Part shown: in pieces, positions 1-64,000 of the stretch
How positions within the stretch are numbered: the first letter of the stretch is position 1
Layout: each line of letters starts with the position of its first letter
From: Actinomycetota bacterium
GTDB taxonomy: Bacteria; Actinomycetota; UBA4738; HRBIN12
Length of the DNA: 64,000 nt
Assembly (NCBI GenBank): GCA_040881665.1
Contig: JBBECT010000004.1
Span: 117,782-181,781 of the forward strand
Reading direction: 5' to 3'
Position numbers and translations under genes: made by a program
The notes under the pieces: model-generated
What the model saw: the letters and a program-made list of their open reading frames with translations, nothing else
What the model was told of the DNA's origin: nothing
Database searches by the model: none

Positions 1-88
1 TCGCGGATCAGACCTCGTGTCTGGCGGGGCGGGTAAAGATCTCTGCCTCGATTCTCAGGACGGCGTCGCCGGTAACGACAGCATTCGC

Positions 89-124
89 GGCGGGTCCGGT
101 CGGGATGGGTTCTCCGCGGACCCG
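89..124 (-). terminator. GC-rich hairpin (GCGGGTCCG...CGGACCCGC, 9-bp stem with 18-nt loop) about 36 nt downstream of the metF stop, possible end of the long minus-strand chain
   Basis: Inverted repeat read from the sequence. No U-tract, as is common for actinobacterial terminators. Confidence 0.25.
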
Positions 125-159
125 CGAGACAGCGTGAAGGATGCGGAACTGACCGGTTG

Positions 160-1038
160 TTAGCGTGCCTGGATCGACAGCTCCTCCAGCATCCGGCGCT
201 GCCAGTCGACGGTGCGCTCGACCTGGTTGAAGGTGAACAGGTGGAGCGCCCGCACGTCGGCGTTCGCGTCGGCCAAGACCGGAGCGAGATCCTCCAGCAG
301 ACCGTCGGGGCGGTAGCCACCTTTCCGAACGAGGCGGCCGACCGCCCGACGGTTCTTGGACAGGTACCGGGCCGAGCCTCCGACGCCGATCTTCGTCGCG
401 ATCGACAGCAGCTTCGTCAGGTCGGCGACACCGGGCGTCCCCAGGTGCACGGGGAGCGCGATGCCCGAGGCCCGCAACCACTGGACCCACGACGCGATCG
501 CGGTCGGATCCAAACAGAGCTGGGTGGCGATGTAGTCCGCGTGCACCGACTTGTCGCGCAGCGCGGTGCCGAGCACGACCGCATCGATGTCCACGTGCCC
601 CTCGGGATAGCCGGGGATCCCGATCTCGCTCGGTCGCGGACCGGTCTCCTCGATCGCGCGCAGCAGGGCCAGCCCGTCGGGGAACCCGTCGGCGTCGATC
701 GGGTCCCCGCCGACGACGAAGACCGACGTGAGGCCGGCGACCGCGAGTCGCTGCAGCAGCTCGGCCAGATGCGCGCGATCGCGGATCATCCGGGCGGACA
801 GGTGCGGGATCGCGGGGTGGCCGACGGCGGCCATCTTCTCGGCCAGCTCGATCGTGGCCTCGATCCCTTTCGCCGGCGAGGCCGTCACCGTGACCGTGAC
901 GCCCGGGGGAAGGAACGCCGCCTGCTCACCGACGTCGGAGAGCGGGATCAGCTCGAACTTCGGATCCTCGATCAGGCGTCGCAGCGCCACACGTTCGACC
1001 TCGGAGAGCTTCGCGATCCGGGAGCGGCGCAGAGCCAT
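160..1038 (-). CDS. metF: 5,10-methylenetetrahydrofolate reductase (MetF family), 292 aa
   Basis: C-terminal 292 aa of track ORF 160..1944 reads as MTHFR. ATG (CAT on + strand) verified at 1036-1038. The stop abuts the start region of the upstream MttB-family gene, so this is the last gene of the minus-strand chain. Confidence 0.85.
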   Translation of the reverse strand: MALRRSRIAKLSEVERVALRRLIEDPKFELIPLSDVGEQAAFLPPGVTVTVTASPAKGIEATIELAEKMAAVGHPAIPHLSARMIRDRAHLAELLQRLAVAGLTSVFVVGGDPIDADGFPDGLALLRAIEETGPRPSEIGIPGYPEGHVDIDAVVLGTALRDKSVHADYIATQLCLDPTAIASWVQWLRASGIALPVHLGTPGVADLTKLLSIATKIGVGGSARYLSKNRRAVGRLVRKGGYRPDGLLEDLAPVLADANADVRALHLFTFNQVERTVDWQRRMLEELSIQAR

Positions 1039-2579
1039 CAGACGTTCGAGTCCGGGAAGCTCGCCTTCTTCTTCTCGATCCACTCGAGCAGCTCGCCGTC
1101 CTTCGCTTCGTCGATCGGCGGCGGCTCGTACTCGGCAAGCGTCTTCTTCCACAGTGCATTGGCACGCTCGGCGGCGTCCTTGGAGCCCTCGGCCTCCCAC
1201 TGCTCGAAGGAGTTGTTGTCGGCCACCCCCGAGCGGAAGAAAGCCGACTCGAAGTTCGCGAGCGTGTGCGCCGTCCCGAGGAAGTGCTGCCCGGGCCCGT
1301 TCTCGAGGATCGCGTCGATCGCCTGACCGTTCGGCGACAGGTCGACGCCGTTGGCGAACGCCGCCGCCATCCCGCACTGATCGTGGTCGAGCACGAACTT
1401 CTCGTACCCCATCGCGAGCCCGCCCTCGAGCCACCCGGCGGCGTGCAGCACGAAGTTCACCCCGCCGAGCATCGTGGGCTGAAACGTGTTCGCCGACTCG
1501 TAGGCAGCCTGCGCGTCGGGGAGCTTGGAGGCCGTGAGCGACCCTCCGCTGCGGAACGGTACGCCGAGGCGTCGGGCGAGCGCCGCCAGCGAATAGAGCA
1601 CGAGCGCGGGCTCGGGCGTTCCGAACGTCGGCGCGCCCGATTGCATCGACATCGACGACGCGAACGAGCCCATCACGACCGGCGCCCCCGGACGGAGGAG
1701 TTGGACGTAGGTCATCCCGGCCATCGCCTCGGCGAGCGTCTGGGCGACCGCGCCCGCGACGGTCGCGGGACTCATCGCGCCGGCGAGGATGAACGGGGTC
1801 ATGATCAGCGCCTGGTTCGCCTCGGCGTACGCCTTCGCCGCGCCGAGCATCGTCGAGTCCCACACGAGTGGCGAGTTCGCGTTCACCAGGCTCATGACGA
1901 CCGGATGATCCTCGAGGTACGCCGCGCCGAACAGGATCCTGCACATCTCCACGGTGTCCTGCGCGCGAAGGGGGTGGGTCACCGAGCCCATGAACGCCTT
2001 GTCCGAGTAGCGCATGTGCGCGTACACCATGTCGTAGTGGCGCTTGTTGACGGGCAGGTCCACGGGCTCGCAGACCGTCCCGCCCGAGTGGTGCAGGAAC
2101 GGCGCGGCGTACGCGAGCTTCACGAAGTTGCCGAAGTCCTCGATCGTTCCGTACCGGCGTCCCTGGTCAAGATCGTGCACGAACGGCGAGCCGTAGGCCG
2201 GAGCGAGCACGGTGTGCCTCCCGCCGACCTCCACGTTGTGCTCGGGGTTGCGCGCGTACTGCGTGAAGCTCGACGGTGCCGACGCCCGGATCGTCTCCCG
2301 GCACATCCCGGACGGGAAGCGGACACGTTCCCCGTCGACGTCGGCTCCCGCGCCCTTCAGCAGCTCCAGCGCATCGGGCGACTCACGGAACTCGATCCCC
2401 ACCTGTTCCAGGATCGTGTCGGCGTTGTGCTCCATCAGCTCGAGGCCCTCGGTGTCGAGCACCTCGAGCGGCTTGAGCGTTCGCGTGATGTAGGGGATCC
2501 GCTCGGCGGTGGTCGCCGCCCGCGCCGCTTGCCGTGCCGCCCGTCCTCCGCCGCGCCTTCGTCCGGTCGTCTCGCTCAT
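1038..2579 (-). CDS. MttB-superfamily methyltransferase without in-frame amber codon (non-pyrrolysine; glycine betaine/quaternary amine:corrinoid methyltransferase, MtgB-like), 513 aa
   Basis: C-terminal 513 aa of track ORF 1038..4499. ATG verified at 2577-2579. Uninterrupted reading frame with the TIM-barrel MttB fold. The start overlaps the upstream activase stop by 4 nt (ATGA). Confidence 0.8.
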   Translation of the reverse strand: MSETTGRRRGGGRAARQAARAATTAERIPYITRTLKPLEVLDTEGLELMEHNADTILEQVGIEFRESPDALELLKGAGADVDGERVRFPSGMCRETIRASAPSSFTQYARNPEHNVEVGGRHTVLAPAYGSPFVHDLDQGRRYGTIEDFGNFVKLAYAAPFLHHSGGTVCEPVDLPVNKRHYDMVYAHMRYSDKAFMGSVTHPLRAQDTVEMCRILFGAAYLEDHPVVMSLVNANSPLVWDSTMLGAAKAYAEANQALIMTPFILAGAMSPATVAGAVAQTLAEAMAGMTYVQLLRPGAPVVMGSFASSMSMQSGAPTFGTPEPALVLYSLAALARRLGVPFRSGGSLTASKLPDAQAAYESANTFQPTMLGGVNFVLHAAGWLEGGLAMGYEKFVLDHDQCGMAAAFANGVDLSPNGQAIDAILENGPGQHFLGTAHTLANFESAFFRSGVADNNSFEQWEAEGSKDAAERANALWKKTLAEYEPPPIDEAKDGELLEWIEKKKASFPDSNV

Positions 2580-4615
2580 GCGGTCTCGTCCTTTCCAGAG
2601 GTCGCATCGTCGGAGGCGGCGCGGCGCCGGGAGCGCCCACGTCGACCTCGGTCCGTCGTGGCACCCGTTGCGGTCCGCTCGGGCAAGGACACCGCGGTCC
2701 CCAAGCGCGCGTACGGATCGGTCGCGTGCGGGATGCCCATCGCGTTCACGAAATGCTCCTGGAACCTTGGTTCCACCGCCGTCTCGATCTTCTCGATCCG
2801 GCGGACGACGTCTTCGATCTCGGTCCGCGCCGAGCGGTTGAGCAACGCGATCCGCGCTCCCGTCCCGGCGGCGTTCCCCGCGGCGGTGACCCCGGACGGG
2901 TCGCAATCCGGAACCATCCCGAGGACCAGCGCATGCACCGGATCGATGTGCGCTCCGAACGCGCCCGCCAGCCGGATCCGGTCGACGGTTTCGATCTGCA
3001 GATGATCCATCAGCAGGCGGCACCCGGCCTCGAGCGCGGCCTTCGCGAGCTGGATCGCGCGCACGTCGTTCTGGGTGATCACCAACCGCGGCTCGCCGTC
3101 GTGGAGCACGTAGGAGAACGTCCGTCCGTCCGGGACGATCCGCTCCGAACGCCCGGCGAGCGCGCCGTCGATCGTCCCGTCCGCGGTGAGGATCCGCGCG
3201 AGGAACATCTCGGCCATCACCTCGATGATCCCCGACCCGCACACGCCGGTCACCGACGCGCCCTTGAAGCCCGGCTCGTCCGACCAAGCGTTGCGACCGA
3301 TCACGCGGAACCGCGGCTCGAGCGTCTCGGGATCGATCCGGACCCGCTCGACCGCGCCGGGCGCGGCGCGCTGGCCGCAGCTGATCTGCGCTCCTTCGAA
3401 CGCGGGACCGGTCGGGCTCGATGCGGCGAGCAGTCGGTCGCGGTTGCCGAGCACGATCTCGGCGTTCGTCCCGACGTCGACGAGCAGCTCGACCCCCGCC
3501 CGGAGGTACGGACCTTCGGAGAGCACCATGCCCGCCGTGTCCGCGCCCACGTGCCCGGCGATGCACGGCAGGACGTAGACGCGGGCGCCGGGGTGGACCG
3601 CAAGGTCGAGCTCCTCGGCCCGCAGCCGCACCGCCTCGTCGACGGCGAGCGCGAACGGCGCTCCGCCCAGCTCGGTCGGATCGAGGCCGAGCAGCAGATG
3701 GTGCATGATCGGGTTCCCGACGATCGTGAGCTCCAGGATGTCGGTCCCGTCGATCTCCGCGGTGGCCGCGAGCTCGGCGAGGAGCTGGTTGAGGCACTCC
3801 CGGACGACGGCCGTCAGGTCGGCCTCCGAACCGGGGTTCATCATCACGTACGACACCCGGCTCATCAGATCCTCGCCGAAGCGGATCTGCGGGTTCATCG
3901 ATCCCGCCGATGCGAGCACCTCGCCGGTCGTCAGGTCGCACAGGTGCCCCGCAACCGTCGTCGAACCGACGTCGAACGCGACGCCGACCGCACGGTCGTG
4001 GAAACCCGGCCAGATCCCGGTGATCGTCGCCCCGTCGTGGACGGCGACCGTCACGGCCCACTTCCCCTCGCGCAGCGTGCGTTGGAGGTCGCGGAGCACC
4101 TGGAGATCGGCGGTGAGCCCGGTGAGCGCCCACTCCGTCTCGAGCGCCTCCTCGAGCCGCCGCAGATCGCCGGAGGACTCTCCGAGGTCGGGTTCCCGGA
4201 CCTCGACGTAGTACAGGCGCACGACCGGGTCGATCTCGATCGGGTGCGCGTCCGCCTCCTTGCGCACGACCTGGCGATGGACCTGGCTGTCGGCGGGAAC
4301 GTCGACCACGACGTCGCCGAGCACCTCGCAGGCGCACCCGAGCCGGCGGCCGGACGCGAGCCCCTGCTCCCGCGCGTAGGTCTCCTCGGTCCGCGTGAAC
4401 GCGTTCAAGTGATCGGCGGCGGAGGTGATCTGGTGCTTCGCGTGCTCCCCTTCGCTCACCGTGATCTGGCACCGGCCGCAGATCCCCCGTCCGCCGCACA
4501 CCGAGTCGAGGTCGACCCCGAGCGAACGGGCCGCATCGAGGAGGTTCGTCCCCGCCGGGAACCGGCCCCGCTTGCCCGACGGGGTGAAGACGACGAGCGG
4601 CTCGGCCGTGCTCAC
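2576..4615 (-). CDS. RACE/RamA-type ATP-dependent reductive activase of corrinoid proteins (N-terminal plant-type 2Fe-2S ferredoxin + ASKHA ATPase, COG3894/DUF4445-like), about 680 aa
   Basis: A CGGRGICGRCQ 2Fe-2S motif lies near the N-terminus and a long ASKHA-like ATPase body follows. Proposed start is GTG at 4613-4615 (VSTAEPLVVF...), which overlaps the stop of the upstream pterin-binding gene by 4 nt. The alternative start is the upstream ATG at 4717. Confidence 0.75.
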   Translation of the reverse strand: MSTAEPLVVFTPSGKRGRFPAGTNLLDAARSLGVDLDSVCGGRGICGRCQITVSEGEHAKHQITSAADHLNAFTRTEETYAREQGLASGRRLGCACEVLGDVVVDVPADSQVHRQVVRKEADAHPIEIDPVVRLYYVEVREPDLGESSGDLRRLEEALETEWALTGLTADLQVLRDLQRTLREGKWAVTVAVHDGATITGIWPGFHDRAVGVAFDVGSTTVAGHLCDLTTGEVLASAGSMNPQIRFGEDLMSRVSYVMMNPGSEADLTAVVRECLNQLLAELAATAEIDGTDILELTIVGNPIMHHLLLGLDPTELGGAPFALAVDEAVRLRAEELDLAVHPGARVYVLPCIAGHVGADTAGMVLSEGPYLRAGVELLVDVGTNAEIVLGNRDRLLAASSPTGPAFEGAQISCGQRAAPGAVERVRIDPETLEPRFRVIGRNAWSDEPGFKGASVTGVCGSGIIEVMAEMFLARILTADGTIDGALAGRSERIVPDGRTFSYVLHDGEPRLVITQNDVRAIQLAKAALEAGCRLLMDHLQIETVDRIRLAGAFGAHIDPVHALVLGMVPDCDPSGVTAAGNAAGTGARIALLNRSARTEIEDVVRRIEKIETAVEPRFQEHFVNAMGIPHATDPYARLGTAVSLPERTATGATTDRGRRGRSRRRAASDDATSGKDETA

Positions 4616-5535
4616 GGTGGCGCCGGGTCGGTACCCGCTCCCCGGGCGCGCCGGCGAGCGCCGCGCTCCCGACGACCGCCGCCGTCCGCCGAGGGCTCCC
4701 GGTAGGTGCGGATCCACGCGATGCAGTCGGCGTCGTTGCCCATCATCACGTCGGCGGCCATCACGGCCTGGCGGATCTCTGGATGCAGGGGACTCGTGAT
4801 CGCCGAGGTCAGCCCCGAAGCGATCGCCATCGACAGGAACGCCGCGTTCAGACCACCACGGTTCGGCAGGCCGAAGCTGACGTTCGACGCACCGCAGGTG
4901 GAGTTCACGCCGAGCTCGGTCCGCAACCGCCGGACGAGCTCGAACACCTGCCGGCCCGCGGTGCGCATCGCCCCGATCGGCATCACGAGAGGGTCGACGA
5001 CGATGTCCTCGCGGCCGATGCCGTGATCGGCGGCACGCTCGACGATCCGCTTCGCGACGGCGAATCGCTCGTTCGGGTCCTGGGAGATGCCGGTCTCGTC
5101 GTTCGTGATCGCGACGACGGCCGCCCCGTGTCTCGCCACGAGCGGCAGGACGGCCTCGAGACGCTCTTCCTCGCCCGTCACCGAGTTCACGAGCGCCTTG
5201 CCCTGATAGGCGGACAGGCCGGCCTCGAGCGCAGCGACGATCGACGAGTCGATCGAGAGCGGGACGTCGGTCAGGGACTGCACGAGCTTGATCGTCTCCG
5301 CCAGGATCGCCGGCTCGTCCGCGAGCGGGATCCCCGCGTTGACGTCGAGCATCTGCGCGCCCGCCTCGACCTGGGCGTTCGTGTCGACGATCACGGTGGA
5401 GAAGTCGCCGGCCTTCATCTGCTCGGCGAGCGTCTTGCGGCCGGTCGGGTTGATCCGCTCCCCGATCACCACGAACGGACGGTCGAACCCCAGGACGACC
5501 TCCTTCGTCGCCGAGCTGAGGACGGTCTCGGTCAT
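4612..5535 (-). CDS. pterin-binding methyltransferase (methylcorrinoid:tetrahydrofolate methyltransferase, MtgA/MtrH/AcsE-like), 307 aa
   Basis: Pterin-binding (DHPS-like) domain. ATG verified at 5533-5535, with a GGAGG ribosome-binding site 5-9 nt upstream on the minus strand. Start M is residue 129 of track ORF 4612..5919. Confidence 0.8.
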   Translation of the reverse strand: MTETVLSSATKEVVLGFDRPFVVIGERINPTGRKTLAEQMKAGDFSTVIVDTNAQVEAGAQMLDVNAGIPLADEPAILAETIKLVQSLTDVPLSIDSSIVAALEAGLSAYQGKALVNSVTGEEERLEAVLPLVARHGAAVVAITNDETGISQDPNERFAVAKRIVERAADHGIGREDIVVDPLVMPIGAMRTAGRQVFELVRRLRTELGVNSTCGASNVSFGLPNRGGLNAAFLSMAIASGLTSAITSPLHPEIRQAVMAADVMMGNDADCIAWIRTYREPSADGGGRRERGARRRARGAGTDPAPP

Positions 5536-5843
5536 GCGGGGCCTCCGTCGGCGCGCCGGCCGCCGCTGCGGATCAGGGCGCGCAGCGCCTCGTCGGGATG
5601 CGCGGCCTCGATCCGTTCCGCCTCCGCATGCGCCTCGGCCTCGAGGTCGTCTCCGCACGGGCGGGCGTCGCGCGCCCACTCGGCCAGATACTCGTCGGTG
5701 CCGATCAGTCCGATGCTCGTCGCGGCGGCGTCGATCGCCTCCTGGAACCGGTCGGTCAACTGGACCCGCGCCGACTCCCTCCCCTGCTTTGCCGTGACCT
5801 GCGCGGGGATGTCGCGCCAGCGGATCACCGTGAGCTCGGCCAT
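5532..5843 (-). CDS. hypothetical protein, 103 aa, acidic and soluble, translationally coupled between the corrinoid protein and the pterin methyltransferase
   Basis: Normal amino-acid composition, not Arg/Pro-rich. It starts 5 nt after the corrinoid-protein stop and its stop overlaps the start of the downstream gene by 4 nt. No recognisable motif. Confidence 0.55.
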   Translation of the reverse strand: MAELTVIRWRDIPAQVTAKQGRESARVQLTDRFQEAIDAAATSIGLIGTDEYLAEWARDARPCGDDLEAEAHAEAERIEAAHPDEALRALIRSGGRRADGGPA

Positions 5844-5848
5844 CGCGA

Positions 5849-6547
5849 TCAGGCCCCCGCCGCCGCGCGGCGCGCGAGCACGAGCGCCTGCGCCGTCTCG
5901 GCGGCGATCGCGGCGTCACGGCAGTAGGCGTCGGCGCCCACGGTCTTGCCGAACTCCTCGTTCAGCGGCGCGCCACCCACCAGAACGATGTAGTCCTCGC
6001 GGAGGCCCTTGTCGACGAGCTCGTCGATCACGACCTTCATATACGGCATCGTCGTCGTCAGCAGCGCCGACATCCCGAGGATGTCGGGCTCGTGTTCCTC
6101 GAGCGCCTCGAGGTAGTTCTCCACCGGATTGTTGATGCCGAGATCGACGACCTCGAACCCGGCGCCTTCGAGCATCATCGACACGAGGTTCTTCCCGATG
6201 TCGTGGATGTCGCCCTTGACGGTGCCGATCACGACCTTGCCGACCCGTTCCACACCGGTCTCGGCGAGCAGCGGCCGGAGGATCTCCATCCCGGCCTTCA
6301 TCGCGTTCGCGGCCAGCAGCACCTCCGGGACGAACAGGATGCCGTCGCGGAAGTCGATCCCGACGATCCGCATCCCATCGACCAGGGCGTCGTTCAGCAC
6401 CCGGTCGGCCGCCCATCCGCGACCCAGGAGGATGTTCGTTCCCTCGACGATCTCGTCGGCCATGCCGTCGTAGAGATCGTCGTGCATCTGCTTGGTGAGC
6501 TCGTCGTCGGGGAGGGTCGACAGGTCCAGTTCCTGCTCGTCGCTCAT
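5849..6547 (-). CDS. cobalamin (B12)-binding corrinoid protein (MtgC/MtbC/MtmC-like), 232 aa
   Basis: The B12-binding DxHxxG motif is present as DIHDIGKN, with a Rossmann-like B12-binding domain and an N-terminal cap helix domain. Confidence 0.85.
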   Translation of the reverse strand: MSDEQELDLSTLPDDELTKQMHDDLYDGMADEIVEGTNILLGRGWAADRVLNDALVDGMRIVGIDFRDGILFVPEVLLAANAMKAGMEILRPLLAETGVERVGKVVIGTVKGDIHDIGKNLVSMMLEGAGFEVVDLGINNPVENYLEALEEHEPDILGMSALLTTTMPYMKVVIDELVDKGLREDYIVLVGGAPLNEEFGKTVGADAYCRDAAIAAETAQALVLARRAAAGA

Positions 6548-6556
6548 CGGGCGCTC

Positions 6557-9016
6557 CTAGCTCCTCGGGCGTTCGTTCTTGGGGTCGAACAAGGGATCGG
6601 CCGCGACCGTCGCGGCATACCGCTCGTCGAAGTACTCGATCCGGACGGGGGTTCCCTCGACGGCCAGCTCGACCGGCAGGTACCCGTAGGCGATCCCTCG
6701 ACCGATCGAGTAGCCGTGGTTGGCCGAGGTGACGTAGGAGACCACCGCTCCCTGTGCGTCGCGGATCGGCTCCTTGCCGAGCACGACCGCGGACGGATCG
6801 TCGAGGGTCATACACGCGAGCTTGTGGCTCGAGCCACCTCGGGCGATCCGCTCGAGCGCGTCGCGGCCCTGGAACCCGCCCTTGTCCATCCGCACCGCGA
6901 ACCCGAGGCCGGCCTCGAACGGATCGTGCTCGGTGTGGATGTCCTGACCCCAGAGGCGGTAGCCCTTCTCCAGGCGCAGGGAGTCGAACGCCCCGAGGCC
7001 CGCCGCCACGATCCCGTGCTCACGCCCCGCGTCGAAGAGCAGCTCCCAGGCCCGCGCGCCCATCTCGAACGGGCCGTACACCTCCCATCCGAGCTCACCG
7101 ACGTAGGAGATCCGCTGGGCGAACACGGGCACCTCGCCCAGGTGGATCGGCCGTCCGGTGAGGTACCCGAACGCCTCGTTCGACACGTCGTCGGTCGTCA
7201 CCGCCGACAGCACGTCGCGTGCACGCGGCCCCCAGAGTCCGAAGCAGAACGAGCTCGTCGTGCGATCGACGATCCCGACCCGCTCACCGTCGCGGGCCTG
7301 CGCGCGCAGCCACGCGAGGTCGTGCATCGCCGATCCGCCACCGGTCACGACCTGGAACAGGTCCTCGGCCAGCCGCGTCACGGTCAGGTCGCACCGGATG
7401 CCACCCCGGGGCGTGAGCATCGCCGTGTAGATCACCGACCCGACGGCCCGGTCGATCCGGTTCGCGCAGATCCGCTCCAGGAATGCGAGCGCGCCGGCAC
7501 CACCGACCGCGAACTTTGCGAACGGCGTGATGTCGAACAGCGCGACACGTTCGCGGGTCGCCAGGTGTTCGGCGCCCTCGATCGGCGACCAGTGCTGCGC
7601 TGCCCATCCCGATCGCCGCTCCCACGGGTCGCCACGGAGCAGGTCCCCGTTGGACGCGAACCATTGGGGGCGCTCCCACCCCGCTCCCACCACGAACTCC
7701 GCGTCGAGCGCGGCGTGCGCCTCGTAGGCGGGGGTCAGGCGGAGCCTGCGTGGGCGCTCCATCTGCTGGCGGGGATGGATGATGTCGTAGACCTCGCGGT
7801 AGTTCTGCGCACCGCGTTCGCGGACGTACGGCGGGGTCGTCATGTACGGGTAGAACCGGTTCGCGTCGGCCTCGGCGAGGTCCATGCTCGGCTCGCCGGT
7901 CGCGATCCACTCGGCGACCTGACGGCCCATGCCGCCTCCCTGCGTGACCCAGACCGCTTCGCAGATCCAGAATCCGCGCACGTCGGTCGACTCGCCGACG
8001 ATCGAGCCCATGTCGGGCGTGAACGAGAACATCCCGTTGATCGCGGTGGACAGGTCGATCCGATCCGTCAGGGCCGGCATGATCCGGGTCGATTCGCGTT
8101 CGCACTCGGAGAAGTGCTCCGGCGTGAACGGCATCACCGACGGCATAGGACCGGGCTCGGACGGGTGGCGGATGTCTTCCGGGTCGGTGAGCACGGGTTC
8201 GTGGCGATAGTTGCCCAGCGCGTAGCGGTCCTCGCGCTGGCGGTAGTACAGCGAGACGTCCTGGTGACGCAGGATCGGGTGAGCAATCTCGTCTGTCTGA
8301 CCCGCGAGCTCGGGGAGCGGCTCGGTCCACACGAGCTGGTGTTGCACGGCCGCGAGCGGGATCGGCACCCCCGCCATCGCCCCGAGCCGCGGCCCCCAGA
8401 TCCCCGCGCACACGAGCACCTGCTCGCACTCGACGTCGCCCCGGTCGGTCCGCACACCGTGGACGTGTCCCTCTCGGATGTCGAACCCGGTGACCGTCAC
8501 GCCACCCTCGAACGCGGCGCCCCTGGCCTCCGCCTTCCGCGCGTACGCGGCGGCGAGACGAACGGCCTTCGCAGCTCCGTCGGAGGGGACGAAGAGCGAG
8601 CCGTGGATCGTCGACGGGTCGAGCAGAGGGATCTTCGCGGCGGTCTCGCCGGGGTCCAACAGCTCGGCACCCTCGATCCCGTAGGCGCGGGCGAACCCGA
8701 GACGGCGCTTCAGCTCCTCCATGCGCTCGTGTGTAGTCGCGATCTCGATCCCGCCGACGCCGTACCAGCCCGGCTGCCCGTCGAGAGCGAGCTCGGCGTA
8801 CTGGGCGACCGTGTCCTGCGCGATCCGGCACATCGTCCGGGATCCGTTCGTCTGGAACACCAGTCCCGGGGCGTGTGAGGTCGACCCGCCGGTCTCGAAA
8901 AGCGGTCCCTGATCGAGAACGAGGACATCCGTCACGCCGAGTTCGGCCAGGTGGCGGGCGGCGCTCGTGCCCACGATCCCCGCTCCCACGATCACCAGTT
9001 GGGCCCGATCGCGCAT
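6557..9016 (-). CDS. dimethylglycine oxidase/dehydrogenase (FAD-dependent oxidase domain fused to a GcvT-like folate-binding aminomethyltransferase domain), 820 aa
   Basis: N-terminal dinucleotide-binding motif VIVGAGIVGTSAARHLAELG and a C-terminal GcvT-like domain. ATG verified at 9014-9016. Start M is residue 39 of track ORF 6557..9130. Confidence 0.8.
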   Translation of the reverse strand: MRDRAQLVIVGAGIVGTSAARHLAELGVTDVLVLDQGPLFETGGSTSHAPGLVFQTNGSRTMCRIAQDTVAQYAELALDGQPGWYGVGGIEIATTHERMEELKRRLGFARAYGIEGAELLDPGETAAKIPLLDPSTIHGSLFVPSDGAAKAVRLAAAYARKAEARGAAFEGGVTVTGFDIREGHVHGVRTDRGDVECEQVLVCAGIWGPRLGAMAGVPIPLAAVQHQLVWTEPLPELAGQTDEIAHPILRHQDVSLYYRQREDRYALGNYRHEPVLTDPEDIRHPSEPGPMPSVMPFTPEHFSECERESTRIMPALTDRIDLSTAINGMFSFTPDMGSIVGESTDVRGFWICEAVWVTQGGGMGRQVAEWIATGEPSMDLAEADANRFYPYMTTPPYVRERGAQNYREVYDIIHPRQQMERPRRLRLTPAYEAHAALDAEFVVGAGWERPQWFASNGDLLRGDPWERRSGWAAQHWSPIEGAEHLATRERVALFDITPFAKFAVGGAGALAFLERICANRIDRAVGSVIYTAMLTPRGGIRCDLTVTRLAEDLFQVVTGGGSAMHDLAWLRAQARDGERVGIVDRTTSSFCFGLWGPRARDVLSAVTTDDVSNEAFGYLTGRPIHLGEVPVFAQRISYVGELGWEVYGPFEMGARAWELLFDAGREHGIVAAGLGAFDSLRLEKGYRLWGQDIHTEHDPFEAGLGFAVRMDKGGFQGRDALERIARGGSSHKLACMTLDDPSAVVLGKEPIRDAQGAVVSYVTSANHGYSIGRGIAYGYLPVELAVEGTPVRIEYFDERYAATVAADPLFDPKNERPRS

Positions 9017-9050
9017 CCGGTTCCCCGCGCTCCTTAAGCTTCTCGCCCGT

Positions 9051-9070
9051 GCGACGGCGTACGCCGTCGC
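9051..9070. promoter_or_regulatory. 20-bp perfect palindrome GCGACGGCGTACGCCGTCGC in the ALDH-DMG oxidase intercistronic gap
   Basis: Seen in the sequence. On the minus-strand transcript it would form an 8-9 bp GC stem, but no U-tract follows, so it is more likely an operator or an RNA processing/stability hairpin than an intrinsic terminator. Confidence 0.35.
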
Positions 9071-9131
9071 CGGCACCGATGGTCGGCCCGCGTGGTTGCG
9101 CTGACAACCCACCGGTTGCGACCTCAGCAAC

Positions 9132-10586
9132 TCAGCTCTCGCCGAGGTTGAGCACCACGGTCTTGAGCTCGGTCAGGCGCTCCATCGAGTAGCGCCCTCC
9201 GACACGGCCGATACCGCTCTTGGAGCCCGCGCCGCCGCCGAAGGGAAGGTGGGACTCCCAGTAGTTGGTGCCCTCGTTCACGTTCACCCACCCGGTGCGC
9301 ACCCGCTCGGCAAACCGTAGCCCCCGCGCCAGGTCGGCGGTGAAGATCGCCGACAGCAGCCCGTACTCCGAGTCGTCGACGAGCGCCACCGCCTCGTCCT
9401 CGCTGCGGATCGTCGAGACCGGAACAACCGGACCGAACGTCTCCTCGCGCGCCACCTGCATCCGGTCGGTCACGCCGTCGAGGACCGTCGCCTCGAAGAA
9501 CAGCTCGCTGCCGTGCTCGGGCGCACGACGGCCGCCGGTGACGACGGAGGCACCTGCCTCGACCGCTTCGGCCACGTGCCGCTCGGTCTTGTCGGCGACA
9601 CCGGCGTTGTTCACCGGACCCATCGTGGTCGCGTCGTCCAAGGGATCGCCGAGGTGGATCTTCTCCGCGACGGCGGCGGAAAGCTTGCCGACGTACACGT
9701 CGTGGACGGTTTCGTGGACGAGGATCCGTTCACCCGCCGTGCAGCTCTGTCCGGCGTTCAGGAAGCACGCCGTCAGCGTCGCCTCGACCGCCGCGTCGAT
9801 GTCGCCGTCCTCCATCACGACGAGCGGTCCGTTGCCACCCATCTCCAGCAGCAGATCCTTGCCGGCCGCGCGCTCCGCGACGCGATGACCGGTCGCGATC
9901 GAGCCGATGAACCCGATCGCGCTCGTCCCGGGATTCGCGGCGACCTCGTCGCCGACGACCGCGCCCTCGCCGGTCACCATGTTGAAGACGCCCGCCGGCA
10001 GGTCGGCCTCGACGATGCACTCGGCGAAGCGAACGGCGCACACCGACGTCGAGGGCGCGGGCACCCAGACGATCGCGTTCCCGTAGGCGAGCGCCGGGGC
10101 CAGGATCTCCCCCGGCATGGTGTACGGCCAGTTCCACGGACTGATGATCCCGACGACGCCGCGCGGCACGCGGTAGAGCAGCACGCGCTTGTTCGCATCG
10201 AACGACGGCGGCATGATCCCGTCCATTCGGATCGCGTCGGCCGCGGCCATCTCGAAGTAGCCGAGTAGTTCCTCGACCTCGTCGTTGGCCTCGGCGGCCA
10301 GGGGCTTGCCCTGATCGATCGCGAGCGTGCGCGCGAGCTCGATGCGGTTGGCGTCGATCGCCGCGGCGATCCGTCGCATCCCTGCCGCCCGGTCGAAGGC
10401 CGACATCCCGGCCCACCCACGACGCGCACGCTGGGCAGCGCCGATCGCGCGCTGCACGTCCCCGCGCGTGCCGCTGGGCACGGTTGCGACCACCTCGCCC
10501 GAGCGCGGGCTCGTCGCTTCGAGCGTCGCGCCGTCGGACGCGTCGGCCCACGTTCCGTCGATGTACAGCTTCAGGTTCTCGCTCAT
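9132..10586 (-). CDS. NAD(P)-dependent aldehyde dehydrogenase, candidate betaine-aldehyde dehydrogenase by context, 484 aa
   Basis: ALDH superfamily with catalytic Cys in QSCTAG and an ELGGNGP motif. ATG verified at 10584-10586, with GGGGAG upstream. Confidence 0.85.
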   Translation of the reverse strand: MSENLKLYIDGTWADASDGATLEATSPRSGEVVATVPSGTRGDVQRAIGAAQRARRGWAGMSAFDRAAGMRRIAAAIDANRIELARTLAIDQGKPLAAEANDEVEELLGYFEMAAADAIRMDGIMPPSFDANKRVLLYRVPRGVVGIISPWNWPYTMPGEILAPALAYGNAIVWVPAPSTSVCAVRFAECIVEADLPAGVFNMVTGEGAVVGDEVAANPGTSAIGFIGSIATGHRVAERAAGKDLLLEMGGNGPLVVMEDGDIDAAVEATLTACFLNAGQSCTAGERILVHETVHDVYVGKLSAAVAEKIHLGDPLDDATTMGPVNNAGVADKTERHVAEAVEAGASVVTGGRRAPEHGSELFFEATVLDGVTDRMQVAREETFGPVVPVSTIRSEDEAVALVDDSEYGLLSAIFTADLARGLRFAERVRTGWVNVNEGTNYWESHLPFGGGAGSKSGIGRVGGRYSMERLTELKTVVLNLGES

Positions 10587-10679
10587 CGCTCCCCGTCCCC
10601 GCAACGGCGACGGGGGCGGCCCATGGACCGCCCCCGTCTCACCGCCGTGCTTCCCGTGTTCGGACCGTCCTGTTCGTGC

Positions 10680-11690
10680 TCAGGCCGCCGGCATCCAGGA
10701 GTCGACGACGTCCTGGTTGGCGTCGATCCAGGTCTGCGCGGCCTCCTCGGGATCCGCTCCCTCCTGCAGCTCGAGGGCGACCGAGTTCTGGTCCTCTTCG
10801 GTCCACTGGAAGTTGGAGAGGAACTCGAACGCCGCCGGGTCCTTCTCCGCGAAGTCCACGCTGAACGCCTTGTAGAGCACGTCGTCGGCGTAGTCGCAGT
10901 CATAGCCCGCCGCCTCGTCCGGATCGTCGAGCGCGATCTGCTCGCACTCCTCATCGAACTCCGGCAACTCGACCTCGACGAGGTCGTACTTCGCATTGGC
11001 CCACTGCGGGGTCCACCAGTACATGACGATCGGCTCTTCGTTCTTCACGGCGTTGTCGAGCGCCGACAGCGACGCGGTCTCCGATCCGGAGTACACGACC
11101 TCGAGGTCCAGTCCCAGACTCTCGATGATCGCCTCGTCGAAGATCGAGTACGTCGTGTCCGCACCGAGGAAGCGGCCCTTGTCGCCCGTCTCCGCCGTTG
11201 AGAACGCGTCGGCCTCGGTGAAGCCCTCGTACGTGGCGTACTCGGGGGTATCCTCGACGACGTAGGACGGCACGAACCATCCGATGTTGCCGGTGATGCC
11301 GAGCTCGCCTCCGTCGACGACGGTGCCGGCCTTCTCGATGTACTGCGACCGGTCCTTCGCATGGCCGGAGGGCCAGACCTCGAGCGTCGCGTCGACATCA
11401 CCCGAGGCCATCGCGGGGAACTGCGCGGATTCGTTGATCTCCTGGAGCTCGACCTCGCAACCCATCTCCTCCTGCATCACCTGTTGGACGACGACCGCGT
11501 TCGCCTCGGCCCCGATCCACGGGTTCACGGCGATCACGATCGGGTCGTCGGTGGAGCACTGCGCGACGCTCGCCGTGTCGCCGTCGCCTCCGGTGTCCTC
11601 GGGTGTGTCCTCGACGTCGCTACACGCGGCGCCCACGAGCGCGAGTCCCGCCACGCAGGCGACGAGCGTCAGCCACTTCGAACCCTTCAT
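10680..11690 (-). CDS. glycine betaine/proline betaine ABC transporter substrate-binding lipoprotein (OpuAC/ProX family)
   Basis: Signal peptide with a lipobox (LVGAAC S) followed by an OpuAC-like body. ATG verified at 11688-11690, with a GGAGGGAGG ribosome-binding site. Confidence 0.8.
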   Translation of the reverse strand: MKGSKWLTLVACVAGLALVGAACSDVEDTPEDTGGDGDTASVAQCSTDDPIVIAVNPWIGAEANAVVVQQVMQEEMGCEVELQEINESAQFPAMASGDVDATLEVWPSGHAKDRSQYIEKAGTVVDGGELGITGNIGWFVPSYVVEDTPEYATYEGFTEADAFSTAETGDKGRFLGADTTYSIFDEAIIESLGLDLEVVYSGSETASLSALDNAVKNEEPIVMYWWTPQWANAKYDLVEVELPEFDEECEQIALDDPDEAAGYDCDYADDVLYKAFSVDFAEKDPAAFEFLSNFQWTEEDQNSVALELQEGADPEEAAQTWIDANQDVVDSWMPAA

Positions 11691-11787
11691 GCGTCCTCCC
11701 TCCGTCGGCACGGCCGCTGCCGCTGCCGCTGCCTCACCCCGGCCGTCGCCACCGCTCCGGCCGCTGCTTCCTGGTACGCCATTCGAG

Positions 11788-13878
11788 TCATCTCGAGCTC
11801 TGATCGCCCGATCCGCCCGATCCGCCCGATCCGTTCGCTCCGTTCGCTCCGCCCACGATCGCGCGCAGCTTGGTCCACGGCGCGAACCCCATCTCCCCGA
11901 CCGGCCCGCGCAGGGTGCGCGGCGCCGATCCCATCGCCTGCGTGATGCGATCGAGCACGATCGCCAGCAGCAGGATGCACGTACCGGCGACCACCCCGCG
12001 GCCGATCTGCTGCTTGCCGAGCGCGAACACCACCTCTTGTCCCAGCCCGGCCGCGCCGATCAGCCCGGCGATGATCACGACGGACAGGACCATCATGATC
12101 GTCTGGTTGATCCCGAGCAGGATCGTCGGTCGCGCGAGCGGCAGTTCGACCTTCGCGAGCATCTGCTTCGAGGTCGCACCGTACGAGCGACCGGCCTCGG
12201 TGATCTCGGCCGGAACCTGGCGGATCCCGAGGTTGGTCAGCCGCACGCCCACGGGCAGCGCGTAGATCAGCGACGCGATGATCGCCGGGACGCGTCCGGG
12301 CTCGAAGAGGAGCAGCACCGGCACCAGGTAGACGAATGCGGGCATCGTCTGCATCGCGTCGAGCACGGGCCGTGACCACCGCTCGAACCGGTCGCTGCGC
12401 GCGGCGAGGATGCCGAGCGGGATCGCGAACGCCGCGGTGATCGCGACCGCGACGAGCACCTGGGTAAGGGTCCCCATCGACAGATCCCACATCCCGAGGA
12501 ACCCGAGCGCGGCGATGCACGCGAAGCACCCGATCGCGAGCTTGATCCCGGACACCCGCCACGCGAGCAGGGCGAACGCACCCGCGACCATCCACCACGG
12601 GACGCCGACGAACAGCGCCTCCAGCGGATCGAGGACGTAGATGATGAGGAAGTCGTTGATCGCGCCCGTGACCCCGGCAAGGTTGGTCTGGGACCACTCG
12701 ACGATCGCGTTCGCCGGCGTGGCGACCGAGGTCTCGAGCGCCTCGGGGAACACCTGCTGGCGGAGCACCTCCCGGCCGATCAGCACCGCCGCGACGGTCA
12801 CCACGACCGCTGCCACCACTTGCATCCGCCGGGTCACCACGAGTCCGCCGATCCGCAGGGGGGGCGTCGTGCGGCGATCCCGGTCGCTCCAGGCGGTCGT
12901 CACGCGATCGAGCACGATCGCCATCACGACGATCGCGATCCCGCCGTTGAGCGCCTCCCCGACGTTGAAGTCCTGGAGACCCTCGATCACCGCCTGACCG
13001 AGTCCCCCGGCGCCGATGAACGCGGCGATCACGACGAGGCCGAGCGCCATCATGATCGTCTGGTTCACCCCGAGCATGATCGAGGGCTTGGCCATCGGGA
13101 TCTGCACCGACCGCAGCTTCTGCCGTTCGGTCGCACCGAAGGAATCGGCCACCTCGAGCGAGGTCTCCGGAACGTTGCGGATCCCGAGCGCGGTCAGCCG
13201 GATCGCGGGCGGCAGGGCGAACGCGAGCGTGGCGAGCAACGCCGGCGGGGCCCCGACCCCGAACAGCAGCACGAACGGCAACAGGTAGGAGTAGGCGGGA
13301 ATCGTCTGCATCGCGTCGAGGATCGGCCGGAGGGCCCGCTCGACGCGGGGACGCCGCCCCGCCCAGATCCCCAACGGGATCCCGACCAGTACGGCGAGTG
13401 AGACCGACACGATGATCAGGGCGAGCGTCTCGAGGCTCGCCTCCCACACGCCGAGCAGCCCGAAGCTCGCGACGCCGAGGCCGGCGAGCAGCGCCATCTT
13501 CCAGCCCGCGAGCACCCCCGCGAGCGCTCCCGCCCCGACCACGAGGCCGAGCCAGGTCATCCGCTCCAACGCGGCCACCGTGCTGTCGATCGCCGCCTCG
13601 ACCGCGTCCGAGATCGGCGTCAGGAACAGCGTGAACAACGGGCTGGTGCGGGAGTTCTCCACCGTCCAGTCGCGGAACGCATCCAGTGGAGCGGTGACGT
13701 CGATCACCAACGACTCGGGGAACCCCGCGCGCAGCCATACGAGCCCGATCACCGCGACCACGACGGCGACCACCGCCCAAGCGATGCGACGCGGCCAGGG
13801 GCTCGCCGCTCGATGGAACACCGCCGGCGCGACCTCGCCCACCACGGGGGACGGCGTCCGCGGCGGAGCGATCGCCAT
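11788..13878 (-). CDS. glycine betaine ABC transporter permease, tandem-fused double ProW/OpuAB domain, 696 aa
   Basis: Two consecutive ABC-2 type permease domains each carrying the EAA-like loop. The C-terminal low-complexity tail [17 protein letters not shown] is encoded by tandem 9-nt repeats. Confidence 0.85.
11802..11855 (-). repeat. in-frame degenerate 9-nt tandem repeats (about 6 units: gatcgcccg atccgcccg atccgcccg atccgttcg ctccgttcg ctccgccca) encoding the [15 protein letters not shown] tail of the fused ProW permease
   Basis: Seen in the sequence at the 3' end of CDS 11788-13878. Confidence 0.5.
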
Positions 13879-13881
13879 CCG

Positions 13882-14895
13882 CTAGCGCTCCTCGACCATC
13901 GCGCCGAGCACCCGCGACCGATCCACGATGCCGAGCACCCGCTCGTCCTCGACCACGCGCAGCGTGAGGTCTTCGTCGACGACGAGCGGCAGCAGCTCCT
14001 GCACGACGGTCGTGGGTGCGACATCCGGTCCGTAGCGGCGTCCGTCCGTTGACGGCGGCGCCACCATGATCGAACGGGCCGTGAGCACGTGGGCGCGCGG
14101 AACGTCGCGGACGAAGTCGGCAACGTAGTCGTCGGCGGGAGCGGACACGACCTCCTCGGGGGTTCCGACCTGGACGAACCCGCCGTCTTTCATGATCGCG
14201 ATCCGGTCGCCGAGCTTCAGCGCCTCCATCAGGTCGTGGGTGATGAAGACCATCGTCTTGCGGAGCTCGCGCTGCAGGCGGATCACCTCCTCCTGCATGT
14301 CGCGGCGGATCAGCGGATCCAGGGCACTGAACGGCTCGTCGAACAGCATGATCTCCGGATCGGTCGCGAGCGCTCGGGCGAGCCCGACGCGCTGCTGCAT
14401 CCCACCGGAGAGCTCGTCGGGGTAGGACTCGCCCCAGCCTCCGAGTCCGACCACCTCGAGAACCTCGTTCGCGCGCGCGGTGCGGGCGTCTTTGTCCACC
14501 CCTTGCACCTCGAGGCCGAACGCGGCGTTGTCGACGATCCGCCGGTGCGGGAACAGACCGAAGTGCTGGAACACCATGCTGACCCTCGTCCGGCGGAGCT
14601 CCCGCAGACGATCTGCGCTCAGCTGCAGGATGTCGTCGCCGTCGATCGCCACGCTGCCGGCGGTCGGCTCGATCAGCCGTGAGATGCATCGCACGAGCGT
14701 GGACTTCCCGGAGCCCGACAGCCCCATCACGACGAAGACCTCGCCGGTCCCGACGTCGAACGAGACGTCCCGGACGGCGGCGACACAGCCGGTCTTCTCC
14801 AGCAGTTCGGCGCGGGCGAGGTTCGCGTCCGGCGAGCCGATGATCCGTTCGGCCTTCGGACCGTAGACCTTCCACACGTCACGACACGACAGCAT
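13882..14895 (-). CDS. glycine betaine/proline ABC transporter ATP-binding protein (ProV/OpuAA) with C-terminal CBS domains
   Basis: Walker A motif GLSGSGKST and signature LSGGMQQRV. The N-terminus VWKVYG aligns with ProV LYKIFG when the start is ATG at 14893-14895. The track's alternative start is GTG at 14961. Confidence 0.85.
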
Positions 14896-15036
14896 CAGGT
14901 CGGCAGGGGGATCGGTCCGTTCGTTCCCGCTAGACACCCTGGTCGAAGATACTGGGAGCACCTCCTCCCGTGCGCAAGGCAGGGGTTGCGGTCATCGCAA
15001 CCATCCGCGCACTCGTCAACCGGACGCCGCGGCCAG

Positions 15037-16701
15037 TCACGAGGCCTGCTGATGCCGGTAGAACCCGACCTCCTCCGGGGGAAGGGGTGTGTTGCCGAGC
15101 AGCAGGTCGGCGGCCTTCTCCGCGACCATCATCACGGGGGCGTAGATGTTGCCGTTCGTGACGTAGGGCATCACCGAGGCGTCGACCACCGACAGACCCT
15201 CGGTGCCCCGAACCCGCATCGTCAGCGGATCGACGACGGCGAGCTCGTCGGTTCCCATCTTCGCCGTGCACGAAGGGTGCAACGCCGTCTCGCCCTCCCG
15301 CGCCACCCACTCGAGGATCTGCTCGTCGGTCTCGACCGCCGGCCCCGGCGACAGCTCGCCGCCGTCGAACGGAGCGAACGCCGGGCGGCCCAGGATGTCG
15401 CGCGCGACGTCGATCGCCTCGACCCACTCGCGGCGATCCTGGTCGGTCGACAGGTAGTTGAACCGGAGCGCCGGATGCGTCCACGGATCACGGCTGGTGA
15501 TCTTCACCGTCCCCCGCGCATCGGAGTACATCGGGCCGATGTGCACCTGGTAGCCGTGGTCCCCGGCGGGAGCCGACCCGTCGTAGCGAACCGCGACCGG
15601 GAGGAAGTGGAACATCAGGTTTGGGTAGGCCACCTCGTCGTTGCTCCGTACGAACCCTCCGGCCTCGAAGTGGTTCGTCGCGCCGAGACCCGAGCGGAAC
15701 ACGAGCCACTGGAACCCGATCCACGGGCGGTTGCGCCACTTCAGACCCGGTGCGACCGACACCGGCTGGGTACAGGCGTGCTGGATGTAGACCTCGAGGT
15801 GGTCCTGAAGGTTCTCCCCGACGCCCGGCAGGTCCGCGACCATGTCGACCCCGAGCGCGCCGAGCTCGTCCGCTGCGCCGATCCCCGACAACTGCAGCAG
15901 CTGTGGCGAGTTGATCGCCCCTCCGCACAGCACGACCTCCCCGGCGCGAACCCGCTTCGGCGAGGTCCCCAACCCGTGGACGTATTCGACGCCGACGGCA
16001 CGCGACCCCTCGAACAGGATCCGTGTGACGAACGCACGGGTGCTGACCTCGAGGTTGGGACGATGCCGGACCGGGTGGAGGTAGGCGCGTGCGGCCGAGA
16101 GACGACGGCCATGGTGCACGTTCCGGTCGAAGGGCGCGAACCCCTCCTGGCGGTAGCCGTTGACGTCCTCGGTCAGGGGATACCCCGCCTGCTGCACGGC
16201 CTCGAAGAACGCCCCGAACAGGGGGCTCGTCGCCGGACCGCGCTCGAGCGCGAGCGGGCCCGCGTGGCCGCGGAACGGATCCTCGAGCTCGGCCGCGAGG
16301 CAGGACTCCATCCGCTTGAAGTACGGCAGGCAGTGCGCGTAGTCCCATGTCTCCATCCCCGGATCCGCGGCCCACCGCTGATAGTCCAACGGGTTCCCGC
16401 GCTGGAAGATCATGCCGTTGATGCTGCTCGAGCCGCCGAGAACCTTCCCCCGCGCGTGGTAGATCCGGCGCCCGTTCATGCGTGGCTCGGGCTCGGACTC
16501 GTACTTCCAGTCGTAGAACCGGCTCCCGATCGGGAACGTGAGCGCCGCGGGCATATGGATGAAGACGTCCCAGAGATAGTCGGGCCGGCCCGCTTCGAGC
16601 ACCAACACCCGGTTCGAGGCGTCGGCGCTCAGTCGGTTCCCGAGCGCGCTCCCCGCCGAGCCGCCGCCCACGATCACGAAGTCGTACTGCGTCGCAGTCA
16701 C
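15037..16701 (-). CDS. betA: choline dehydrogenase (GMC oxidoreductase)
   Basis: FAD motif [18 protein letters not shown] and extensive collinear similarity to E. coli BetA along the whole length. GTG start at 16701 with a GGAAGGGG ribosome-binding site 5 nt upstream. Confidence 0.9.
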
Positions 16702-16727
16702 CTGCGCCCCTTCCGGTGATGCATGTC

Positions 16728-16757
16728 TCCGACGCCTCGGAGCGTTCCGACGCCCGG
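16728..16757. promoter_or_regulatory. direct repeat TCCGACGCC(T/C)GG x2 at 18-nt spacing upstream of betA
   Basis: tccgacgcctcgg at 16728-16740 and tccgacgcccgg at 16746-16757, 27-45 nt upstream (minus strand) of the betA GTG start. No regulator gene is visible inside the operon. Confidence 0.3.
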
Positions 16758-16823
16758 CGCCGGAGGCCGAACGCGGGCGATGCTACAGGAGGGCCGGCGA
16801 GCGCGGGACCGGCCGGTTGCGCA

Positions 16824-17765
16824 TCACGCGCCACCGATACCGAGCAGGATGAGCCCGACGACCACGAGCCCGATGCCCGCGTACTGGTTCGGCGCGGGGC
16901 GCTCCCGGAACAGGGTCACGCCGCCGAGGACCGGGATCAATGTGAAGGTTGCCGACACGGCCGCCGTGATCGATACGAGCCCCAGCTCGCTGCCGCGGGC
17001 GTACGCCCAGATGCCGAACACGTCGGCGATCCCGACGGCGATCGCGAGCACCACGTTGCGGCGCGTCGTCCCCGATGGCGCGAGGATCCGCTCCGCGCGC
17101 GATCGATCCCGCCCGGGAGCCTCGGAGGCCAGCATCTCGTCGACCACGCCGTGCTCGACGACGGGGGTCGCCCGGCGCCGCACCGTCAGGACGACCGCGA
17201 TCAGCACGAGCGAGCCGATCCGCGACACGATCGTCGGCGGGAACACGCCGTAGTCCTGCGCGTAGCCGCCCGTCGCGAAGGCGCCGACCCCGAACCCGAT
17301 CATCGCCGCCACGGCGTACGGGATCCCTCGGCGGCTCCCGGCTTCCGCGACGCCGAGACGCCGGATGTCGGTCGAGGTCAGCACGACCCCGACCAACGTG
17401 GCCACGATCCCGGCGATCTCGAGCCCGCCCAGCGACTCTCCGAGGACGGTCACCGCGAGGAGCACCGTGACGACGCCGAAAGCCGAGGCGATCGGCGAGA
17501 CGAGGGCGATCGGCCCCAGCTCCAGCCCGCGGTAGAGGCCGAAATAGGCGACCCCCGCGCACAACCCCGTCCCGAACAACACGAGCGTGCCGCCTGCGGG
17601 GAGGTCCCACGGCGGGGAGAGCACCGCGAAGAGCAGGAGGAACCCGGCGACGCCGGTCAGCTGGGCGATGACGGTGACCGGACGGCTGCCCATCCGGCGC
17701 GAGGCGATCGCGGCAGAGAGGTCGGAGACGCCCCATCCGAGTGCGGCGAGCAGCCCGAAGAACAT
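16824..17765 (-). CDS. EamA/DMT-family membrane transporter
   Basis: About ten predicted transmembrane helices arranged as a duplicated EamA-like domain. Confidence 0.75.
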   Translation of the reverse strand: MFFGLLAALGWGVSDLSAAIASRRMGSRPVTVIAQLTGVAGFLLLFAVLSPPWDLPAGGTLVLFGTGLCAGVAYFGLYRGLELGPIALVSPIASAFGVVTVLLAVTVLGESLGGLEIAGIVATLVGVVLTSTDIRRLGVAEAGSRRGIPYAVAAMIGFGVGAFATGGYAQDYGVFPPTIVSRIGSLVLIAVVLTVRRRATPVVEHGVVDEMLASEAPGRDRSRAERILAPSGTTRRNVVLAIAVGIADVFGIWAYARGSELGLVSITAAVSATFTLIPVLGGVTLFRERPAPNQYAGIGLVVVGLILLGIGGA

Positions 17766-17804
17766 CTGCCGTGGCCGCCTACCGGCCGCCGCACCGTGTC
17801 GGGA

Positions 17805-19907
17805 TCACTCGGGGGCGCGCGCCTCCGCGAGCGCGTCCACCGCCACGGCCCCACGCGCCCCCACCAGGAGCGGGTTCGCCTCGAGGGAGGTCAGCCGGCC
17901 GCGCAGATCGTGGGCGGCACGCGCGATCGCTTCTACGGCCTTCGCGACGGCCTTCAGATCGTGCTCCTCGGCGTCGAGCCCACACCGGGATGCTTGTTCG
18001 TCCACGTAGCGTTGCGCTTGCTTGGGCGAGAGCGGCGCCGGGACGAACACGGCCTCGCCCATCTCGGCCCGCCCCCCGCCGGGACGCATCGTGATGCACG
18101 CACCGAAACGCTCGTCGATCACCGCGCCGACCAGCACCTCGTGGCCACGCACCATCTGCTGCACGATCACCTTCGGAGCCTTGGCGCCCGCGCGTTCCGC
18201 CGCCGTGAGGACCTCCCCGGCCGCCTCCGCCACCTCGGTCGGATCCTTCAGCCCGAGCCGGACGCCACCGAGCTTCGCCTTGTGCGGGATCTCCGGCGCG
18301 AGCGCCTTCACGGCGACCTGGCCCCCGATCGCCCGCGCCGCCTTGGCTGCCTGCTCCGGGGTCGTGACGACGTGCTCCTTCGGCCGCTTCACCCCGTAGA
18401 GCTCGAGCAACGCCGCCCCCTGTTCCTCGTCGAGCGCGCCCTCGAGTCCACGCAGCAGCCGCATCGCCTTCGTCCGCGCCGGGTGCGCCTCGAGATCGGG
18501 CACACGACGCTCCTTCGCCGACTGCAGGTCGACGAGTGCCTTGATCGCACCGGCGGCGGCACGATGTCCCTGCAGGAACGGGATCTGCGCGTCGTCCACG
18601 AAGATCTTCGCGGCCTTCGGGTACGACAGCGGGCTCATCGCCACCGATGCGAACACGGTCTTCGTCTCCTTCTGCAGCTCGCGCACCCGTTGGAGCACCG
18701 GTTCGGCCCAGCTGTCCTCACCCTCGAGCCGGGGAGGGAACGCGTCGAACGCGACGAAGCCGACGTTCGGATCGTTGGCGAGCGCCTCGAGGGCGCCGAC
18801 GAACATGTGGGTCTCGACCGCGGCCTGTCCGGTCACGTCGAGCGGGTTGTTGAGGTTCGCGAACGACGGAAGGGTCGCGCGTAGCTTCTTCGCCGTCGCC
18901 TTCTCGAACTCCGGAAGGTCGAGCCCGGCCGCACCGGCCGCCTCCGCGTAGAGTGTGCAGGCCCCGCCGGACTGCAGCGCAGCCGAGACGCCGGTCGTCG
19001 TGAGCTTGCGGTGGTAGCTGAGCAACAGGGCGGCCTCGAACATCTCGACCGGGTCGGCGACCAGCGTCGCACCAAGCCCGCGGAGCCACGCGTCGCGCAG
19101 GTCCGTATCGCCGGCGAGGGCGCCCGTGTGTGCGACGATCGACCGCCGGGCGGCCTCGCTCTTGCCACCCGGAGCGCACACGAGGATCGGCTTCCTCGCG
19201 TCGGCGAGGGCGCGCAGGCCGCGCTCGATCCCCTCGACGTCGCGCATCGTCTCGATGTAGGTCGTGACAACGCTCGTGTGCGGATCGTCGGCGGCCCACT
19301 CGAACATGTCGCCGAGCCCGAGCACCGCCTCGTTCCCGACGCCGAGGATGATCCGTAGGCCGACCCCGCGGTCCGAGGCGATCTGGTTCATCGTCCACGC
19401 GACCGTTCCCGACTGGGAGAGCACACTGATCGAGCCCGGGATCGGATCGGGTGGCGGCGTCGTGCCGTACGCGGCAACGCGATCGACGTAGTTGATGAAC
19501 CCTTCGACGTTCGGCCCGAGGACCGGCATCTTGTGGTTCGCGGCCACCTCCTGGAGCTGGCGCTGGAGCTCGCGACCTTCGTCCCCCGCCTCGGCGAATC
19601 CAGACGACACCACCATCGCCGAGCGCACGCCTGCTGCACCCGCCTCGTCGACCGCGCGCACCGCGACCTTCGCGGGAACGACGCACACGAGCAGATCCAC
19701 GCCCTTCGGCAGGTCTCCGGCCGAGGCGTAGCAGCGCCGTCCCCACACCTGTTCGTATTTAGGGTTCACCGGGAGGATCTCCCCGGAGAACCCGACGTGC
19801 TGCAGGCTCCGGAAGATCTCCGGCGCCCACGAGTCCGGCGACTCCGAGGCACCGACGATCGCGATCGATCTCGGTGCGAGCAGCGGCTCGAGCTTCGACG
19901 GCTTCAC
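17805..19907 (-). CDS. acetate--CoA ligase (ADP-forming) / NDP-forming acyl-CoA synthetase, fused alpha-beta, 700 aa
   Basis: CoA-binding N-terminal domain, succinyl-CoA synthetase-like ligase domain and ATP-grasp C-terminal domain. The start overlaps the stop of the upstream enoyl-CoA hydratase. Confidence 0.85.
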   Translation of the reverse strand: MKPSKLEPLLAPRSIAIVGASESPDSWAPEIFRSLQHVGFSGEILPVNPKYEQVWGRRCYASAGDLPKGVDLLVCVVPAKVAVRAVDEAGAAGVRSAMVVSSGFAEAGDEGRELQRQLQEVAANHKMPVLGPNVEGFINYVDRVAAYGTTPPPDPIPGSISVLSQSGTVAWTMNQIASDRGVGLRIILGVGNEAVLGLGDMFEWAADDPHTSVVTTYIETMRDVEGIERGLRALADARKPILVCAPGGKSEAARRSIVAHTGALAGDTDLRDAWLRGLGATLVADPVEMFEAALLLSYHRKLTTTGVSAALQSGGACTLYAEAAGAAGLDLPEFEKATAKKLRATLPSFANLNNPLDVTGQAAVETHMFVGALEALANDPNVGFVAFDAFPPRLEGEDSWAEPVLQRVRELQKETKTVFASVAMSPLSYPKAAKIFVDDAQIPFLQGHRAAAGAIKALVDLQSAKERRVPDLEAHPARTKAMRLLRGLEGALDEEQGAALLELYGVKRPKEHVVTTPEQAAKAARAIGGQVAVKALAPEIPHKAKLGGVRLGLKDPTEVAEAAGEVLTAAERAGAKAPKVIVQQMVRGHEVLVGAVIDERFGACITMRPGGGRAEMGEAVFVPAPLSPKQAQRYVDEQASRCGLDAEEHDLKAVAKAVEAIARAAHDLRGRLTSLEANPLLVGARGAVAVDALAEARAPE

Positions 19908-20767
19908 GCGTCACCGCCGCCGTGCTGCTCGCGGAAGCGCGCGTCGCGCCAGGCGATCGCTTCCTTCAGTCCCTTCTCGAGCGTGATCGAGCGGAACTCC
20001 TCGCGCTCGGGGAGGTCCGCCGTCTCGATCAGGGTGTCGAGCGCGACGTTCGCATCGATCGCCTCGCGGAACCCCTGCACCTCCCACATCTTGTTGATCG
20101 CCTTCTTCTGGAGTGAGATCGCGAACGGATCGTTCTTCGCGATCTCGTTCGCGAGTTCGAGTGTCGCGTCGTCGAGGTTCTCGCGCGGCACCACGCGGTT
20201 CACGAGCCCGATCGCCTTCGCCTCCTCCGCCGAGATGCGGTCCTCGCCGGTGAACAGCAGCTCCTTCGACTTGCGGGAACCGATCACCCACGGCATCACC
20301 ATCGTGACGACGCCGGACCCGAACCGGATCTCCGGCTCGCCGAACCGCGCGTCATCCGACGCCACACACAGGTCGCACACCATCATCAGGTCGCAACCGC
20401 CTGCGAGGCAGTAGGAGTGCACCTGGGCGATCACCGGCTTGGGATGGTCGAAGAACGCGAGCATGTCGTCGGCCGAATGCTTCAACTCCTCGTACCAGCC
20501 GGCGGAGTCCTTCGTGCCGGCGTTCGCGTCCTCGTTGAGGTCGTAGCCGGAGCAGAACGCTCGGCCCTCCCCGCGAAGGACCAAGACGCGAACCGTGTCG
20601 TCGTCCGCCGCCGACGCGAGCGCCTGCTGCATCGCGCCGAGCAAGGTGCCATTGAGCGCATTCAACGCTTTCGGTCGGTTCATCGTCAGCCGGCGAACGG
20701 GACCGATGTTCTCGACGAGCAGGACGGGGCCGGTGTTCTCGGGGGTGCTGATGCTCTCACTCCTCAC
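19904..20767 (-). CDS. enoyl-CoA hydratase/isomerase (crotonase family)
   Basis: Crotonase fold; the region around LTMNRPKALNALN matches the family. Proposed GTG start at 20765-20767 has AGGTGGGGA 10 nt upstream. The track ORF extends further upstream, to 21271, but that part is Arg/Gly-rich. Confidence 0.75.
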   Translation of the reverse strand: MRSESISTPENTGPVLLVENIGPVRRLTMNRPKALNALNGTLLGAMQQALASAADDDTVRVLVLRGEGRAFCSGYDLNEDANAGTKDSAGWYEELKHSADDMLAFFDHPKPVIAQVHSYCLAGGCDLMMVCDLCVASDDARFGEPEIRFGSGVVTMVMPWVIGSRKSKELLFTGEDRISAEEAKAIGLVNRVVPRENLDDATLELANEIAKNDPFAISLQKKAINKMWEVQGFREAIDANVALDTLIETADLPEREEFRSITLEKGLKEAIAWRDARFREQHGGGDA

Positions 20768-20935
20768 CGCGTGACGGTCCCCACCTGCGCGCGGGAACCG
20801 GGCCGCCGCATCATACAAGAGCAGGTCAGGGCACCGATCCATGCCCGACGCGGGCTCCTCGCGCCGGCCGATCGACCCGAAGGAGCATCCGCGCGTGCAT
20901 TGCCGAAGGGCGGGACCGTGGCCCAGGATGGACGG

Positions 20936-22228
20936 ATGCCGCCCCGACACGACCGCGCGCGCACCCGCATCGACCGCCGGACGTTCCTGCACGCTTCGCT
21001 GGCGGCGACCGCCGGGATCGCGACAGCCGGTCTGGTCGCCGGCTGCCGCAAGACTGCCGCCTCCGGGCCCGCGGGTCCGACGACCGGCGTGCTGCTCGAT
21101 CCCGGAAGGCCGAGCGTGTGGCCGATCGACGAACGCGCGGCGCCGATCCCCGGCGGGCTCACCCCCGAGCGCGGCGCCACTCTGCGCGTGTACCAGTGGC
21201 GCGACTACCTCTACGACGATGTGCTCGAGTCGTTCGCCCGCCGCCACGCGCGCTACGGCGTCGACGTCCACGTGGAGAGCTTCACCACGATGGAGGAGGC
21301 GATCGCCCGGCTCCGCCGCCCGGGGGCGTCCTTCGACGTATTCTTCCCCACGATCGACGCGCTGCCCGACCTGGTCCTATCGGGGATGCTCCGGCCCCTC
21401 AACCACGCCTACCTGCCGAACGTGGCGAACCTGTGGCCCTGGTTCCGCGGGTCCTCGCGTCCCTTCTACGACGCCGGGCAGCGCTTCACCGTGCCATACA
21501 CGGTGTATTCGAGCGGGATCGCCTACAACCGCGACCTCGTCCGCGACGTCGACGCTCCTCCGACGGCCGGGTTCGACCTGTTGTGGAACGAGCGGTACGC
21601 CGGGGCGACGGCCTTCTACGACCAGTACCGCGAGGCGATCGCCCTGTCGCTGCTGCGCGACGGCCTCGACGATCCGATGCGCGCGAGCGACGTCGAGATC
21701 GAACGGGCAGCGTCCTCGCTCGTCGATGCGGTCGGAGGTCTGGACGCGCGTCTGGCAACCGACGCGGCCTACAGGGACGTTCCGGCGGGGCGCCTCGCCG
21801 CGGCGCAGGCGTGGTCGGGCGACGTGGTCTCGGCCGTTCGCCACGGCCGCGGCGGGCCGCGGGCCGCGGACCGTTTGGGCTACTGGTGGCCGATGACCGG
21901 AGGCGTCGTCGGCATCGATCTCACGGCCGTGCTCATCCAAGGCCGCAACCCCGTCCTCGCGCACGCGTTCCTCGATCACCTGCTCGACGAGCGCGTCGCG
22001 ATCGAGAATTACTCCTGGAACGGATACCAACCGCCCGTCGCCGCGCTCGACCGAGCATCGCTCTCGTCGCCCGGTTCGCCGTGGACCGGGATGCTGCCCG
22101 ATCACCTGCTGCATTGCGGCGTGCTGACCCAGCGCGAGTTGGAGCAGGGACGGTTCCTCGTGCGGCCGGCGCCCTCGGCCGACGGGACGTGGTTGCGAGC
22201 GTGGCAGCGCGTGGTCGCAGCGACCTGA
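20936..22228 (+). CDS. spermidine/putrescine-type ABC transporter substrate-binding protein (PotD/PotF family), TAT-signal lipoprotein
   Basis: RRTFLHASLAATAG TAT motif followed by a Cys lipobox and a PotD-like body. ATG verified at 20936. Confidence 0.75.
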   Translation: MPPRHDRARTRIDRRTFLHASLAATAGIATAGLVAGCRKTAASGPAGPTTGVLLDPGRPSVWPIDERAAPIPGGLTPERGATLRVYQWRDYLYDDVLESFARRHARYGVDVHVESFTTMEEAIARLRRPGASFDVFFPTIDALPDLVLSGMLRPLNHAYLPNVANLWPWFRGSSRPFYDAGQRFTVPYTVYSSGIAYNRDLVRDVDAPPTAGFDLLWNERYAGATAFYDQYREAIALSLLRDGLDDPMRASDVEIERAASSLVDAVGGLDARLATDAAYRDVPAGRLAAAQAWSGDVVSAVRHGRGGPRAADRLGYWWPMTGGVVGIDLTAVLIQGRNPVLAHAFLDHLLDERVAIENYSWNGYQPPVAALDRASLSSPGSPWTGMLPDHLLHCGVLTQRELEQGRFLVRPAPSADGTWLRAWQRVVAAT

Positions 22229-22238
22229 CCCGCCGCGG

Positions 22239-22742
22239 TCAGATCGTCGATCCGGCCCGGGCGAGCGCGAAGGTCACGTCCGGGTCGTAGCCGCGGGTGC
22301 GCAGCACGCTGTCGCCTGTCGTCGCGTCGATCATCTCGAACCACAGGTTCCGGTCGTCGCAGATGCCCTGGCGGTTCGGGTGGCGGCTCGCCTGAACCAG
22401 CTCGCCCTTGAAATCGGAGATACAGATCCCCCGGGTAAGGACCACCCACGCCGTGGCATCCGTCCCCTCGAACCGGTCGTGGACCGTGGCCAGCGACAGC
22501 ACCGCGGTGCGACGTGCGCGGTCGCCGTAGGTGCCCTGGGTCCGAGCGGCCTCGGGATCGATCGCAGGCACGAATCCGTCCGGCGGGGGGCGGAGCTCGA
22601 AGCCGAGGGACCCCGGCAGCTCCTGGACGCCCGTCTGTCGCAGGGTCGCGTAGGCGTCCGGTCCCCCACGGAACGCGAGGAGCGCGGCAACCGCCGCACC
22701 GACCGCCGCGAGGCCGGCCACTCCGATCATCCACTTGCGCAC
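22239..22742 (-). CDS. hypothetical exported/membrane-anchored protein, 167 aa
   Basis: N-terminal hydrophobic segment and ordinary composition; no recognisable domain. Confidence 0.4.
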   Translation of the reverse strand: MRKWMIGVAGLAAVGAAVAALLAFRGGPDAYATLRQTGVQELPGSLGFELRPPPDGFVPAIDPEAARTQGTYGDRARRTAVLSLATVHDRFEGTDATAWVVLTRGICISDFKGELVQASRHPNRQGICDDRNLWFEMIDATTGDSVLRTRGYDPDVTFALARAGSTI

Positions 22743-22808
22743 CGTTCGAGGACCTCCCTACCCGGAAGGTCCACGCTACCCGCGTGAACCAACGAACCGC
22801 CAGGCAGC

Positions 22809-24062
22809 TCAGACCAGCAGCTCGATGAGCAGCTGCGCGGCGTGACGACCGGAGCGCAGCGCCCCCTCCATCGTTCCCACATGATCTGGGTCGGCGACAT
22901 GCTCCCCGGCGAACGCGACCGATCCCCATCGCTCCTGCAGCAGGGGCAACCGATCCCGTCCCGGAGCGTCGAGGGCCGAGTACGCGCCGCGAGCGAAGGG
23001 CTCGTCGGCCCACACCTGCAGCCGCGCGCGGCCCTCGAGCGCAACGTCGGGAACCAGTTCGCGCAGGCGCTCGAGCCACACGGTCGGATCACCCCCCGCG
23101 ACCTTCAGGGCCCGCACCGCCGCGGGGGAGCCGCAGAACGAGGTCAGCGTCGGCCGGGTTCGGCCGTCGGCACCCGCGGCGATCCAGCACCACATCGGGA
23201 TCCGCGCGCTCTGGACGGACCGGGGACGCGCTCCCGGTTCGATCGCCACCGCGAGCTTGGCGGCGACCCCCATCGGACGCTCGCGCAGCGCCGCCGAGAC
23301 TCCGACGGGCAGGGGTGGTTCGAACGCGATCTCCGGGACGATCGTGACCGGCACCGCGATCACGGCCGCCGTCCCGGACACCGTCACCTCCCGGCCGTCG
23401 GCCCGCTCGGCGAACACCCGCACCGAGCCCTCCTCCTGCCGGACCCGCGTGACGCGGTGGCGCAGGCGCACATCGGCCAAGGAATCGGCGATCGCGACGG
23501 CGACGGACTGGTTGCCCTCCTCGCAGCGGAGGTACTCGGCACGATCGAGCGAGAGGTCGCCCGGTTCGAGGCTCGCGAGCGGGACCCGCGCCAGGTCCAC
23601 CGCGCAGGTTCCCTGCAGCCGCATGCGCAGCGTCGCGACCGCGCCGGGATCCGTATCGATCCCGTCGAGGAAGTCGGCGATCGAAGCCGCGTCCACCGTG
23701 CCCACATCCAGCGTCGCGAGACGGGTCGCGGCGGAGGCGACGGCGGACTCGAACGCCGCGAGGGACGGCGCCCCAGGCCCGGCGGGCGTCCGTCGCCGGT
23801 AGTCCGTTCGGGTGGGCGCCAAGGCGAGACCGAACCGATCGCACAGGGTCCGGATCTCGGCGTCGCCGGGCATGATCCACTCGCCCCCGAGCTCGATCAC
23901 CGACCCGTTCGGCAGGCGGGACGATCGAACCCTGCCCCCCGGCTCGAATCGCGCGTCCAGCACGGTCGTCGCGACTCCCCGGTCCTGCAGAGCACGCGCG
24001 GCCGAGAGCCCGGCGAAACCGGCCCCAACCACGACGACCCTCGGCGACGTATCTCTCAACAT
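22809..24062 (-). CDS. flavin-containing amine oxidase (polyamine/monoamine oxidase family)
   Basis: N-terminal VVVVGAGFAGLSAARAL dinucleotide-binding motif and an amine-oxidase-like body. Confidence 0.8.
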   Translation of the reverse strand: MLRDTSPRVVVVGAGFAGLSAARALQDRGVATTVLDARFEPGGRVRSSRLPNGSVIELGGEWIMPGDAEIRTLCDRFGLALAPTRTDYRRRTPAGPGAPSLAAFESAVASAATRLATLDVGTVDAASIADFLDGIDTDPGAVATLRMRLQGTCAVDLARVPLASLEPGDLSLDRAEYLRCEEGNQSVAVAIADSLADVRLRHRVTRVRQEEGSVRVFAERADGREVTVSGTAAVIAVPVTIVPEIAFEPPLPVGVSAALRERPMGVAAKLAVAIEPGARPRSVQSARIPMWCWIAAGADGRTRPTLTSFCGSPAAVRALKVAGGDPTVWLERLRELVPDVALEGRARLQVWADEPFARGAYSALDAPGRDRLPLLQERWGSVAFAGEHVADPDHVGTMEGALRSGRHAAQLLIELLV

Positions 24063-24097
24063 ACGGTCACGCCCGGTCGACGCGGTGGAAGGCTTGC

Positions 24098-24113
24098 GTA
24101 GTCCGGTCGGACT
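24098..24113. promoter_or_regulatory. 16-bp perfect palindrome TAGTCCGGTCGGACTA in the divergent amine oxidase / polyamine binding-protein intergenic region, candidate operator
   Basis: Seen in the sequence between the minus-strand amine oxidase start (24062) and the + strand binding-protein start (24195). Confidence 0.4.
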
Positions 24114-24194
24114 ATGGTACTCACCCGCCTGAACCGCGAGTCAGACCCCGGGGCGGTCCCGGAGGTGGCTCGCCTGGCATCGCAAGGAGGGCCG

Positions 24195-25481
24195 ATGCTG
24201 CGTCACCCACGAGACCGATCGAGCTCCATCAGCCGTCGCGAGTTCCTTCGGCGCGCCGCGGCTGCCGGCATCGCGCTCCCCAGTGCCGCGGCGATCCTCG
24301 CCGCCTGCCAGGGCGGCGACGACACCACGACCACCTCGGACACCGGCGTCGGCTTCAACCTCACGCCGTCACCGGACGACCCCGTCACGATGCCGATCTA
24401 CGACGACAACCCGGCGATCGCCTCGAACCTGGAGCCGGAGACCGACACGGTCTTCAAGGTCTTCAACTGGACCGACTACTACTGGAAGAAGAAGCTCGAG
24501 GAGTTCGGTGCGATGTACGACGTCGAGGTCGAGTACACGAACTTCTACAACATGGAGCAGGCCGTCGAGCGGCTGCGCACCGGTGACCTGGACGCCGATG
24601 TGTTCTTCCCGACGATCGATCAGCTCGGGCGTCTCGTGGCCGGCAAGCTGCTGCAGCCCATCAATCATGACTACGTCGGCACCTTCGACAACGTCTGGGC
24701 CGAACTCCAGAGCCCCTTCTACGACCAGGAATCGCGCTACTCGGTCCCGTACGTGATCTATACGACGGGGGTCGGGTTCCTGCGTACCGCGATCGACCCG
24801 GACGAGGTCTTCGCGATGGAGAACCCGTACGAGATCCTCTGGGACGAGAGGTTCGCCGGGAAGGTCGGTGTCTACGACGACTTCCGCGAGGCGATCGCGA
24901 TGTCGCTGCTGAAGAACGGCATCGCCGATGTCAACACGGAGGATCCCGCCGACATCGACGTGGCGAAGAATGATCTGATCGAGATGGTGAACACCGTCGA
25001 CGCGCGGTTCTCGATCAACGGCGCCTACGCGAAGCTGCCGCAGGGTGTGTTCGACGTCCACCAGGCGTGGTCGGGAGATATGATCGGTGCCCAGTACTAC
25101 ACGGGCAACGACGTCACCGCGGAAGACCTCGCCTTCTGGTTCCCGGAGGAAGGTGGCGGGGTGATCGGCAACGACCTCATGGCGATCCCCGCCACGGCGA
25201 ACAACCCGGTCCTCGCCCACCTGTTCCTCGATTTCAGCCTCGATGCGAAGCACGGGCTCGAGAACTTCAGCTGGGTCGGCTACCAGCCGCCGCTGAAGTC
25301 GATGGAGGCCGACACGCTGGTCGCCGATGGGTACGTGCACGAGAGCGTGGCCAATGCCGTGGTCGGGCAGGGACAGTTCAAGGACAACGTCCGATACCTG
25401 GCCCTCTCGGCCGAGGGCGAACAGCTCTGGCTCGAGGCATGGGAGGAGATCAGCTCGGGCGCCTCGCAGGGCGACAGTTGA
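24195..25481 (+). CDS. spermidine/putrescine-type ABC transporter substrate-binding protein (PotD/PotF family), TAT-signal lipoprotein
   Basis: RREFLRRAAAAGIALPSAAAILAAC TAT-lipobox signal. ATG verified at 24195 with an AAGGAGG ribosome-binding site. Paralogous to the binding protein at 20936-22228. Confidence 0.8.
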   Translation: MLRHPRDRSSSISRREFLRRAAAAGIALPSAAAILAACQGGDDTTTTSDTGVGFNLTPSPDDPVTMPIYDDNPAIASNLEPETDTVFKVFNWTDYYWKKKLEEFGAMYDVEVEYTNFYNMEQAVERLRTGDLDADVFFPTIDQLGRLVAGKLLQPINHDYVGTFDNVWAELQSPFYDQESRYSVPYVIYTTGVGFLRTAIDPDEVFAMENPYEILWDERFAGKVGVYDDFREAIAMSLLKNGIADVNTEDPADIDVAKNDLIEMVNTVDARFSINGAYAKLPQGVFDVHQAWSGDMIGAQYYTGNDVTAEDLAFWFPEEGGGVIGNDLMAIPATANNPVLAHLFLDFSLDAKHGLENFSWVGYQPPLKSMEADTLVADGYVHESVANAVVGQGQFKDNVRYLALSAEGEQLWLEAWEEISSGASQGDS

Positions 25482-25552
25482 TCGACCCGGCGCGGGCCAC
25501 CCCCTCCATCGGTACGATGCCGATGGAGGGGCACCGAGTGGGAGGCAGCTAG

Positions 25553-26581
25553 GTGGGTCGATCGACCACCGACACCGCACGCACCGCAACGGCGCTCGAC
25601 CGACTGCCCGGGGGCGGAGACGGCGCACCGGAGCCGGACGGGTCGAAGCGTCGGCGGAGGGGCCGGACGAGGGTCGTAGCACGAGGCGTCGGCCTGCCCA
25701 CCTGGTTCTGGAAGGCGTTCTCCGCTCCCGGTCTCCTCTGGCTGGTCGTCCTGTTCCTCGTACCCTTCTACACGGTGTTCGCCGTAGCGCTCGGGGGCCG
25801 GGATCCGATCTTCCTGAGCCCGGTCCCGGTCTACAACCCGATCGCGTGGAACCCGACCGAGTTCCAGAGCGTGGCGAGCCAGATCTTCGGCGGGGGTCCG
25901 CTCCAGGTCGTCCTGCTGCGTACCTTCGGGTATGTCGCGGTGGCCGCGGCGCTGTGTCTGATGATCGGCTACCCGGTCGCGTACTACATCTCGCGTCACG
26001 CGCGGAGAACCAAGGCTTTGCTGCTGGTCGCGCTGATCGCGCCCTTCTGGATCAGCTACCTGATGCGCATGCTGGCGTGGGTGAACCTGCTCGAAGAGAA
26101 CGGGATCGTGAACAGGTTCCTGCAACAGATGGGCCTGATCGGGCAGCCGATCAACTTTCTGAACGGGAGGCCGTCGACCGTCATCCTCGGGCTGGTGTAC
26201 GGCTACATCCCGTTCTTCATCCTGCCGCTGTACGCCTCGCTCGACCGGATCGGTCCGAGCATGCTCGAAGCGTCCCGTGACCTCGGCGCGAGTCCGCGGC
26301 GGACGTTCTTCCGGGTGACCTTGCCCCTGTCGCGACAGGGGATCCTCGCCGCGGGCGTGATCATCCTGCTCCCGATGTTCGGCGACTACTACACGAACAC
26401 CCTGCTGTCGGGGAACCCGAAGACGAACATGTTCGCGAACCTGATCGACCAGCAGCTGCACTCACGCACAGGACACGCCCGCGGAGCGTCGATGGTGATC
26501 ATCCTGTCGGCGCTGCTCCTCGTGTTCATGGGCTACTACCTCTGGAGCACCACCCGCGCGGCGAAGGAATACGAAGCATGA
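25553..26581 (+). CDS. polyamine ABC transporter permease (PotB/PotH-like)
   Basis: Six-helix ABC permease with an EAA loop. GTG verified at 25553 with a GGGAGG ribosome-binding site 7 nt upstream and an in-frame TAG just before it. Confidence 0.85.
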   Translation: MGRSTTDTARTATALDRLPGGGDGAPEPDGSKRRRRGRTRVVARGVGLPTWFWKAFSAPGLLWLVVLFLVPFYTVFAVALGGRDPIFLSPVPVYNPIAWNPTEFQSVASQIFGGGPLQVVLLRTFGYVAVAAALCLMIGYPVAYYISRHARRTKALLLVALIAPFWISYLMRMLAWVNLLEENGIVNRFLQQMGLIGQPINFLNGRPSTVILGLVYGYIPFFILPLYASLDRIGPSMLEASRDLGASPRRTFFRVTLPLSRQGILAAGVIILLPMFGDYYTNTLLSGNPKTNMFANLIDQQLHSRTGHARGASMVIILSALLLVFMGYYLWSTTRAAKEYEA

Positions 26582-27516
26582 GCGCGGCCGCACCCCCCCT
26601 CGACCAGCACGGACGGATCCGGACCTGGTTCGCGAACCCGTGGGGCAAACCGCGGTTCTTGGCCGTCCTGACCTGGGGATTCGTGCTCTGGTCGATCGTG
26701 CCGGTCGTCATCGCGGTGCTGATCTCGTTCAACTCGAACCGCTCGACATCCACGTTCACGGGACCGTCGTTGTTGTGGTGGACCGGCGGCGAGCTCGGCA
26801 CCACCGGTGAGGAGGTCCTCGGTGTCTTCACGGACCCCGACCTGCGCGGCGCCGTGGCACAGACCCTGAAGCTCGCGTTCGCCGACATGCTGATCGCGAC
26901 ACCGATCGGCGTCGCGTTGGCGCTCGGTCTGGCGCGTTGGCGCGGGCGCGGATCGGGGAGTGCGAACTTCCTGATGCTGTTCCCGCTCGTGACGCCGGAA
27001 CTGGTCATGGGAACCGCGCTGTTCCTGGTCTTCATCAACCTGTACGACTTCGTGAGCATGGGAACGCCCGCCCAGATCCTCGGACACGTGACGTTCTCCA
27101 TCTCCTACGTCGTGATCGTGGTGCGCGGGCGGCTGTTCACGATCGGTCGGGAGCAAGAGGAAGCCGCGATGGACCTCGGCGCCTCGCCCTTCGGCGCCCT
27201 GCGCCGCGTTCTGCTCCCGCTGCTGGCGCCCGCGATCTTCGCTTCGGCCATGATCGTGTTCGCGATCTCGATCGACGACTTCGTGATCACGAGCTACCTG
27301 CTCGGCGGACAAGACTCGACGACCGTGCCGGTGTTGATTTATCAAACGGCCCGAGCCGGCCCTACGCCGGCCTTGAACGGCGTCGCAACGCTGATGCTCG
27401 TGGGTTCTCTGGTCGCGATCACCTTGGGCGTGCTCGTCCAGCGTCGCGTGAACAGGCGGCGCGAGGGCGATCGGCGTGGGTCGGCGGTCGAGGATTTCGC
27501 GCGCTTCGAGCTGTAG
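26578..27516 (+). CDS. polyamine ABC transporter permease (PotC/PotI-like)
   Basis: ABC permease. ATG at 26578 overlaps the PotB stop (ATGA). Confidence 0.85.
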   Translation: MSAAAPPLDQHGRIRTWFANPWGKPRFLAVLTWGFVLWSIVPVVIAVLISFNSNRSTSTFTGPSLLWWTGGELGTTGEEVLGVFTDPDLRGAVAQTLKLAFADMLIATPIGVALALGLARWRGRGSGSANFLMLFPLVTPELVMGTALFLVFINLYDFVSMGTPAQILGHVTFSISYVVIVVRGRLFTIGREQEEAAMDLGASPFGALRRVLLPLLAPAIFASAMIVFAISIDDFVITSYLLGGQDSTTVPVLIYQTARAGPTPALNGVATLMLVGSLVAITLGVLVQRRVNRRREGDRRGSAVEDFARFEL

Positions 27517-27568
27517 CGATCCCGAGAAGTCGCAAGGGGGGCCTCCCCCAGGAGATGCGGCGGTCGGG

Positions 27569-28693
27569 TCAGGCGGTGCGCGCTTGCAGATCCGCTTGCA
27601 GCTCGGACTCCGGAGTGGCGTCCTGCAGCACGCGGAGCGCTTCGGGCGGGAAGTGCACCGACACGGGAGTCCCCGCCTCGTACGGGAAGGCCTCCGAGCC
27701 GTCGTTGGTGACCCATGCCTGCAGCTTCTGCCCGTCGGCGAGCGTCACGAGCCCGTGGATCACCGAACCGACGTAGACCTTGCGCTCGACCAGACCCGGC
27801 AGGCGGTTCTCACCGGCCGCCCCCTGAGGTTCGACGTCGACCCGCTCGGGACGGATGCACAGCTTGACCGCCCCGGTCGCGTCGATGTCGCCCTGGCCCG
27901 CCTCGACGGTGACGTCCCCGAGCTTGACGCGGCAGCGCTGACCCGTGGTGCCCTCGGCGGAGCCGTCCATCAGGTTCGAAACGCCGAGGAAGTCTGCGAC
28001 GTAGGCGGTCGCCGGCTGCTCGTAGATCTCCGCCGGGGGGCCGATCTGCTCGACCCGGCCGTTCGACATGACCGCGATGCGGTCCGACATCGTCAGTGCC
28101 TCTTCCTGGTCGTGGGTCACGTAGATGAACGTGATCCCGACCTCTTCCTGGAGGGCCTTCAGCTCGACCTGCAAGGCCTTGCGCAGCTTGGCGTCGAGCG
28201 CCCCGAGCGGCTCGTCGAGCAACAGGACCGACGGGTTGAGGATCAACGCGCGAGCGAGCGCGACGCGCTGCTGCTGGCCGCCCGAGAGCTGCGTCGGCCG
28301 GCGCTCGCCGAAACCGGCGAGCTGCACGAGCTCGAGAGCCTCCCCGACCCGCCGGTTGGTCTCCTCCTTCGAGGCGTCCTGGTACTTCAACCCGAACGCC
28401 ACGTTCTGCTCGACCGTGAGGTGGGGGAACAGCGCGTAGTTCTGGAAGACCGTGTTCACGTTCCGCTTGTGCGGTGGGATCTGCCCCACGTCCACGCCGT
28501 CGAGCAGGATCTGCCCCTCGGTCGGTCGCTCGAAGCCCGCGATCATCCGGAGCGTCGTGGTCTTGCCGCATCCGGAGGGGCCGAGCATCGAGAAGAACTC
28601 CCCGGTCGGCATCCGAAGGTTGACGCCGTCGACGGCGACGACGTCGCCGAAGCGCTTCACCAGGTCGACGAGTTGGACCTCTCCCCCAGCCAT
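27569..28693 (-). CDS. polyamine ABC transporter ATP-binding protein (PotA/PotG-like) with a C-terminal TOBE domain
   Basis: Walker [19 protein letters not shown] signature and Walker B LLLDEP. It is convergent with the permease genes. Confidence 0.85.
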
Positions 28694-28763
28694 GACTGGC
28701 GGAGTCTATACCATTCCCTTCGGCGGTCGGTACCCCCGACCGGCATGGCATGCTGTCGCGTCC

Positions 28764-29987
28764 ATGGACGAGTTGGGACCCCAACACAGCCCCGGCGGAT
28801 CGGTCACCCCGAGCTCGCTGGCGAACCGTCGTGGTCCCTCGGGCGTGCTCGTGCTGCTGGCGGGTTACGCAGCGTTCGGGATGTACTGGGGCGTCTGGGT
28901 GGTCATCCAGCTCGATTTCCTCCGCGAGAACCACATGAGCGAGGGCGCCCTCGGGTTGCTGTTCTCGGGATTGTCCGTCGTCTCGATCGCGACGATGACG
29001 CTGCTGACCCCTCGGATCCAGCAGCGACCGCTCGCGATGACCATCGCGATCGGACTCATAACGATGGCAGGGGGTGGCGCCCTGATCGCGATCGGCGCGG
29101 GTCCGATCCTCCTGGCCGGCTTCGTGGTCCTCGGCGTGGGCAACGGTCTGATCGACGTGTTCTCGAACATCGCCGCCCAGGGGGTCGAGGCCCGCGAGCG
29201 CCGGCCGGTCCTCCAATGGTTGCACGCCTCGTACAGCGTGGGCGGCATCGTGGGGGCGATCGGAGCCGGAGCGGCGATCGAAGCAGGCGTGTCGTTCACG
29301 ACGGTCATGCTCGTGGAGATGCTGGCACTCGTCGCGGCGGCGACGTGGACGATCACCTCACCGCGGCTCCGCCGGCTCCCGCGCCCGGCCGCGGCGCAGA
29401 GCGGGTTCTCGCTCGGCGTCCTGCGCCGCGCTCCGAGGTTGCTGCTCCCCGCCCTCGTGATCATGTTCGCCTTCTTCGTCGAAGGCTCGATGGACGTGTG
29501 GTCGGGCACCTACGTGCGCAAGACCCTGGGATCGACGGCGTTCGTCGCCGGGGCCGCCTTCGCCGCCTTCAGCCTCGCGATCGCCGTGGGCAGGCTCACC
29601 GCGGGCAAGCTGCTCTTCGGACTCGGCTACGACCGCACGATCCTCGTGTCCGGCGCCGGCGCCTTCGTCGGAGGCGTGATCGCGACCCTCACCTCGAGCC
29701 CGCTCGTGGCGGCGATCGGGTTCCTGATCCTCGGGTTCTTCATCTCCGCCGCGGCGCCGGCCGCGTTCGGACTCGCGGACCGGACCGACCAGGATCCGGC
29801 GAGCGCCGTGGCTGGCATGAGCACCGTCGGCTACACGGGGTTCGTGATCGGACCGCCGATCATGGGCCTGCTCGCCGAGAGCAGCGGTCTGCGCCTGACG
29901 ATGGGCGTGATCGCGATGAGCACGCTCGGGGTCGCCGCCTGCGGCATCCTGGATCGCCTCCGTCACGGCGCCTCGGTCCGCACGTGA
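28764..29987 (+). CDS. MFS transporter, 407 aa
   Basis: Twelve-helix hydrophobic profile. The in-frame ATG at 28764 lies after the convergent ATPase start region; the track ORF begins earlier, at 28452, but that stretch overlaps the ATPase. Confidence 0.7.
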   Translation: MDELGPQHSPGGSVTPSSLANRRGPSGVLVLLAGYAAFGMYWGVWVVIQLDFLRENHMSEGALGLLFSGLSVVSIATMTLLTPRIQQRPLAMTIAIGLITMAGGGALIAIGAGPILLAGFVVLGVGNGLIDVFSNIAAQGVEARERRPVLQWLHASYSVGGIVGAIGAGAAIEAGVSFTTVMLVEMLALVAAATWTITSPRLRRLPRPAAAQSGFSLGVLRRAPRLLLPALVIMFAFFVEGSMDVWSGTYVRKTLGSTAFVAGAAFAAFSLAIAVGRLTAGKLLFGLGYDRTILVSGAGAFVGGVIATLTSSPLVAAIGFLILGFFISAAAPAAFGLADRTDQDPASAVAGMSTVGYTGFVIGPPIMGLLAESSGLRLTMGVIAMSTLGVAACGILDRLRHGASVRT

Positions 29988-30042
29988 ACGGGGCCGGCCG
30001 CCCCTTCCCAGGTCCCCGGCGGCCGGTGTATCCTGCACGAAC

Positions 30043-30060
30043 TTAGAATGACTGTTCTAA
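30043..30060. promoter_or_regulatory. AT-rich perfect inverted repeat TTAGAA-tgactg-TTCTAA, candidate operator upstream of the Rieske oxygenase gene
   Basis: 6-6-6 palindrome in a locally AT-rich patch of a 70% GC genome, 100 nt upstream of ATG 30159. Confidence 0.45.
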
Positions 30061-30080
30061 TCTTGCCGAGCGCGTTCTCG

Positions 30081-30116
30081 CACGCACCGTCGCACGCACC
30101 GTCGTGCGCACCGTCG
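30081..30116. repeat. 3 x 12-nt perfect/near-perfect tandem direct repeat (cacgcaccgtcg cacgcaccgtcg tgcgcaccgtcg) in the promoter region of the Rieske oxygenase gene
   Basis: Read directly from the sequence: two identical copies and a third differing at two of its first three positions. It lies 43 nt upstream of the oxygenase ATG and is followed by a 5-codon mini-ORF (ATG AAG CAG GCA AGC TGA). Confidence 0.6.
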
Positions 30117-30158
30117 TGAGATGAAGCAGGCAAGCTGAACGGACGAGGAGGCACCCGG

Positions 30159-31307
30159 ATGTTGGACCAGCATGACGACCGGATCCGCTACGACGAGGAC
30201 GACTGGACCCCCCGTCCCACGCTCGGCGCCGAGGACTACCGGAGCGAGGACATCTGGCAGGCCGAGCGCGAGAAGATCTGGTGGGGTGACTGGGTCTGCT
30301 TCGGCCGCAGCGAGGAGGTCGCCAACCCCGGCGACTACCTCGTCCGCGACCTCGCCGGCGAGTCGATCTTTATCGCCCGCAACCGCGAGGGAGTCCTGCA
30401 CGGCTTCTACAACGTGTGCAGCCACCGAGGGACGAAGTTCCTCGACGAGGGGTGCGGCGCGGTCAAGAAGGCCTTCAAGTGCCCCTACCACGCGTGGACC
30501 TACGATCTCGACGGGAACCTGATCGGCACGCCGAACGTGCAGGAGGACGAATCCTTCGACCGGTCGCGCTACCCGCTGCACGGCTTCGCGGTCGAGGAGT
30601 ACGCGGGGTTCCTGTGGGTCAGCCTCGCGGAGCAGCCGCGCCCGCTGATGGACGCGCTCACCCACGGCGCCGAATCGATCACCGCGTTCGAGCGCTTCAA
30701 GATGGAGGAGTTGCGGATCGGCGCGCGGATCGTTTACGAGGTCGCAGCGAACTGGAAGATCGTCGTCGAGAACTACAACGAGTGCCTCCACTGTCCCACC
30801 GTTCACCCCGAGCTCGTGCAGGTGGTTCCCCTGTTCCGCTTCGGCGAAGTGTGGGATGGCGAGACCCGCGACGATGGCAACTGGATGATGGAGGGCGCGA
30901 CCAGCTTCACCGCGACGGGCGAGAGCGCGTTGCCCAAGCTGCCGGACCTGCTCGAGGACGACTACAAGATGTACTACGGCTCCTACGAGTTCCCGAACCT
31001 GATGCTGAACCTGCACCCGGACTGCGTGATGTACTACATCGGCTATCCGACCGGACCCAACCACACGACGGTCGTGTCCGAGTTCCTGTTCCGCCCCGAG
31101 ACGATCGCCGACCCGAACTTCACGCCCGAGCCGGTCGTCGAGTTCTGGGACCTGATCTCCAAGCAGGACTGGGGCATCGTCGAGCGCGCACAGACCGGCG
31201 TCGGTTCGCGGGCGTTCAAGCAGGGCGTCTACCCGCGCCAGGACCGCTTCCTCTACAACTTCAACGAGGAGTGGCGCCAGGTGATGGGCCGGCAGCTCGG
31301 CGGCTAG
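30159..31307 (+). CDS. Rieske [2Fe-2S] non-heme iron oxygenase alpha subunit (GbcA/Stc2/CntA-like quaternary-amine demethylase/oxygenase family)
   Basis: Rieske motif CSHRGTKF...CPYHAW and a mononuclear-iron catalytic domain. GAGGAGG ribosome-binding site 8 nt upstream of ATG 30159. Confidence 0.85.
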   Translation: MLDQHDDRIRYDEDDWTPRPTLGAEDYRSEDIWQAEREKIWWGDWVCFGRSEEVANPGDYLVRDLAGESIFIARNREGVLHGFYNVCSHRGTKFLDEGCGAVKKAFKCPYHAWTYDLDGNLIGTPNVQEDESFDRSRYPLHGFAVEEYAGFLWVSLAEQPRPLMDALTHGAESITAFERFKMEELRIGARIVYEVAANWKIVVENYNECLHCPTVHPELVQVVPLFRFGEVWDGETRDDGNWMMEGATSFTATGESALPKLPDLLEDDYKMYYGSYEFPNLMLNLHPDCVMYYIGYPTGPNHTTVVSEFLFRPETIADPNFTPEPVVEFWDLISKQDWGIVERAQTGVGSRAFKQGVYPRQDRFLYNFNEEWRQVMGRQLGG

Positions 31308-31918
31308 GTTCCGGCGGCGCCGGGAGCCACGCCCAGCCGTTCCGAGGCGGCGCGCAAGCATACCGACACCGCGTGCGCCCGTGGGTAGCCGGGCATCCCC
31401 GCCGTGATCTGCACGGCGTAGCCGGTCACGAGCATCGAGACCCACTCGACGAAACCCTCGACGTCGACCTCGCGGAACGCGCCGACCCCGATCCCTTCCC
31501 GGACGATCGTCGCGAGCGCGGCGTTCCAGTGGGCGTCGCGCTCCTCGAGACGCGCGACGATCGACGGATCGTGGACCGCCCGCGCCCAGAGCTCTAGCCA
31601 CAGGGTCCATTGCTCGTCACCCGCCCCCACGGGCATCGAGAGCTCCAGGAACCGGGCCAACCGCGCGGGGGGGTCGGACGAGCGGTCGAGCTCGGCGGCC
31701 AGGGTCGCGTAGAACTGCGAGTCCTCGCTCCACCGAAGCGCCTCGAGGAGCAGCTCCTCCTTCGAGGAGAAGTAGTACATCACGTGCCCGGGGCTCATCC
31801 CGGCGCGGTCGGCGATGTCGGCGATCCGCGTCTCGGCGAAGCCTCGCTCAGCCATCGCGGCCGCAGCAGCGCGCAACACGCGCTCGCGCCGCTCCGGGTT
31901 GGTACCCCGGCTCTCCAC
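31304..31918 (-). CDS. TetR-family transcriptional regulator
   Basis: HTH region RERVLRAAAAAMAERGFAETRIADIADRAGMSPGHVMYYF. GTG start proposed at 31916-31918, 8 nt after the upstream ALDH stop. The track ORF's 5' extension to 32086 is Arg/Ser-rich and overlaps the ALDH. Confidence 0.7.
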   Translation of the reverse strand: MESRGTNPERRERVLRAAAAAMAERGFAETRIADIADRAGMSPGHVMYYFSSKEELLLEALRWSEDSQFYATLAAELDRSSDPPARLARFLELSMPVGAGDEQWTLWLELWARAVHDPSIVARLEERDAHWNAALATIVREGIGVGAFREVDVEGFVEWVSMLVTGYAVQITAGMPGYPRAHAVSVCLRAASERLGVAPGAAGT

Positions 31919-31925
31919 CCGTCCC

Positions 31926-33383
31926 TTAGGCGTCCTCGGCGAGGTTGAAGTAGATGTGCTTCTCCTCCATGTAGTCCGAGACGCCCTCCTTGCCCAGCTC
32001 GCGGCCGATCCCCGACTGCTTGTAGCCGCCCCACGGAGCTTCCGTCGGGGCCGGCTGCGTGTCGTTGATCCACACGATGCCGGCACGGAGCGAGCGCGCG
32101 GTGTTGATCGCCTTCTTCACGTCGGAGGTCCACACGGCGGCGGCGAGCCCGTACGGGTTGTCGTTCGACAGCTCGATCACCTGCTGGGTCGTCTCGAACG
32201 GGATCACCGTCATCACCGGACCGAAGATCTCCTCTTGCGCGATCGTCGCGGAGTTCTCGACGTCGGCGAAGATCGTCGGCGGAACGAAGTACCCCGCCGC
32301 GAGCTTTCCGTCGCCGGGCACGGTTCCCTGGGCGGCGAGCTTCGCCTCCTTCTGTCCGATGTCGATGAAGTGCTGCACCCGCTCCTGCTGCTCCTTCGAT
32401 ACGAGCGGACCCATCGTCGTGTCGGGATCGGCCCCGTCACCGACCTTCACCGCGTTCGCCCTGTCCACGAGCGCGCTGAGGGCGTCGTCGTAGATCTCCT
32501 TCTGGATGAAAACGCGCGAGCCCGCCGAGCAGATCTCGCCCTGGTTCCAGAAGATCCCGTTCGCCGATCCCTCGATCGCCGCGTCGAAGTCGGCGTCGGC
32601 GAACACGATGTTGGGCGACTTGCCCCCGAGCTCGAGCGTGACGCGCTTCAGCGTGTCCGCACCGGAACGCATGATGATCTTGCCGACATCGCGCGAGCCC
32701 GTGAACCCGACCTTGTCGACGCGCGGATCGGTGACCAACGGGGCGCCTGCCGTCTCCCCGAATCCGGTGATCACCTGCAGCACGCCGGGCGGCAGCCCGG
32801 CCTCCTCGAGGATCTTCGGGATCTCGAGGGCGGTCAGCGGCGTCTGCTCGGCGGGTTTGAGGATGAACACGCACCCGGCGGCGATCGCCGGAGCGATCTT
32901 CTGCACCGCCATCGGCATAGGGTAGTTCCACGGGGTGATCCCGACCGCGACACCGGTCGGCTCCTTCACGACGAGCGAGAGGGCATCGGGACCGACCGGC
33001 GGGATGTAGCCGTCGATCTTCGTCGCCCAGCCCCCGTAGTACTCGAACATGAAGGCAACCTCTTCGAGGTCGTCGCGCGCCTCGCCGATCGGCTTGCCGC
33101 AATCGATCGTCTCGAGCTCGGCGAGTCGCTCGAGCTCCCGGCGCATGATCTCGGCGGCGCGCAGGAGGATCCGCCCGCGGTCGCGCTCGGAGGTCCGGGG
33201 CCACCACGCTCCGTCGTCGAACACCGAGCGCGCGAACCCGACGGCTCGGTCCACGTCGGCCGGCTGGGCGTCGGGGACGGTAGCGACGACCTCGCCGGTC
33301 GCGGGGTTGAACACGTCGAACCGCTTGCCGTCGAGCGCATCGGTCCACTCGCCGGCGATCGACATCTTCAGCTCCTCGGCCAT
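31926..33383 (-). CDS. NAD-dependent aldehyde dehydrogenase (betaine-aldehyde/aminobutyraldehyde dehydrogenase-like), 485 aa
   Basis: ELGGKSP and EICSAGSR catalytic motifs. ATG verified at 33381-33383 with a GAGGAGG ribosome-binding site 7 nt upstream. Confidence 0.85.
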   Translation of the reverse strand: MAEELKMSIAGEWTDALDGKRFDVFNPATGEVVATVPDAQPADVDRAVGFARSVFDDGAWWPRTSERDRGRILLRAAEIMRRELERLAELETIDCGKPIGEARDDLEEVAFMFEYYGGWATKIDGYIPPVGPDALSLVVKEPTGVAVGITPWNYPMPMAVQKIAPAIAAGCVFILKPAEQTPLTALEIPKILEEAGLPPGVLQVITGFGETAGAPLVTDPRVDKVGFTGSRDVGKIIMRSGADTLKRVTLELGGKSPNIVFADADFDAAIEGSANGIFWNQGEICSAGSRVFIQKEIYDDALSALVDRANAVKVGDGADPDTTMGPLVSKEQQERVQHFIDIGQKEAKLAAQGTVPGDGKLAAGYFVPPTIFADVENSATIAQEEIFGPVMTVIPFETTQQVIELSNDNPYGLAAAVWTSDVKKAINTARSLRAGIVWINDTQPAPTEAPWGGYKQSGIGRELGKEGVSDYMEEKHIYFNLAEDA

Positions 33384-33444
33384 CGGGGTGCCTCCTCTTG
33401 GTCTGGTTCCCACGGCGTTCTTCCGCACTCCGAGACTCCAAAGC

Positions 33445-34278
33445 CTACCCGTCCGGCACGGGAGGGGAGAAGCCCAGTCCCCACGCGTCGGCGCCGCCGT
33501 CGATCATGACGGTCGTACCGGTGATGTACCCGGCTGCATCGGTCGACAGGAACGCGATCGCGGCCGCGACCTCGTCGACCGAGCCTGCGCGGCCGAGCGG
33601 AACCTGGGACGCCCATTCCTTAACGACCTCCGAACCCCCGTACCCCTCGAGTCCTTCGCTGGCGATCAGCCCGCAGGCGATGCAGATCGCGCGGACCCCG
33701 AAGCGGCTCCACTCCAGGGACAGGCCCGACGCGAGGGTCTCGAGCGCGGACCGTGCCATCGACGAGTGCACCATCTGCGGGATCCCGCGCCGAGGACTGA
33801 ACCCGATCGCGAAGATCACGCCGCGACGCCGAGGGATCATCCATCGGTTCGCGACTTTCGTCGTCACGTCCCAGACGGCGTCCACGTTCAGCCGGTGCAC
33901 CGCGCGCATGCCCTTCGTCGAGGTCTCCTCGGCCGCCGCGGCGAACTGCCCGCCGGCGTTGTTCACCAGGATGTCGACACGACCGAACCGCTCATCGACA
34001 GCATCGAGCAACGCGTCGACCTGTTCGGATTCCCGGACATCGGTCGCCAGGGCGAGGCAAGCCGTCCCCGCAGCCGTCAGCTCGCGCTCGACCTCCCGGA
34101 TCGGTTCCTCACGACGCCCACAGATCGCGACGGACGCGCCCGCACGCGCGAGCGCACTGGCGGTGGCCCGACCGATCCCCGTTCCGCCACCGGTGACGAT
34201 CGCGATCCGACCGCCGAGAACACCGCTCGCGATCGGATCGGCGAACGGGAGGTCGCGTGGAGCCGCCGGTTCCTCCAT
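33445..34278 (-). CDS. SDR-family short-chain dehydrogenase/reductase
   Basis: TGGGTGIGRATA cofactor motif and an NNAG motif. Confidence 0.8.
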   Translation of the reverse strand: MEEPAAPRDLPFADPIASGVLGGRIAIVTGGGTGIGRATASALARAGASVAICGRREEPIREVERELTAAGTACLALATDVRESEQVDALLDAVDERFGRVDILVNNAGGQFAAAAEETSTKGMRAVHRLNVDAVWDVTTKVANRWMIPRRRGVIFAIGFSPRRGIPQMVHSSMARSALETLASGLSLEWSRFGVRAICIACGLIASEGLEGYGGSEVVKEWASQVPLGRAGSVDEVAAAIAFLSTDAAGYITGTTVMIDGGADAWGLGFSPPVPDG

Positions 34279-34376
34279 GGCGGGGAGTATGCCGCAGGCA
34301 CCCGCGCCGGTCGAAATCGGATACCGCCCGATCCGGGCGCAACCACGGTTCTCACGCTCGGCGGTAGGATCGGTCC

Positions 34377-34652
34377 GTGCTCCTGTTCATCGTCGTGCTG
34401 TTGCTGCTCGCCGCGATCTTCGGCGTGCTCGGAACCGTCCTCAAGGTCGCCTTCGTGCTGGTCCTGGGCGCGGTCCTCGCCGTCGCCACGATCGCGCTGC
34501 TGGGCTACTACTGGTTCCGCTACCGGCTCCGCGAGTATCAGCGCCGGACGCAGCAGGTGGGCCCGGGGGGAAATCCTCACGTGCCGCCGGTCACGCCCTC
34601 GAGCACGATCGACGTGGGTGAGCCGGTCCGCGACGAGCTCACGGACGACTGA
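34377..34652 (+). CDS. small hydrophobic membrane protein, 91 aa
   Basis: GTG at 34377 with a GGTAGGA ribosome-binding site 7 nt upstream. Two predicted transmembrane helices then a polar tail. Its 3' end overlaps the convergent oxidoreductase stop by 14 nt. Confidence 0.45.
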   Translation: MLLFIVVLLLLAAIFGVLGTVLKVAFVLVLGAVLAVATIALLGYYWFRYRLREYQRRTQQVGPGGNPHVPPVTPSSTIDVGEPVRDELTDD

Positions 34653-36108
34653 CCCGATCCCGCCCGCGTCGCCGCCGGGCGATCAGGGCCTCGCGGTAGG
34701 CCAGCGGTGCAACCTGGAGCGCCCGGGCGACCGGCCCGCGCCCCCGCCCGCGCTCGTCCGCCCGATCGCCGGACTCCATCCCCCAGACGGCCAGCCGGAC
34801 GAGCGGCCAACGCAGTGGTTCGGGCGGTGCCGTCCCGATCGGCGCACCGACGACGGGCATCGTCGACCACCGGTCCTGCGAACCGAGGACGAGCGAGGCG
34901 AGGATCCGCCCGCCGAGCTTGGTCTGGGCGAGCCCGTGACCGGAGAACCCGAGCCCCGCGTGCACGTTGCCGGATGCGCGCGTATGGAAGAACGGAACGA
35001 ACGTGGGCGTCATGTCGATCGGTCCACCCCACGCGTGCGTGCAGCGAACGCCCTCCAACTGCGGGAACAACCACACGAGACCCCGTGCCGCCTGCTGGGC
35101 GACGCGACGATCGTGGGTCGCCCGGCGGCCGATCGAACCGCCCCACACGACCCCCGTGGATCCGCCACCGATCGCGAGCCGTCCATCGTCGGTCCGCCGC
35201 AGGTAGTAGAGGAGATCCCGGCCGTCGGCGAGACCCGTCCAGCTGGTCCAGCCCAGGTCGTCCCGGATCCGATCGGGGATCGGTTCGGTGACGACCATGT
35301 AGTCGGCGATGTTGCCGAACGCGGTCCGATACCCGGGCCAGGCAGCCGCCCAGGCTCCGATCGTCAGCACGACGTGATCGGCACGCACCGCTCCGCGCTC
35401 GGCGCGAACGATCGTCGGCGTGCCCTCCTCGAGCGAGATCGCGCGCGTTCCCTCGAAGATCGCGACGCCACGCTCGAGCAGCACACGACGGAGTCCGCGC
35501 GCGAGCCGTGCCGGCTGGCAGATCGCATTCGCGGGAGTGAACGTCGCGCTCGTGATCCTCGGGGAATCGGCGATCGCTCGCGCCTGCGGGAGGGTCAGAG
35601 GCCGGATCGCGTCCGGCCGGCCGTTGCGAACGGCGAACGCGGCCGGACCCTGGTCCGGGTCGCCCTCCTGCCACGAGCCGGTGCGGACGGCCATGACGCC
35701 CTCCGCGTGGAACCACGCATCGATCCCGTGCCGGTCGAGCCATCTCCCGACCTCGTCCACCTCTTCCGCGAGCGCCGTCGCGTACCGCCTGCCCTCCTCC
35801 AGCCCGAACAGGCCGCACAGTTCCGGGAACTCATGCCATGACGAGGAGAAGAACCCCCCGTTGCGTCCGCTGGCTCCCCCACCGCAGATGTCCTGCTCGA
35901 GCAGAACGATACGCAGCCCGGGCTCCCGCTCGGTCAGCTCGTAGGCCGCCCACATGCCGGCGAAACCACCGCCGAGGACACAGACGTCCGCGCCGATCCG
36001 CCTCTCGAGGGGGGGACACGGCGCACCACGATCGGCGGCGAGCGCCTCCTCGAGCCAGAAGCTGCGCCGATCCCCGGGGGGCGGCGCCTCGATCCAAGAG
36101 GTCGTCAT
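34639..36108 (-). CDS. FAD-dependent oxidoreductase (DAO family; gamma-glutamylputrescine oxidase/PuuB-like)
   Basis: VCVLGGGFAGMWAAYEL dinucleotide motif. ATG verified at 36106-36108. Confidence 0.75.
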   Translation of the reverse strand: MTTSWIEAPPPGDRRSFWLEEALAADRGAPCPPLERRIGADVCVLGGGFAGMWAAYELTEREPGLRIVLLEQDICGGGASGRNGGFFSSSWHEFPELCGLFGLEEGRRYATALAEEVDEVGRWLDRHGIDAWFHAEGVMAVRTGSWQEGDPDQGPAAFAVRNGRPDAIRPLTLPQARAIADSPRITSATFTPANAICQPARLARGLRRVLLERGVAIFEGTRAISLEEGTPTIVRAERGAVRADHVVLTIGAWAAAWPGYRTAFGNIADYMVVTEPIPDRIRDDLGWTSWTGLADGRDLLYYLRRTDDGRLAIGGGSTGVVWGGSIGRRATHDRRVAQQAARGLVWLFPQLEGVRCTHAWGGPIDMTPTFVPFFHTRASGNVHAGLGFSGHGLAQTKLGGRILASLVLGSQDRWSTMPVVGAPIGTAPPEPLRWPLVRLAVWGMESGDRADERGRGRGPVARALQVAPLAYREALIARRRRGRDRVSRP

Positions 36109-36117
36109 GGAACGGAC

Positions 36118-36549
36118 CTACGCGGCCCCGGCCGAGTCCGAGCGACGGCGCGGACGCCGGACCCCTGGGATCGCAGCCAGCAGGCGCCATCCCATGAGGA
36201 GCACGCCCGTCATCGCGAGGGTCACGGCGAGGAAGACCACGAGGTCGGTGCCCGAGGGATGTCCGAGCACCAGCGTGCGGACCGCAACCGCGACCGGCAC
36301 GCTCACCGCCCACGTCAACACGAGCGTGCGCCTCCCGGGCTGCCGGTAGGTTCCGGCGACGAGGGCGATCGCGAACCATGCGCCGACCAGGGGGACCGCC
36401 GTACGGGCAACGGCGGCGGCCGTCGAGCTGGCGTCGTGGCTGCGCAGTCCCAGCAGGACGAACGCGATCAGTGCCAGAGCATCGCCCACGGCGAGCACCG
36501 GGACCTTCACGGCGGGACGATCGAGCGGACCGCGTGCCATGAGGAGCAT
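36118..36549 (-). CDS. small integral membrane protein (DUF3054-like), about 140 aa
   Basis: Four hydrophobic segments. Sits immediately downstream of the FAD oxidoreductase on the same strand. Confidence 0.5.
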   Translation of the reverse strand: MLLMARGPLDRPAVKVPVLAVGDALALIAFVLLGLRSHDASSTAAAVARTAVPLVGAWFAIALVAGTYRQPGRRTLVLTWAVSVPVAVAVRTLVLGHPSGTDLVVFLAVTLAMTGVLLMGWRLLAAIPGVRRPRRRSDSAGAA

Positions 36550-36619
36550 GGTCCCATACGGGCCCGATCACACGGCCGCCGGAGGGAACCGGCGGCGGGT
36601 GGTTGACGTCTCGGGGAAG

Positions 36620-37714
36620 ATGGACCGGCACCCTCCCATGGCCATGGCCGACACGAAGACACCTCGTCGAGCGTTGCTCGTCGGCGTGCCGCTGCTCGCG
36701 CTCGCGATCGCGGCCGTCGTCGCCTTCGTCGTATTCCGTGGGCCGCCCCCGGTCCCGATCCGGGTCGACGGGCAGCAGATGCTCGTCGACGAGGGAACGA
36801 CGTTCGGCTCGCTGCTCGCGAGCGAACACCTCGAGGCACGGAACGGGCGGCTGCTCGACGTCGATGGCGGGATCCTGCAGCGACGGCACGACCCGGGACG
36901 GATCCTCCTGAACGGGCTCGAACCGCCCTCGCGTGGGGTCCTGCTCGCCGACGGTGATCGGATCGACGTCCTCGACGGCAAGGACGAGACCGAACCCACG
37001 GTCCGCACGACCCGCCGTCTCGGAACGCTCCAGGCACCCAACCCCGCCCGCACACTCGGTCGCGGACCGTCCGACATCACCACCGTTCGCGGGCAGCTCT
37101 CGAACCTGCTCGTTCGCTCGACGATCCGGCGGGTCGGCCCGATCGAGCAACCGAACGCGGTCGCGCTCACCTTCGACGACGGACCGTGGCCGAACCACAC
37201 CGCGAAGATCCTCTCGATCCTCGAGCGCATGAAGGTGAAGGCGACCTTCTTCGTCGTCGGTTCCTGGGCCGAGCGCTACCCGATGCTCGTCCGCCGTGCG
37301 CGGGCGATGGGCATGCAGATCGGCAGCCATTCCTGGTCGCATCCCTACGATCCCCCGTTCGACTCCCTGCCGACCCAGAAGGTGGAACGCGAGATCGCCG
37401 ACACCGATGCACTCCTGGACCGGCTCGGGATCCACACGGGCCTGTTCCGGCCACCGGGCGGAAGCTGGGACGCCGAGGTTCGCGACATCGCCCGGTCGTA
37501 CGGGATGCGCCTGGTCCTGTGGGACGTCGATCCGCACGACTGGATGGCGAAGACCTCCCCGAAGGAGCTGGTGAAGACCGTGCTCGCCCGGGTGCGGCCG
37601 GGATCGGTGATCCTGCTGCACGACGGCGGTGGAGATGCAGCCACCACGATCGAGGCGCTCCCCGAGATCATCGCGGGCATCCGCAAGAAGGGACTGGGGT
37701 TCACAACCCTGTAG
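36620..37714 (+). CDS. polysaccharide deacetylase (NodB-homology domain) with an N-terminal transmembrane anchor
   Basis: NodB motifs TFDDGP and HSWSHP. In-frame ATG at 36620; alternative starts at 36539 or 36638. Confidence 0.7.
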   Translation: MDRHPPMAMADTKTPRRALLVGVPLLALAIAAVVAFVVFRGPPPVPIRVDGQQMLVDEGTTFGSLLASEHLEARNGRLLDVDGGILQRRHDPGRILLNGLEPPSRGVLLADGDRIDVLDGKDETEPTVRTTRRLGTLQAPNPARTLGRGPSDITTVRGQLSNLLVRSTIRRVGPIEQPNAVALTFDDGPWPNHTAKILSILERMKVKATFFVVGSWAERYPMLVRRARAMGMQIGSHSWSHPYDPPFDSLPTQKVEREIADTDALLDRLGIHTGLFRPPGGSWDAEVRDIARSYGMRLVLWDVDPHDWMAKTSPKELVKTVLARVRPGSVILLHDGGGDAATTIEALPEIIAGIRKKGLGFTTL

Positions 37715-37771
37715 CCGGTCCCGCTGCACGTGCGGGCGTCGGGTTCTTTCGCGGACGGTAGCATCGCCACC

Positions 37772-38203
37772 ATGGGAACCGAGCGCGCGGACGCGGAGAG
37801 ACCCGAACGGCTGGTCATGCTCTACGACGAGGACTGCGGGCTCTGCCGGTGGATCACCGATCGCGTCCTCGACTGGGATCGTCGCGGGCGCGTCCGGGCC
37901 GCGCCGATCCAAGGGGCCGAAGGGGATCGGCTGCTGGCTGCGATCCCGCCGGAGCGACGCATCGGATCGATGCATGCGGTGAGGACCGACGGGACGCTGA
38001 CCTCGGCCGGACGCGCGGTCGCCTCGGTGCTCCACGAGGTTCCCCTCGGCGAGCCGTTCGCGTGGCTCGCCGATCGCGCGCCGTCGCTCACCGAACGGCT
38101 CTACCGTCTCGCAGCCGACCACCGCACGTGTCTCGGCGGCGTCGTCGGTGCCGAGGCGTGCGCCGTCGATCCTCAGCGCCGCCGCACCCCACCCCCCGCA
38201 TAG
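37772..38203 (+). CDS. thiol-disulfide oxidoreductase, DCC family (DUF393)
   Basis: YDEDCGLCRW motif. ATG at 37772; the track ORF starts at 37730. Confidence 0.6.
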   Translation: MGTERADAERPERLVMLYDEDCGLCRWITDRVLDWDRRGRVRAAPIQGAEGDRLLAAIPPERRIGSMHAVRTDGTLTSAGRAVASVLHEVPLGEPFAWLADRAPSLTERLYRLAADHRTCLGGVVGAEACAVDPQRRRTPPPA

Positions 38204-38221
38204 CTGCGCGACGAAGCGCGC

Positions 38222-39157
38222 TCATCGGAGCGCGGCGAACACCTCCGCGAGGACGTCGAGCCGCACCGTCGCACCGTCCTCGTCCTCGATCACCTGCACG
38301 CAGACGTGATCGGCACCCGCGTCCAGATGGGCTCGGACGCGCTCGACGATCGCGTCGACCCCACCCCACGCCATCGTCGCTTCCAGGAGTCGGTCACTCC
38401 CCGGGGAACGCACGTCGTCGTCGCTGAAGCCGAGCCGTCGCAGGTTGTCGGCGTAGTTCGGCAACTCCAAGTAGTGGCGCGCCCACGATCGGGCGACCTC
38501 CAGCGCTCGATCCCCGTCCGCCAGCGGGATCACCGTCTGCTCGACCGCCAGGAACGGATCGGGGCCCAGCGCCCGACGAGCGACCTCTGTGTGCGCGACG
38601 GGAACGAAGTAGGAATGCGCTCCCGCGGTCTGTGCAGCCGCCAGCCCGAGCATGCGGGGACCGAGCGCGGCGAGCAGCAGGGGGACGGGCGGCTCGGGTT
38701 GCGGACCCCCGTAGGGTGCCTCGGCGATCGCCTCAACGTACCCGGCCATGCGGGTGAAGGGCCGCTCCCAGGTGGAACCACGCGGCGCCGCGGAGTAACC
38801 GTGACCGGCGCCGACCCCGAGGATGAAGCGGCCCGGGTAGGCCTCGCCCAGGGTGCGCGCACCGCTCGCCGCCGCCTGGGGATCGCGGGCCCACATGTTC
38901 GCGATCCCCGTCGCGACGACCAGCCGGTCGGTCGAACTGAGCAGGTGGCCGGCGTGTGCGAGCGCCTCCTTGCTCCCAGAGCCCTCGGGGATCCACAGCA
39001 CGGGGAACCCCTGGTCTTCGATCGCCCGTGCCGTCGCCGCCTCGTCATCCGCGGACATCACGTCGAACGCGAAGCTCCACACGCCGATCGGACCGATCGT
39101 CCGCCGCAGACGACCGCGGGCCGCCTCGAGTTCCGGGTCGGAGAGCACCTGCCCCAT
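38222..39157 (-). CDS. LLM-class F420-dependent oxidoreductase (luciferase-like monooxygenase family)
   Basis: TIM-barrel LLM signature regions. Start M is residue 9 of track ORF 38222..39181. Confidence 0.75.
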   Translation of the reverse strand: MGQVLSDPELEAARGRLRRTIGPIGVWSFAFDVMSADDEAATARAIEDQGFPVLWIPEGSGSKEALAHAGHLLSSTDRLVVATGIANMWARDPQAAASGARTLGEAYPGRFILGVGAGHGYSAAPRGSTWERPFTRMAGYVEAIAEAPYGGPQPEPPVPLLLAALGPRMLGLAAAQTAGAHSYFVPVAHTEVARRALGPDPFLAVEQTVIPLADGDRALEVARSWARHYLELPNYADNLRRLGFSDDDVRSPGSDRLLEATMAWGGVDAIVERVRAHLDAGADHVCVQVIEDEDGATVRLDVLAEVFAALR

Positions 39158-39208
39158 CGGCCCCGACCCTATCGTCCTCACGATCGCGGCGCGTGAACCG
39201 CGCGCCCC

Positions 39209-41548
39209 CTAGACCCGGTCGTCGGTCTTCACGGCCCGTTCCGCCTGACCGTTGCCGGCCCGATCCGGCCCCCCACCGGTGACGGTGGGGGGCAGGGTGG
39301 GCTCGTGGCCCTCGACGCTCACCGTGGGGATCCACTCGAGCCAGCGCGGGAAGTACCAGTTGCGGTCCCCGAGGAGCTTCATGCTCGCCGGCACGAGGAC
39401 CGATCGAACGATCGTCGCATCCATGAAGACCGCGACCGCGAGCCCGAACCCCATCTGCTGGAGCGGTACGAGCCGGCCCGCCGCGAACGCGGTGAACACC
39501 ACGACCATGATCAGCGCGGCTCCGGTGATGATGCCGGCCGTCGTCCGCAAACCGTAGGCGACCGCCTCGTCGTTGTCGCCGGTCTTGTCGTACTCCTCCC
39601 GGATCCGGCTCAGCAGGAACACGTGATAGTCCATCGACAGACCGAACAGGATCGAGAACAGCAGCAGCGGGATCCAGGCCTCGATCGCCTCGACCTGCTG
39701 GAACTGGAACCCGATCGCGTTGAACGCGCCGATACCGAATCCGTGCTGGAACACGAGCACGATCGCGCCGTAGGCTGCACCGACCGACAGCAGGTTCATG
39801 ATGACGGCCTTGATCGGCACGACGATCGAGCGGAACACGACCATCAGCAACAGGAAAGACATCCCGAGGACGAACGCGAGCACGATCGGTTGATAGGAGT
39901 CGGCCACCGAGAGGAAGTCCGCGAAGAACGCCGGGGTTCCGCCGACGAGCACGAGCGTTCCCGTATCGCCGAACGCCGCCGGCACGGCACGATCGCGGAG
40001 GTCCGACACGGCCTCGAACGTCTCGAGCGCGAAGGCGTCCCCGGCCGGGATCGCCTGGACGACCGCCGCCTGCCCGTCGTCGGCGGGAACGACCTCGCTG
40101 CCCTCGGCGAAAGCATCGATGCCGGCGATCTCCTCCTGGAGGGCGGCGATCGACTCCGCGATCGCAGGGTCCTGCACATCGCCCTCGACGTAGATCTGCA
40201 CGGGGTCGGTCCGGCCGCCCGCGGAGAACTCCTGCGAGAGAACCTGGAACGCGCGCTTGGATTCGACGTCGTCCGGCAACGACGCGGCGCTCTGCGTCGT
40301 TCCCTCGTCGATCGTGAAGTAGATCGCTCCGAGACCGCCGAGGATCGCGACCGAGACCACGAGGCTGAGGACCGGCGCGCGCATCACCCCGCGGGTGAAG
40401 CGGTCCCAGAAGCCACCCTGGGGATCGGGGTCACCGAGCTGGCGCGATCGCCGGGTCAGGCGCGGCCAGTTGATCCGGTCCTTGAGCAGGGACAACATCG
40501 CCGGGAGCAGCGTCAGCGACGCGAGCATCGAAGCGAGGACGACGAGGATCGCACCGGCCGCCATGCTGCGGAAGATCGTGGTCGGGATCAGGAACATGCC
40601 GAGCAGCGCGAACACGACCGTGAGTCCGCTGAAGAAGACCGCGCGGCTCGCGGTTGCCCCCGTCGCGCCGATCGCACCCATCGGATCGAACCCCTTGCGA
40701 CGCTCCTCGCGATAGCGCGCGACGATGAACAGGGAATAGTCGATCCCGACCGCCAGACCGATCATCGTCGCCATGTTCTGCGTGAAGATGTTGAACTCGA
40801 ACAGTTGCCCGATCAGTGCGACGGCACCGAGGGCCATCGGGATCGAGACGAACGCGATCGAGATCGGGAGCAGCGCGGCGAGCAGGGCGCCGAAGACCAC
40901 GATCAGCACGAGCAGGGCGAACAGCAGCCCGATGCCCTCTCCCTTGCGCAGGTCCTCCTCCGCGATCTCGGTCGTGTCGGCGTTCAGGGTCGCGGGGCCC
41001 GCGAGCAGCAGTTCGAACCCCGCCTGCTCGTGCTCCTCGATCACGCCCTTGAGCGCGTCGACGACCTCCGCCGTGTTGTCGGCGATCGGCACGAGGATCA
41101 GCGTTCCGTCCCCACCGGTCGAGACCAGGCTCGCCGCACGTTGCTCGAGCGCCTGCGCCTCTTGCGGTGTCGCAGCCTGTTGGGCGGCACCCTGCAGGTC
41201 GTAGACCGTCACGACGTCGCCGCCGACAACCTCGTCGCCGAGGGCGCCGATCGAGGTCTGCACGTCGGACACGTACGAGGTGAACGTGGGGTCATCGACC
41301 GGGGTGCCGTTGCCGAGGACGACGAAGAACTCGGTGTCCTGTTCCTCCCCGGTCACGTTGGCTTCGATCAGCTCGCCCGCGCGAACCGACTCGGGGTCGT
41401 TCGTGAACTCGATGTCCGGCGTGAGCACGTCGCCGAGCAGGGCGGAGGACGCAGTGCCGAATGCAACGACCGCGACCACCCAGATCGTGATCGTTCGCCA
41501 GGGGTGTCGCGCGCTCGCGCGCGCCATCGTCTCGGGGTTCAGGCGCAT
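39209..41548 (-). CDS. MMPL-family RND-superfamily transporter, about 770 aa
   Basis: Two transmembrane bundles (2 x 6 helices) separated by soluble domains. Divergent from a TetR regulator. Confidence 0.85.
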   Translation of the reverse strand: MRLNPETMARASARHPWRTITIWVVAVVAFGTASSALLGDVLTPDIEFTNDPESVRAGELIEANVTGEEQDTEFFVVLGNGTPVDDPTFTSYVSDVQTSIGALGDEVVGGDVVTVYDLQGAAQQAATPQEAQALEQRAASLVSTGGDGTLILVPIADNTAEVVDALKGVIEEHEQAGFELLLAGPATLNADTTEIAEEDLRKGEGIGLLFALLVLIVVFGALLAALLPISIAFVSIPMALGAVALIGQLFEFNIFTQNMATMIGLAVGIDYSLFIVARYREERRKGFDPMGAIGATGATASRAVFFSGLTVVFALLGMFLIPTTIFRSMAAGAILVVLASMLASLTLLPAMLSLLKDRINWPRLTRRSRQLGDPDPQGGFWDRFTRGVMRAPVLSLVVSVAILGGLGAIYFTIDEGTTQSAASLPDDVESKRAFQVLSQEFSAGGRTDPVQIYVEGDVQDPAIAESIAALQEEIAGIDAFAEGSEVVPADDGQAAVVQAIPAGDAFALETFEAVSDLRDRAVPAAFGDTGTLVLVGGTPAFFADFLSVADSYQPIVLAFVLGMSFLLLMVVFRSIVVPIKAVIMNLLSVGAAYGAIVLVFQHGFGIGAFNAIGFQFQQVEAIEAWIPLLLFSILFGLSMDYHVFLLSRIREEYDKTGDNDEAVAYGLRTTAGIITGAALIMVVVFTAFAAGRLVPLQQMGFGLAVAVFMDATIVRSVLVPASMKLLGDRNWYFPRWLEWIPTVSVEGHEPTLPPTVTGGGPDRAGNGQAERAVKTDDRV

Positions 41549-41591
41549 CCGGTTCCTCTCCTTCGGTGATCGACGTGCAGGAACGTACGCG

Positions 41592-41601
41592 GTAAGCTTA
41601 C
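41592..41601. promoter_or_regulatory. palindrome GTAAGCTTAC (with a second cgtaagct half-copy 26 nt downstream) in the MMPL/TetR divergent intergenic region, candidate TetR operator
   Basis: Perfect 10-bp palindrome at 41592-41601 and a repeated CGTAAGCT at about 41626-41633. This is the classic position for a TetR autoregulatory operator. Confidence 0.4.
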
Positions 41602-41615
41602 GGTGTCAGTCAGTA

Positions 41616-41621
41616 TAGGCT
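41616..41621 (+). promoter_or_regulatory. candidate -10 element TAGGCT (GTATAGGCTGAC) upstream of the TetR gene at 41660/41681
   Basis: Recurring motif, embedded in the palindromic operator region. Confidence 0.3.
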
Positions 41622-41680
41622 GACGACGTAAGCTGTCAAACACGCTGCAGCACTGGCTGTTGGGAACGAGAGGCGACCCC

Positions 41681-42373
41681 GTGACCGACCGACCCGCGAC
41701 GATCGCTGAAGAAGCGGCCCCGAGGGCACCGCTGACCCGGGAGCGGATCGTGATCGCCGGACTCTACGTCATGAACACCGAAGGACTCGAGGCGGTAACG
41801 ATGCGCCGGCTCGGACGCCGGCTCAGCGTCGAGGCGATGTCCCTGTACCACCATGTGCAGGACAAGGACGATCTGCTCACCGCGATGAGCGAGCAGATCC
41901 TCCGCGAGATGGACGTTCCACAGGATCCGGGCGGAGATCCCCTCGAGCAGCTGCGCGTCCTCTCCCAGAGCTTTCGGCGGGTCCTGCTCGCCTACCCGGA
42001 GGGAGTCAAGCTGTTCACGGCCAGCCGCGCCCCGTTCCGGAGTCCCGAGGCGCTGCGGCCGATTGACCGGACGCTGGCCGTGCTCCAACGTACGGGACTG
42101 TCGGATCAGGACGTGGTCAACGCCTACTGCCTGTTCGTGGGCTACACGCTGGGCTTCGTGACCAACGAGGTCAGCGGATTCCTGTCGAGCGAAGCACAGA
42201 CGCGGAAGGCCGCCACGACCGAAGACGTGCTCGCTGCGATGTCCGAGGCGTTCCCCTCGCTCGCGAGGTTCCTTCCCTCGATGGCCGATCGTGACCCCGA
42301 GGCGAACTTCGCGTTCGGGCTCGAGGTGATCCTCGGCGGGATCGCCGAGCGTGTGGCCCGTTCCGACGGATGA
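41681..42373 (+). CDS. TetR-family transcriptional regulator
   Basis: HTH region RERIVIAGLYVMNTEGLEAVTMRRLGRRLSV. GTG at 41681 with a GAGAGG ribosome-binding site 7 nt upstream; the alternative start is TTG at 41660. Confidence 0.7.
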   Translation: MTDRPATIAEEAAPRAPLTRERIVIAGLYVMNTEGLEAVTMRRLGRRLSVEAMSLYHHVQDKDDLLTAMSEQILREMDVPQDPGGDPLEQLRVLSQSFRRVLLAYPEGVKLFTASRAPFRSPEALRPIDRTLAVLQRTGLSDQDVVNAYCLFVGYTLGFVTNEVSGFLSSEAQTRKAATTEDVLAAMSEAFPSLARFLPSMADRDPEANFAFGLEVILGGIAERVARSDG

Positions 42374-42422
42374 GCGCCAGGTGACGGGAACCGGGTCGGG
42401 TCCCCGTCTCGTCCAACGACCC

Positions 42423-43280
42423 ATGCGCCCGACCATACGCATCCTCCCGGTCCTGATCGCCGGTGCGCTCGTGCTGGCCGCCTGTGGTTCCGTCCCGACC
42501 GGGGACGGTGGCACGGAGACGATCGACCATCCGACGGGCGCCGGCGACCTCGTGCTCCGGGTGAGCACCGAGGGCGGGTTCGTCCCTGTGGACTACGCGC
42601 TCTCGGCGGTGCCGGGTTTCTCCTTGATGGGCGACGGAACGATGATCGTCACCGGTCCGCAGATCGAGATCTACCCCCCACCGGCGATGACGCCTCTCGT
42701 GCAGCGATCGATCGACGAGGCGGGGGTGCAGGCGATCCTGCAGCGAGCCGAGGCGGCCGGACTGCTCGGACAGGATCGCTCGTACACCTCGATGCAGGTG
42801 ACCGACGCCCCCACCACGACCTTCACCGTCGTCGCCGGTGGAAAGGCCCACGTCGTCTCGGTCTACGCGCTCGGCATCGGCGACGACGCATCGGGCATGT
42901 CCGAGAGCGAGCGGCGGGACCGGCGTGCCCTCGGCGACCTCCAGAACGACCTGTTCGACCTGCAGCGTTGGTTGCCCGACGGCTCGATCGGTCCCGAGGT
43001 CCCCTTCACGCCGGCGGCCGTCCGCCTGTTCGTCGGGCGCTACCGGGGCGACGCCCAGGTCCCACAAGAATCGGTGCCCTGGCCCCTCGACGAGCCGCTG
43101 TCGGAGATCGCGGTCACCCCCGTTCCCGGCGGGTTCTCCTGCGGGGTCGTCGAGGGCGCGAACCTCGAAGCCGTTCTGCCCGAGCTCGACCGGGCGACGA
43201 CGCTCACCCCCTGGGTCAGTGACGGAAGGCGCTCCGCGCTGATCCCACGGCCGATGCTTCCCGACGAGCGCGGCTGCTAG
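42423..43280 (+). CDS. hypothetical lipoprotein, 285 aa
   Basis: LVLAAC lipobox after a hydrophobic signal. ATG at 42423. Confidence 0.55.
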   Translation: MRPTIRILPVLIAGALVLAACGSVPTGDGGTETIDHPTGAGDLVLRVSTEGGFVPVDYALSAVPGFSLMGDGTMIVTGPQIEIYPPPAMTPLVQRSIDEAGVQAILQRAEAAGLLGQDRSYTSMQVTDAPTTTFTVVAGGKAHVVSVYALGIGDDASGMSESERRDRRALGDLQNDLFDLQRWLPDGSIGPEVPFTPAAVRLFVGRYRGDAQVPQESVPWPLDEPLSEIAVTPVPGGFSCGVVEGANLEAVLPELDRATTLTPWVSDGRRSALIPRPMLPDERGC

Positions 43281-43530
43281 TCCCGCGCGGACGCGTTCGC
43301 GCAGGTCACGTCCGTTGCTTCGGCCGGGGGTCCCGCGGGCAGGAGAGGTGCGCAGGTCGAACGGTCTCCCCCGGCTCCGCCCGAACCGCTAGGCCGCCTC
43401 ACCTGCACAAACCCCCCGCTCACCCCTGAACGGCCCGTCAAGGCGGGCTCGGAGGGGGCCGATACGAATCACAGCACGCACGAGGCGTCGTGTGCGCTGC
43501 GACGTACCGGAAGAGGGAAAAGGCGACTGC

Positions 43531-45789
43531 ATGGCGGCGGAGATGCCCGAACCCGGCGCAGCCGGAGATCCACAGATCGACATCGTGTCGCTCCCGATCG
43601 GGGGGCCGGCGCTGGAGCCCGTGAGTGCGGAGACCTCGCCGCAGGAGCTCACCGACCTCGTCGCCACGCTCCAGCAGCGCTACCGAGCACTGGCTGAGCG
43701 CCTGCCCGCGATCGTCTACGTCGACGAGATCAACGACATCTCCTCGAACCTCTACACGAGTCCTCAGACACTCGAGGTGCTCGGGATCACCCAGCACGAG
43801 TGGATGTCGGACCCCGACCTGTGGTTGAACATGCTCCACGACGACGATCGCCCCCGGGTGATCGTTGAGCACGAGCGTTCGAACGCGACGGGCGAGGACT
43901 TCGCTATCGAGTACCGGCTCCGGGCACGCGACGGCCATTGGGTCTGGATCCGCGATCACGCGGTGCAGATCCGAGACACCACGGGCCGGGCGAAGTACTG
44001 GCAGGGCGTGATGCTCGACGTGACCGACCTGAAGGAGGCGCAGCGCCAGCTCGCCGAGACTCAGAAGAAGTACAAGGCGATCGTGGAGGACATCCCCGCG
44101 ATCGTCTACATCGACGAGATCGACGATGCGATGACGACCTCGTTCGTGAGTCCCCAGATCGAGGAGCTGCTGGGGGTGACGCCCCGGGAGTACACCGACG
44201 ATCCGGAGCTCTGGTTCCGGATGCTGCATCCCGACGACCGTGACGAGACGTTGGCGCGCTACGTGGCGGGTCGTGACTCGGGCGAGAGCTTCGAGTTCGA
44301 GTACCGGCTGATCGGCCGCGAGGGACAGATCGTGTGGTTCCGCGACTCCGCGGTCGTGATCCGCGACGAGAACGGAGCTCCCGCGCAGGTCCAGGGCGTG
44401 ATGCTGGACATGACCGAGCGCAAGGAGGCCGAGGACAAGGCCGCCTTCCTCGCCTACCACGACAAGCTCACGGGCCTGCCGAACCGGGTCATGTTCGAGG
44501 AGCTCCTCGAGCTCGCGATCGCCCGTGCCCGCCGGCACGAGGCTGCGGTCGCCGTGGTGACGACCGACCTGGACGACTTCAAGCTCGTGAACGACTCACT
44601 GGGCCACGAGGCGGGCGACGAGCTGCTCCGCCAGCTCGCGGATCGTCTGCGTGAGGCCACCCGCGAGACCGACCTCGTCGCCCGTCAGGGTGGAGACGAA
44701 TTCCTCCTGCTCCTGTCCGACCTCGACCGGACGCCCGATGGGGTCGCGGAGATCGGCGACAGCGCCACGATCGTCGCAGAATCGGTCGCTGCGCGCGTGC
44801 AGCAAGCCTTGGACGACCCGTTCCTGCTCGACGGCACGGAGGTCTACGTCTCGGCGAGCGTGGGGGTGAGCCTGTTCCCGGCAGATGCCCAGGACGCAGG
44901 GACCCTGCTGAAGCACGCCGACCAAGCGATGCACCAAAGCAAGCGCATCGGCCCGGGCGGGATGTCGTTCCACACCGAGGACGAGGGCGACGCGATGACC
45001 CGCCTGTCGCTGACCACGCGTCTGCGCAAGGCCGTCGAGCAACAGGACTGGGAGCTGCATTATCAGCCGATCGTCGATCTGGACCGAGCGGAGATGGTCG
45101 GCGTCGAGGCCCTGATCCGCTGGCCCGATCCGAACGGCGGCCTGATCCCGCCCGGCGAGTTCATCCCGCTCGCCGAGGAGATGGGTCTGATCGAGGCGAT
45201 CGGTGACTGGGTCGTCGAGGAGGTGGCGCGCCAGGACACGATCTGGCGCGACCACGACCTTCGGCTCGAGCTCGGATTCAACCTCTCGCCGCGGCAGATG
45301 TGGCAGCCCGACCTCGCCGAGAAGATCATGAACCGCCTCGAGGCCACCGGTGTCGAGCCCGGCAACGTGGTCGTGGAGATCACCGAGTCGACGGCGATGA
45401 TCGACCCGGACCGGACGCAGCGGATCCTCAACGAGTTGCACGACCGCGGGCTACGCCTCGCGATCGACGACTTCGGTACGGGCTACTCGTCCCTGTCACG
45501 GCTGAAGCACCTGCCGGTCGACATCCTGAAGATCGACCGCGCGTTCGTGCGGGACGTCGACAAGGATCGCAACGCGGGGAGCATGGTCTCGGCGATGATC
45601 GCGCTGGCCGGCTCCCTGGGGATGACCCCGCTCGCCGAGGGCATCGAGACCGAGGAGGAATGGAAGTTCCTGCTCGACCACGGCTGCCTGCTCGGACAGG
45701 GCTTCTACTTCTCCAAGCCCGTCCCGGCCGAGGACATCACCGCTCGCCACCGGCGCCAGGGGATGCGCGTCGTCGACGCGACCGCCTGA
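43531..45789 (+). CDS. PAS-PAS-GGDEF-EAL signalling protein (diguanylate cyclase/phosphodiesterase)
   Basis: Two PAS/PAC units, an intact GGDEF motif (RQGGDEFLLL) and an EAL motif (EALIRWP). ATG at 43531 with AAGAGGGAAAAGG upstream. Confidence 0.85.
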   Translation: MAAEMPEPGAAGDPQIDIVSLPIGGPALEPVSAETSPQELTDLVATLQQRYRALAERLPAIVYVDEINDISSNLYTSPQTLEVLGITQHEWMSDPDLWLNMLHDDDRPRVIVEHERSNATGEDFAIEYRLRARDGHWVWIRDHAVQIRDTTGRAKYWQGVMLDVTDLKEAQRQLAETQKKYKAIVEDIPAIVYIDEIDDAMTTSFVSPQIEELLGVTPREYTDDPELWFRMLHPDDRDETLARYVAGRDSGESFEFEYRLIGREGQIVWFRDSAVVIRDENGAPAQVQGVMLDMTERKEAEDKAAFLAYHDKLTGLPNRVMFEELLELAIARARRHEAAVAVVTTDLDDFKLVNDSLGHEAGDELLRQLADRLREATRETDLVARQGGDEFLLLLSDLDRTPDGVAEIGDSATIVAESVAARVQQALDDPFLLDGTEVYVSASVGVSLFPADAQDAGTLLKHADQAMHQSKRIGPGGMSFHTEDEGDAMTRLSLTTRLRKAVEQQDWELHYQPIVDLDRAEMVGVEALIRWPDPNGGLIPPGEFIPLAEEMGLIEAIGDWVVEEVARQDTIWRDHDLRLELGFNLSPRQMWQPDLAEKIMNRLEATGVEPGNVVVEITESTAMIDPDRTQRILNELHDRGLRLAIDDFGTGYSSLSRLKHLPVDILKIDRAFVRDVDKDRNAGSMVSAMIALAGSLGMTPLAEGIETEEEWKFLLDHGCLLGQGFYFSKPVPAEDITARHRRQGMRVVDATA

Positions 45790-45840
45790 GGTCGTTCCCG
45801 ACCTACCGGACCCGACCGCCTCCCGCGTACGCTACGGGGC

Positions 45841-47139
45841 ATGCCGATCGCCTACGAACAGATCGAGGCGGAGAACCGGATCCTGCACCGTGTGATCGAG
45901 ACGATCTCGTCCAGCCTCGACCTCGATATCGTGCTCGACGAGACGATCGACCTCGTGATGGCCGCCACGCGCGGCGACGCCTGCTTCCTCCATCTCTACG
46001 ACGAGCAGCGGCAGGTGCTCACGCTGCGCGCCGCCTCGGAAGGCTTCCGGGGTGCGGTCGACCAGGTCGTGCTCGGGATCGGCGAAGGCGTCGCGGGCTG
46101 GGTCGCCGAGCACCGCGAGGTCGTGATCATCCCGGAGAACAAGTTCTCCGACCCGCGCTACAAATACATCCCCGAGTTGCGGGGTGAGCAGTTCACCTCC
46201 CTGTTGTCGGTGCCGCTCGTCTCCCGCAGCGGCTCGCTCGTCGGCGCGTTCAACGTCCATGCACGGGAGCGTCGCGACTTCTCCGACCGGGACGTCGAGT
46301 TCCTCCGTTCGACCTCCTCGCTCGTCGCCGCCGCGATCGAGCACGCGAACGTGTTCCGAGCTCTCGAGGAGAAGGAGGGAGCACTCGCAGACCTCGTCCG
46401 GCGAACGATCGAAACGCAGGAAGAGGAGCGGCGGCGGCTCGCCAGCGAGATCCACGACGGCGTGACCCAGCAGCTCGTTTCCGCCTGGTACCGGCTCCAG
46501 GCGCTTCGCCGCCACATGGGCGACCCCGAACGCGCCGAGACCGAGCTCGCACGAGCCCAGGAGATGGTCGACGCGGCGCTCGAGGAGGCGCGGTGGGCGA
46601 TCCAGGACCTGCGTCCGACCACGCTGGACGACCTCGGCCTCGGGCCGGCGCTCAAGGCACTCGTCGCGCGCTCGCTCGAGGACGAGACCGCGTTCGAGCT
46701 CGACGTCGACGACGCGATCACGCTCCCGAACCACCACGAGGTCGCCGTCTATCGGATCTGCCAGGAGGCGCTGAACAACGTGTGGAAGCACGCGGACGCC
46801 TCGCACGTCGCGGTCACCCTGACGGTCGAGAACGAACAGGTGCTGCTGCGCGTGACCGACGACGGAACGGGATTCGACGTTCGCGACTATCGGTCGAGGC
46901 GCCCCGAGACGTCGTTCGGTCTGCTCGGCATGTCCGAACGCGCCGACCTGATCGGCGGACGCATCGACGTCCGCAGCCGCCCGGGGGACGGAACCATCCT
47001 CGAGCTCCGCGTCCCGCAGCCACCGCCTGCCGATCCGCCGCCGGCATCCGGGCGACGGTCCCCCGCCGAGCACCCACAGCGACCCGGCCGGTCGCGCGAG
47101 GACGGGCGGAGCGAAGTGCAGGGGTGGAACGCGACATGA
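45841..47139 (+). CDS. GAF-domain sensor histidine kinase (HisKA_3/NarX-family)
   Basis: GAF domain, then the H-box EIHDGVTQ, then the HATPase_c domain (GFDVRDYRSRRPETSFGLLGMSERADLIGG). Confidence 0.85.
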   Translation: MPIAYEQIEAENRILHRVIETISSSLDLDIVLDETIDLVMAATRGDACFLHLYDEQRQVLTLRAASEGFRGAVDQVVLGIGEGVAGWVAEHREVVIIPENKFSDPRYKYIPELRGEQFTSLLSVPLVSRSGSLVGAFNVHARERRDFSDRDVEFLRSTSSLVAAAIEHANVFRALEEKEGALADLVRRTIETQEEERRRLASEIHDGVTQQLVSAWYRLQALRRHMGDPERAETELARAQEMVDAALEEARWAIQDLRPTTLDDLGLGPALKALVARSLEDETAFELDVDDAITLPNHHEVAVYRICQEALNNVWKHADASHVAVTLTVENEQVLLRVTDDGTGFDVRDYRSRRPETSFGLLGMSERADLIGGRIDVRSRPGDGTILELRVPQPPPADPPPASGRRSPAEHPQRPGRSREDGRSEVQGWNAT

Positions 47140-47792
47140 GCGACGACCCGATCTCGCTCGTGATCGTCGACGACCACCGGGTCGTGCGCGAAGGCCTGCG
47201 CGCGATGCTGGACGGGATCGAGGAGGTGCGCATCGTCGGCGAGGCCGAGGACGGAGCGGGCGCATTCGCCGAGATCGAACGGGAGCAGCCCCAGGTCGTC
47301 CTTCTCGACCTCCGGCTCCAGAAGGAGAGCGGGCTCGACATCTGCCGTGCGATCGGAGAGCGGTTCCCCGACGTGCACGTCGTGTTCCTCACGGTCTACG
47401 AGGACGAGCAGTACGTGTTCGAAGCGCTCCGTGCCGGCGCCCGCGGCTACATGCTGAAGAAAGCGAGTCCGGAGGACCTCGTTCGGATCCTCGGCAGCGT
47501 CCAGGCGGGTGAGGTCGTGATCGATCCCTCCCTCGGCGGGCAGATCGCGCTCCGCGCCGCATCGATGCGCACGGGCGACTCGTGGCCTGGCGTGCACGAA
47601 GGACTCACCCGCCGAGAGGGCGACGTGCTCGAGCAGCTCGTGAAGGGGTTGAACAACCGCGAGATCGCCGGGGCACTGTTCATCAGCGAGGACACCGTGA
47701 AGACGCACGTGCGGGGGGTGCTTCGCAAGCTCGGGGTGAAAGACCGCGCGCAGGCGGTCAGCTACGCGCTCCGCAACGGCCTGGCTACCTGA
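47136..47792 (+). CDS. NarL/LuxR-family response regulator
   Basis: Receiver domain (LVIVDDH..., VVLLDLRL) plus a LuxR HTH. ATG at 47136 overlaps the kinase stop (ATGA). Confidence 0.9.
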   Translation: MSDDPISLVIVDDHRVVREGLRAMLDGIEEVRIVGEAEDGAGAFAEIEREQPQVVLLDLRLQKESGLDICRAIGERFPDVHVVFLTVYEDEQYVFEALRAGARGYMLKKASPEDLVRILGSVQAGEVVIDPSLGGQIALRAASMRTGDSWPGVHEGLTRREGDVLEQLVKGLNNREIAGALFISEDTVKTHVRGVLRKLGVKDRAQAVSYALRNGLAT

Positions 47793-47793
47793 C

Positions 47794-47809
47794 GAGCGGC
47801 CGGGCTCGC
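47794..47809. terminator. short GC hairpin (CGAGC-ggccgg-GCTCG) between the convergent response-regulator and helicase stops, possible bidirectional terminator
   Basis: 5-bp stem only, no U-tract, 18-nt gap between convergent stop codons. Confidence 0.2.
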
Positions 47810-47810
47810 G

Positions 47811-49016
47811 TCAGAACTTGCGGCGGGTCGGCTTGCGCAGGCCCGAACGGCGACCGCGGGTGCTGCCGGAGAACACGACACGCGGAGGAGCGACCTTCAT
47901 GCCTTCCTCCTCGAACTCGCTGTGGAGGTCGAGGCGTGCCGCGACACGGCTGACGTCGCCCTGCTGCTCCGGTGTCACAAGGGTGATGCCGCTGCCCGAA
48001 CGTCCCGCTCGCGCCGTGCGACCGACGCGGTGGACATAGCCCTTGTCGTCTTCGGGCGGGTCGAAGTTGATCACGTGTGAGATGTCGTCGAGGTCGAGAC
48101 CGCGAGCGGCGACGTCGGTCGCGATCAGGACGTCGATCTTGCCGGCCTCGAACTGCTGCAGCGTGCGTTCGCGCACCGGCTGGCTCAGATCGCCATGCAG
48201 TGCAGCGACCTTGAGCCCTTTCGCCTTGAGCTTGCCGACGAGCCGGTCGGCCCCGCGCTTGGTTCGGACGAACACGAGCGCGAGCTTGCGGTCGTCTCCG
48301 GACAAGACCTCGAGCAGCGCGTCGACCTTGTCGTGGGTGCCGACGGGGATGAAGCGGTGATCGGCGGCCTCGACCGTCTGCTTCGGCGCCTCGATCTCGT
48401 GCAGACGCGCGTCGCGTGTGTAGGCGCTCGCCATGCGCCCGACCGCACCGTCGAGCGTCGCGGAGAAGAACATCGTCTGACGCCTCTTCGGGAGCTGCCG
48501 AACGATCCGATCGACCTGCGGTTGGAACCCCATGTCGAGCATCCGGTCGGCCTCGTCGAGGACGAGGGTCGAGATGCTGTCCAGCTTGATGAACCTGCGC
48601 TCGGCGAGGTCGAGCAACCGGCCGGGGGTGGCGATCACGATCTGCGAGGAACCGGCGCGCTTGCCCTGGTCGTTCACGCGGGTTCCGCCGTAGGCCAGCG
48701 CGACCTGGAGTCCGCGCGCGCCGGCGATCCCCTCGAATTCCTCCGCGACCTGGACGGCCAGCTCACGGGTCGGGACGAGCACGAGCGCGGACGGCGTCGG
48801 CGAGTCGGGCGTCAACCGCTGCACGATCGGGATCGCGAACCCGAGCGTCTTGCCCGAGCCGGTCTGCGACTTCGCGAGCACGTCGTAGCCGGCCGTGGCG
48901 TCCGGAAGGACCTCGGCTTGGATCGGGAAGGGTGCGACGGCACCGCGCTGGGCGAGGGCCTCGATCACGGCGTCGTCCACGTCGAATTCGCGGAACGAAG
49001 GTGTGGTGGTGGTCAT
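47811..49016 (-). CDS. DEAD-box ATP-dependent RNA helicase
   Basis: Q motif, Walker A SQTGSGKT, DEAD box (VLDEADRM), SAT and HRVGRTAR motifs. ATG verified at 49014-49016 with an AGGAGAA ribosome-binding site. Confidence 0.9.
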   Translation of the reverse strand: MTTTTPSFREFDVDDAVIEALAQRGAVAPFPIQAEVLPDATAGYDVLAKSQTGSGKTLGFAIPIVQRLTPDSPTPSALVLVPTRELAVQVAEEFEGIAGARGLQVALAYGGTRVNDQGKRAGSSQIVIATPGRLLDLAERRFIKLDSISTLVLDEADRMLDMGFQPQVDRIVRQLPKRRQTMFFSATLDGAVGRMASAYTRDARLHEIEAPKQTVEAADHRFIPVGTHDKVDALLEVLSGDDRKLALVFVRTKRGADRLVGKLKAKGLKVAALHGDLSQPVRERTLQQFEAGKIDVLIATDVAARGLDLDDISHVINFDPPEDDKGYVHRVGRTARAGRSGSGITLVTPEQQGDVSRVAARLDLHSEFEEEGMKVAPPRVVFSGSTRGRRSGLRKPTRRKF

Positions 49017-49179
49017 CCGGTTCTCCTGCTCTGGGGGCTGCGTGGCCGCGATCATCGACGTCACGGCGGGTCCGAAGTCCGACCCTTCGCGCACAGGAGC
49101 ACCGGAGAGGCGAACTTCACAGGAACGGCGCTCGCCGGTCCTTGTCAACGAGTCTACCAGGCACGACGGAGCGGCCGGG

Positions 49180-49185
49180 TAGGCT
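49180..49185 (+). promoter_or_regulatory. candidate -10 element TAGGCT (context GGGTAGGCTGGG) 7 nt upstream of the adenine deaminase ATG, implying a leaderless transcript
   Basis: Fits the actinobacterial -10 consensus TAnnnT. The same GGTAGGCTG core recurs at 54484, 58956 and (as TATAGGCT) 41616, each time upstream of a + strand gene. Confidence 0.3.
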
Positions 49186-49192
49186 GGGAGAG

Positions 49193-50959
49193 ATGCTCCC
49201 GGGACCGACGCACGAGCCGGGCACCCGCCGTGCTCGCACCGAAGAGCTGTCGCGACGGCTCGCGGTGGCGCGGGGCGAGGAGGCCGCGGACCTGGTCCTG
49301 ACCGGAGGCCGCGTCTTCTCCGTCTTCACGAACGAGTTCCTCGAGGTCGACGTCGCGATCTCGGGAGGACACGTCGCGGGCCTCGGGCGGTACGAGGGAA
49401 CCGAAACCGTGGATGTCGAGGGCGGGATCCTCGTGCCCGGTTTCATCGACGGACACCTGCACGTCGAGTCCACCAAGCTCGTGCCGGATCAGTTCGCGCG
49501 CGCCGTCCTGCCCCACGGGACGACGACAGCGGTCATCGATCCGCACGAGATCGCGAACGTCCTCGGCCTGGCCGGGGTCCGGGAACTCCTCCGGCGGATC
49601 GATGACGTACCGATCGACGTCTTCGTGATGGTCTCCAGCTGCGTGCCGGCGAGCCGATTCGAGTCCAGTGGGGCAACCGTCACCCCCGAGGAGATCGCCG
49701 CCTTCCTCCGTGAGGAGCCGCGAGCGCTCGGTGTTGCCGAGATGATGGACTTCCCCGGGGTGGCTCGGGGCGACCCGGTCGCCCTCGCGAAGATCGAGGC
49801 GGCCTACGACGCAGGAGACCGGCACATCGACGGTCACGCGCCGGGGCTGTCGGGCCCCGCCCTGAACGCCTACGTGGCGGCGGGCCCGGCGAGCGACCAC
49901 GAGTGCACGACGCAGGAGGAGGCGCTCGAGAAGCGTCGTCTCGGGATGTGGATCATGCTCCGAGAGGGATCCGCTGCCCGCAACCTCGAGGCGCTCCTGC
50001 CGCTCGTCCGCGATCACGGCCCTCGGAACTGCCTGCTGTGCACCGATGATCGAGAACCCAACGACCTCCGCGACGAGGGACACATGGACGCGGTGCTGCG
50101 ACGAGCCGTCGCCCTCGGCTGCCCCGCGGAGGACGCCCTCGTGATGGCCACGCTGCACGCCGCCCGGTACCACCGCCTGCATCGCTACGGTGCGATCGCT
50201 CCGGGCTCGCTCGCCGACATCGTGTTGCTCGATGACCTCCAGCGGTTCGCGCCCGCGCGTGTCTGGAAGCGCGGCCTGCTGGTCGCGGAGGACGGACGGG
50301 CGCTCGAGATCGGGTCACCTCCCCCGATGCCGGACTGGATGCGAGGTACCGTGCACGTGCCTGAGCTCACGACCGAGGACTTCGCGGTTCCCGCCGCGGA
50401 TCGCGTTCGCGTGATCGGCGTCCGCCCGGGTCAGATCGTGACGGATGCGCTCGAGGACGACGCGCTGGTACGCGGCGGGCGCAGCGTCGCCGACCCGGAT
50501 CGCGATCTCGCCAAGCTCGCGGTCGTCGAACGGCACGCGAAGACGGGGAGGATCGGTGTCGGGTTCGCACGGGGGTTCGGGATCCGGCGCGGCGCGCTCG
50601 CCTCGACGCACGCACACGACGCGCACAACATCGTGGCGCTCGGCGTCGACGACGAGGACATGGCCGTGGCCGTCCGACGGCTCGCGGAGATCGGTGGAGG
50701 ACAGGTCGCCGTCGCGCACGGCGACGTGCTCGCGGAACTCCCGTGCCCGATCGGCGGCTTGCTCACGGAGCTGGTCTTCGAGGAGGTTGCCGACCGGTTC
50801 GACCTGCTCGAGTCCTCGGCGCGCGAGCTGGGCGTCACGCTGCGAGCCCCGTTCATGGCGATGTCGTTCCTCGCGCTGTCGGTGATCGGTGATCTGAAGC
50901 TGACCGATCACGGCCTGCTCGACACGGTTCGGTTCGAACTCGTTCCGGTCGTGCTCTGA
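49193..50959 (+). CDS. adenine deaminase (amidohydrolase superfamily)
   Basis: VPGFIDGHLHVES metal-binding motif and the overall Ade architecture. ATG at 49193 lies only about 7 nt downstream of a TAGGCT hexamer. Confidence 0.85.
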   Translation: MLPGPTHEPGTRRARTEELSRRLAVARGEEAADLVLTGGRVFSVFTNEFLEVDVAISGGHVAGLGRYEGTETVDVEGGILVPGFIDGHLHVESTKLVPDQFARAVLPHGTTTAVIDPHEIANVLGLAGVRELLRRIDDVPIDVFVMVSSCVPASRFESSGATVTPEEIAAFLREEPRALGVAEMMDFPGVARGDPVALAKIEAAYDAGDRHIDGHAPGLSGPALNAYVAAGPASDHECTTQEEALEKRRLGMWIMLREGSAARNLEALLPLVRDHGPRNCLLCTDDREPNDLRDEGHMDAVLRRAVALGCPAEDALVMATLHAARYHRLHRYGAIAPGSLADIVLLDDLQRFAPARVWKRGLLVAEDGRALEIGSPPPMPDWMRGTVHVPELTTEDFAVPAADRVRVIGVRPGQIVTDALEDDALVRGGRSVADPDRDLAKLAVVERHAKTGRIGVGFARGFGIRRGALASTHAHDAHNIVALGVDDEDMAVAVRRLAEIGGGQVAVAHGDVLAELPCPIGGLLTELVFEEVADRFDLLESSARELGVTLRAPFMAMSFLALSVIGDLKLTDHGLLDTVRFELVPVVL

Positions 50960-50972
50960 CGCCGCCCGATCC

Positions 50973-52145
50973 TCAGTCTCGACGCAGACCGTGGCGTTCG
51001 GGCCCCGCATGCTCCACATCGGGATGAGCCTCGAGCCATGTGCGCAGCGACGCCCGCCACAGCGCCCGCTCGTGGAACTCCCCCGCTCGCCGAAGGCCTC
51101 CGACACCACCCCGCTGGAACAACGTGCGCAGCAGAGGAGCGAGCTGATCTCCGTAGAGCTGCATGCAGTCCTGCGGATGGACACCCGGCCAGGAGTAGCA
51201 GGACACGACCCAGCGACGGATCGCGTGCGGGATCTCGTCGGGCACCTCCTCCCACGCGGGATCGTCGGGAGCGAGCTTCCAACCGTCGAGATCTCCTTGG
51301 GGGATGCCCTCGATGCTCCGCACGGTCGGCGGATCGGCCTCGATCAGGTACGGATCGACGTTGCAGTCGCACACGACGGCGTGCTCGGGAAGCCACGCGA
51401 GCTGGTCGTTCGTGATGACGGGAAGGCTCGGATCGGAGCGCTGCGTGGTATCGACGAGGACGTCGGTCGCCGCCAGCCGGTTGCGCAGATAGTCCGCGTC
51501 GGCGGTCATGTTCCGCCCGAGCGTCACGACCTCCACTCCGCGCAGCCCTGCCAGTCGCTCCGCCCTGGTCGGGTCACCGTACTTCGTCGCCGCCTCGACG
51601 GCGTGCTTGCCGATCGCGCCGGCGCCGAGCACCGTGACGCGGACGGGGCCGCGCTCCGGGTCGCGGAGCCGCGGCCAATGGTCCTCCAACACCTCGAACG
51701 CGGCTTCGAGTCCGTTCCAGGCCACGGCGCGGCTGTTCACGACCAGGCGACGGCCCCGATCGTCGGCGATCGAATCGATCGAGATCGCTTCGAGCCCGAG
51801 TCGCTCGAGCCGTGCGACGCGGCGTGGCCGGGTCGGGTAGTGCAGCATCGAGATCAGTGTGGCACCGGGCTTCAACAGGTCGTACCGATCGTCGGGTGAT
51901 CGCAGCACGAGCACGACGTCCTGTGCGGCCGCCTCCTCGTTCGACCCGGGGCGTACGCCCGGTCCGACGGCCATGTAATCGGCATCGGTCAGCCCCATCC
52001 CCGAACCGATCCCCGTCTCGACGACGATCTCGACCCCGAGATCGGAGACCGCCTCGACGAGATCCGGGAGGAAGTCGCGGAGCTCGCCACGCTCCTTGTG
52101 CATGCGGGGCAGACCGAGCGAACGGGCGCGTCCTGCCTCGCTCAT
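50973..52145 (-). CDS. AlaDH/PNT-family NAD(P)-dependent dehydrogenase (saccharopine/opine dehydrogenase- or carboxyethylornithine synthase-like), 390 aa
   Basis: Rossmann VLGAGAIGKHAV around residue 172 and a conserved N-terminal LGLPRMHKERGE block. ATG verified at 52143-52145. The track ORF 5' extension to 53033 is Arg-rich artefact. Confidence 0.7.
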   Translation of the reverse strand: MSEAGRARSLGLPRMHKERGELRDFLPDLVEAVSDLGVEIVVETGIGSGMGLTDADYMAVGPGVRPGSNEEAAAQDVVLVLRSPDDRYDLLKPGATLISMLHYPTRPRRVARLERLGLEAISIDSIADDRGRRLVVNSRAVAWNGLEAAFEVLEDHWPRLRDPERGPVRVTVLGAGAIGKHAVEAATKYGDPTRAERLAGLRGVEVVTLGRNMTADADYLRNRLAATDVLVDTTQRSDPSLPVITNDQLAWLPEHAVVCDCNVDPYLIEADPPTVRSIEGIPQGDLDGWKLAPDDPAWEEVPDEIPHAIRRWVVSCYSWPGVHPQDCMQLYGDQLAPLLRTLFQRGGVGGLRRAGEFHERALWRASLRTWLEAHPDVEHAGPERHGLRRD

Positions 52146-53305
52146 CCGTGACGCTCCAGCCATCCATGCAGTTCCGCCCGCGCGACGGCCCGCTCCCAGA
52201 AGCTCACACCGTCCTCGCTCCACTGGTCCACCGGCCGATGCAGGATGAAGCGGAGGACCGGCTCGAGCTGCTCGCCGTACACGTCCATGCACCGGCGCGG
52301 CGACAGGCCCGGCCAGGCGGAGCACGAGAGAGTCCGGCGCCGGTTCGTCCGGTCGATCCGCGGGTCGAGGTCGTCGAACGCGGGGTCGTCGGGTTCGAAT
52401 ACCCACCGATCGAGATCTCCGTGCGGGATCCCCTCGATCCCCTTGATCAGCGGTGGATCGTGGGCCAGGTCGTATGGATCCACGGAGAGATCCAGCACGA
52501 GCGCATCCGCCGGCAACCGTGCGAGCCACCGGTTCGGTATCACGGCGCGCGTCGGATCGGGCCGCTGGGTCGCATCGACGAGCAGGTCGGTCTTCGCGAG
52601 CCGGTCGAGCATGTACTGCTCGTGCGAGGTGAGGTCGTAGTCGACGACGGTCACCTCGACGCCGGGAACCCCGCCGGCCGCCAGCCGGTCGCGCACCCCG
52701 GTATCGCCGTACCGCGTCGCGGCGTGGATCGCGTGGCTCGCCACGTGGCCCGACCCGAGCACGGTCACGCGAACGGAACCCCGCGCCGGATCGTCGAACC
52801 CTTCCTGCCGGCGCTCGAGCTGCTCGAAGGCGGCGCGCACGCCGTTCCATCCCACGGATTCGAGGTTCTCGATCAACCGCCTCCCCAGATCGTCGGCGAT
52901 CGAGTCGAGCGAGACCGCTCCGAGCCCCTGGGCGGCGATCATCGCTGTGCGGTTGGGGCGCGTCGGGTAGTGGAGCATCGACACGAGCAGGGCACCCGGA
53001 CGCATCCTCCCGATCGCCTCGTCGTCGGGGCACCGGATAACGACGACCACGTCCTGTCGCAACGCGTCCTCGTACGAGGAGAACCGGACCTCCGGGGCGA
53101 ACGCCCGATAATCCTCCTCGGACGCGTCGATCCCCGATCCGTACCCCTCTTCGAGCACGATGTCCGAGCAGGAGGGCTCCGCCGCGAGCGATGCGACGAG
53201 ATCGGGGAGGAAGTCGCGGCGCTCGCCGGCCTCCTTGTGCATCCGAGGGAACCCCAGCGTCAACCGCCGATCCGGAGGTGCAGGAGGTATCGCTCTTCCG
53301 ATCAC
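52142..53305 (-). CDS. AlaDH/PNT-family NAD(P)-dependent dehydrogenase, tandem paralog of the downstream gene
   Basis: Collinear similarity to the gene at 50973-52145 throughout (PRMHKEAGERRDFLPDLV..., VLGSGHVASHAI). Its stop overlaps the downstream start by 4 nt. Track start at 53305; the codon was not verified. Confidence 0.7.
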   Translation of the reverse strand: MIGRAIPPAPPDRRLTLGFPRMHKEAGERRDFLPDLVASLAAEPSCSDIVLEEGYGSGIDASEEDYRAFAPEVRFSSYEDALRQDVVVVIRCPDDEAIGRMRPGALLVSMLHYPTRPNRTAMIAAQGLGAVSLDSIADDLGRRLIENLESVGWNGVRAAFEQLERRQEGFDDPARGSVRVTVLGSGHVASHAIHAATRYGDTGVRDRLAAGGVPGVEVTVVDYDLTSHEQYMLDRLAKTDLLVDATQRPDPTRAVIPNRWLARLPADALVLDLSVDPYDLAHDPPLIKGIEGIPHGDLDRWVFEPDDPAFDDLDPRIDRTNRRRTLSCSAWPGLSPRRCMDVYGEQLEPVLRFILHRPVDQWSEDGVSFWERAVARAELHGWLERHG

Positions 53306-53371
53306 GCCCGGGACGCTAGCGCGAGCGGCGCCATGCGACCAGCGTCACCGTCGCCCGATCGCGGGACCGGT

Positions 53372-54355
53372 TCAGAGGTCGAGCGCGCCGCGCAGGGAGC
53401 CGCTGAGGTGGGCCACGATCAGCAACTGGGTAAGCGCCAGCGCCTCGCTCCTGCGCCGGTCGCCGCTCGGATGCTCGTAGCGCCCGATGTTCGTCCGGTG
53501 CAGCCCCGGTCTGCCCAGTCGCGTCCAGATCGCCTGTTCGATCGCGGCGCCGGCCACGGCGGGGCAGTCCCCGTCGATCTCGACGACCTGCACCGGCGTG
53601 CCGAGCGAGCGGTCGCGGGCCAGTCGCACCGGTTCTCGCCGACCCCCACCCGGGATCCCCCGCACGACGTTCGCGAGCTCGGAGCTCAGCAGCGAGGGAC
53701 GCAACGCGATCCGCGCACCGAGGTTCGCGTACGCGTCGGGGTTCGTGCGCCGGAGGAACGAGACGACGACGTCGGCGTGCTCTGCCTGTGGACGGACATA
53801 CAGGGCCGAGTCTCGTTCCCGCCGGCGGAGGTCGGCGACGACCTGGGCGATCTCGTACCCGCGCTCCTCGCAGTCGCGGGCGATCTTCCATCGGTGTCGC
53901 AGCTCCTCCTCGGGCTCGAGGTAGACGGACACATCGAAGCAGTCGCGGAGGCCCCGCGTTCCGAGCGCGAGCAGTCCCTCGACGATCACGACCTCCTTCG
54001 GCTCAACCATGACGGGGTCGGTGTGTCTGCCGGTCGCGTGGTCGTACACGGGCTTGTCCACCGCATCGCCTCGGGCGAGCGCGCGGAGGTGGCGCTCGAT
54101 CGCCGGCAGATCGTTCGCCTCGGGATGCAGCGGCGTGATGCCGAGGCGCTCGCGTTCCGACCGGTCATGCCGGTGGTAGTCGTCGACACAGATCCGCGTC
54201 ACCCGGTGTTCGCCCAGGAGCGCCCGGATCCCCTCGGCGAGCGTCGTCTTGCCAGATGCGCTGTCGCCGGCGACCGCGAGCATCACCGGTCGCGGCCCGG
54301 CGTGGGCGGCCCCGGCCACCCGGAGATCGATCACGCGCTCTGCGGTTTGCACCAT
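53372..54355 (-). CDS. phosphoribulokinase/uridine kinase-family protein
   Basis: Walker A GDSASGKTT and PRK-like body. Start region ATG 54353-54355 or GTG 54350-54352, with AGGAG just upstream. Confidence 0.7.
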   Translation of the reverse strand: MVQTAERVIDLRVAGAAHAGPRPVMLAVAGDSASGKTTLAEGIRALLGEHRVTRICVDDYHRHDRSERERLGITPLHPEANDLPAIERHLRALARGDAVDKPVYDHATGRHTDPVMVEPKEVVIVEGLLALGTRGLRDCFDVSVYLEPEEELRHRWKIARDCEERGYEIAQVVADLRRRERDSALYVRPQAEHADVVVSFLRRTNPDAYANLGARIALRPSLLSSELANVVRGIPGGGRREPVRLARDRSLGTPVQVVEIDGDCPAVAGAAIEQAIWTRLGRPGLHRTNIGRYEHPSGDRRRSEALALTQLLIVAHLSGSLRGALDL

Positions 54356-54483
54356 GCTCCTGATGGTAAGAAGCGGCAGGTCAGACCCACAGCCCCCTGG
54401 GGGTGGAGCCGGGGGTGAACCCGCCCTCACCCGCCGGGGTGAGCCGCTCCGGTTCCGCGGCCCTCGCGCGCACGACGCGGCGG

Positions 54484-54489
54484 TAGGCT
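54484..54489 (+). promoter_or_regulatory. candidate -10 element TAGGCT (CGGTAGGCTGG) 44 nt upstream of the transketolase ATG
   Basis: Recurring motif. A leader with a GGAGGGG ribosome-binding site follows. Confidence 0.3.
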
Positions 54490-54533
54490 GGCGGCCCCGC
54501 GGCAACGCGGCCGGAAGGCGGAGGGGTGAGGGC

Positions 54534-56366
54534 ATGGAGAAGGTCCAGGAGTGGAACGAGCTGGCGGCCCAGCTCGCGATCGACAGCATCCGGTGCTCGA
54601 CGGCCGCCGGATCGGGCCACCCGACCTCGTCGATGTCCGCCGCGCACCTGCTCGCCGTCCTGTATTCCGACCACCTGCGCTACGACGTCGCCGAGCCGCG
54701 ACACCCGGGAGGCGACCGATTCGTGCTCTCCAAGGGGCACGCCTCGCCACTGATGTTCTCCACGCTGAAGGCGATCGGCGCGATCACCGACGAACAGCTG
54801 CTGACGTTCCGGACCTTCGGCAGCCCGGTCGAGGGGCATCCGGTGCCGCTTCCCGACATGCCGTGGATCGACGTGGCGACGGGCTCCCTCGGACAGGGCC
54901 TGCCGATCGGTCTGGGTATGGCGCTCGGTCTGCGGATCCTCGAACGTCCCGGCCGAGTGTGGGTCTTGATGGGGGACTCGGAGGTCACCGAGGGTTCAGT
55001 CTGGGAAGCGATGGAGAACGCGAGCTACCACGGCCTCGACAACCTGATCGGGATCCTCGACATGAATCGGCTCGGACAGCGCGGTCCGACGATGCTCCAG
55101 TGGGACGGCGAGGCCTACGCCCGGCGCGCCGAGGCCTTCGGCTGGCACGCGCGGGTGATCGACGGGCACGACGTCGCCGCGATCACCGACGCCTACCGGG
55201 AGGCCGAGGAGACGGTGGGTCCGAGTCTGATCGTGGCGAAGACCGAGAAGGGACACGGTGTCTCGTTCCTCGCGAACAAGGAAGGCTGGCACGGGAAGGT
55301 GCTGAGCGCCGAGCAGGCCACGCAGGCGATCGAGGAGCTGGGTGGCGAGCGGGCGATCGCGATCACCCCCGCGAAGCCCGAGCAGATCGACTCCCCCGAG
55401 CCGGCGCGCCGCACCCTCGAACTGCCCGTGTTCGACGATGCGATCGCGACCCGGAGGGCGTTCGGCGACACCCTCGCCGCGCTCGCGTCGGCACGCGGAG
55501 ACGTGGTCGCGCTCGACGCGGAGGTCGGCAACTCCACGTACACCGAGGAGGTCGAACAGGCCGAACCCGCCCGGTTCGCACAGATGTTCATCGCGGAGCA
55601 GGCGATGCTCGGGGCGTCGGTGGGACTCCAAGCGGTCGGACTCACTCCGTTCGCCGCGACCTTCGGGGCGTTCCTCTCGCGTGCGTACGATTTCGCGCGC
55701 ATGGCGGCGATCAGCCGCGCGCACATCCGGTTGTGCGGCTCGCACGCCGGGGTGTCGATCGGCGAGGACGGTCCGTCTCAGATGGCTCTGGAGGACCTGG
55801 CCTCGTTCCGCGCGATCAACGGGTCGACGGTGATCTACCCGGCGGACGGAACCTCCACCGCCGCACTCGTCGCGACGATGGCCGACTGGGACGGCGTGGC
55901 GTTCATGCGGACGACCCGGGAGGCGACGCCGAAGCTGTACGCCGACGGTGAGGCGTTCCCGATCGGCGGCAGCAAGGTGCACGACGCGTCCGCCGACGAC
56001 CACGCGACGATCGTCGGCGCCGGGATCACCCTCGTCGAAGGCCTGGCGGCCGCCGAGTTGCTCCGGGCCGAAGGAACGCCCGTGCGCGTTATCGATGTCT
56101 ACTCGGTCAAGCCGATCGACGGCGCCACCCTTCGGCAGGCGATGGAGGAGACCGGCCTGCTCGTCGTCGTCGAGGACCACCGGACCGAGGGCGGGATCGG
56201 TGAGGCGGTGCTGGAGGCACTGGCCGAAGACGGGCGCGCGCTGTCGGGGAAGGTCGTGAAGCTCGCCGTGACGAAGATGCCGATGTCCGGATCGCCCACC
56301 GAGCTCCGCGACTGGGCGGGGATAAGCGCGTCGAAGATCGCAGACGCGGTGCGGGCGAAGCTCTAG
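54534..56366 (+). CDS. tkt: transketolase (single-chain; TPP-binding N-terminal, pyrimidine-binding middle and C-terminal domains), 610 aa
   Basis: TPP-binding region GDRFVLSKGHASP...GSLGQGL...LMGDSEVTEGSVWEA and a C-terminal transketolase domain. GGAGGGG ribosome-binding site 7 nt before ATG 54534. Confidence 0.8.
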   Translation: MEKVQEWNELAAQLAIDSIRCSTAAGSGHPTSSMSAAHLLAVLYSDHLRYDVAEPRHPGGDRFVLSKGHASPLMFSTLKAIGAITDEQLLTFRTFGSPVEGHPVPLPDMPWIDVATGSLGQGLPIGLGMALGLRILERPGRVWVLMGDSEVTEGSVWEAMENASYHGLDNLIGILDMNRLGQRGPTMLQWDGEAYARRAEAFGWHARVIDGHDVAAITDAYREAEETVGPSLIVAKTEKGHGVSFLANKEGWHGKVLSAEQATQAIEELGGERAIAITPAKPEQIDSPEPARRTLELPVFDDAIATRRAFGDTLAALASARGDVVALDAEVGNSTYTEEVEQAEPARFAQMFIAEQAMLGASVGLQAVGLTPFAATFGAFLSRAYDFARMAAISRAHIRLCGSHAGVSIGEDGPSQMALEDLASFRAINGSTVIYPADGTSTAALVATMADWDGVAFMRTTREATPKLYADGEAFPIGGSKVHDASADDHATIVGAGITLVEGLAAAELLRAEGTPVRVIDVYSVKPIDGATLRQAMEETGLLVVVEDHRTEGGIGEAVLEALAEDGRALSGKVVKLAVTKMPMSGSPTELRDWAGISASKIADAVRAKL

Positions 56367-58873
56367 GCGATCGAGATCGTCTCGCCCGGCGCCGCGCCGT
56401 CGACGACCAGTTCCCCAGCCCGGATCTTCTCGGTGAGTTCGTCCGCGGGGATCGGACGCGAGAAGTAGTAACCCTGGCCGAGCTGGCAGCCCTGCCCCGC
56501 GAGGTACTGCCACTCATTCTCGGTCTCGATGCCTTCGGCGAGGGTTTTCATCCCCAGGCCCCGGCCGAGCTCGATCACGGCGGTCACGATGCTCGCCGCC
56601 TCTTGATCGCGGTGCACCGCGCTGACGAACGCGCGGTCGATCTTCAGCACGTCGATCGGCAGGAACCGGAGCCGCGACAACGAGGAGTATCCGGTTCCGA
56701 AGTCGTCCAGTGCCAGCGTGAGTCCGCGTGAATGCAACTCGCTGAGCACATAGAGCCAGCGGTCGAAGTCCTTGACCGCCGAGGACTCCGTGATCTCCAC
56801 GACGATCCGGCTCGGGTCCACCCCGCCCGCGTCGAGGCGGTCGAGGATGCGCGAGGAGATGTCGGGCTGCCACAACTGCCGAGGCGAGAGATTGAAGCCG
56901 ATCTCGAGCGGGATCTCAGCCTGCCGCCACACCGCGTCCTGCCGGGCGATCTCCTCGACGACCCAATCGCCGATCGTCTCGATCAGGCCGAGCTCTTCGG
57001 ACAGCGTGATGAAGTCGTTGGGGGGAACGAGGTTCCCGTCAGGCTCGCGCCAGCGCAGCAGCGCTTCGACCCCGATCATGCCGCCGCTGCCCAAGTCGAC
57101 CACCGGCTGGTAATGCAGTTCCCACTGCTCGTGCTCGACGGCCTTGCGCAGCCGCGTGACGAAGGAGAGCTTCGCGATCGAGTCGACACCCACGGACGAG
57201 GCGAGCACGTAGCCTCCGACGCCGCCCTTCTTCGCCTCGGCCATGGCCGCCTCCGCCCCGAGGAGGAGGTCCTTGCGCGTCGCCGCGTGCTGGGGGAACA
57301 AAGAGATCCCGAGGCTCGCCGAGAGGTAGAGCTCGGTGCCGGCGACGGTGAACGGCTCCCGGAGGGAGTCGTGGATCCGTCCCGCCACACCCTCGGCGGT
57401 GACGATGGCCGCATCGAGCTCGCCCATCTCCTCGGTCTCGAGGTCGGCGAGCAGCAGGAGGAACTGGTCCCCACTCATGCGTGCGACGAGATCGGTCTCC
57501 CGGGTCGCCTCCCGCAGACGTTCCGCCAGCTGCCCCAACACCTCGTCCCCCGCCTCGTGGCCGAGGGAATCGTTCACGAGCTTGAAGTCGTCGATGTCGA
57601 GGACGAGCACCGCGACCGAACCGTCGTGGCGCCCCGCCCGCGCCATCGCCAGATCGAGGAACTCGTCGAACATCGCACGGTTCGGCAGGCCGGTTCGCTC
57701 GTCGTGGTAGGCGAGGAAGGCCGCCTCCTCCTCCGCGTGCTTCTGTGCGGTGATGTCCTGCATGAAGCCCTGGGAGATCACCGGCGTGCCCCACTCGTCA
57801 TGGACGATCTTCGCGACGTCGCGAACCCAGACGACGCTGCCGTCCTTGTGGATCATCCGGTACTCGACGTCGAACACCTCACCCGTCGTGTTGTGACGGC
57901 TGTTCTCCGCGACGGCGCGATCGCGGTCGTCCGGGTGCAACACCTCGATCCACACGTCGTCGCTCGCGGTGAACTCTTCGACGGTGTAGCCGAGGAGCTC
58001 TTCGATCTGCGGGCTGATGTAGGCGGTCGTTGCCTCATCGTTGAGCTCGTCGGCGTAGGTGACCGCGGGGATGTTCTCCACGAGCGCCCGGTAGCGCGCC
58101 TCGGCGCTGCGCCGAGCGTCGTCGGCGACCTGGCGGCCGATCGCGGTGCCGAGGTGGGACGCCATCACGCGGAGCATGTCGAGTTCGACCTCGTCCCAGA
58201 CGCGTTCCCGGACGCAGTCGTCGAATCCCATGAAACCCCACCAGCGCTCGCCGGCGAAGATCGGAACGAAGCAGTAGGAGTGGATCCCCTCGCTGACCAT
58301 GTCCTCGCGCTCGTTGCCCGACACGCTCGACCGCCCTCGTTGGATGATCTCGCCGGCAGGCATCCGCTCGAGCCAGTCCGCGTAGCCGTCCTCGTAGGGC
58401 CAGTCGTGGTTGTCGGGGAGCGGCAGCGTGGCCGGGACCTGGTCCGCGCACCACTCGAAGCGCTGATCCATCAGGACGCGACCGTCGCCGTCGGTCCCGT
58501 TCTCGAACACGTAGGCGCGGCTGGCCTCCGCCGCGGTCCCGAGCTCGGCGAGCACGACTTCGATCGACCGCTCCCACGAGCCGCTGCGCAGGAAATGCTC
58601 CGTCGCGAACGAGACCGATTGCAGGATCGTCTCGCGGCGCTGCAGGACGCGCTGCTGCTCTCCGACGCGCCGTGCCATCACCAAGAGGTAGCCGAGGAAC
58701 AGCCCGGCCATCCCGAGCAGGGACGCCCGCAGGATCAGGGCCGCTGTGCTCGCCGCGGGCACGACGAGGAAGGCCGCCGCGACCGCGGCAGCGAACAGCG
58801 CGATGGCGACGGCCTCGGTCAAGCGCCGTGCGCCCGCGCGGGAACCCGCAGGATCTCGTTGTGCTCTCCCCAT
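56363..58873 (-). CDS. membrane-anchored GAF-PAS-GGDEF(degenerate)-EAL signalling protein, about 836 aa
   Basis: Two N-terminal transmembrane helices, then a GAF-like region, a PAS domain, a degenerate GGDEF-family domain (RMSGDQFLLL) and an intact EAL (EALLRWR). ATG at 58871-58873; the track ORF 5' extension to 59752 overlaps a + strand gene and is Arg/Gly-rich. Confidence 0.75.
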   Translation of the reverse strand: MGRAQRDPAGSRAGARRLTEAVAIALFAAAVAAAFLVVPAASTAALILRASLLGMAGLFLGYLLVMARRVGEQQRVLQRRETILQSVSFATEHFLRSGSWERSIEVVLAELGTAAEASRAYVFENGTDGDGRVLMDQRFEWCADQVPATLPLPDNHDWPYEDGYADWLERMPAGEIIQRGRSSVSGNEREDMVSEGIHSYCFVPIFAGERWWGFMGFDDCVRERVWDEVELDMLRVMASHLGTAIGRQVADDARRSAEARYRALVENIPAVTYADELNDEATTAYISPQIEELLGYTVEEFTASDDVWIEVLHPDDRDRAVAENSRHNTTGEVFDVEYRMIHKDGSVVWVRDVAKIVHDEWGTPVISQGFMQDITAQKHAEEEAAFLAYHDERTGLPNRAMFDEFLDLAMARAGRHDGSVAVLVLDIDDFKLVNDSLGHEAGDEVLGQLAERLREATRETDLVARMSGDQFLLLLADLETEEMGELDAAIVTAEGVAGRIHDSLREPFTVAGTELYLSASLGISLFPQHAATRKDLLLGAEAAMAEAKKGGVGGYVLASSVGVDSIAKLSFVTRLRKAVEHEQWELHYQPVVDLGSGGMIGVEALLRWREPDGNLVPPNDFITLSEELGLIETIGDWVVEEIARQDAVWRQAEIPLEIGFNLSPRQLWQPDISSRILDRLDAGGVDPSRIVVEITESSAVKDFDRWLYVLSELHSRGLTLALDDFGTGYSSLSRLRFLPIDVLKIDRAFVSAVHRDQEAASIVTAVIELGRGLGMKTLAEGIETENEWQYLAGQGCQLGQGYYFSRPIPADELTEKIRAGELVVDGAAPGETISIA

Positions 58874-58955
58874 ACCCTGGAGGGGGTATCGGGTGGTCGC
58901 GAGACCGACTGTAGGGGAGCGGCCGTGCCCACGTGGGTGGCGGATCGGCCGCTGG

Positions 58956-58961
58956 TAGGCT
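58956..58961 (+). promoter_or_regulatory. candidate -10 element TAGGCT (CTGGTAGGCTGAGG) 8 nt upstream of the ATG of the RGG-tail hypothetical gene, implying a leaderless transcript
   Basis: Recurring motif. Confidence 0.3.
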
Positions 58962-58969
58962 GAGGCGCC

Positions 58970-59428
58970 ATGGCCGACTATCGCCAAGTGATCCACGAGC
59001 GTCTGTACGTCAGGACACCGGGATCCGACAAGCTCCGCAAGACTGCCGAGGGGCGCCTCAAGCGCCTGGCCACCGACGGCTGGCGCGAGCTCGAGCGCTG
59101 GCAACGAGCCGACCACATCGAGGTCAAGCTCGAGCGGACCGGCGTGGTGCCGATGACGGCCCGACGGCCCCGCCCTGCCCCGGAGCAGAAGTTCGAGCGC
59201 AGGCGGGGTGGATTCGGTCGTGGCGGGTTCGGCGGCGGCGGTCGTGGCGGTGGAGGCGGTCGTGGCGGCGGGAACCGCGGGGGCGGACGAGGCGCCCCGC
59301 GCCAGACCGCACCTTCCCAGCAGGCGGCGCAGGCACCCGCGGCCACGCCCGAGACTCCGGCTCCCGCGGCCCCTGCTCCCGCTTCTCCCGCCGCGCCGGC
59401 TCCCGCGCCGGAACAGACCCCTTCCTGA
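58970..59428 (+). CDS. hypothetical protein with an Arg/Gly-rich (RGG-like) and Ala/Pro-rich disordered C-terminus, 152 aa
   Basis: ATG at 58970 lies 8 nt after a TAGGCT hexamer. The N-terminal 80 aa are globular-looking and the C-terminal GRGG repeats are low complexity. Confidence 0.5.
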   Translation: MADYRQVIHERLYVRTPGSDKLRKTAEGRLKRLATDGWRELERWQRADHIEVKLERTGVVPMTARRPRPAPEQKFERRRGGFGRGGFGGGGRGGGGGRGGGNRGGGRGAPRQTAPSQQAAQAPAATPETPAPAAPAPASPAAPAPAPEQTPS

Positions 59429-59654
59429 CCCGCGGCCACGACGGCCGCTCGATCCAGTCTCTTTAGCTCTCGTCGACCCGTTGACCCGGGGTTCGAGGAG
59501 CCGAACATCCTTCGGTCTGACGGGTTTCCGCACCAGATTCTTCCGGGTATCATGGGCTTTCCCGAACGTATCGACGATGTGCGGCCTGAACGACGAGTGA
59601 ACGCGGGGACCCAGCCGACCGAACGGCGATCGAGACCGGCGAGGAGGTCGAGTG

Positions 59655-61070
59655 ATGACCGAGCAGAGCCAGCACGACGCGACGACGGCGCGCCCCGGCC
59701 ATCGTGAGGCACGCGCCCATGCCGCGGAGCAACCCTTCGAGTACCCGCTCAAGCGTGCATACGTGGAGCCGGACTGGACCCGTCTCCCGGGCTACGCGGG
59801 CGTCACGAAGCAGCAATGGGAGGACGCCCAGTGGCAGCGCGCCCACACCGTGAAGAACCTCAAGCAGTTCAAGGACGCGCTCGGTGATCTGATCTCCGAC
59901 GACCTCATGGCCGATATCGAGCGTGACCAGGCCGAGCGCGCGACGATGTCGATGCTGATCCCGCCTCAGATGCTGAACACGATGGACACCGAGGACCTCT
60001 GGCGCGACCCGATCCGCCTGTACATGGCTCCGGCGCTCTCCGACCGCGACCAGGAATGGCCGAGCCACCCGATGTCCTCACGCGACTCGCTCCACGAAGC
60101 CGAGATGTGGGCGGTCGAGGGGCTCACGCACCGCTACCCCACGAAGGTGCTCGCGGAGCTGATCCCCACCTGTCCGCAGTACTGCGGACACTGCACCCGG
60201 ATGGATCTGGTCGGCAACGACACCCTCCAGGTGCTCAAGTACAAGTTCGAGATCAAGCAGAACGACCGTTGGGAGATGATGCTCGACTACCTGCGTAAGA
60301 CTCCCGTGGTCCGCGACGTCGTGGTGTCCGGCGGCGACATGGCGAACGTCCCGATCAAGCGGCTCGAGGATTTCGTGATGCAGCTGCTCGAGATCGAGAA
60401 CATCCGGGACATCCGCCTGGCCACGAAGGGCCTGATGGGGATCCCGCAGCACTTCCTCCAGGACGACGTGAAGGCGTCGGCCGAGCGGATGGCGACGCGG
60501 GCACGTGAGCGGGGCGTCGACATCGCCGTGCACACGCACGTGAACAATGCCCAGCAGGTGACACCGCTCGTCGGCGACGCGGCGAAGGTGTTCCTCAACG
60601 CCGGGTTCCGCGACGTGCGGAACCAGGGTGTGCTGCTCCGCGGTGTGAACACGACTCCCCAGCAGCTGCTCGAGCTGTGCTTCATGCTGCTGGATCACGC
60701 GAAGATCATGCCCTACTACTTCTACACCTGCGACATGATCCCCAACTCCGAGCACTGGCGAACCGCCGTCTGGGAGACGCAGGAGCTGCAGTTCGCGTTG
60801 CTCGGCTACCTGCCCGGGTTCGCGACGCCGCGCATGATCGTCGACGTCCCGTTCGTCGGGAAGCGCTGGACGCACATGCTCACCAACTACGACCGGACGA
60901 AGGGCATCTCGTACTGGAAGAAGAACTACCGCACGGGGATCGAGTACGACGACCCCGAGGCGCTCGAGCGCGAGTACCCCTACTACGACCCGGTCAACAC
61001 GCTGCCCGAGGAGGGAAAGCGATGGTGGCGTGAGCAGTCCGCGAGCGCTACCGAGCTGCAGCCCGTCTGA
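59655..61070 (+). CDS. lysine 2,3-aminomutase (KamA-family radical SAM enzyme)
   Basis: Radical SAM CxxxCxxC present as CPQYCGHCTR. Full KamA length (471 aa) rather than the shorter EpmB. GAGGAGG ribosome-binding site 7 nt upstream of ATG 59655. Confidence 0.85.
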   Translation: MTEQSQHDATTARPGHREARAHAAEQPFEYPLKRAYVEPDWTRLPGYAGVTKQQWEDAQWQRAHTVKNLKQFKDALGDLISDDLMADIERDQAERATMSMLIPPQMLNTMDTEDLWRDPIRLYMAPALSDRDQEWPSHPMSSRDSLHEAEMWAVEGLTHRYPTKVLAELIPTCPQYCGHCTRMDLVGNDTLQVLKYKFEIKQNDRWEMMLDYLRKTPVVRDVVVSGGDMANVPIKRLEDFVMQLLEIENIRDIRLATKGLMGIPQHFLQDDVKASAERMATRARERGVDIAVHTHVNNAQQVTPLVGDAAKVFLNAGFRDVRNQGVLLRGVNTTPQQLLELCFMLLDHAKIMPYYFYTCDMIPNSEHWRTAVWETQELQFALLGYLPGFATPRMIVDVPFVGKRWTHMLTNYDRTKGISYWKKNYRTGIEYDDPEALEREYPYYDPVNTLPEEGKRWWREQSASATELQPV

Positions 61071-61082
61071 GATCGAGCCGCG

Positions 61083-62315
61083 TCAGGACTGCACCACGTC
61101 CAAGAACAGCTCGTTGTAGGCGTCGAATTCGTCACCCTCCAAAGCCTTGTAGGTGTGGAGGTTCGCCGAGGCCAGGTCGGCCGGAGGGAACAGCAGCGGG
61201 CTGTCCGCGAGCGTTTCGTAGTACCGGCGATCGGCGCCGGACGCGTCCTTCGCCTTCTCGCGCATCAGGGCTTGCACCCCATCGACCGGCGTCATGTACA
61301 GGACCCAGTCCGTGACCATCGCGGCGATCTCCGGGCGGTAGTAGAAGTCCATGAACGCGTGCGCGTCTGCCGGGTGTTCCGCGAGCGCGGGGATCTCCAG
61401 CGGGGTCGTCCACAACAGGCCGCCTTCGTCGGGGACGATGAACTCGAGCCCGTCGGCGCCGCCCAGGTACTTGTAGTAGAAGATGTCGCCGGACCAGGCC
61501 ATCGAGGCCCACGTGTTCTGGTTCACGAGGTCGTCGATATAGCCCTGTCCGACGTACTGACGGACGATGCCGGCGTCGCGCTGTTCCTGGAGACGCTCCG
61601 CCGCGCGAGCCGCGTCGTCCAGCGTCGCCCGTTGCGGATCGACACCGAGCGAGAGCAGGGTAAGGCTCATCGTGTCGACCATCTCGGTCATCATCCCGAC
61701 GTGCCCGGCGAGCCGCTCGTCCCAGAGATCGGAGAACGCGGCGATCTGACCCCCGGGCACGAGCTCGGGCCAGTACGCGATCCCCGTCACGCCCCCCTGC
61801 CAGGGAACGCTGTGCGCGTTCTGGGGGTCGTAGGCGGGATCGCGGAAGGCCGGCAACATGTTGGCCTCGACGGTCGGAAGCGCCGTCCAGTCCAACTGCT
61901 CGATCCACCCCTGGCCGCGCATCAGGTTGACGACCCAGTCCGAGAGTGCGATCAGGTCGTATCCCGTAGCTTGTCCGCTCTCGAACATCGGTGTGAGCTT
62001 CGCGAAGAACGCCTGATTGTCGGTGATCGCTTCGTCGTAGGTGACATCGATGCCCGTTTCGGCCATGAACGCCTCCAGGGACGGACGCTCGCCTTTCGCT
62101 CGATCGATGTAGAGAGGCCACTGGGCGACCGAGAGCTCACCGGCCGGTGCTGGAAGCCCTCCGGGTGTCGAAGTCGCACGGGGGGCGGCATCGTCGCCCC
62201 CGCACGCGGCCAGGAACGCGAGGGCCGTCGCGCCGACACCCGCCGCGCCCGCGCTGCGCAGGAACTCCCTCCGGGACCATTCCCGCCGCCGTTCGTCGCC
62301 CCCCGCGTTCCGCAT
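61083..62315 (-). CDS. spermidine/putrescine-type ABC transporter substrate-binding protein (PotD/PotF family), TAT-signal lipoprotein, orphan
   Basis: RREFLRSAGAAGVGATALAFLAAC TAT-lipobox. ATG verified at 62313-62315 with an AAGGAGAG ribosome-binding site. Confidence 0.8.
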   Translation of the reverse strand: MRNAGGDERRREWSRREFLRSAGAAGVGATALAFLAACGGDDAAPRATSTPGGLPAPAGELSVAQWPLYIDRAKGERPSLEAFMAETGIDVTYDEAITDNQAFFAKLTPMFESGQATGYDLIALSDWVVNLMRGQGWIEQLDWTALPTVEANMLPAFRDPAYDPQNAHSVPWQGGVTGIAYWPELVPGGQIAAFSDLWDERLAGHVGMMTEMVDTMSLTLLSLGVDPQRATLDDAARAAERLQEQRDAGIVRQYVGQGYIDDLVNQNTWASMAWSGDIFYYKYLGGADGLEFIVPDEGGLLWTTPLEIPALAEHPADAHAFMDFYYRPEIAAMVTDWVLYMTPVDGVQALMREKAKDASGADRRYYETLADSPLLFPPADLASANLHTYKALEGDEFDAYNELFLDVVQS

Positions 62316-62439
62316 CGGTCTCTCCTTCGGTCGCCCGCCGACGGCCCGGCTCCTCACGACCGCCGACCCTCGATCGGCAGGATGATGTCACTGACCGAGC
62401 GCTTGGTCAACATCCGGGCCGCGTGCTAGCGTCGCCCGC

Positions 62440-63303
62440 GTGAGCCGCCCGGTAACCTTCGCGAGCCTCCAGCTCCGACCCATACCGTTCGACGTCGAAG
62501 CGACCGTCGACAAGCTGGAGCGCGAGGCGCGGCGGCTCGTGGCCTCGTTCCCCCAGATCGATCTGCTGCTGTTCCCGGAGCTGTACCCGACAGGGGAGGA
62601 CCCGTTCGGCCCGGGGGAACCTCCGGGGTTCACCGAGCGGGTCGCCGAGCCGGTTCCGGGGCCCCTGAGCGAGCGTCTGGGCCGGCTTGCCGCCGGCATC
62701 GGCCGCTATCTGGTCCCCGGGTCGGTCCTCGAGCGGGGAACGAGCGGAGCGATCCACAACACCGCGATCGTCCTGGGACCCGACGGCCGGCTCCTGACCT
62801 CGTACCGGAAGCTGTTCCCGTGGCGCCCCCACGAACGAACGGTACCCGGCGACGGAACCGGGCGCGTGATCGACCTTCCCGGGCTCGGCCGTGTCGGCCT
62901 GCTGATCTGCTACGACGGGTGGTTCCCGGAGGTCGCGCGCGGACTCGCGCTCGACGGAGCGGAGGTGCTCCTGCAGCCCACGCTCACGACGACGGCAGAT
63001 CGTGAGGAGGAGATCGTGCTCGCGCGGGCGAACGCGATCGTGAACCAGTGCTACGTGGTGAACGTCAACGCCCTGGGCTCGCGCGGAGGGGGGCGCAGCG
63101 TCACCGTCGATCCGGACGGGCACGTGCTGACCGAGCTCGGCACGCAGGAGACGTTCTCGATCGACGTCGTGGACCTCGATCGGGTCGCGCAGGTACGGGA
63201 ACGCGGACTCCGCGGGGTCTCGCGACCCTGGCGACAGCTGCTGGACGAAGCTCCGGCGGCCGCCTTCGAGCCCTATCGCCGGTTCCTGTCCTCCGCGCCC
63301 TGA
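62440..63303 (+). CDS. carbon-nitrogen hydrolase (nitrilase/amidase superfamily)
   Basis: E-K-C triad context with catalytic Cys in LLICYDGWFPE. Start codon at the track start, possibly GTG one base off. Confidence 0.8.
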   Translation: MSRPVTFASLQLRPIPFDVEATVDKLEREARRLVASFPQIDLLLFPELYPTGEDPFGPGEPPGFTERVAEPVPGPLSERLGRLAAGIGRYLVPGSVLERGTSGAIHNTAIVLGPDGRLLTSYRKLFPWRPHERTVPGDGTGRVIDLPGLGRVGLLICYDGWFPEVARGLALDGAEVLLQPTLTTTADREEEIVLARANAIVNQCYVVNVNALGSRGGGRSVTVDPDGHVLTELGTQETFSIDVVDLDRVAQVRERGLRGVSRPWRQLLDEAPAAAFEPYRRFLSSAP

Positions 63304-63935
63304 CCTCCCTCGCCCGGGACGAGCCGATCGTAGAGCGCGGTGAGGATCCTGTCGGTGGGGAGCTCGGGATCGAACACCTGCTGCTGCACGAGCCCGTCGG
63401 CGGCGGTCGCGAACGCGTCCCCGAGCGCGTGGGCGTCGAACGTCTGCGCTCGCTCGTCGCCGAGCTGACGGAACAGGACCGTGAACGGGGCGCGCCACCG
63501 CGCGTACTCGGCGGCGACCCGCTCGCGGATCCGGTCGTCGTCCAGCGCAGAGACGTAGAGGCCCAGGTGCACCCGCAGGGTGTCCCGGGTCGCGGGCTGG
63601 GCGATCCAATCGATCACCGCACGCATCCGCTCGTCGGCGGTTCCCGGACCGTCGACGAGCTCCTCCAGTGGCTCGACCCAGTCGCGCCGCGCGTGGACGA
63701 CGAGGGCGAGGATCAGGTCGCGTTTGTCGTGGAAGTGGTAGTGCACCATCCCGTGGGAGACCTCGGCGATCCCGGCGACCCGTCGTGTCGTGAACCCGGC
63801 GATGCCCTGCTCCGCGAGCACTCGGCGCGCGGCGTCGAGGATCCGCCCGCGGGTTCGCGACGCGCGAGCGGCACGTGCCGTGGTCGTCTCCGATCCGGGG
63901 TCGGGAGCGGGTCGTTCCGTTCGTTCACGCGCCAT
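63273..63935 (-). CDS. TetR-family transcriptional regulator
   Basis: HTH region RGRILDAARRVLAEQGIAGFTTRRVAGIAEVSHGMVHYHF. Its stop region overlaps the convergent hydrolase 3' end by about 30 nt. Confidence 0.75.
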   Translation of the reverse strand: MARERTERPAPDPGSETTTARAARASRTRGRILDAARRVLAEQGIAGFTTRRVAGIAEVSHGMVHYHFHDKRDLILALVVHARRDWVEPLEELVDGPGTADERMRAVIDWIAQPATRDTLRVHLGLYVSALDDDRIRERVAAEYARWRAPFTVLFRQLGDERAQTFDAHALGDAFATAADGLVQQQVFDPELPTDRILTALYDRLVPGEGGQGAEDRNRR

Positions 63936-64000
63936 GTGGAGACATCATGCCGGAAACGACGAGCGGACCGCCGGAATGGACCGCCCCGCTACACTTCCTC

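Follow-up and report, generated by a model that had tools for sequence, protein, structure and literature searches.

The MtgBCD / split-MetH system came only lately to be seen as one of the major ways in which marine and soil bacteria demethylate glycine betaine and make methionine aerobically (PMC12478193). Of the proteins that keep its cobalamin as Co(I) under oxygen, RamA and DUF1638 alone have been named to date. The operon described here raises the question of a further participant. It lies in a 64-kb window, the whole stretch of 64,000 nucleotides that was analysed, and it contains a gene for a 103-aa protein in the slot between a corrinoid protein and a pterin-binding methyltransferase. 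What is this protein, and at which step of methyl transfer might it act? It is a member of a known, uncharacterised family, PF13769 ('Virulence_fact'), and is referred to as VF throughout this paper.

The VF gene and its operon

All genes around VF are encoded on the minus strand and are given below in the order of reading.

15037..16701, minus strand: choline dehydrogenase-like GMC oxidoreductase, with which the catabolic block opens (GMC_oxred_N/C gene calls; GC3 0.91)
10680..14895, minus strand: glycine-betaine-type ABC transporter (Pfam OpuAC, BPD_transp_1; ABC_tran in gene calls), comprising ATPase (13882-14895), permease (11788-13878) and OpuAC binding protein (10680-11690)
9132..10586, minus strand: aldehyde dehydrogenase (betaine-aldehyde dehydrogenase-like), 484 aa (Pfam Aldedh; NCBIfam BADH below cut-off)
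6557..9016, minus strand: dimethylglycine oxidase/dehydrogenase-like protein, 819 aa (Pfam DAO, FAO_M, GCV_T and GCV_T_C; gene call)
5849..6547, minus strand: corrinoid (cobalamin-binding) protein, MtgC-like, 232 aa (Pfam B12-binding_2 and B12-binding)
5532..5843, minus strand: VF, 103-aa PF13769 protein, the subject of this study (ORF and translation; Pfam 79.7 bits)
4612..5535, minus strand: methyl-tetrahydrofolate:corrinoid methyltransferase, pterin-binding, MtgD-like, 307 aa (Pfam Pterin_bind; gene call)
2576..4615, minus strand: RACo / RamA-like ATP-dependent reductive activase, 679 aa (Fer2, RACo_linker, Raco_middle, RACo_C_ter; gene call)
1038..2579, minus strand: MttB-superfamily substrate:corrinoid methyltransferase, MtgB-like, 513 aa (Pfam MTTB, E 4.5e-223; gene call)
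160..1038, minus strand: MTHFR-like (MetF2-like) protein of 292 aa, with which the operon ends (Pfam MTHFR, 39 bits; gene call)

VF is a real, widely conserved gene. Its reading frame begins with ATG and encodes 103 residues followed by TGA. The stop codon of the corrinoid-protein gene (5851-5849) is separated by 5 nt from the VF start (5843-5841), the minus-strand letters being GCC TGA TCGCG ATG GCC, and a run of G lies 10-14 nt 5' of this ATG. At its 3' end, which reads GGAGGCCCCGC ATGA CC, the VF stop (5534-5532) shares 4 nt with the start of the MtgD-like gene (5535-5533), and GGAGG is found 7 nt upstream of the latter ATG. These junctions, and the identity of both flanking genes, were as the first-pass annotation of this DNA had described them, and its remarks on normal composition, acidity and the lack of a transmembrane segment also held. 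The GC content at codon positions 1/2/3 (0.76/0.55/0.90) matches the pattern of the flanking genes, whose GC3 is 0.91-0.93; the calculated pI is 4.76, with 20 D+E versus 13 K+R; and no hydrophobic segment was found in VF, where the highest 19-residue Kyte-Doolittle mean is 0.8. Substitutions relative to 13 related loci number 333/236/559 at codon positions 1/2/3, the AF2 model has a pLDDT of 93, and the protein is 100% identical to an NCBI MAG protein labelled 'virulence factor [Actinomycetota bacterium]'. A non-coding spacer is thus ruled out by composition, homology and substitution pattern. The two outcomes that the annotation had named in advance as counting against it did not occur, as the ORF is kept in synteny and its composition is of the coding type. 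The long plus-strand ORFs over the same region (e.g., 4783..6135) are the usual antisense artefacts of high-GC DNA.

The genes for MtgC-type, MtgD, RamA/RACo-like and MttB-family proteins, i.e., the set that defines MtgBCD / split methionine synthase, stand in one operon with VF. The MtgD-like protein scores 351.6 bits against NCBIfam PRK07535 (cut-off 259), and the best NCBIfam match of the corrinoid protein is MtgC, although the scores of both the corrinoid and the MttB proteins lie under the MtgC and MtgB equivalog cut-offs. The activase has an N-terminal 2Fe-2S domain followed by linker, middle and ASKHA domains. Judged from the gene content, the OpuA-type transporter, the GMC enzyme, the aldehyde dehydrogenase and the dimethylglycine oxidase-like protein would fit choline/betaine catabolism. 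The operon showed no homocysteine methyltransferase, and no cobalamin riboswitch or other Rfam family was detected within the 64-kb window.

The PF13769 family and its conserved cassette

The first-pass annotation had suggested a Pfam HMM search, and this search places VF in PF13769, a family without known function: the match is 79.7 bits (E 2.1e-22; gathering threshold 25 bits), with residues 9-91 aligned to positions 3-81 of the 81-position model. Homologues number 2021 at E<=1e-3 and fall into 1197 representative clusters (50% identity). The residues conserved in >=90% of 105 representatives (50% identity level; window numbering), W9, R10, D11, P13, Q15, V16, L29, R32, F33, A36, D38, A41, Y52 and W56, are all kept in VF, and those that are invariant and of surface type are W9, R10, D11, P13, Q15, R32, F33, D38, Y52 and W56. 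No cofactor or catalytic motif was found in VF. Cys63, its sole cysteine, was rejected as a catalytic or metal-binding residue, being present in only 61% of representatives and in neither half of the tandem protein P0121. Invariant surface residues together with the lack of a catalytic motif are as expected of a binding or adaptor protein. PF13769 has no solved structure, and VF returned no PDB match or significant fold match. Like other members, VF matches the family over its full length, is about 100 aa long, has the WRDIPxQV hairpin and the RFxxAxDxAA helix, and shares its genomic context with those members that were examined; its sole local peculiarity is the absence of the adjoining DUF1638 gene.

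This context is a cassette found in 160 related loci, in the order corrinoid protein, DUF1638, VF, optionally MetV/MetF, MtgD and RACo/RamA-like activase, often followed by MttB/MtgB. The cassette is that of aerobic MtgBCD / split-MetH, a system whose description dates from 2025. Among the 63 loci with >=6 kb on both sides of VF, a corrinoid-protein gene was present within 8 kb in all 63, RACo in 61, pterin methyltransferase and DUF1638 in 59 each, MTHFR in 52 and MttB in 47. Directly downstream of VF, across the 160 loci, stand pterin methyltransferase (86), MetV (30), MTHFR (22) and RACo (5); directly upstream, DUF1638 is found in 131, often with overlapping stop and start codons, and the corrinoid gene itself in the window and nine other loci. 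Four loci (L030, L040, L054, L167) have a minimal Corr-DUF1638-VF-RACo cassette with neither pterin methyltransferase nor MttB nearby. In the split clusters of S. meliloti (L084, L109, L151, L159), VF stays with MetV-MetF-MtgD-RACo, apart from Corr-DUF1638, and in roseobacters it is the first gene of a VF-MetF2-MtgD operon.

Genetics has identified DUF1638 (PF07796) as an accessory protein of MtgBCD / split methionine synthase (Price et al., 2018, PMC5764234; Mausz et al., 2025, PMC12478193), and in the MtgBCD system of Ruegeria pomeroyi it is treated, with RamA, as a B12-reactivation protein (PMC12478193). Usually the slot between corrinoid protein and pterin methyltransferase holds two genes, DUF1638 and then VF. 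DUF1638 was not found between the corrinoid gene and VF or elsewhere in the 64 kb (best tblastn E 0.8); the window lineage and its nearest relatives have cleanly lost the upstream gene from the slot. VF is intact and DUF1638 missing in a whole subclade (L012, L017, L024, L036, L046, L058) and, independently, in marine loci (L091-093, L115).

PF13769 is not mentioned in the two MtgBCD papers or in Price 2018, but a member may already have been observed in R. pomeroyi. The 'uncharacterized' SPO1861 (UniProt Q5LSA7) adjoins MetF2 (SPO1862) and MtgD (SPO1863), which is the place of VF in other roseobacters, and from this gene order we infer that SPO1861 is VF. Published proteomics recorded 7 peptides of it, on N-osmolytes only, and log2 changes of +3.0 on carnitine and +4.0 on succinate+GBT. 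R. pomeroyi was not among the returns of the VF homologue search and cluster look-up, and a text search for SPO1861 gave nothing.

A possible role in reactivation of the corrinoid cofactor, and alternatives

The strongest functional clue comes from natural in-frame VF-RACo fusions, WP_342364319.1 among them, which would point to the cofactor-reactivation module. One is a 760-aa protein of the completely sequenced Terrarubrum flagellatum 7MK25, which carries the VF domain at residues 8-92, followed by Fer2, RACo_linker, Raco_middle and RACo_C_ter; the junction comprises about 5 residues, and VF stands directly before the [2Fe-2S] domain. Three more distinct in-frame fusions were found in metagenomes (P0173, P0271, P0350). 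In the AF2 model of P0173, the pLDDT is about 90 over the VF-to-Fer2 junction and 62-69 at the Fer2-to-linker junction, and the high value at the former suggests that VF may pack against the 2Fe-2S domain. The fusions are rare and belong to one apparently narrow alphaproteobacterial group. Other apparent fusions, namely VF-Pterin and some VF-RACo (P0224, P0150, P0270; L006/L019/L069, from long-read MAGs), were rejected on reading of the sequences as frameshift or assembly artefacts.

The explanation that we prefer, tentatively and short of calling it probable, is that VF may serve as an accessory subunit in the module that reactivates the Co(II)-corrinoid protein by ATP-dependent reduction. 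Small and soluble, VF would be an auxiliary part of the corrinoid methyl-transfer machinery (MtgB-like MttB, MtgC, MtgD and RACo/RamA-like activase), and within that machinery it would most likely belong to the repair module. It would probably dock on the N-terminal [2Fe-2S] domain of RACo, or beside it, and help the ATP-dependent reduction of inactive Co(II)-MtgC to Co(I). It could be the adaptor through which the electron donor is engaged, normally in company with DUF1638, or through which the corrinoid protein is recognised. Physical association with RACo is what the gene fusions and gene neighbourhoods would lead one to infer, and the precise step, electron entry or substrate docking, is speculative. 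The repair-module reading is based on the fusions, on the presence of RACo near VF more often than pterin methyltransferase, MTHFR or MttB, on the minimal Corr-DUF1638-VF-RACo cassettes, and on DUF1638 as the commonest upstream neighbour, which is also fused to VF in one protein (P0213). Against it, VF is mostly followed directly by pterin methyltransferase, MetV or MTHFR and seldom by RACo (5/160), the roseobacter operon has MetF2 and MtgD after VF, the fusions are few and narrowly distributed, and the window has no DUF1638. The general proposal of the first-pass annotation, a candidate accessory factor of the demethylase complex, is supported in that VF is a conserved accessory component of a corrinoid methyltransferase cluster (63/63 loci); the examples given with it, a corrinoid-protein chaperone and a folate or complex-assembly factor, would still be candidates, and they omit the reactivation module, where the fusions point.

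VF itself is no activase, since it has neither the ASKHA ATPase domain nor an Fe-S motif; it matches only PF13769 and not the RACo/RamA families, and its single cysteine is not invariant. To our knowledge, the characterised activases of anaerobes (Carboxydothermus RACo, methanogen RamA) have no VF domain or partner and work without VF, and VF is thus no general requirement of RACo-type activases. A wider proposal, which we regard as possible and hold with more reserve, is that PF13769 may be an unrecognised, widespread part of the apparatus by which oxygen-exposed bacteria hold their cobalamin-dependent methyltransferases in the reduced state, serving as a docking module at the RACo [2Fe-2S] domain. 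Aided by DUF1638 or not, this module would connect the activase with Co(II)-MtgC or with the electron donor that it uses physiologically. If true, the aerobic MtgBCD / split methionine synthase would be a system of at least six proteins, which would explain why purified MtgBCD plus RamA might not be self-sufficient. As it is conserved in the cassette and in some bacteria fused to the activase, VF is a concrete candidate for the component that the repair module still lacks, and the VF gene should be included in reconstitution or heterologous expression of these demethylases.

A role in the methyl-tetrahydrofolate branch is unlikely. As a small subunit or scaffold, VF would then couple the corrinoid protein with MtgD (and MetF2/MetV); it might make the MtgC:MtgD complex more stable, for instance, or channel methyl-THF to MTHFR. 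Such a role would agree with Pterin, MetV or MTHFR standing directly downstream of VF in 138/160 loci, and with the partners that VF keeps in the roseobacters and in the split clusters of S. meliloti, although those split-off blocks hold RACo too. The ATGA overlap with the MtgD start in the window might be read in the same way, but every gene of the operon overlaps or abuts its neighbour, and tight coupling is therefore nothing special to VF. The Corr-DUF1638-VF-RACo cassettes that have neither pterin methyltransferase nor MTHFR inside 8 kb also argue against this role. So does the artefactual look of the only two apparent VF-Pterin fusions, P0224 and L006, which are frameshifted or derive from a long-read MAG.

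We give rather little credence to a cobalamin-loading or handling chaperone, an example offered in the first-pass annotation, which would bring the cofactor to MtgC or insert it, or else keep the apo- or Co(II) form of MtgC in a receptive conformation. The corrinoid-protein gene lies near VF in every well-flanked locus and directly before it in the window and nine others, and the invariant aromatic and charged residues could make a ligand site; however, neither the sequence nor the fold of VF resembles a known B12 chaperone or adenosyltransferase, the PDB gave no match at all, and its fusions go to RACo and not to the corrinoid protein. It is also improbable that VF is an obligate partner of DUF1638, the two forming one functional unit, and that the copy in the window is a leftover losing function. 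The frequent upstream position of DUF1638, often with overlapping codons, and the fusion P0213 would suit such a pair, but the window VF keeps all family-invariant residues and a normal coding composition, and the lineages with intact VF and no DUF1638 at the locus, that of the window among them, would contradict an obligate pair unless DUF1638 is encoded elsewhere in the genome.

The family name is the only point in favour of a virulence factor ('virulence factor' in PGAP, 'cvfA/B/C family virulence factor' at JGI), a role that we consider extremely improbable, given that the gene forms part of an operon for C1/B12 metabolism, that it is carried by Actinomycetota, Chloroflexota and Proteobacteria from soil, freshwater and the sea, most of them free-living MAGs, and that no paper in the searchable literature ties PF13769 to virulence. 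Searches for PF13769, 'Virulence_fact' or virulence factor combined with corrinoid and MttB returned nothing relevant. The name appears to be a misnomer with no traceable functional information; it is unsupported here and unfit for virulence-gene counts in metagenomes. Under this label a third conserved protein of the cassette, represented by several thousand sequences at the least, has been hidden.

Comparison with known systems

Seen as an accessory subunit of corrinoid reactivation, VF would be functionally analogous to the reactivation domain of MetH with flavodoxin (in animals, methionine synthase reductase), in that auxiliary parts return Co(II) cobalamin to the cycle. The analogy is functional only: the MetH system has no sequence or fold likeness to VF and uses reductive methylation with S-adenosylmethionine, not ATP-driven reduction. 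MetV, the MTHFR C-terminal-domain protein that is a small partner of MetF, lies directly beside VF in many proteobacterial clusters (VF-MetV-MetF-MtgD-RACo). It belongs to a different family, and VF is not simply a MetV partner, because MetV is absent from the window operon.

DUF1638 is, like VF, a small accessory protein of uncharacterised mechanism whose gene stands beside that of the corrinoid protein. Found together with the RamA-like activase, it has a presumed role in B12 reactivation and is the usual neighbour and occasional fusion partner of VF. It differs from VF in being an unrelated sequence family of ~200-230 aa with conserved cysteines, in being missing from the window, and in having genetic evidence (methionine auxotrophy) behind it. 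The RACo / RamA activases share the operon with VF, and in some Alphaproteobacteria VF is the N-terminal domain of RACo.

The gene and its operon

The open reading frame of the 103-aa protein (VF, a name also used here for its homologs) was found as the first-pass annotation had described it, at 5532-5843 on the minus strand. Its ATG lies 5 bases past the stop codon of the corrinoid protein gene, it comprises 103 codons, and its TGA (5534-5532) overlaps the start codon of the next gene, that of the pterin methyltransferase (ATG, 5535-5533), upstream of which stands GGAGG. The product is acidic (pI 4.76) and has no hydrophobic segment, in agreement with the claim that it lacks a transmembrane segment. 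The GC content at the third codon position (GC3) is 0.90, against 0.91-0.93 in neighboring genes; one antisense frame over real genes also has a high GC3. Among the overlapping frames of both strands, homologs were found for the minus-strand VF frame only. The many overlapping ORFs of 100-450 codons on the opposite strand, 4783-6135 (+) among them, are the usual compositional artifacts of a ~70% GC genome and have no homologs. A Pfam scan of the plus-strand ORFs 2534-4705 and 1266-3005 gave nothing. The VF gene sits within one long minus-strand operon.

Listed components of the operon
1. (-), GMC oxidoreductase, choline-dehydrogenase-like
2. (-), OpuA-type ABC transporter
3. (-), aldehyde dehydrogenase
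4. (-), dimethylglycine-oxidase-like enzyme
5. 5849-6547 (-), corrinoid protein, TGA stop at 5851-5849
6. 5532-5843 (-), VF
7. (-), pterin methyltransferase
8. (-), RACo/RamA-like reductive activase (RACo), N-terminal 2Fe-2S domain
9. (-), MttB-family methyltransferase
10. (-), MTHFR-like protein

From VF on, successive genes overlap by 1-4 nt, and the tight coupling is therefore operon-wide. In gene content the operon matches the aerobic cobalamin-dependent glycine-betaine demethylase / split methionine synthase, of which it would be the actinobacterial form. The demethylase system, described in Ruegeria pomeroyi in 2025, consists of MtgB, MtgC and MtgD together with RamA and DUF1638 (B12 reactivation) and MetF2 (methyl-THF oxidation) (PMC12478193), and was foreshadowed by genetics in Phaeobacter inhibens (Price et al., 2018; PMC5764234). 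An Rfam scan of the whole window (1-64000) gave nothing at the gathering threshold, and no cobalamin riboswitch was found near the B12-dependent operon. Elsewhere in the window, 30159-31307 (+) encodes an oxygenase alpha subunit of 382 aa (Rieske and Ring_hydroxyl_A); it could act as an O2-dependent GbcA/CntA/Stc2-type N-demethylase and so offer methylated amines a second route.

The PF13769 family and its gene neighborhoods

VF belongs to Pfam PF13769, 'Virulence_fact', which it matches over its full length (79.7 bits against a cut-off of 25); NCBIfam models gave no match, and among 30 diverse PF13769 members no second Pfam family was detected even at E = 5. A word-indexed search returned 2021 VF homologs at E ≤ 1e-3, clustering of the family at 50% identity leaves 1197 representatives, and a roseobacter member used as query gave at least 7996 matches. 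Fourteen residues are invariant, with at least 90% conservation, across 105 representatives (W9, R10, D11, P13, Q15, V16, L29, R32, F33, A36, D38, A41, Y52, and W56, window numbering), and C63, the sole cysteine of VF, is kept in just 61% of them. In the metagenomic representative P0121 (214 aa), a tandem VF-VF protein, the cysteine is absent from both units, a hint that VF could work as a dimer and could do without Cys63.

Gene order was compared in 160 related loci, 80 from species-representative genomes and 80 from metagenomes (the latter with a deliberately divergent alignment as query), annotated by tblastn, for which proteins of the window and of annotated Sinorhizobium and Azoarcus records served as queries. 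The recurrent order is corrinoid protein, DUF1638, VF, [MetV], [MTHFR], pterin methyltransferase, RACo, often with MttB and MTHFR in addition, and it spans Actinomycetota, Chloroflexota, and Alpha-, Beta- and Gammaproteobacteria. Upstream of VF lies DUF1638 in 131 loci, the corrinoid protein gene in 10, RACo in 1, a contig end in 10, and another or no gene in 8; downstream lies the pterin methyltransferase in 86, MetV in 30, MTHFR in 22, RACo in 5, a contig end in 11, and another or no gene in 6. Where at least 6 kb was available on each side (63 loci), the partners within 8 kb of VF were the corrinoid protein (63), RACo (61), DUF1638 (59), pterin methyltransferase (59), MTHFR (52), and MttB (47), counts that describe the sampled lineages, relatives of the two query sets, rather than the whole family. 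A few orphan members occur in unrelated contexts (L144, L155).

Several loci showed further features. In an Acidimicrobiia long-read MAG (L015, 6707-9166 and 9902-12361), corrinoid protein-DUF1638-VF-pterin methyltransferase occurs twice in tandem with equal identities to the window proteins, which is either a real duplication or an assembly artifact. L025 and L034 carry a divergent second cassette ordered corrinoid protein-pterin methyltransferase-RACo-[DUF1638]-VF, with VF at the end; with its corrinoid protein ~50% and RACo ~34% identical to those of the window, it resembles a paralog of the corrinoid system that likewise includes VF. In Proteobacteria, more small uncharacterized genes separate RACo from the pterin methyltransferase. 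The one in S. meliloti (L084, 15058-15396) encodes a 112-aa protein lacking any significant Pfam match; a roseobacter (L168, 8472-9740) has two, for a protein of the glyoxalase fold and for a 224-aa protein that gave no Pfam match. The L084 record, CP090106.1, is labeled 'Sinorhizobium meliloti plasmid pSymB', yet is 3.72 Mb long with bmt and the mtg cluster, and looks like a wrongly labeled chromosome.

Fusion of VF to the activase and loss of DUF1638

In the cultured isolate Terrarubrum flagellatum 7MK25 (complete genome), the cassette consists of the corrinoid protein, DUF1638, and one 760-aa protein, WP_342364319.1 (L167, 8001-10283, plasmid NZ_CP091854.1). Residues 8-92 of this protein are PF13769 and the remainder is Fer2, RACo_linker, Raco_middle and RACo_C_ter; the VF part ends ...SGGRETPEH and is followed, with essentially no linker, by the activase, which starts FVFFSPSGKRG. 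Its sole annotation is 'virulence factor', which thus masks ~660 residues of reductive activase. Three more distinct in-frame VF-RACo fusions were found among metagenomic proteins (P0173, P0271, P0350), and in related alphaproteobacterial MAGs (L030, L040, L054) the two genes are adjacent and separate. In some bacteria, VF thus forms one polypeptide with RACo, at the end where electrons enter that enzyme. An AF2 model of P0173 (VF, Fer2 and linker domain), from an alignment mixing fused and separate homologs, gave pLDDT ~90 across the VF-Fer2 junction, 62-69 at the Fer2-to-linker-domain junction, and pTM 0.60; it is compatible with VF packed against the 2Fe-2S domain, and falls short of proof because the output came without PAE or coordinates. 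The representatives also include a DUF1638-VF fusion (P0213); several further apparent fusions were discarded as frameshift artifacts.

The ~650-bp gene usually present between those of the corrinoid protein and VF is DUF1638 (PF07796), for example 7327-8013 in L009 and 7280-7999 in L066. The window has just 5844-5848 at this slot, and DUF1638 was missing from all 64 kb. It is also missing in six close relatives (L012, L017, L024, L036, L046, L058) and kept in sister loci whose flanking genes are the same (L005, L007, L011, L031). The direct junction recurs in four marine loci (L091-093, L115), where the loss is independent of that in the window lineage. Retention of VF therefore outlasts the loss of DUF1638 in the cluster, and VF persists there with all its invariant residues.

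Role of VF and relation to known systems

Corrinoid methyltransferases now and then oxidize to Co(II), and RACo/RamA-type enzymes restore Co(I) with the help of ATP and of an electron supplied via their Fe-S domain. The best fit to the evidence, held tentatively and at slightly less than an even chance, is that VF would be an accessory part of this reductive reactivation module. Besides the fusions, VF co-localizes more constantly with RACo and the corrinoid protein than with substrate-side or folate-side enzymes, and its usual neighbor DUF1638 is the other protein tied genetically to reactivation. VF would bind RACo and might, speculatively, aid the delivery of electrons or else the recognition of Co(II)-MtgC.

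The main rival, unlikely by our estimate, places VF on the methyl-THF side as a partner of MtgD/MetF or a scaffold between MtgC and MtgD, close to the folate/complex-assembly factor proposed at first. VF is usually directly upstream of MetV/MetF/MtgD, stays with that block in split clusters (S. meliloti, L109, L151, L159), and heads a VF-MetF2-MtgD operon in roseobacters. The other initial proposal, a corrinoid-protein chaperone, here one loading cobalamin, is less probable, and an obligate DUF1638 partner now decaying is slightly less probable still, the invariant residues being intact where DUF1638 is lost. A literal virulence factor is very unlikely, the name finding no support in the examined contexts or hosts.

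VF is a typical representative of a family already catalogued, and an identical sequence is present in GenBank, so VF itself is not new. The window comes from an Actinomycetota MAG and shares an identical 20-kb stretch with GCA_040904315.1, where VF is annotated 'virulence factor'. PF13769 is unmentioned in PMC12478193, PMC5764234 and a 2025 preprint on the MtgBCD system; both its constant presence in the MtgBCD / split-MetH cassette and its fusion to the RACo activase appear to be unrecorded in the searchable literature. Published proteome data for R. pomeroyi include SPO1861, an 'uncharacterized protein' whose gene lies beside MetF2 (SPO1862) and MtgD (SPO1863). It yielded 7 peptides from cells grown with N-osmolytes, against none from the succinate/ammonium control; its level rose significantly with carnitine (log2 3.0) and with succinate plus glycine betaine (log2 4.0), and its change was not significant with choline or with glycine betaine as carbon source (PMC12478193, Dataset S1). 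The same slot is occupied by VF in Pseudorhodobacter and in loci of a multispecies Rhodobacterales protein, and by gene order SPO1861 is probably a PF13769 homolog. As one more small, conserved and uncharacterized protein within a metabolic operon, VF is unsurprising in kind; it is also a specific, testable candidate for a part in how aerobes keep B12-dependent methyl transfer running.

Follow-up and report, generated by a model that had tools for sequence, protein, structure and literature searches.

Organization of the locus

The window analysed here, a 64,000-nucleotide stretch of a MAG-derived contig from an uncultured actinobacterium, contains an amine-uptake gene cluster made up of one transporter core, two neighbouring binding proteins (SBP1 and SBP2) and a cytoplasmic amine oxidase. 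The positions given in Table 1 are backed by a GC3 frame plot, by Pfam and NCBIfam scans and by the depositors' gene calls on the same contig. A tblastn search of the window with the cluster proteins returned exactly three PotD-like binding proteins, one PotB, one PotC and one PotA-like ATPase; this count of three binding proteins to one core refers to the window, with ~72 kb examined out of the 163-kb contig. The inventory of the first-pass annotation, namely three PotD/PotF-like binding proteins, one PotB/PotC-like pair and a PotA-like ATPase on the opposite strand, was borne out by the profile scans and tblastn. The ATPase had also been called the only one, which is right for the PotA-like type, but a second ABC ATPase, 43% identical over the NBD, belongs to an OpuA-type betaine transporter.

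Table 1. Genes and sequence features of the amine-uptake cluster and its surroundings (window coordinates)
Feature	Position	Strand	Evidence or remark
Second ABC ATPase, OpuA-type betaine transporter	13882-14961	-	43% identity over NBD
ADP-forming acyl-CoA synthetase	17805-19907	-	Conserved partner in relatives
Enoyl-CoA hydratase	19904-20767	-	Conserved partner in relatives
SBP1, PotD-like Tat lipoprotein, 'Arg-type' clade	20936..22228	+	Pfam SBP_bac_8; PDB PotD/PotF matches
Small membrane-anchored extracytoplasmic protein, putative PepSY-like fold, 167 aa	22239..22742	-	
Cytoplasmic FAD amine oxidase	22809..24062	-	Pfam Amino_oxidase 7e-43; best PDB match 7rt0
Perfect palindrome TAGTCCG-GT-CGGACTA	24099..24114	.	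Read in divergent oxidase/SBP2 promoter region
SBP2, core-linked PotD-like Tat lipoprotein	24195..25481	+	Pfam/NCBIfam/PDB searches
Perfect 12-bp stem-loop	25501..25531	+	Spacer from SBP2 stop to PotB start
PotB/PotH-like permease	25553..26581	+	BPD_transp_1; NCBIfam PotH 165, PotB 160 bits
PotC/PotI-like permease	26578..27516	+	4-bp overlap with PotB; Pfam, NCBIfam
Short GC hairpin GGGGG-loop-CCCCC	27536..27549	.	Read in 52-bp PotC/PotA convergent gap
PotA-like ATPase	27569..28693	-	ABC_tran + TOBE_2; TIGR01187
MFS transporter	28764..29987	+	Pfam, depositors' calls; often conserved beside ATPase
Rieske oxygenase, quaternary-amine (CntA/GbcA) group	30159..31307	+	CntA 6y8j E 2e-51; GbcA 184 bits, under cut-off
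SBP3, orphan PotD-like Tat lipoprotein, different lineage	61083..62315	-	

SBP1 is a lone plus-strand gene, transcribed singly and apart from the core genes, and it converges with the small ORF, the two stop codons being 10 bp apart. The SBP2 gene lies directly upstream of the two permease genes, which are translationally coupled. Both binding proteins had been described as preceding the permeases; this is correct for SBP2, but SBP1 is set apart by the minus-strand oxidase and small ORF, which do lie between the two binding-protein genes as proposed, the small protein being membrane-anchored. The PotA-like gene is convergent with the permease genes and divergent from the MFS gene. The second permease scores 137/126 bits with the PotC/PotI models, and the equivalog cut-offs (326-489 bits) are reached by neither permease. 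The ATPase, composed of an NBD and a C-terminal TOBE_2 domain, lies above the cut-off of the TIGR01187 potA subfamily (381.4 vs 355.6 bits).

The separation of the ATPase from the permeases had been taken as a special trait of this island, and is instead shared across the subfamily. Among 67 related actinobacterial loci, the ATPase gene is located just downstream on the opposite strand in 52 and upstream and divergent in 4, and in none of the 67 is it co-directional with and adjacent to the permease genes. This odd layout, which differs from that of the potABCD operon with its leading ATPase gene, is standard and conserved in a PotD-like subfamily that is uncharacterised. In the relatives, the acyl-CoA synthetase (ACS) and enoyl-CoA hydratase (ECH) genes are found upstream of, and divergent from, the binding-protein gene. 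The order in one related locus (L089) is OpuA-ABC/GMC/EamA/ACS/ECH/AOX, then SBP2-PotB-PotC, then PotA on the minus strand, MFS and Aldh; this order, in which SBP1 and the small ORF are missing, is read as ancestral.

Three non-coding features accompany these genes. The palindrome between the oxidase and SBP2 is unique in the window, its near-matches being no more numerous than in shuffled sequences, and it is a candidate operator for a repressor. Where related loci have an SBP2-PotB spacer, 13 of 35 show a stem of 7 bp or more, compared with ~4% of control segments; the feature is not universal. The GC hairpin between PotC and PotA may serve as a bidirectional terminator.

Binding proteins and their pockets

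Compared with solved structures, SBP1, SBP2 and SBP3 match only polyamine binders of the PotD/PotF/SpuD/SpuE type (E values of 1e-20 to 1e-28), and the NCBIfam matches are only PotD, PotF and, weakly, YdcS. No iron(III), thiamine or 2-AEP binder was found among the PDB or NCBIfam matches of the three proteins, and the PotD/PotF assignment, which the first-pass annotation had set against the iron(III) and thiamine families, holds. The PotD/PotF scores are 51/61 bits for SBP1, 90/56 for SBP2 and 97/65 for SBP3, all of them 5-10 fold under the curated equivalog cut-offs (582 bits for PotD and 636 bits for PotF). SBP1 and SBP2 are paralogues sharing 36% identity over their full length, and SBP3 is of another lineage (26% identity). 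The relatives of SBP2 number more than 1,200 and come almost exclusively from Actinomycetota.

All three binding proteins carry a [S/D]RRxFL motif at residues 13-19 and a lipobox cysteine at 37-38 (DRRTFL...VAGC in SBP1; SRREFL...LAAC in SBP2 and SBP3), and the RR, F and Cys of the signal do not vary among the 15 sequences of a family alignment. The twin-arginine signal and lipobox noted earlier are present in each, and the three sequences fit Tat-exported lipoproteins, unlike E. coli PotD, which is Sec-exported and periplasmic. The SBP1/SBP2 family also differs from PotD by an N-terminal extension of 40-60 aa and by a C-terminal extension.

In the spermidine pocket of PotD, the acidic contacts are E36, D168, E171 and D257, and the aromatic residues are W34, Y37, W229 and W255, of which W255 is critical for spermidine affinity (PMC11414716). 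In alignments with E. coli PotD, at ~25% identity, the residues at positions 34/35/36/37/83/85/168/171/229/255/257/293 read WRDY-TD-QE-WGDY in SBP1, WTDY-TD-DE-WGDY in SBP2 and WPLY-SW-ED-WWTY in SBP3. At this level of identity, the four acidic positions are occupied by D, D, E and D in SBP2, by D, Q, E and D in SBP1 (three of four) and by L, E, D and T in SBP3 (two of four). SBP2 has equivalents of W34, Y37, D168, E171, W229, D257 and Y293 together with an acidic residue at 36, thus keeping three of the four PotD aromatics, and it gains a fifth acidic residue, an Asp at the Tyr85 position. SBP1 differs in having an Arg at the Thr35 position and a Gln at the Asp168 position, and SBP3 keeps all four aromatics.

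Three replacements distinguish the subfamily from PotD: Gly for Trp255, Asp for Tyr85 and Thr for Ser83. The W255 position is Gly in both SBP1 and SBP2, and none of 88 subfamily sequences has a Trp there (Gly, Asn, Asp, Ala or Phe being found). Since the acidic and most of the aromatic residues of the pocket are kept, Trp255 is lost and Asp stands in place of Tyr85, SBP1 and SBP2 are probably cationic-amine binders other than canonical spermidine/putrescine binders. The earlier suggestion of a polyamine substrate is therefore only tentative: the relatives are of PotD/PotF type, but the equivalog scores are low and the SBP1/SBP2 family has no Trp255.

Amine oxidase and the imported substrate

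The oxidase is 407-417 aa long depending on the start codon, the depositors' start being at 24032. Its residues 8-413 align with residues 3-404 of the methylamine-forming 4-methylaminobutanoate oxidase 7rt0 (E value of 4e-40), so that the two share full-length homology and the flavin amine oxidase fold; identity is only moderate, and the island's oxidase has no nicotine-pathway context. No Sec or Tat signal was found on the protein, whose FAD-binding motif VVVVGAGFAG (GxGxxG fold) begins at residue 9. The gene is present in just a subset of the related loci, with orthologues in the corresponding position at L022, L034, L040, L051, L052, L064, L065 and L089. Conserved surroundings include an OpuA-type ABC transporter, a GMC oxidoreductase, an MttB/corrinoid/RACo methyltransferase system, a DMG-dehydrogenase-like enzyme and a BADH-like aldehyde dehydrogenase.

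We propose that the island probably specifies both an ABC importer of the PotABCD class, from a subfamily that is mainly actinobacterial and uncharacterised, and the cytoplasmic enzymes for degrading the imported amine. Among solved structures and NCBIfam models, its components have E. coli PotD-PotABC and PotFGHI as their best or only relatives, and these systems likewise join two permeases and a binding protein of cluster-D type to an ATPase with a C-terminal TOBE-type regulatory domain. SBP2 would catch a cationic amine outside the membrane and hand it to PotB/PotC; given Gly at Trp255 and Asp at Tyr85, its ligand probably differs from the spermidine and putrescine of the E. coli systems. 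The flavin amine oxidase, which has no signal, would act in the cytoplasm and turn the imported amine into an aldehyde, and the carbon skeleton would then be handled by the nearby aldehyde dehydrogenase, the ADP-forming acyl-CoA synthetase and the enoyl-CoA hydratase. This catabolic route is suggested by the conserved neighbourhood only.

An alternative interpretation, which we regard as unlikely though worth serious consideration, is that the imported compound is not a di- or polyamine but a quaternary ammonium or N-methylated compound (e.g. carnitine, gamma-butyrobetaine, a choline derivative or 4-methylaminobutanoate) that feeds a betaine/choline demethylation island. The conserved neighbourhood described above speaks for it, as do the CntA/GbcA-group Rieske oxygenase that often adjoins across the relatives, the release of methylamine from 4-methylaminobutanoate by the oxidase's closest solved relative, the subfamily-wide loss of the Trp critical for spermidine, and the ADP-forming ACS and ECH (with acyl-CoA dehydrogenases in L088), which suit a CoA-dependent betaine-type route. 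However, the four acidic positions of SBP2 and its fifth, the Asp at Tyr85, are typical for protonated primary or secondary amines rather than for the aromatic cage of quaternary-ammonium binders. Furthermore, the window already holds a dedicated OpuAC-type betaine binder and transporter, and a literature search found no link of PotD/PotF-type binders to carnitine or CntA.

Additional binding proteins and the proposed shared core

SBP1 forms a rare, monophyletic clade with the copies in L008, L022, L062 and L075, all of which have Arg at the Thr35 position. A second binding protein is present in only 5 of the 67 related loci, so that the use of several binding proteins is a minority variant among them. 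At all five loci with an SBP1-type gene, this gene has no permease of its own, is at most ~6 kb away from an SBP2-PotB-PotC core and is paired convergently with the small ORF; a distant member of the small-protein family is likewise convergent with a binding-protein gene. Because SBP1-type genes lack their own permease and were found only near a core of the SBP2 type, the proposal that one core serves several binding proteins is plausible for SBP1 and SBP2. The most likely arrangement is that SBP1 docks on the core used by SBP2, where it would add a second ligand, less cationic or carboxylate-bearing.

The same proposal does not extend to SBP3, which appears to be a separately evolving orphan binder. 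No permease or ATPase gene was found within 10 kb on either side, and three further genomes likewise have the protein as an orphan, set in a conserved TetR/CN-hydrolase/KamA-like neighbourhood of its own. Judged by its lineage and by the neighbourhoods in the four genomes, no specific link to this core was found beyond family resemblance. Another PotBC-type core elsewhere in the genome may be the partner of SBP3 or of SBP1.

The small protein has a putative PepSY-like fold and two invariant cysteines. No Pfam PepSY match was found for it, and Foldseek gave no significant match; relative to PepSY-domain proteins (the C-terminal domain of YpeB, YpmB and the propeptides of M4/M36 proteases), it has an extra helix and the conserved Cys pair. 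It probably acts with SBP1 outside the cell. One could imagine that SBP1 with this partner, and likewise SBP3, forms an extracytoplasmic sensor or regulatory module, or is the client of a transporter encoded elsewhere. SBP1 does stand by itself as a gene, facing the small ORF in convergent orientation, and a GGDEF/EAL protein is encoded within ~2 kb of the orphan SBP3 both in the window and in two of three relatives. We nevertheless hold this reading to be improbable, given the invariable closeness of SBP1-type genes to the core (5/5), the match of SBP1 to SBP2 in most hinge and pocket residues and in the N- and C-terminal extensions peculiar to the family, and the finding of no histidine kinase, chemoreceptor or sigma/anti-sigma gene adjoining SBP1.

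The periplasm-facing amine oxidation suggested earlier, with the oxidase at work on the outer face of the membrane beside the binding proteins of this monoderm-type host with its lipoprotein binders, draws only on the position of the gene, which lies between those for two exported binding proteins and adjoins that for a small exported protein. It is rejected as scarcely credible because the enzyme lacks an export signal and is homologous over its full length to the soluble, cytoplasmic flavoenzyme 7rt0, and because its gene, in relatives that lack SBP1 and the small ORF, is simply the first of a cytoplasmic ECH/ACS operon.

Several binding proteins acting on one permease/ATPase core are familiar from HisJ/ArgT-HisQMP. 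In the Pseudomonas choline/betaine/carnitine transporter Cbc (CbcXWV), too, several binding proteins are recruited to one core, according to the title of a paper cited in PMC10030565. The island resembles these systems in its extra paralogous binding-protein gene or genes without their own permease or ATPase and in its amine/betaine catabolic context. Unlike Cbc, whose binders are of the OpuAC/ProX type and whose sharing has been shown experimentally, the island has PotD-type binders with a presumed sharing of the core, and the extra binder SBP1 comes with a dedicated PepSY-like membrane protein.

We know of no described association of a PepSY-like protein with an ABC binding protein. A more speculative view, to which we give little credence, combines two proposals: that SBP1 and its partner constitute an undescribed 'plug-in' module that extends or gates a pre-existing core, the PepSY-like protein tethering, chaperoning or regulating SBP1 at the permease, and that the subfamily (Gly255/Asp85, with a separately transcribed ATPase) imports amines not yet assigned to PotD-like systems. 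The gene cluster as a whole is largely one of ordinary amine uptake, and one core with several binding proteins is a principle already known from Cbc and HisJ/ArgT.

Organisation of the transporter cluster

The G+C content of the window is about 70%, so that raw ORF lists are full of artefacts; the real reading frames were resolved by a codon-position GC plot and match the genes that the depositors annotated on this DNA (contig JBBDTR010000005.1, assembly GCA_040904315.1, 'Actinomycetota bacterium'). A tblastn search of the whole window with the island proteins gave no additional PotD-, PotB- or PotC-like genes and only one other ABC ATPase (13882–14961), which is part of an OpuA-type betaine transporter. 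The gene plot, the depositors' calls and this search concur with the gene set of the first-pass annotation, which includes three PotD/PotF-like binding proteins (SBP1 to SBP3) and a core of two permeases and one ATPase. The oxidase and the small ORF do lie between SBP1 and SBP2, as it had placed them, but are transcribed from the minus strand. Overall, the cluster is genuine and coherent.

Genes of the transporter cluster and SBP3 in window coordinates
Feature	Position	Strand
Enoyl-CoA hydratase (crotonase)	19904-20767	-
SBP1	20936-22228	+
Small ORF	22239-22742	-
Flavin amine oxidase	22809-24062	-
SBP2	24195-25481	+
PotB/H-like permease	25553-26581	+
PotC/I-like permease	26578-27516	+
PotA-like ATPase	27569-28693	-
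MFS transporter	28764-29987	+
Rieske oxygenase	30159-31307	+
SBP3	61083-62315	-

All three binding proteins carry the twin-arginine signal and lipobox originally ascribed to them: the motif at residues 13–19 (DRRTFL in SBP1, SRREFL in SBP2 and SBP3) is accompanied by a hydrophobic stretch, with the lipobox cysteine at residue 37–38, and all 15 members of a family alignment have the RR, F and Cys. The OpuAC binder of the window has an ordinary Sec-type lipoprotein signal. Tat-dependent lipoproteins are referred to as established in Streptomyces by PMC6833217, citing Thompson et al. 2010, and the predicted signals are expected and unremarkable in an actinobacterium. In the PotB-like permease, the N-terminus is extended on the cytoplasmic side by ~60 residues that are very rich in Arg (…GSKRRRRGRTRVVARG…, window 25553–25730), an extension absent from E. 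coli PotB.

The divergent oxidase/SBP2 promoter region contains a perfect 7-2-7 palindrome, TAGTCCGGTCGGACTA (24099–24114), a candidate operator that is unique in the window and possibly serves a nearby TetR regulator. A shared operator linking scattered genes was rejected, as the palindrome is not repeated in the window and near-matches do not rise above shuffles. Scans for sigma-70 promoters and intrinsic terminators gave nothing above shuffles, and a search of the 64 kb against Rfam detected neither a riboswitch nor any other RNA family. A perfect 12-bp stem-loop in the SBP2/PotB spacer (25501–25531) and a short GC hairpin in the 52-bp convergent PotC/PotA gap (27536–27549), both lacking a T-tract, may determine how much SBP is expressed relative to permease and act as terminators for the two convergent transcripts. 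The SBP2/PotB hairpin does not qualify as a conserved feature: it is enriched in relatives but does not occur in all of them, and in about half of the loci the spacer is very short or missing.

Separate transcription of the ATPase

A pattern scan with one genome per species yielded 353 relatives, of which the best 80 loci were analysed; these are almost all from Actinomycetota (Gaiellaceae, Thermoleophilia, Nocardioides, Rubrobacter and Streptosporangiaceae). After mapping of the window proteins by tblastn onto these best 80 of 353 loci, 67 had a resolved PotB-PotC pair. A cognate ATPase (at least 55% identity) lies at most 3 kb downstream and on the opposite strand in 52 of the 67, and upstream on the other strand, divergent from the SBP gene, in four (L066, L068, L072 and L073); none has it adjacent and co-directional. 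ATPases were counted within 3 kb, a 400-bp gap rule being prone to undercount the reversed ones since in some loci another gene lies in between. Transcription of the ATPase apart from the permeases is therefore a conserved trait of the subfamily, and presumably an ancient one. The first-pass annotation was right that the core is split, with the ATPase gene on the strand opposite the permeases, but the split is not special to the window.

In L088, the locus also labelled P0055, a 364-aa protein with no Pfam match (12379–13473) is encoded between PotC and the reversed ATPase. The locus surrounds the same transporter with a different catabolic complement: two acyl-CoA dehydrogenases, an aminotransferase and an amine oxidase of greater length (553 aa).

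Binding proteins and their ligand pockets

Compared with all PDB sequences, SBP1–SBP3 match only PotD, PotF, SpuD/SpuE and related polyamine binders (E 1e-20 to 1e-28), the next-best matches being maltose binders at E > 1e-4. No Fe(III), thiamine or aminoethylphosphonate binder occurs among the PDB matches of the three proteins, and NCBIfam concurs on the family with 50–97 bits against equivalog cut-offs of 582–636. Both searches thus exclude an Fe(III), thiamine or 2-aminoethylphosphonate binder identity, and the assignment to the polyamine-binder type, which grouping with iron(III) or thiamine binders would have overturned, stands because the PDB and NCBIfam matches are of the PotD/PotF type. 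On these scores the three are distant superfamily members and not PotD or PotF orthologues. SBP1 and SBP2 share 36% identity along their full length, as well as unusual N- and C-terminal extensions; SBP3, with only 26% identity to SBP2, belongs to another lineage.

E. coli PotD contacts spermidine through four acidic residues (E36, D168, E171 and D257) and four aromatic ones (W34, Y37, W229 and W255), of which W255 is critical (PMC11414716). We mapped the pocket positions in 88 subfamily members and SBP3, in agreement with HMMER alignments.

Residues at the ligand-pocket positions (E. coli PotD numbering)
Protein	34/35/36/37 - 83/85 - 168/171 - 229/255/257/293
PotD	WTEY-SY-DE-WWDY
SBP2	WTDY-TD-DE-WGDY
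SBP1	WRDY-TD-QE-WGDY
SBP3	WPLY-SW-ED-WWTY

Among the 88 members of the SBP1/SBP2 subfamily the acidic set and three aromatics are retained, position 255 is never Trp and mostly Gly, and the Tyr85 position is almost always Asp. Together these features argue for a protonated amine as the predicted ligand and do not favour canonical spermidine binding. The Arg at the Thr35 position and the Gln at the Asp168 position suggest that the ligand of SBP1 would be less cationic, possibly carboxylate-bearing. In SBP3 the full aromatic cage is retained and two acidic residues are absent. The system would work like PotD-PotABC; it falls outside PotD/PotF proper in its equivalog scores, at Trp255 and in operon order.

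A second binding protein of the subfamily occurs in only 5 of the 67 loci (from the best 80 of 353 relatives). The SBP1-type copies (window, L008, L022, L062 and L075) form an exclusive clade in a neighbour-joining tree, all bear the Arg signature, and every one faces a homologue of the small ORF, stop to stop, in convergent orientation; the small ORF encodes a 167-aa membrane-anchored extracytoplasmic protein with a putative PepSY-like fold. No such homologue was found away from SBP1-type genes in the best 80 of 353 loci, and a distant family member, independently retrieved, is likewise convergent with an SBP gene. L089 has neither SBP1 nor the small ORF in the same neighbourhood (ECH-oxidase, SBP2-PotB-PotC, PotA on the minus strand), so that in the window the two genes appear to have been inserted between hydratase and oxidase. 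The AF2 model of the small protein was unusable with 6 sequences (pLDDT 54) and became usable after profile-search hits were added; Foldseek gave no significant match to it in the PDB. A literature search found no paper on this SBP subfamily or on the SBP-PepSY-like pairing.

Catabolic surroundings and the nature of the substrate

That the oxidase might face the periplasm had been suggested. This has to be abandoned, because the protein starts at its FAD-binding motif with no export signal, aligns end to end with 4-methylaminobutanoate oxidase (methylamine-forming), its closest solved relative (E 4e-40, ahead of nicotine-pathway amine oxidases, putrescine oxidase and MAOs), and in relatives is the first gene of a minus-strand operon with crotonase, an ADP-forming acyl-CoA synthetase and an EamA exporter. 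The 700-aa synthetase of the window (17805–19907, minus strand) can be aligned over its entire length with NF045493, a model of archaeal 4-hydroxybutyrate-CoA ligase, at 277 bits, far under the cut-off. Synthetase and crotonase are tightly conserved beside the transporter, with 68–74% identity in many loci.

By gene content, the wider window contains a putative choline/glycine-betaine demethylation island, complete-looking and spanning 160–16700 on the minus strand. It encodes an MTHFR-like protein, a non-Pyl MttB-family methyltransferase, a RACo corrinoid activator, a pterin-binding methyltransferase and a B12-binding corrinoid protein, together with a DMG-dehydrogenase-like DAO+GCV_T enzyme, a BADH-like ALDH, a GMC oxidoreductase and the OpuA-type ABC transporter (OpuAC binder, fused OpuAB permease and ATPase). 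Its association with a PotD-like cluster recurs in L040, L052, L064 and L089. A less likely reading is that the transporter carries an N-methylated or quaternary amine, in line with this surrounding island and with the neighbouring Rieske protein, which is closest to the carnitine monooxygenase CntA. A literature search found no link of PotD/PotF binders to carnitine, CntA or methylaminobutyrate oxidase. A DAO-family flavoprotein (34639–36108, minus strand) has TIGR03329, 'putative aminophosphonate oxidoreductase', as its best NCBIfam match (315 bits, cut-off 633), with orthologues of 61% identity in L012 and L064; the TIGR03329 family usually adjoins PotD-like 2-aminoethylphosphonate transporters.

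No permease or ATPase gene lies within 10 kb of SBP3, and its orthologues (63–72% identity) are likewise orphan in three other genomes, in a conserved setting of a TetR gene, a CN-hydrolase and a convergent ~470-aa protein. It may use the core of the window, another core or none. The convergent 471-aa protein of the window (59655–61070, plus strand) has no precomputed Pfam match and resembles KamA-family radical-SAM aminomutases (TIGR03820 185 bits, TIGR00238 164 bits, both under cut-off); the pairing is kept in L091 and L092, and a beta-amino-acid or beta-lysine link to SBP3 is conceivable. Divergent from SBP3 (62440–63944, continuing past the window end) are the CN-hydrolase, weakly formamidase/aliphatic-amidase-like, and the TetR gene, and beyond them two sulfatases and two PF04185 phosphoesterases of the phospholipase C/acid phosphatase type, as read from L005 1–9876 (window ~62440–72315). 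This arrangement is conserved in L006, L091 and L092, and the sulfatases and phosphoesterases might release choline or amines from esters. Two PAS-GGDEF-EAL proteins and one GAF-HisKA_3 histidine kinase are encoded at 43492–47139 and ~56366–58830; one GGDEF/EAL gene ~2 kb from SBP3 is conserved in L006, L007 and L091.

The most striking features of the cluster are already normal or known: Tat lipoproteins in actinobacteria, the reversed ATPase in the subfamily, and the core shared by several binders as an established principle, for which HisJ/ArgT is one precedent. Cbc is another multi-binder precedent, by a title cited in PMC10030565. What appears new is the redefined pocket, the conserved separate transcription of the ATPase and the SBP1-PepSY-like module, the latter two being small but testable architectural novelties. 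Automatic annotation labels these proteins 'spermidine/putrescine' transporters in hundreds of actinobacterial genomes from soil and freshwater. This label is probably imprecise, given the pocket differences and the conserved catabolic neighbours (a methylaminobutanoate-oxidase-like flavoenzyme, ADP-forming acyl-CoA synthetase, crotonase and CntA-type Rieske oxygenases, in a choline/betaine island), so the compound actually transported may be a different nitrogen-rich osmolyte or amine that matters for the turnover of carbon and nitrogen.

Follow-up and report, generated by a model that had tools for sequence, protein, structure and literature searches.

The 171-nt intergenic region 5′ of a Rieske oxygenase gene in an Actinomycetota bacterium probably comprises the promoter, the operator, and the 5′ UTR of a group V oxygenase gene, which is repressed through an 18-bp palindrome by the TetR-family regulator encoded convergently downstream, while a tandem repeat and a mini-ORF in the same region show no sign of function. 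The arrangement is an ordinary, textbook repressor-operator arrangement, with predicted repressor binding, that controls an uncharacterised enzyme.

The analysed DNA is a 64-kb stretch (hereafter, the window) with an overall A+T content of 31%. A first-pass annotation had described a palindrome, a tandem repeat, a mini-ORF, and a ribosome-binding site upstream of the oxygenase gene, and reading of the sequence found every one of them in place. The features of the locus are as follows.

28764–29987, + strand: MFS transporter gene (Pfam MFS_1), on the same strand as the oxygenase gene and directly 5′ of it
29991–30026, + strand: GC-rich inverted repeats, right after the MFS stop codon and overlapping the −35 region
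30005–30010, + strand: putative −35-like hexamer TTCCCA, within a conserved CTTCCC box
30029–30034, + strand: −10-like hexamer TATCCT, at a conserved TA...T position
30043–30060, no strand assigned: 18-bp palindrome TTAGAATGACTGTTCTAA, predicted operator of the TetR regulator encoded at 31304–31918
30078–30116, + strand: tandem repeat, 12 nt × 3.2 (TRF, period 12, score 64)
30121–30138, + strand: five-codon ORF MKQAS (ATG AAG CAG GCA AGC TGA)
30145–30151, + strand: Shine-Dalgarno sequence GAGGAGG, separated by 7 nt from the start codon (ATG, 30159)
30159–31307, + strand: Rieske non-heme-iron oxygenase alpha subunit, 382 aa (Pfam Rieske and Ring_hydroxyl_A)
31304–31918, − strand: TetR-family regulator with a BetI-type C-terminal domain (Pfam TetR_N and TetR_C_6)
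31926–33428, − strand: aldehyde dehydrogenase, betaine-aldehyde-dehydrogenase-like (Pfam Aldedh), upstream of the TetR gene on the minus strand

Genes flanking the oxygenase gene

The MFS transporter gene is annotated as 407 aa in the identical contigs L081/L082 (L numbers designate the compared loci), and the gene order MFS-oxygenase is retained in L001 and in L084/L085. A repeat search resolved the inverted repeats behind it into I1 (CCGGCCGCC/GGCGGCCGG) and I2. These repeats are possibly the terminator of the MFS gene; they are not followed by a T-run, and a terminator scan of positions 29900–30250 returned no match.

The downstream convergent gene had been called a TetR regulator in the first-pass annotation. 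This is borne out by matches to PF00440 (57 bits) and PF13977 (61 bits), each over its cutoff, and the gene overlaps the oxygenase stop codon. The BetI equivalog level is not reached, with scores of 73.3 bits versus 201.3 for TIGR03384 and 59.6 versus 118 for NF001978. TetR orthologues with 54–75% identity lie tail-to-tail with the Rieske gene in L001, L084/85, L169–172, L175, and L176, and an unannotated, truncated gene lies tail-to-tail with it in L177/178. The recognition-helix (helix-turn-helix) segment GMSPGHVMYYF is near-invariant in this TetR subfamily. A TetR gene that is convergent with its proposed target, and not divergent from it, is less usual and counts against the model.

The aldehyde dehydrogenase scores 546 bits with the betaine aldehyde dehydrogenase model TIGR01804, below the cutoff of 668.6, and is retained at 91–93% identity in L001, L084, and L085. 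It is a candidate for oxidising the aldehyde product of the oxygenase, and the two enzymes are probably linked in this way. By gene context, this dehydrogenase and, in Chloroflexota loci, MMSDH are hints at a putative activity of the oxygenases on a quaternary ammonium substrate.

Conservation of the palindrome and its co-occurrence with the TetR gene

The palindrome at 30043–30060, which can be written as TTAGAA-tgactg-TTCTAA, has the highest A/T content of any 18-mer in the 64 kb (13/18). The window contains 398 perfect palindromes with 6-nt arms and a spacer of 0–8 nt, among which only three have arms with at least four A/T positions, and arms with five of six A/T positions occur at 30043–30060 alone, in agreement with the original description of the only strongly AT-rich palindrome in the window. 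The palindrome exceeds chance. With up to three mismatches allowed, the window holds no second copy except a coding-region near-miss at 43866, and only a poor half-site, GAGAACCGTGGTTGCG, is found 5′ of the SDR gene (34279–34638) and in the DAO/DUF3054 region (36090–36620). The gene array that contains the TetR gene in the window has no matching palindrome upstream, so autoregulation is not evident.

The sequence TTAGAAT-N4-GTTCTAA is present 5′ of the oxygenase gene in six independent lineages, represented by the window together with L081–83, L001, L085/86, L169/170, L175, and L176. The oxygenases of L169/170, L175, and L176 share 52–54% identity with the window protein, and the 18-mer of L176 is identical to the window palindrome. 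All six lineages carry a TetR orthologue (54–100% identity) that is convergent with the oxygenase gene and overlaps it, and about 120 other loci with a readable upstream region have neither the TTAGAAT-N4-GTTCTAA variant nor such an adjoining TetR gene. In L173/L174, a 47%-identical TetR gene is divergent from an unrelated GcvT-family gene, and TTAGAA-N5-TTCTAA (sequence TTAGAATGGGATTCTAA) is located between them, in the promoter region of that TetR gene itself. More distant TetR_C_6 regulators (35–38% identity) have TTGACT-N4-(G/A)TTCAA just 5′ of their own genes. In addition, about 20 orthologous promoters carry a related TTGAAC-N4-GTTCAA palindrome and have no TetR gene within 4–6 kb; the ORFs neighbouring the TTGAAC-type promoters (L002, L003, L005, L016, L019, L023, L027, L059, and L076) include no TetR gene and no common neighbour.

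By these comparisons, inheritance of the palindrome follows the TetR gene rather than the oxygenase gene. An element of about 15–18 bp, located at the regulated promoter and co-inherited with the regulator, is what a palindromic operator should be, and TTAGAA-N6-TTCTAA, the predicted operator, has all of these properties. The first-pass annotation had suggested a repressor site at the palindrome, had asked whether the local TetR protein binds there, and had named in advance a comparison of orthologous promoters, in which the palindrome and the repeat should recur. The palindrome passes this comparison, being present in six lineages; its conservation supports a role as repressor site, and its strict co-occurrence with the TetR gene across lineages points to the local TetR protein as the likely binder.

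Promoter elements and leader

In most Actinomycetota orthologous promoters, CTTCC(C) is positioned 18–19 nt 5′ of TATCCT, and of the 27 distinct promoters that bear the palindrome, 25 have a TA...T hexamer (TATCCT, TATCGT, TATGCT, or TAGGCT) 2–15 nt 5′ of it. A scan of 29900–30250 for a σ70 consensus and for terminators returned no match and the promoter hexamers are below the strict consensus, so conservation is the basis of the promoter assignment. The left half of the palindrome, TAGAAT (30044–30049), is also a good −10 hexamer (TANNNT). The palindrome sits on the −10 element or immediately behind it, so an operator for the TetR regulator is its best reading.

The GAGGAGG sequence at 30145–30151 is confirmed as the ribosome-binding site ahead of the oxygenase gene, and orthologues have purine-rich GGAG-type boxes in the equivalent position. 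The distance from the palindrome to the ATG is 99 nt in the window versus 9–57 nt in orthologues that lack an array; in the leaders of the two array-bearing lineages it is 99–109 nt, versus 9–57 nt in the 25 other distinct promoters. The folding of the leader does not differ from that of shuffled sequence (z = 0.02 for the window and −0.64 for L085), and Rfam gives no match, whether the whole window is searched at the gathering threshold or 29950–30220 at E ≤ 1. The hallmarks of a riboswitch or a leader-peptide attenuator, namely a conserved structured leader or ORF and alternative hairpins, are not found.

The tandem repeat and the mini-ORF are not conserved

The repeat units GCACGCACCGTC, GCACGCACCGTC, and GTGCGCACCGTC occupy 30080–30115, and the TRF score of the array is the second-highest in the window. 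Three further assemblies of this organism (L081–L083) carry the array unchanged, indicating that it is real and not an assembly artefact. In 1.5 Mb of comparable DNA, arrays of comparable quality occur about once per 90 kb. Elsewhere in the window the 12-mer has 19 matches at up to two mismatches, versus 23.8 expected, which is not above chance. The repeat is absent from L001, L169, L175, L176, and all TTGAAC-type promoters; in particular, the promoter of L001, the oxygenase of which is 84% identical to the window protein, has neither the repeat nor MKQAS. In the comparison of orthologous promoters, the repeat thus fails where the palindrome passes, being absent from every orthologue.

In the sister lineage L085/L086, a 15-nt × 5 array of unrelated sequence occupies precisely this spot, where L084 has an assembly gap. 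At a density of about one per 90 kb, pure neutrality would not lead one to expect two arrays of independent origin within a single ~100-nt interval.

MKQAS has only GAG, 1 nt before its ATG, and no properly spaced Shine-Dalgarno sequence. It is absent from all orthologues, including L001 and L085, and we judge it to be a chance ORF. The earlier suggestion of a leader peptide is accordingly not upheld: the ORF is unconserved and has no properly spaced ribosome-binding site, and the UTR has neither a folding signal nor an Rfam match. The tandem repeat and the mini-ORF are most likely recent, unconserved additions without sign of function.

The oxygenase is a group V enzyme, probably Va-like

The window oxygenase matches PF00355 and PF00848, and CSHRG...CPYH provides the CXH-X(15–20)-CXXH motif of a Rieske domain next to Ring_hydroxyl_A; the same motif is present in 120/120 closest homologues. 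The closest solved structure is CntA (6y8j), with E = 1.7e-51 and 33% identity over 313 aligned positions (residues 26–354). Specifically, the motif ENYNECLHCPTVH aligns with CntA residues Y203, E205, C206, H208, C209, and H213, and D323 is conserved, with KQDWG aligned. The 2-His-1-carboxylate iron site and the bridging Glu (CntA E205, H208, H213, and D323, the roles of which are described in PMC7948474) are both present. A Cys-X-X-Cys pair near the mononuclear iron, a feature of some group V members (PMC10952381), is present as well, E-C-L-H-C being aligned with CntA C206/C209.

The position equivalent to CntA 203 separates two subgroups. Tyr or Phe, which makes a cation-π interaction with the ammonium group, is found in group Va (CntA, choline monooxygenase, and OxyBAC), the members of which perform C-N cleavage or hydroxylation, while Asn occupies this position in the demethylases of group Vb (GbcA, BmoA, and Stc2; PMC7948474). 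The window protein and 120/120 closest homologues have Tyr, and the L169/L175/L176 clade (52–54%) has Phe. The features of group Vb are lacking: the residue is Tyr, not Asn, and the score with the GbcA model NF058607 is 183.8 bits versus a cutoff of 670. HMM scores, PDB alignments, and this published diagnostic residue together mark the enzyme as a group V, Va-like oxygenase of the CntA/choline-monooxygenase type, not of the Vb demethylase type.

The HMM scores, PDB alignments, and motif residues support the first-pass reading of the protein as a quaternary-amine (group V) Rieske oxygenase, and not an aromatic-ring dioxygenase. Within its wider label of GbcA/Stc2/CntA-like, the CntA part stands, on Tyr203, but the GbcA/Stc2 demethylase part does not, the residue being Tyr rather than Asn and the GbcA score being below the cutoff. 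It had also combined the oxygenase with a corrinoid pathway as two alternative N-demethylation chemistries. Corrinoid methyltransfer genes (B12-binding, pterin-binding, RACo, and MTHFR) are indeed present at ~160–6556 of the window, but Tyr at CntA position 203 and the Va signature weaken the reading of the oxygenase as a demethylase; so weakened, the idea of two demethylation routes is, on these predictions, not to be carried forward as it stands.

The scanned ORFs of the 64-kb window include none for an FNR- or ferredoxin-type reductase (PF00175, PF00970, or FNR-like), and the only Fer2 domain is that of the RACo corrinoid activator. The annotated orthologous loci (L081–83, L084/85, L166–168, L169–172, L175, and L176) contain no reductase gene either, in line with the original description of an oxygenase without an adjoining reductase. 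The locus thus lacks the dedicated FNR-type reductase adjoining the oxygenase that defines a two-component CntAB/GbcAB system.

Proposed mechanism and alternatives

We propose that the oxygenase gene would be transcribed from a weak σ70-type promoter (TTCCCA, an 18-nt spacer, and TATCCT), with TAGAAT within the palindrome as an alternative −10 element. The palindrome TTAGAATGACTGTTCTAA, at or just 3′ of the −10 element and the start site, would serve as the operator of TetR 31304–31918, and a bound TetR dimer would block RNA polymerase. A small-molecule ligand would release TetR; judging by the ligand-binding domain, which is of BetI type, and by the kind of enzyme, this ligand is probably the oxygenase substrate, a quaternary amine, or an amine related to it. 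The 3 × 12-nt repeat and MKQAS would lie within the transcribed leader, where they may have arisen recently in this lineage, most simply via replication slippage, with no demonstrable regulatory role. The oxygenase is predicted to form homo-oligomers of the alpha subunit alone, as an enzyme of the CntA/choline-monooxygenase type, and would depend for its electrons on a reductase or ferredoxin whose gene lies elsewhere, and the aldehyde product would probably be handled by the neighbouring aldehyde dehydrogenase.

It is quite improbable that the palindrome is, instead of a TetR operator, the site of another regulator with its gene elsewhere (for example, of LexA type) or an AT-rich −10/melting region. 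The TTGAAC-N4-GTTCAA palindromes of the ~20 orthologues without a nearby TetR gene may have a regulator of another family, and their GAAC-N4-GTTC core resembles the Gram-positive LexA box. Moreover, TAGAAT in the left arm fully matches the −10 pattern TANNNT, and L169 and L176 show no other −10 candidate upstream. However, TTAGAA...TTCTAA strictly co-occurs with an adjoining TetR orthologue, and its variant is also found beside the TetR paralogue at the GcvT-family gene. Both arms are conserved and differ symmetrically from TTGAA...TTCAA, as expected for the site of a dimeric protein and not for a −10 element alone, and the box of a global regulator is not expected to change symmetrically in one clade. 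A LexA box was rejected for the window variant on its strict linkage to TetR.

The leader admits three further explanations. The layered control suggested in the first-pass annotation, with a repressor at the palindrome, an activator at the three 12-mers, and MKQAS as a leader peptide, is very unlikely. In its favour, response-regulator sites are commonly laid out as three direct repeats at intervals of roughly one helical turn, and the array itself is genuine and stable. But the 12-mers are 3′ of the −10 element and the operator, in the 5′ UTR, where activators normally do not act, and the L085 array runs directly into the ribosome-binding site, leaving no space for a downstream promoter there. 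The chance-level frequency of the 12-mer in the window, the absence of repeats and ORF from every orthologous promoter, the lack of a properly spaced Shine-Dalgarno sequence for MKQAS, and the failure to find a terminator/antiterminator structure argue in the same direction; by non-conservation in these comparisons, layered control appears largely refuted. The arrays might instead be selected 5′-UTR elements, in which leader length or copy number tunes or switches oxygenase expression in a contingency-like manner, and which might alter the effect of bound repressor or of leader RNA on translation initiation. Sister lineages independently built unrelated 12 × 3 and 15 × 5 arrays in the same ~100-nt interval, against the low density of such arrays in comparable DNA; both leaders are thereby tripled in length, and the assembly gap of L084 falls exactly at the array position. 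We nevertheless regard selection as unlikely: the copy number is the same in the window and the three assemblies of the same organism, giving no sign of hypervariability, the leaders carry no RNA structure signal, and L001 and the distant TetR-linked lineages lack arrays altogether. In addition, slippage products are far better tolerated in intergenic than in coding DNA, so comparing densities makes the coincidence look more surprising than it is. A cis-acting RNA (riboswitch or attenuator) that senses the substrate would fit a leader of ~100–118 nt, unusually long for the gene family, but is extremely unlikely, as no Rfam match appears even at E ≤ 1, the leader folds with the same energy as shuffled sequence, and the extra length consists of the non-conserved repeat.

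Significance

Repression by TetR through the palindrome, the preferred reading, assigns a precise candidate operator, TTAGAAT-N4-GTTCTAA, to a BetI-like subfamily of TetR regulators that is uncharacterised. The oxygenase and the tail-to-tail TetR gene form a conserved two-gene module that could be transferred to a reporter strain for an inducer search, and knowing which ligand TetR binds would lead more quickly to the oxygenase substrate. The enzyme is more interesting than its regulation. It belongs to a large, uncharacterised group Va-like clade in soil Actinomycetota and Chloroflexota, which carries the cation-π Tyr/Phe of carnitine and choline oxygenases; 3,764 homologous proteins were retrieved at E ≤ 1e-20, and a literature search found no paper characterising the actinobacterial oxygenase clade. 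If a quaternary amine is cleaved to trimethylamine and an aldehyde, the clade would represent an unrecognised aerobic methylamine-forming route in soil.

Comparison with known systems

CntA of Acinetobacter baumannii (PDB 6Y8J) aligns with the window oxygenase nearly end to end. The CXH...CXXH motif, bridging E205, C206/C209, H208/H213/D323, and Tyr203 are all conserved (PMC7948474, PMC10952381), and an aldehyde dehydrogenase gene is nearby in the window, as expected for an aldehyde-releasing reaction. The two nevertheless share only 33% identity, and the residues of CntA for the carnitine carboxylate and hydroxyl groups fall in poorly aligned segments. Unlike the CntA system, the window oxygenase has no adjacent CntB-type reductase, its regulator is of the TetR family, and its host is an uncultured soil actinomycete.

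GbcA, BmoA, and Stc2 belong to the same superfamily and to group V, and share the CXXC pair and the bridging Glu with the window oxygenase. The GbcA model is its best NCBIfam match, but only the N-terminal half of the window protein aligns well with it. The Stc2 structure 3VCA aligns with E = 5e-32, but has ENNRECYHC where the window oxygenase has ENYNECLHC.

As for the regulator, the window TetR is convergent with its presumed target and overlaps it, unlike divergent TetR regulators, and the proteobacterial betI box ATTGACG-CGTCAAT (PMC12442346) differs from the window palindrome in spacing. The combination of TetR_N with a BetI-type C-terminal domain resembles BetI, RolR, and McbR. Searching the literature for the motif strings themselves yielded a single result, the RolR/McbR summary of PMC9210681, which gives experimental examples of operators of this kind for TetR proteins of actinobacteria: RolR binds TGAAC-N4-GTTCA, McbR binds TAGAC-N6-GTCTA, and roadblock repression is attributed to RolR. 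The TGAAC-N4-GTTCA of the orthologues equals RolR REP1 (PMC9210681), and the predicted operator in the window, TAGAA-N6-TTCTA, has the 5-N6-5 architecture of the McbR site and matches it at four of five positions per arm. The position of the predicted operator, at or after the −10 element, would suit repression of the RolR/McbR type, by occlusion or roadblock.

Features of the oxygenase promoter region

In the window, which comes from an uncultured Actinomycetota MAG and has a G+C content of 69%, the interval between the stop codon of an MFS transporter gene (29987) and the ATG of the Rieske oxygenase gene (30159) contains every promoter feature listed in the first-pass annotation, namely the palindrome, the three 12-nt repeats, the mini-ORF MKQAS and the ribosome-binding site GAGGAGG.

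Features of the oxygenase locus
30005–30010: putative −35 element TTCCCA (conservation)
30029–30034: putative −10 element TATCCT (conservation)
30043–30060: palindrome TTAGAA-tgactg-TTCTAA
30080–30115: three tandem 12-mers (TRF: 30078–30116, period 12, 3.2 copies, score 64)
30121–30138: five-codon ORF MKQAS
30145–30151: GAGGAGG, 7 nt ahead of the ATG
30159–31307, + strand: Rieske plus Ring_hydroxyl_A protein, 382 aa (domain search)
31304–31918, − strand: TetR regulator with BetI-type C-terminal domain, overlapping the oxygenase stop codon (domain search)
31926–33428, − strand: ALDH, betaine-aldehyde-dehydrogenase-like (domain search)
33445–34278, − strand: SDR
34639–36108, − strand: DAO-type flavoprotein

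The palindrome is outstandingly AT-rich, as claimed at first pass: it is the most AT-rich 18-mer of the 64-kb window, and among 398 perfect palindromes with 6-nt arms, just 3 of which have at least four A/T per arm, it alone has five of six. No second copy was found in the window with up to three mismatches allowed.

The palindrome is the predicted operator of the adjacent TetR

The comparison covered orthologous loci from reference genomes (80) and metagenomes (80), together with further contigs added through TetR and oxygenase homologues. A palindrome with the 16-bp core T(T/A)GA(A/C)-N6-(G/T)TC(A/T)A is present in 27 distinct promoters. The variant of the window, TTAGAAT-N4-GTTCTAA, is kept in six lineages (window/L081–L083, L001, L085/L086, L169/L170, L175 and L176), each of which has a TetR orthologue (54–100% identical) tail-to-tail with the oxygenase gene. 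The other variant, TTGAAC-N4-GTTCAA, occurs in about 20 promoters, with no TetR gene among the 4–6 kb examined around each. The oxygenases of L169, L175 and L176 are just 52–54% identical to the window protein, more distant than those of the TTGAAC type (62–78%), yet they share the window variant, and the 18-mer of L176 is even identical to that of the window; the variant thus tracks TetR rather than the oxygenase. Consistent with the earlier suggestion of a repressor site, possibly for the local TetR, the palindrome is, on this in silico evidence, most likely the operator of the regulator encoded at 31304–31918.

Paralogues lend further support to this reading, and the helix-turn-helix segment GMSPGHVMYYF is near-invariant in the regulator subfamily. 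In L173/L174 a 47% identical paralogue is transcribed divergently from an aminomethyltransferase-like gene of the GcvT family rather than from a Rieske gene, and the intergenic region between them contains TTAGAATGGGATTCTAA (L173 4912–4928; L174 1216–1232); a putative tetrahydrofolate-dependent demethylase may therefore be a further target of the subfamily and its TTAGAA-type box. More distant TetR_C_6 regulators (35–38% identical) have TTGACT-N4-(G/A)TTCAA directly upstream of their own genes. Several of these loci contain a second inverted repeat, CTTGAC...GTCAA, near the palindrome, and the regulator gene of L167 is divergent from an FAD-oxidoreductase gene.

Palindromes of TetR_C_6 regulators
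L013 10785, L015 12870, L020 8906, L065 5925, L075 8963, L079 10437: TTGACT-N4-(G/A)TTCAA type
L167 13566–13581: TTGACTGACCGTTCAG

In the palindrome-bearing promoters, a TA...T hexamer, usually TATCCT, lies 2–15 nt upstream of the palindrome (in 25 of the 27), and in most Actinomycetota orthologous promoters a CTTCC(C) box lies 18–19 nt further upstream; we infer that these are the −10 and −35 elements. A strict promoter consensus scan gave no match at the window promoter, which is predicted to be weak but conserved. The left arm of the palindrome is TAGAAT in each of the six lineages, and the right arm is GTTCTA (TAGAAC on the opposite strand). The left arm is itself a perfect −10 hexamer facing the oxygenase gene, and the sole −10 candidate in L169 and L176. 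A bound TetR dimer would occlude RNA polymerase whichever −10 hexamer is in use.

The 3′ ends of the convergent oxygenase and TetR genes overlap by 4 nt in the window (31304–31307) and by 41–47 nt in other lineages (L169 4928–4968; L085 2959–3005). The overlap leaves no room for a terminator between the two genes and implies read-through of one into the other, and antisense interference between the transcripts could result.

The tandem repeats and the mini-ORF are not conserved

The repeats lie downstream of the putative −10 element and the palindrome, and hence probably within the transcribed leader, where an activator site is implausible. They are absent from orthologous promoters such as that of L001 (oxygenase 84% identical), in which the palindrome is 29 nt from the ATG; this distance is 9–57 nt in 25 distinct array-free promoters versus 99 nt in the window. 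The 12-mer is no more frequent in the window than expected by chance. The layered control suggested at first pass, with an activator at the repeats, is thus not borne out. Neither is a leader peptide: MKQAS is unconserved, is not in frame with the oxygenase and has no Shine-Dalgarno sequence at a proper distance; the predicted folding of the window leader is no more stable than that of shuffled sequences (z = 0.02), and no Rfam match was found for the leader or the window.

The array, whose TRF score of 64 is the second-highest in the window, is identical in three other assemblies of the same organism (L081–L083), and is therefore not an assembly artefact. In a sister lineage with the operator and MFS-oxygenase-TetR-ALDH-SDR order of the window (L085/L086, oxygenase 85% identical), an unrelated 15-nt unit, GGTC(C/T)CT(T/C)TGCGGCC, is repeated five times in the same place, following the palindrome and running into the ribosome-binding site (L085 1770–1844; L086 1291–1365). 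In L084, another assembly encoding the same protein, a run of N occupies exactly this position (4500–4906). Counting arrays with about three or more copies and a TRF score of at least 64, we found ~16 independent arrays in 1.5 Mb of comparable DNA, or about one per 90 kb, and two different arrays in one ~100-nt leader interval are therefore unexpected if the arrays are neutral. However, slippage is tolerated far better in intergenic than in coding DNA, which tempers the surprise, and every assembly of the window organism has three copies, an observation that speaks against phase variation. Selection is improbable, and we regard both arrays as the outcome of slippage in a spacer under no constraint. 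A single window unit, GCGCACCG, occurs in L085 just ahead of its array, suggesting a longer ancestral leader of which different segments were expanded in the two lineages. The recurrent tandem expansion in one leader is a modest remaining lead.

The oxygenase is a group Va-like enzyme

Among NCBIfam models GbcA fits best, but at 184 bits it falls well short of its cutoff of 670, and the match is mainly to the N-terminal half; likewise, Stc2 aligns well in the N-terminal half only. Among solved structures, the closest relative is that of the carnitine monooxygenase subunit CntA (E = 1.7e-51; 33% identity over 313 positions, residues 26–354). The segment ENYNECLHCPTVH matches CntA Y203, E205 (the bridging glutamate), the C206/C209 pair, H208 and H213, and D323 is also conserved. 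Group Va (CntA, choline monooxygenase, OxyBAC), which performs C-N cleavage or hydroxylation, is defined by an aromatic residue at position 203, while Asn occupies this position in the group Vb demethylases GbcA, BmoA and Stc2 (PMC7948474). In our alignment Stc2 reads ENNRECYHC at this motif, whereas position 203 is Tyr in the window oxygenase and in 120 of its 120 closest homologues, and Phe in the 52–54% identity clade. With the aromatic residue and the CntA-type motif, though just 33% identical to CntA, the enzyme is classified by sequence as group V, Va-like. It is not an aromatic-ring dioxygenase and, with Tyr rather than Asn at position 203, not a GbcA/Stc2-type N-demethylase by the published criterion (PMC7948474). 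These quaternary-amine-type Rieske oxygenases make up a clade that is abundant in soil bacteria and uncharacterised, a modest remaining lead.

Genomic context and other regulatory set-ups

Genes for a PotD-like ABC system and an amine oxidase join that for the MFS transporter upstream of the oxygenase locus. A choline/glycine-betaine catabolic island occupies the left part of the window (~160–19910), with genes for MTHFR, the corrinoid activator RACo, a pterin-binding methyltransferase, a B12-binding protein, a DMGDH-like DAO-GcvT fusion, an ALDH, an OpuAC-type ABC transporter, a GMC (choline-dehydrogenase-like) oxidoreductase and an ADP-forming acyl-CoA synthetase. No MttB-family methyltransferase gene was found in the parts of the window readable in frame (1–2500 is ambiguous). 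The corrinoid system is thus present; the accompanying idea of a second, Rieske-based N-demethylation chemistry is weakened by the Va signature. On the minus strand, an apparent CATACT lies 7 nt ahead of the SDR ATG without a Shine-Dalgarno sequence (34279–34300), suggesting that the SDR mRNA may be leaderless.

As first noted, the oxygenase has no neighbouring reductase: the ORFs scanned across the 64-kb window included no FNR-type reductase, and none adjoins the oxygenase in any annotated orthologous locus, and the absence is thus a family trait rather than a local peculiarity. In the window clade a BADH-like ALDH adjoins TetR. In Chloroflexota (L025 4388–5926 and ~40 other Limnocylindria-type loci among L022–L080 and L116–L158), the gene for a bona fide CoA-acylating (methyl)malonate-semialdehyde dehydrogenase (TIGR01722, 720 bits versus a cutoff of 448.5) immediately precedes the oxygenase gene, with ~10–25 nt between them, and the two look like an operon. 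The nearby dehydrogenases hint at an aldehyde-releasing reaction, with malonate or methylmalonate semialdehyde as a possible product; a beta-alanine-betaine-like substrate is speculation.

A second Actinomycetota group (L006–L010, L012, L014, L017, L018, L020, L021, L024, L075, L078, L079 and L166) has a divergent AsnC/Lrp-type regulator and no palindrome, and instead carries the conserved upstream motifs GCGATTCTCGCAGA and (G)CGATATCCG(C) around a −10-like box, TATCCTTG. The orthologous oxygenase therefore appears to be wired to at least three regulatory set-ups.

Comparison with known TetR operators

The predicted system would be a TetR repressor-operator pair on a catabolic oxygenase gene, a known kind of arrangement. 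The palindrome is of the same type as the experimentally characterised operators of the actinobacterial TetR proteins RolR (TGAAC-N4-GTTCA), to which a roadblock mechanism is ascribed, and McbR (TAGAC-N6-GTCTA) (PMC9210681). Half-sites of the proteobacterial betI box, ATTGACG-CGTCAAT, are related, but their spacing differs (PMC12442346).
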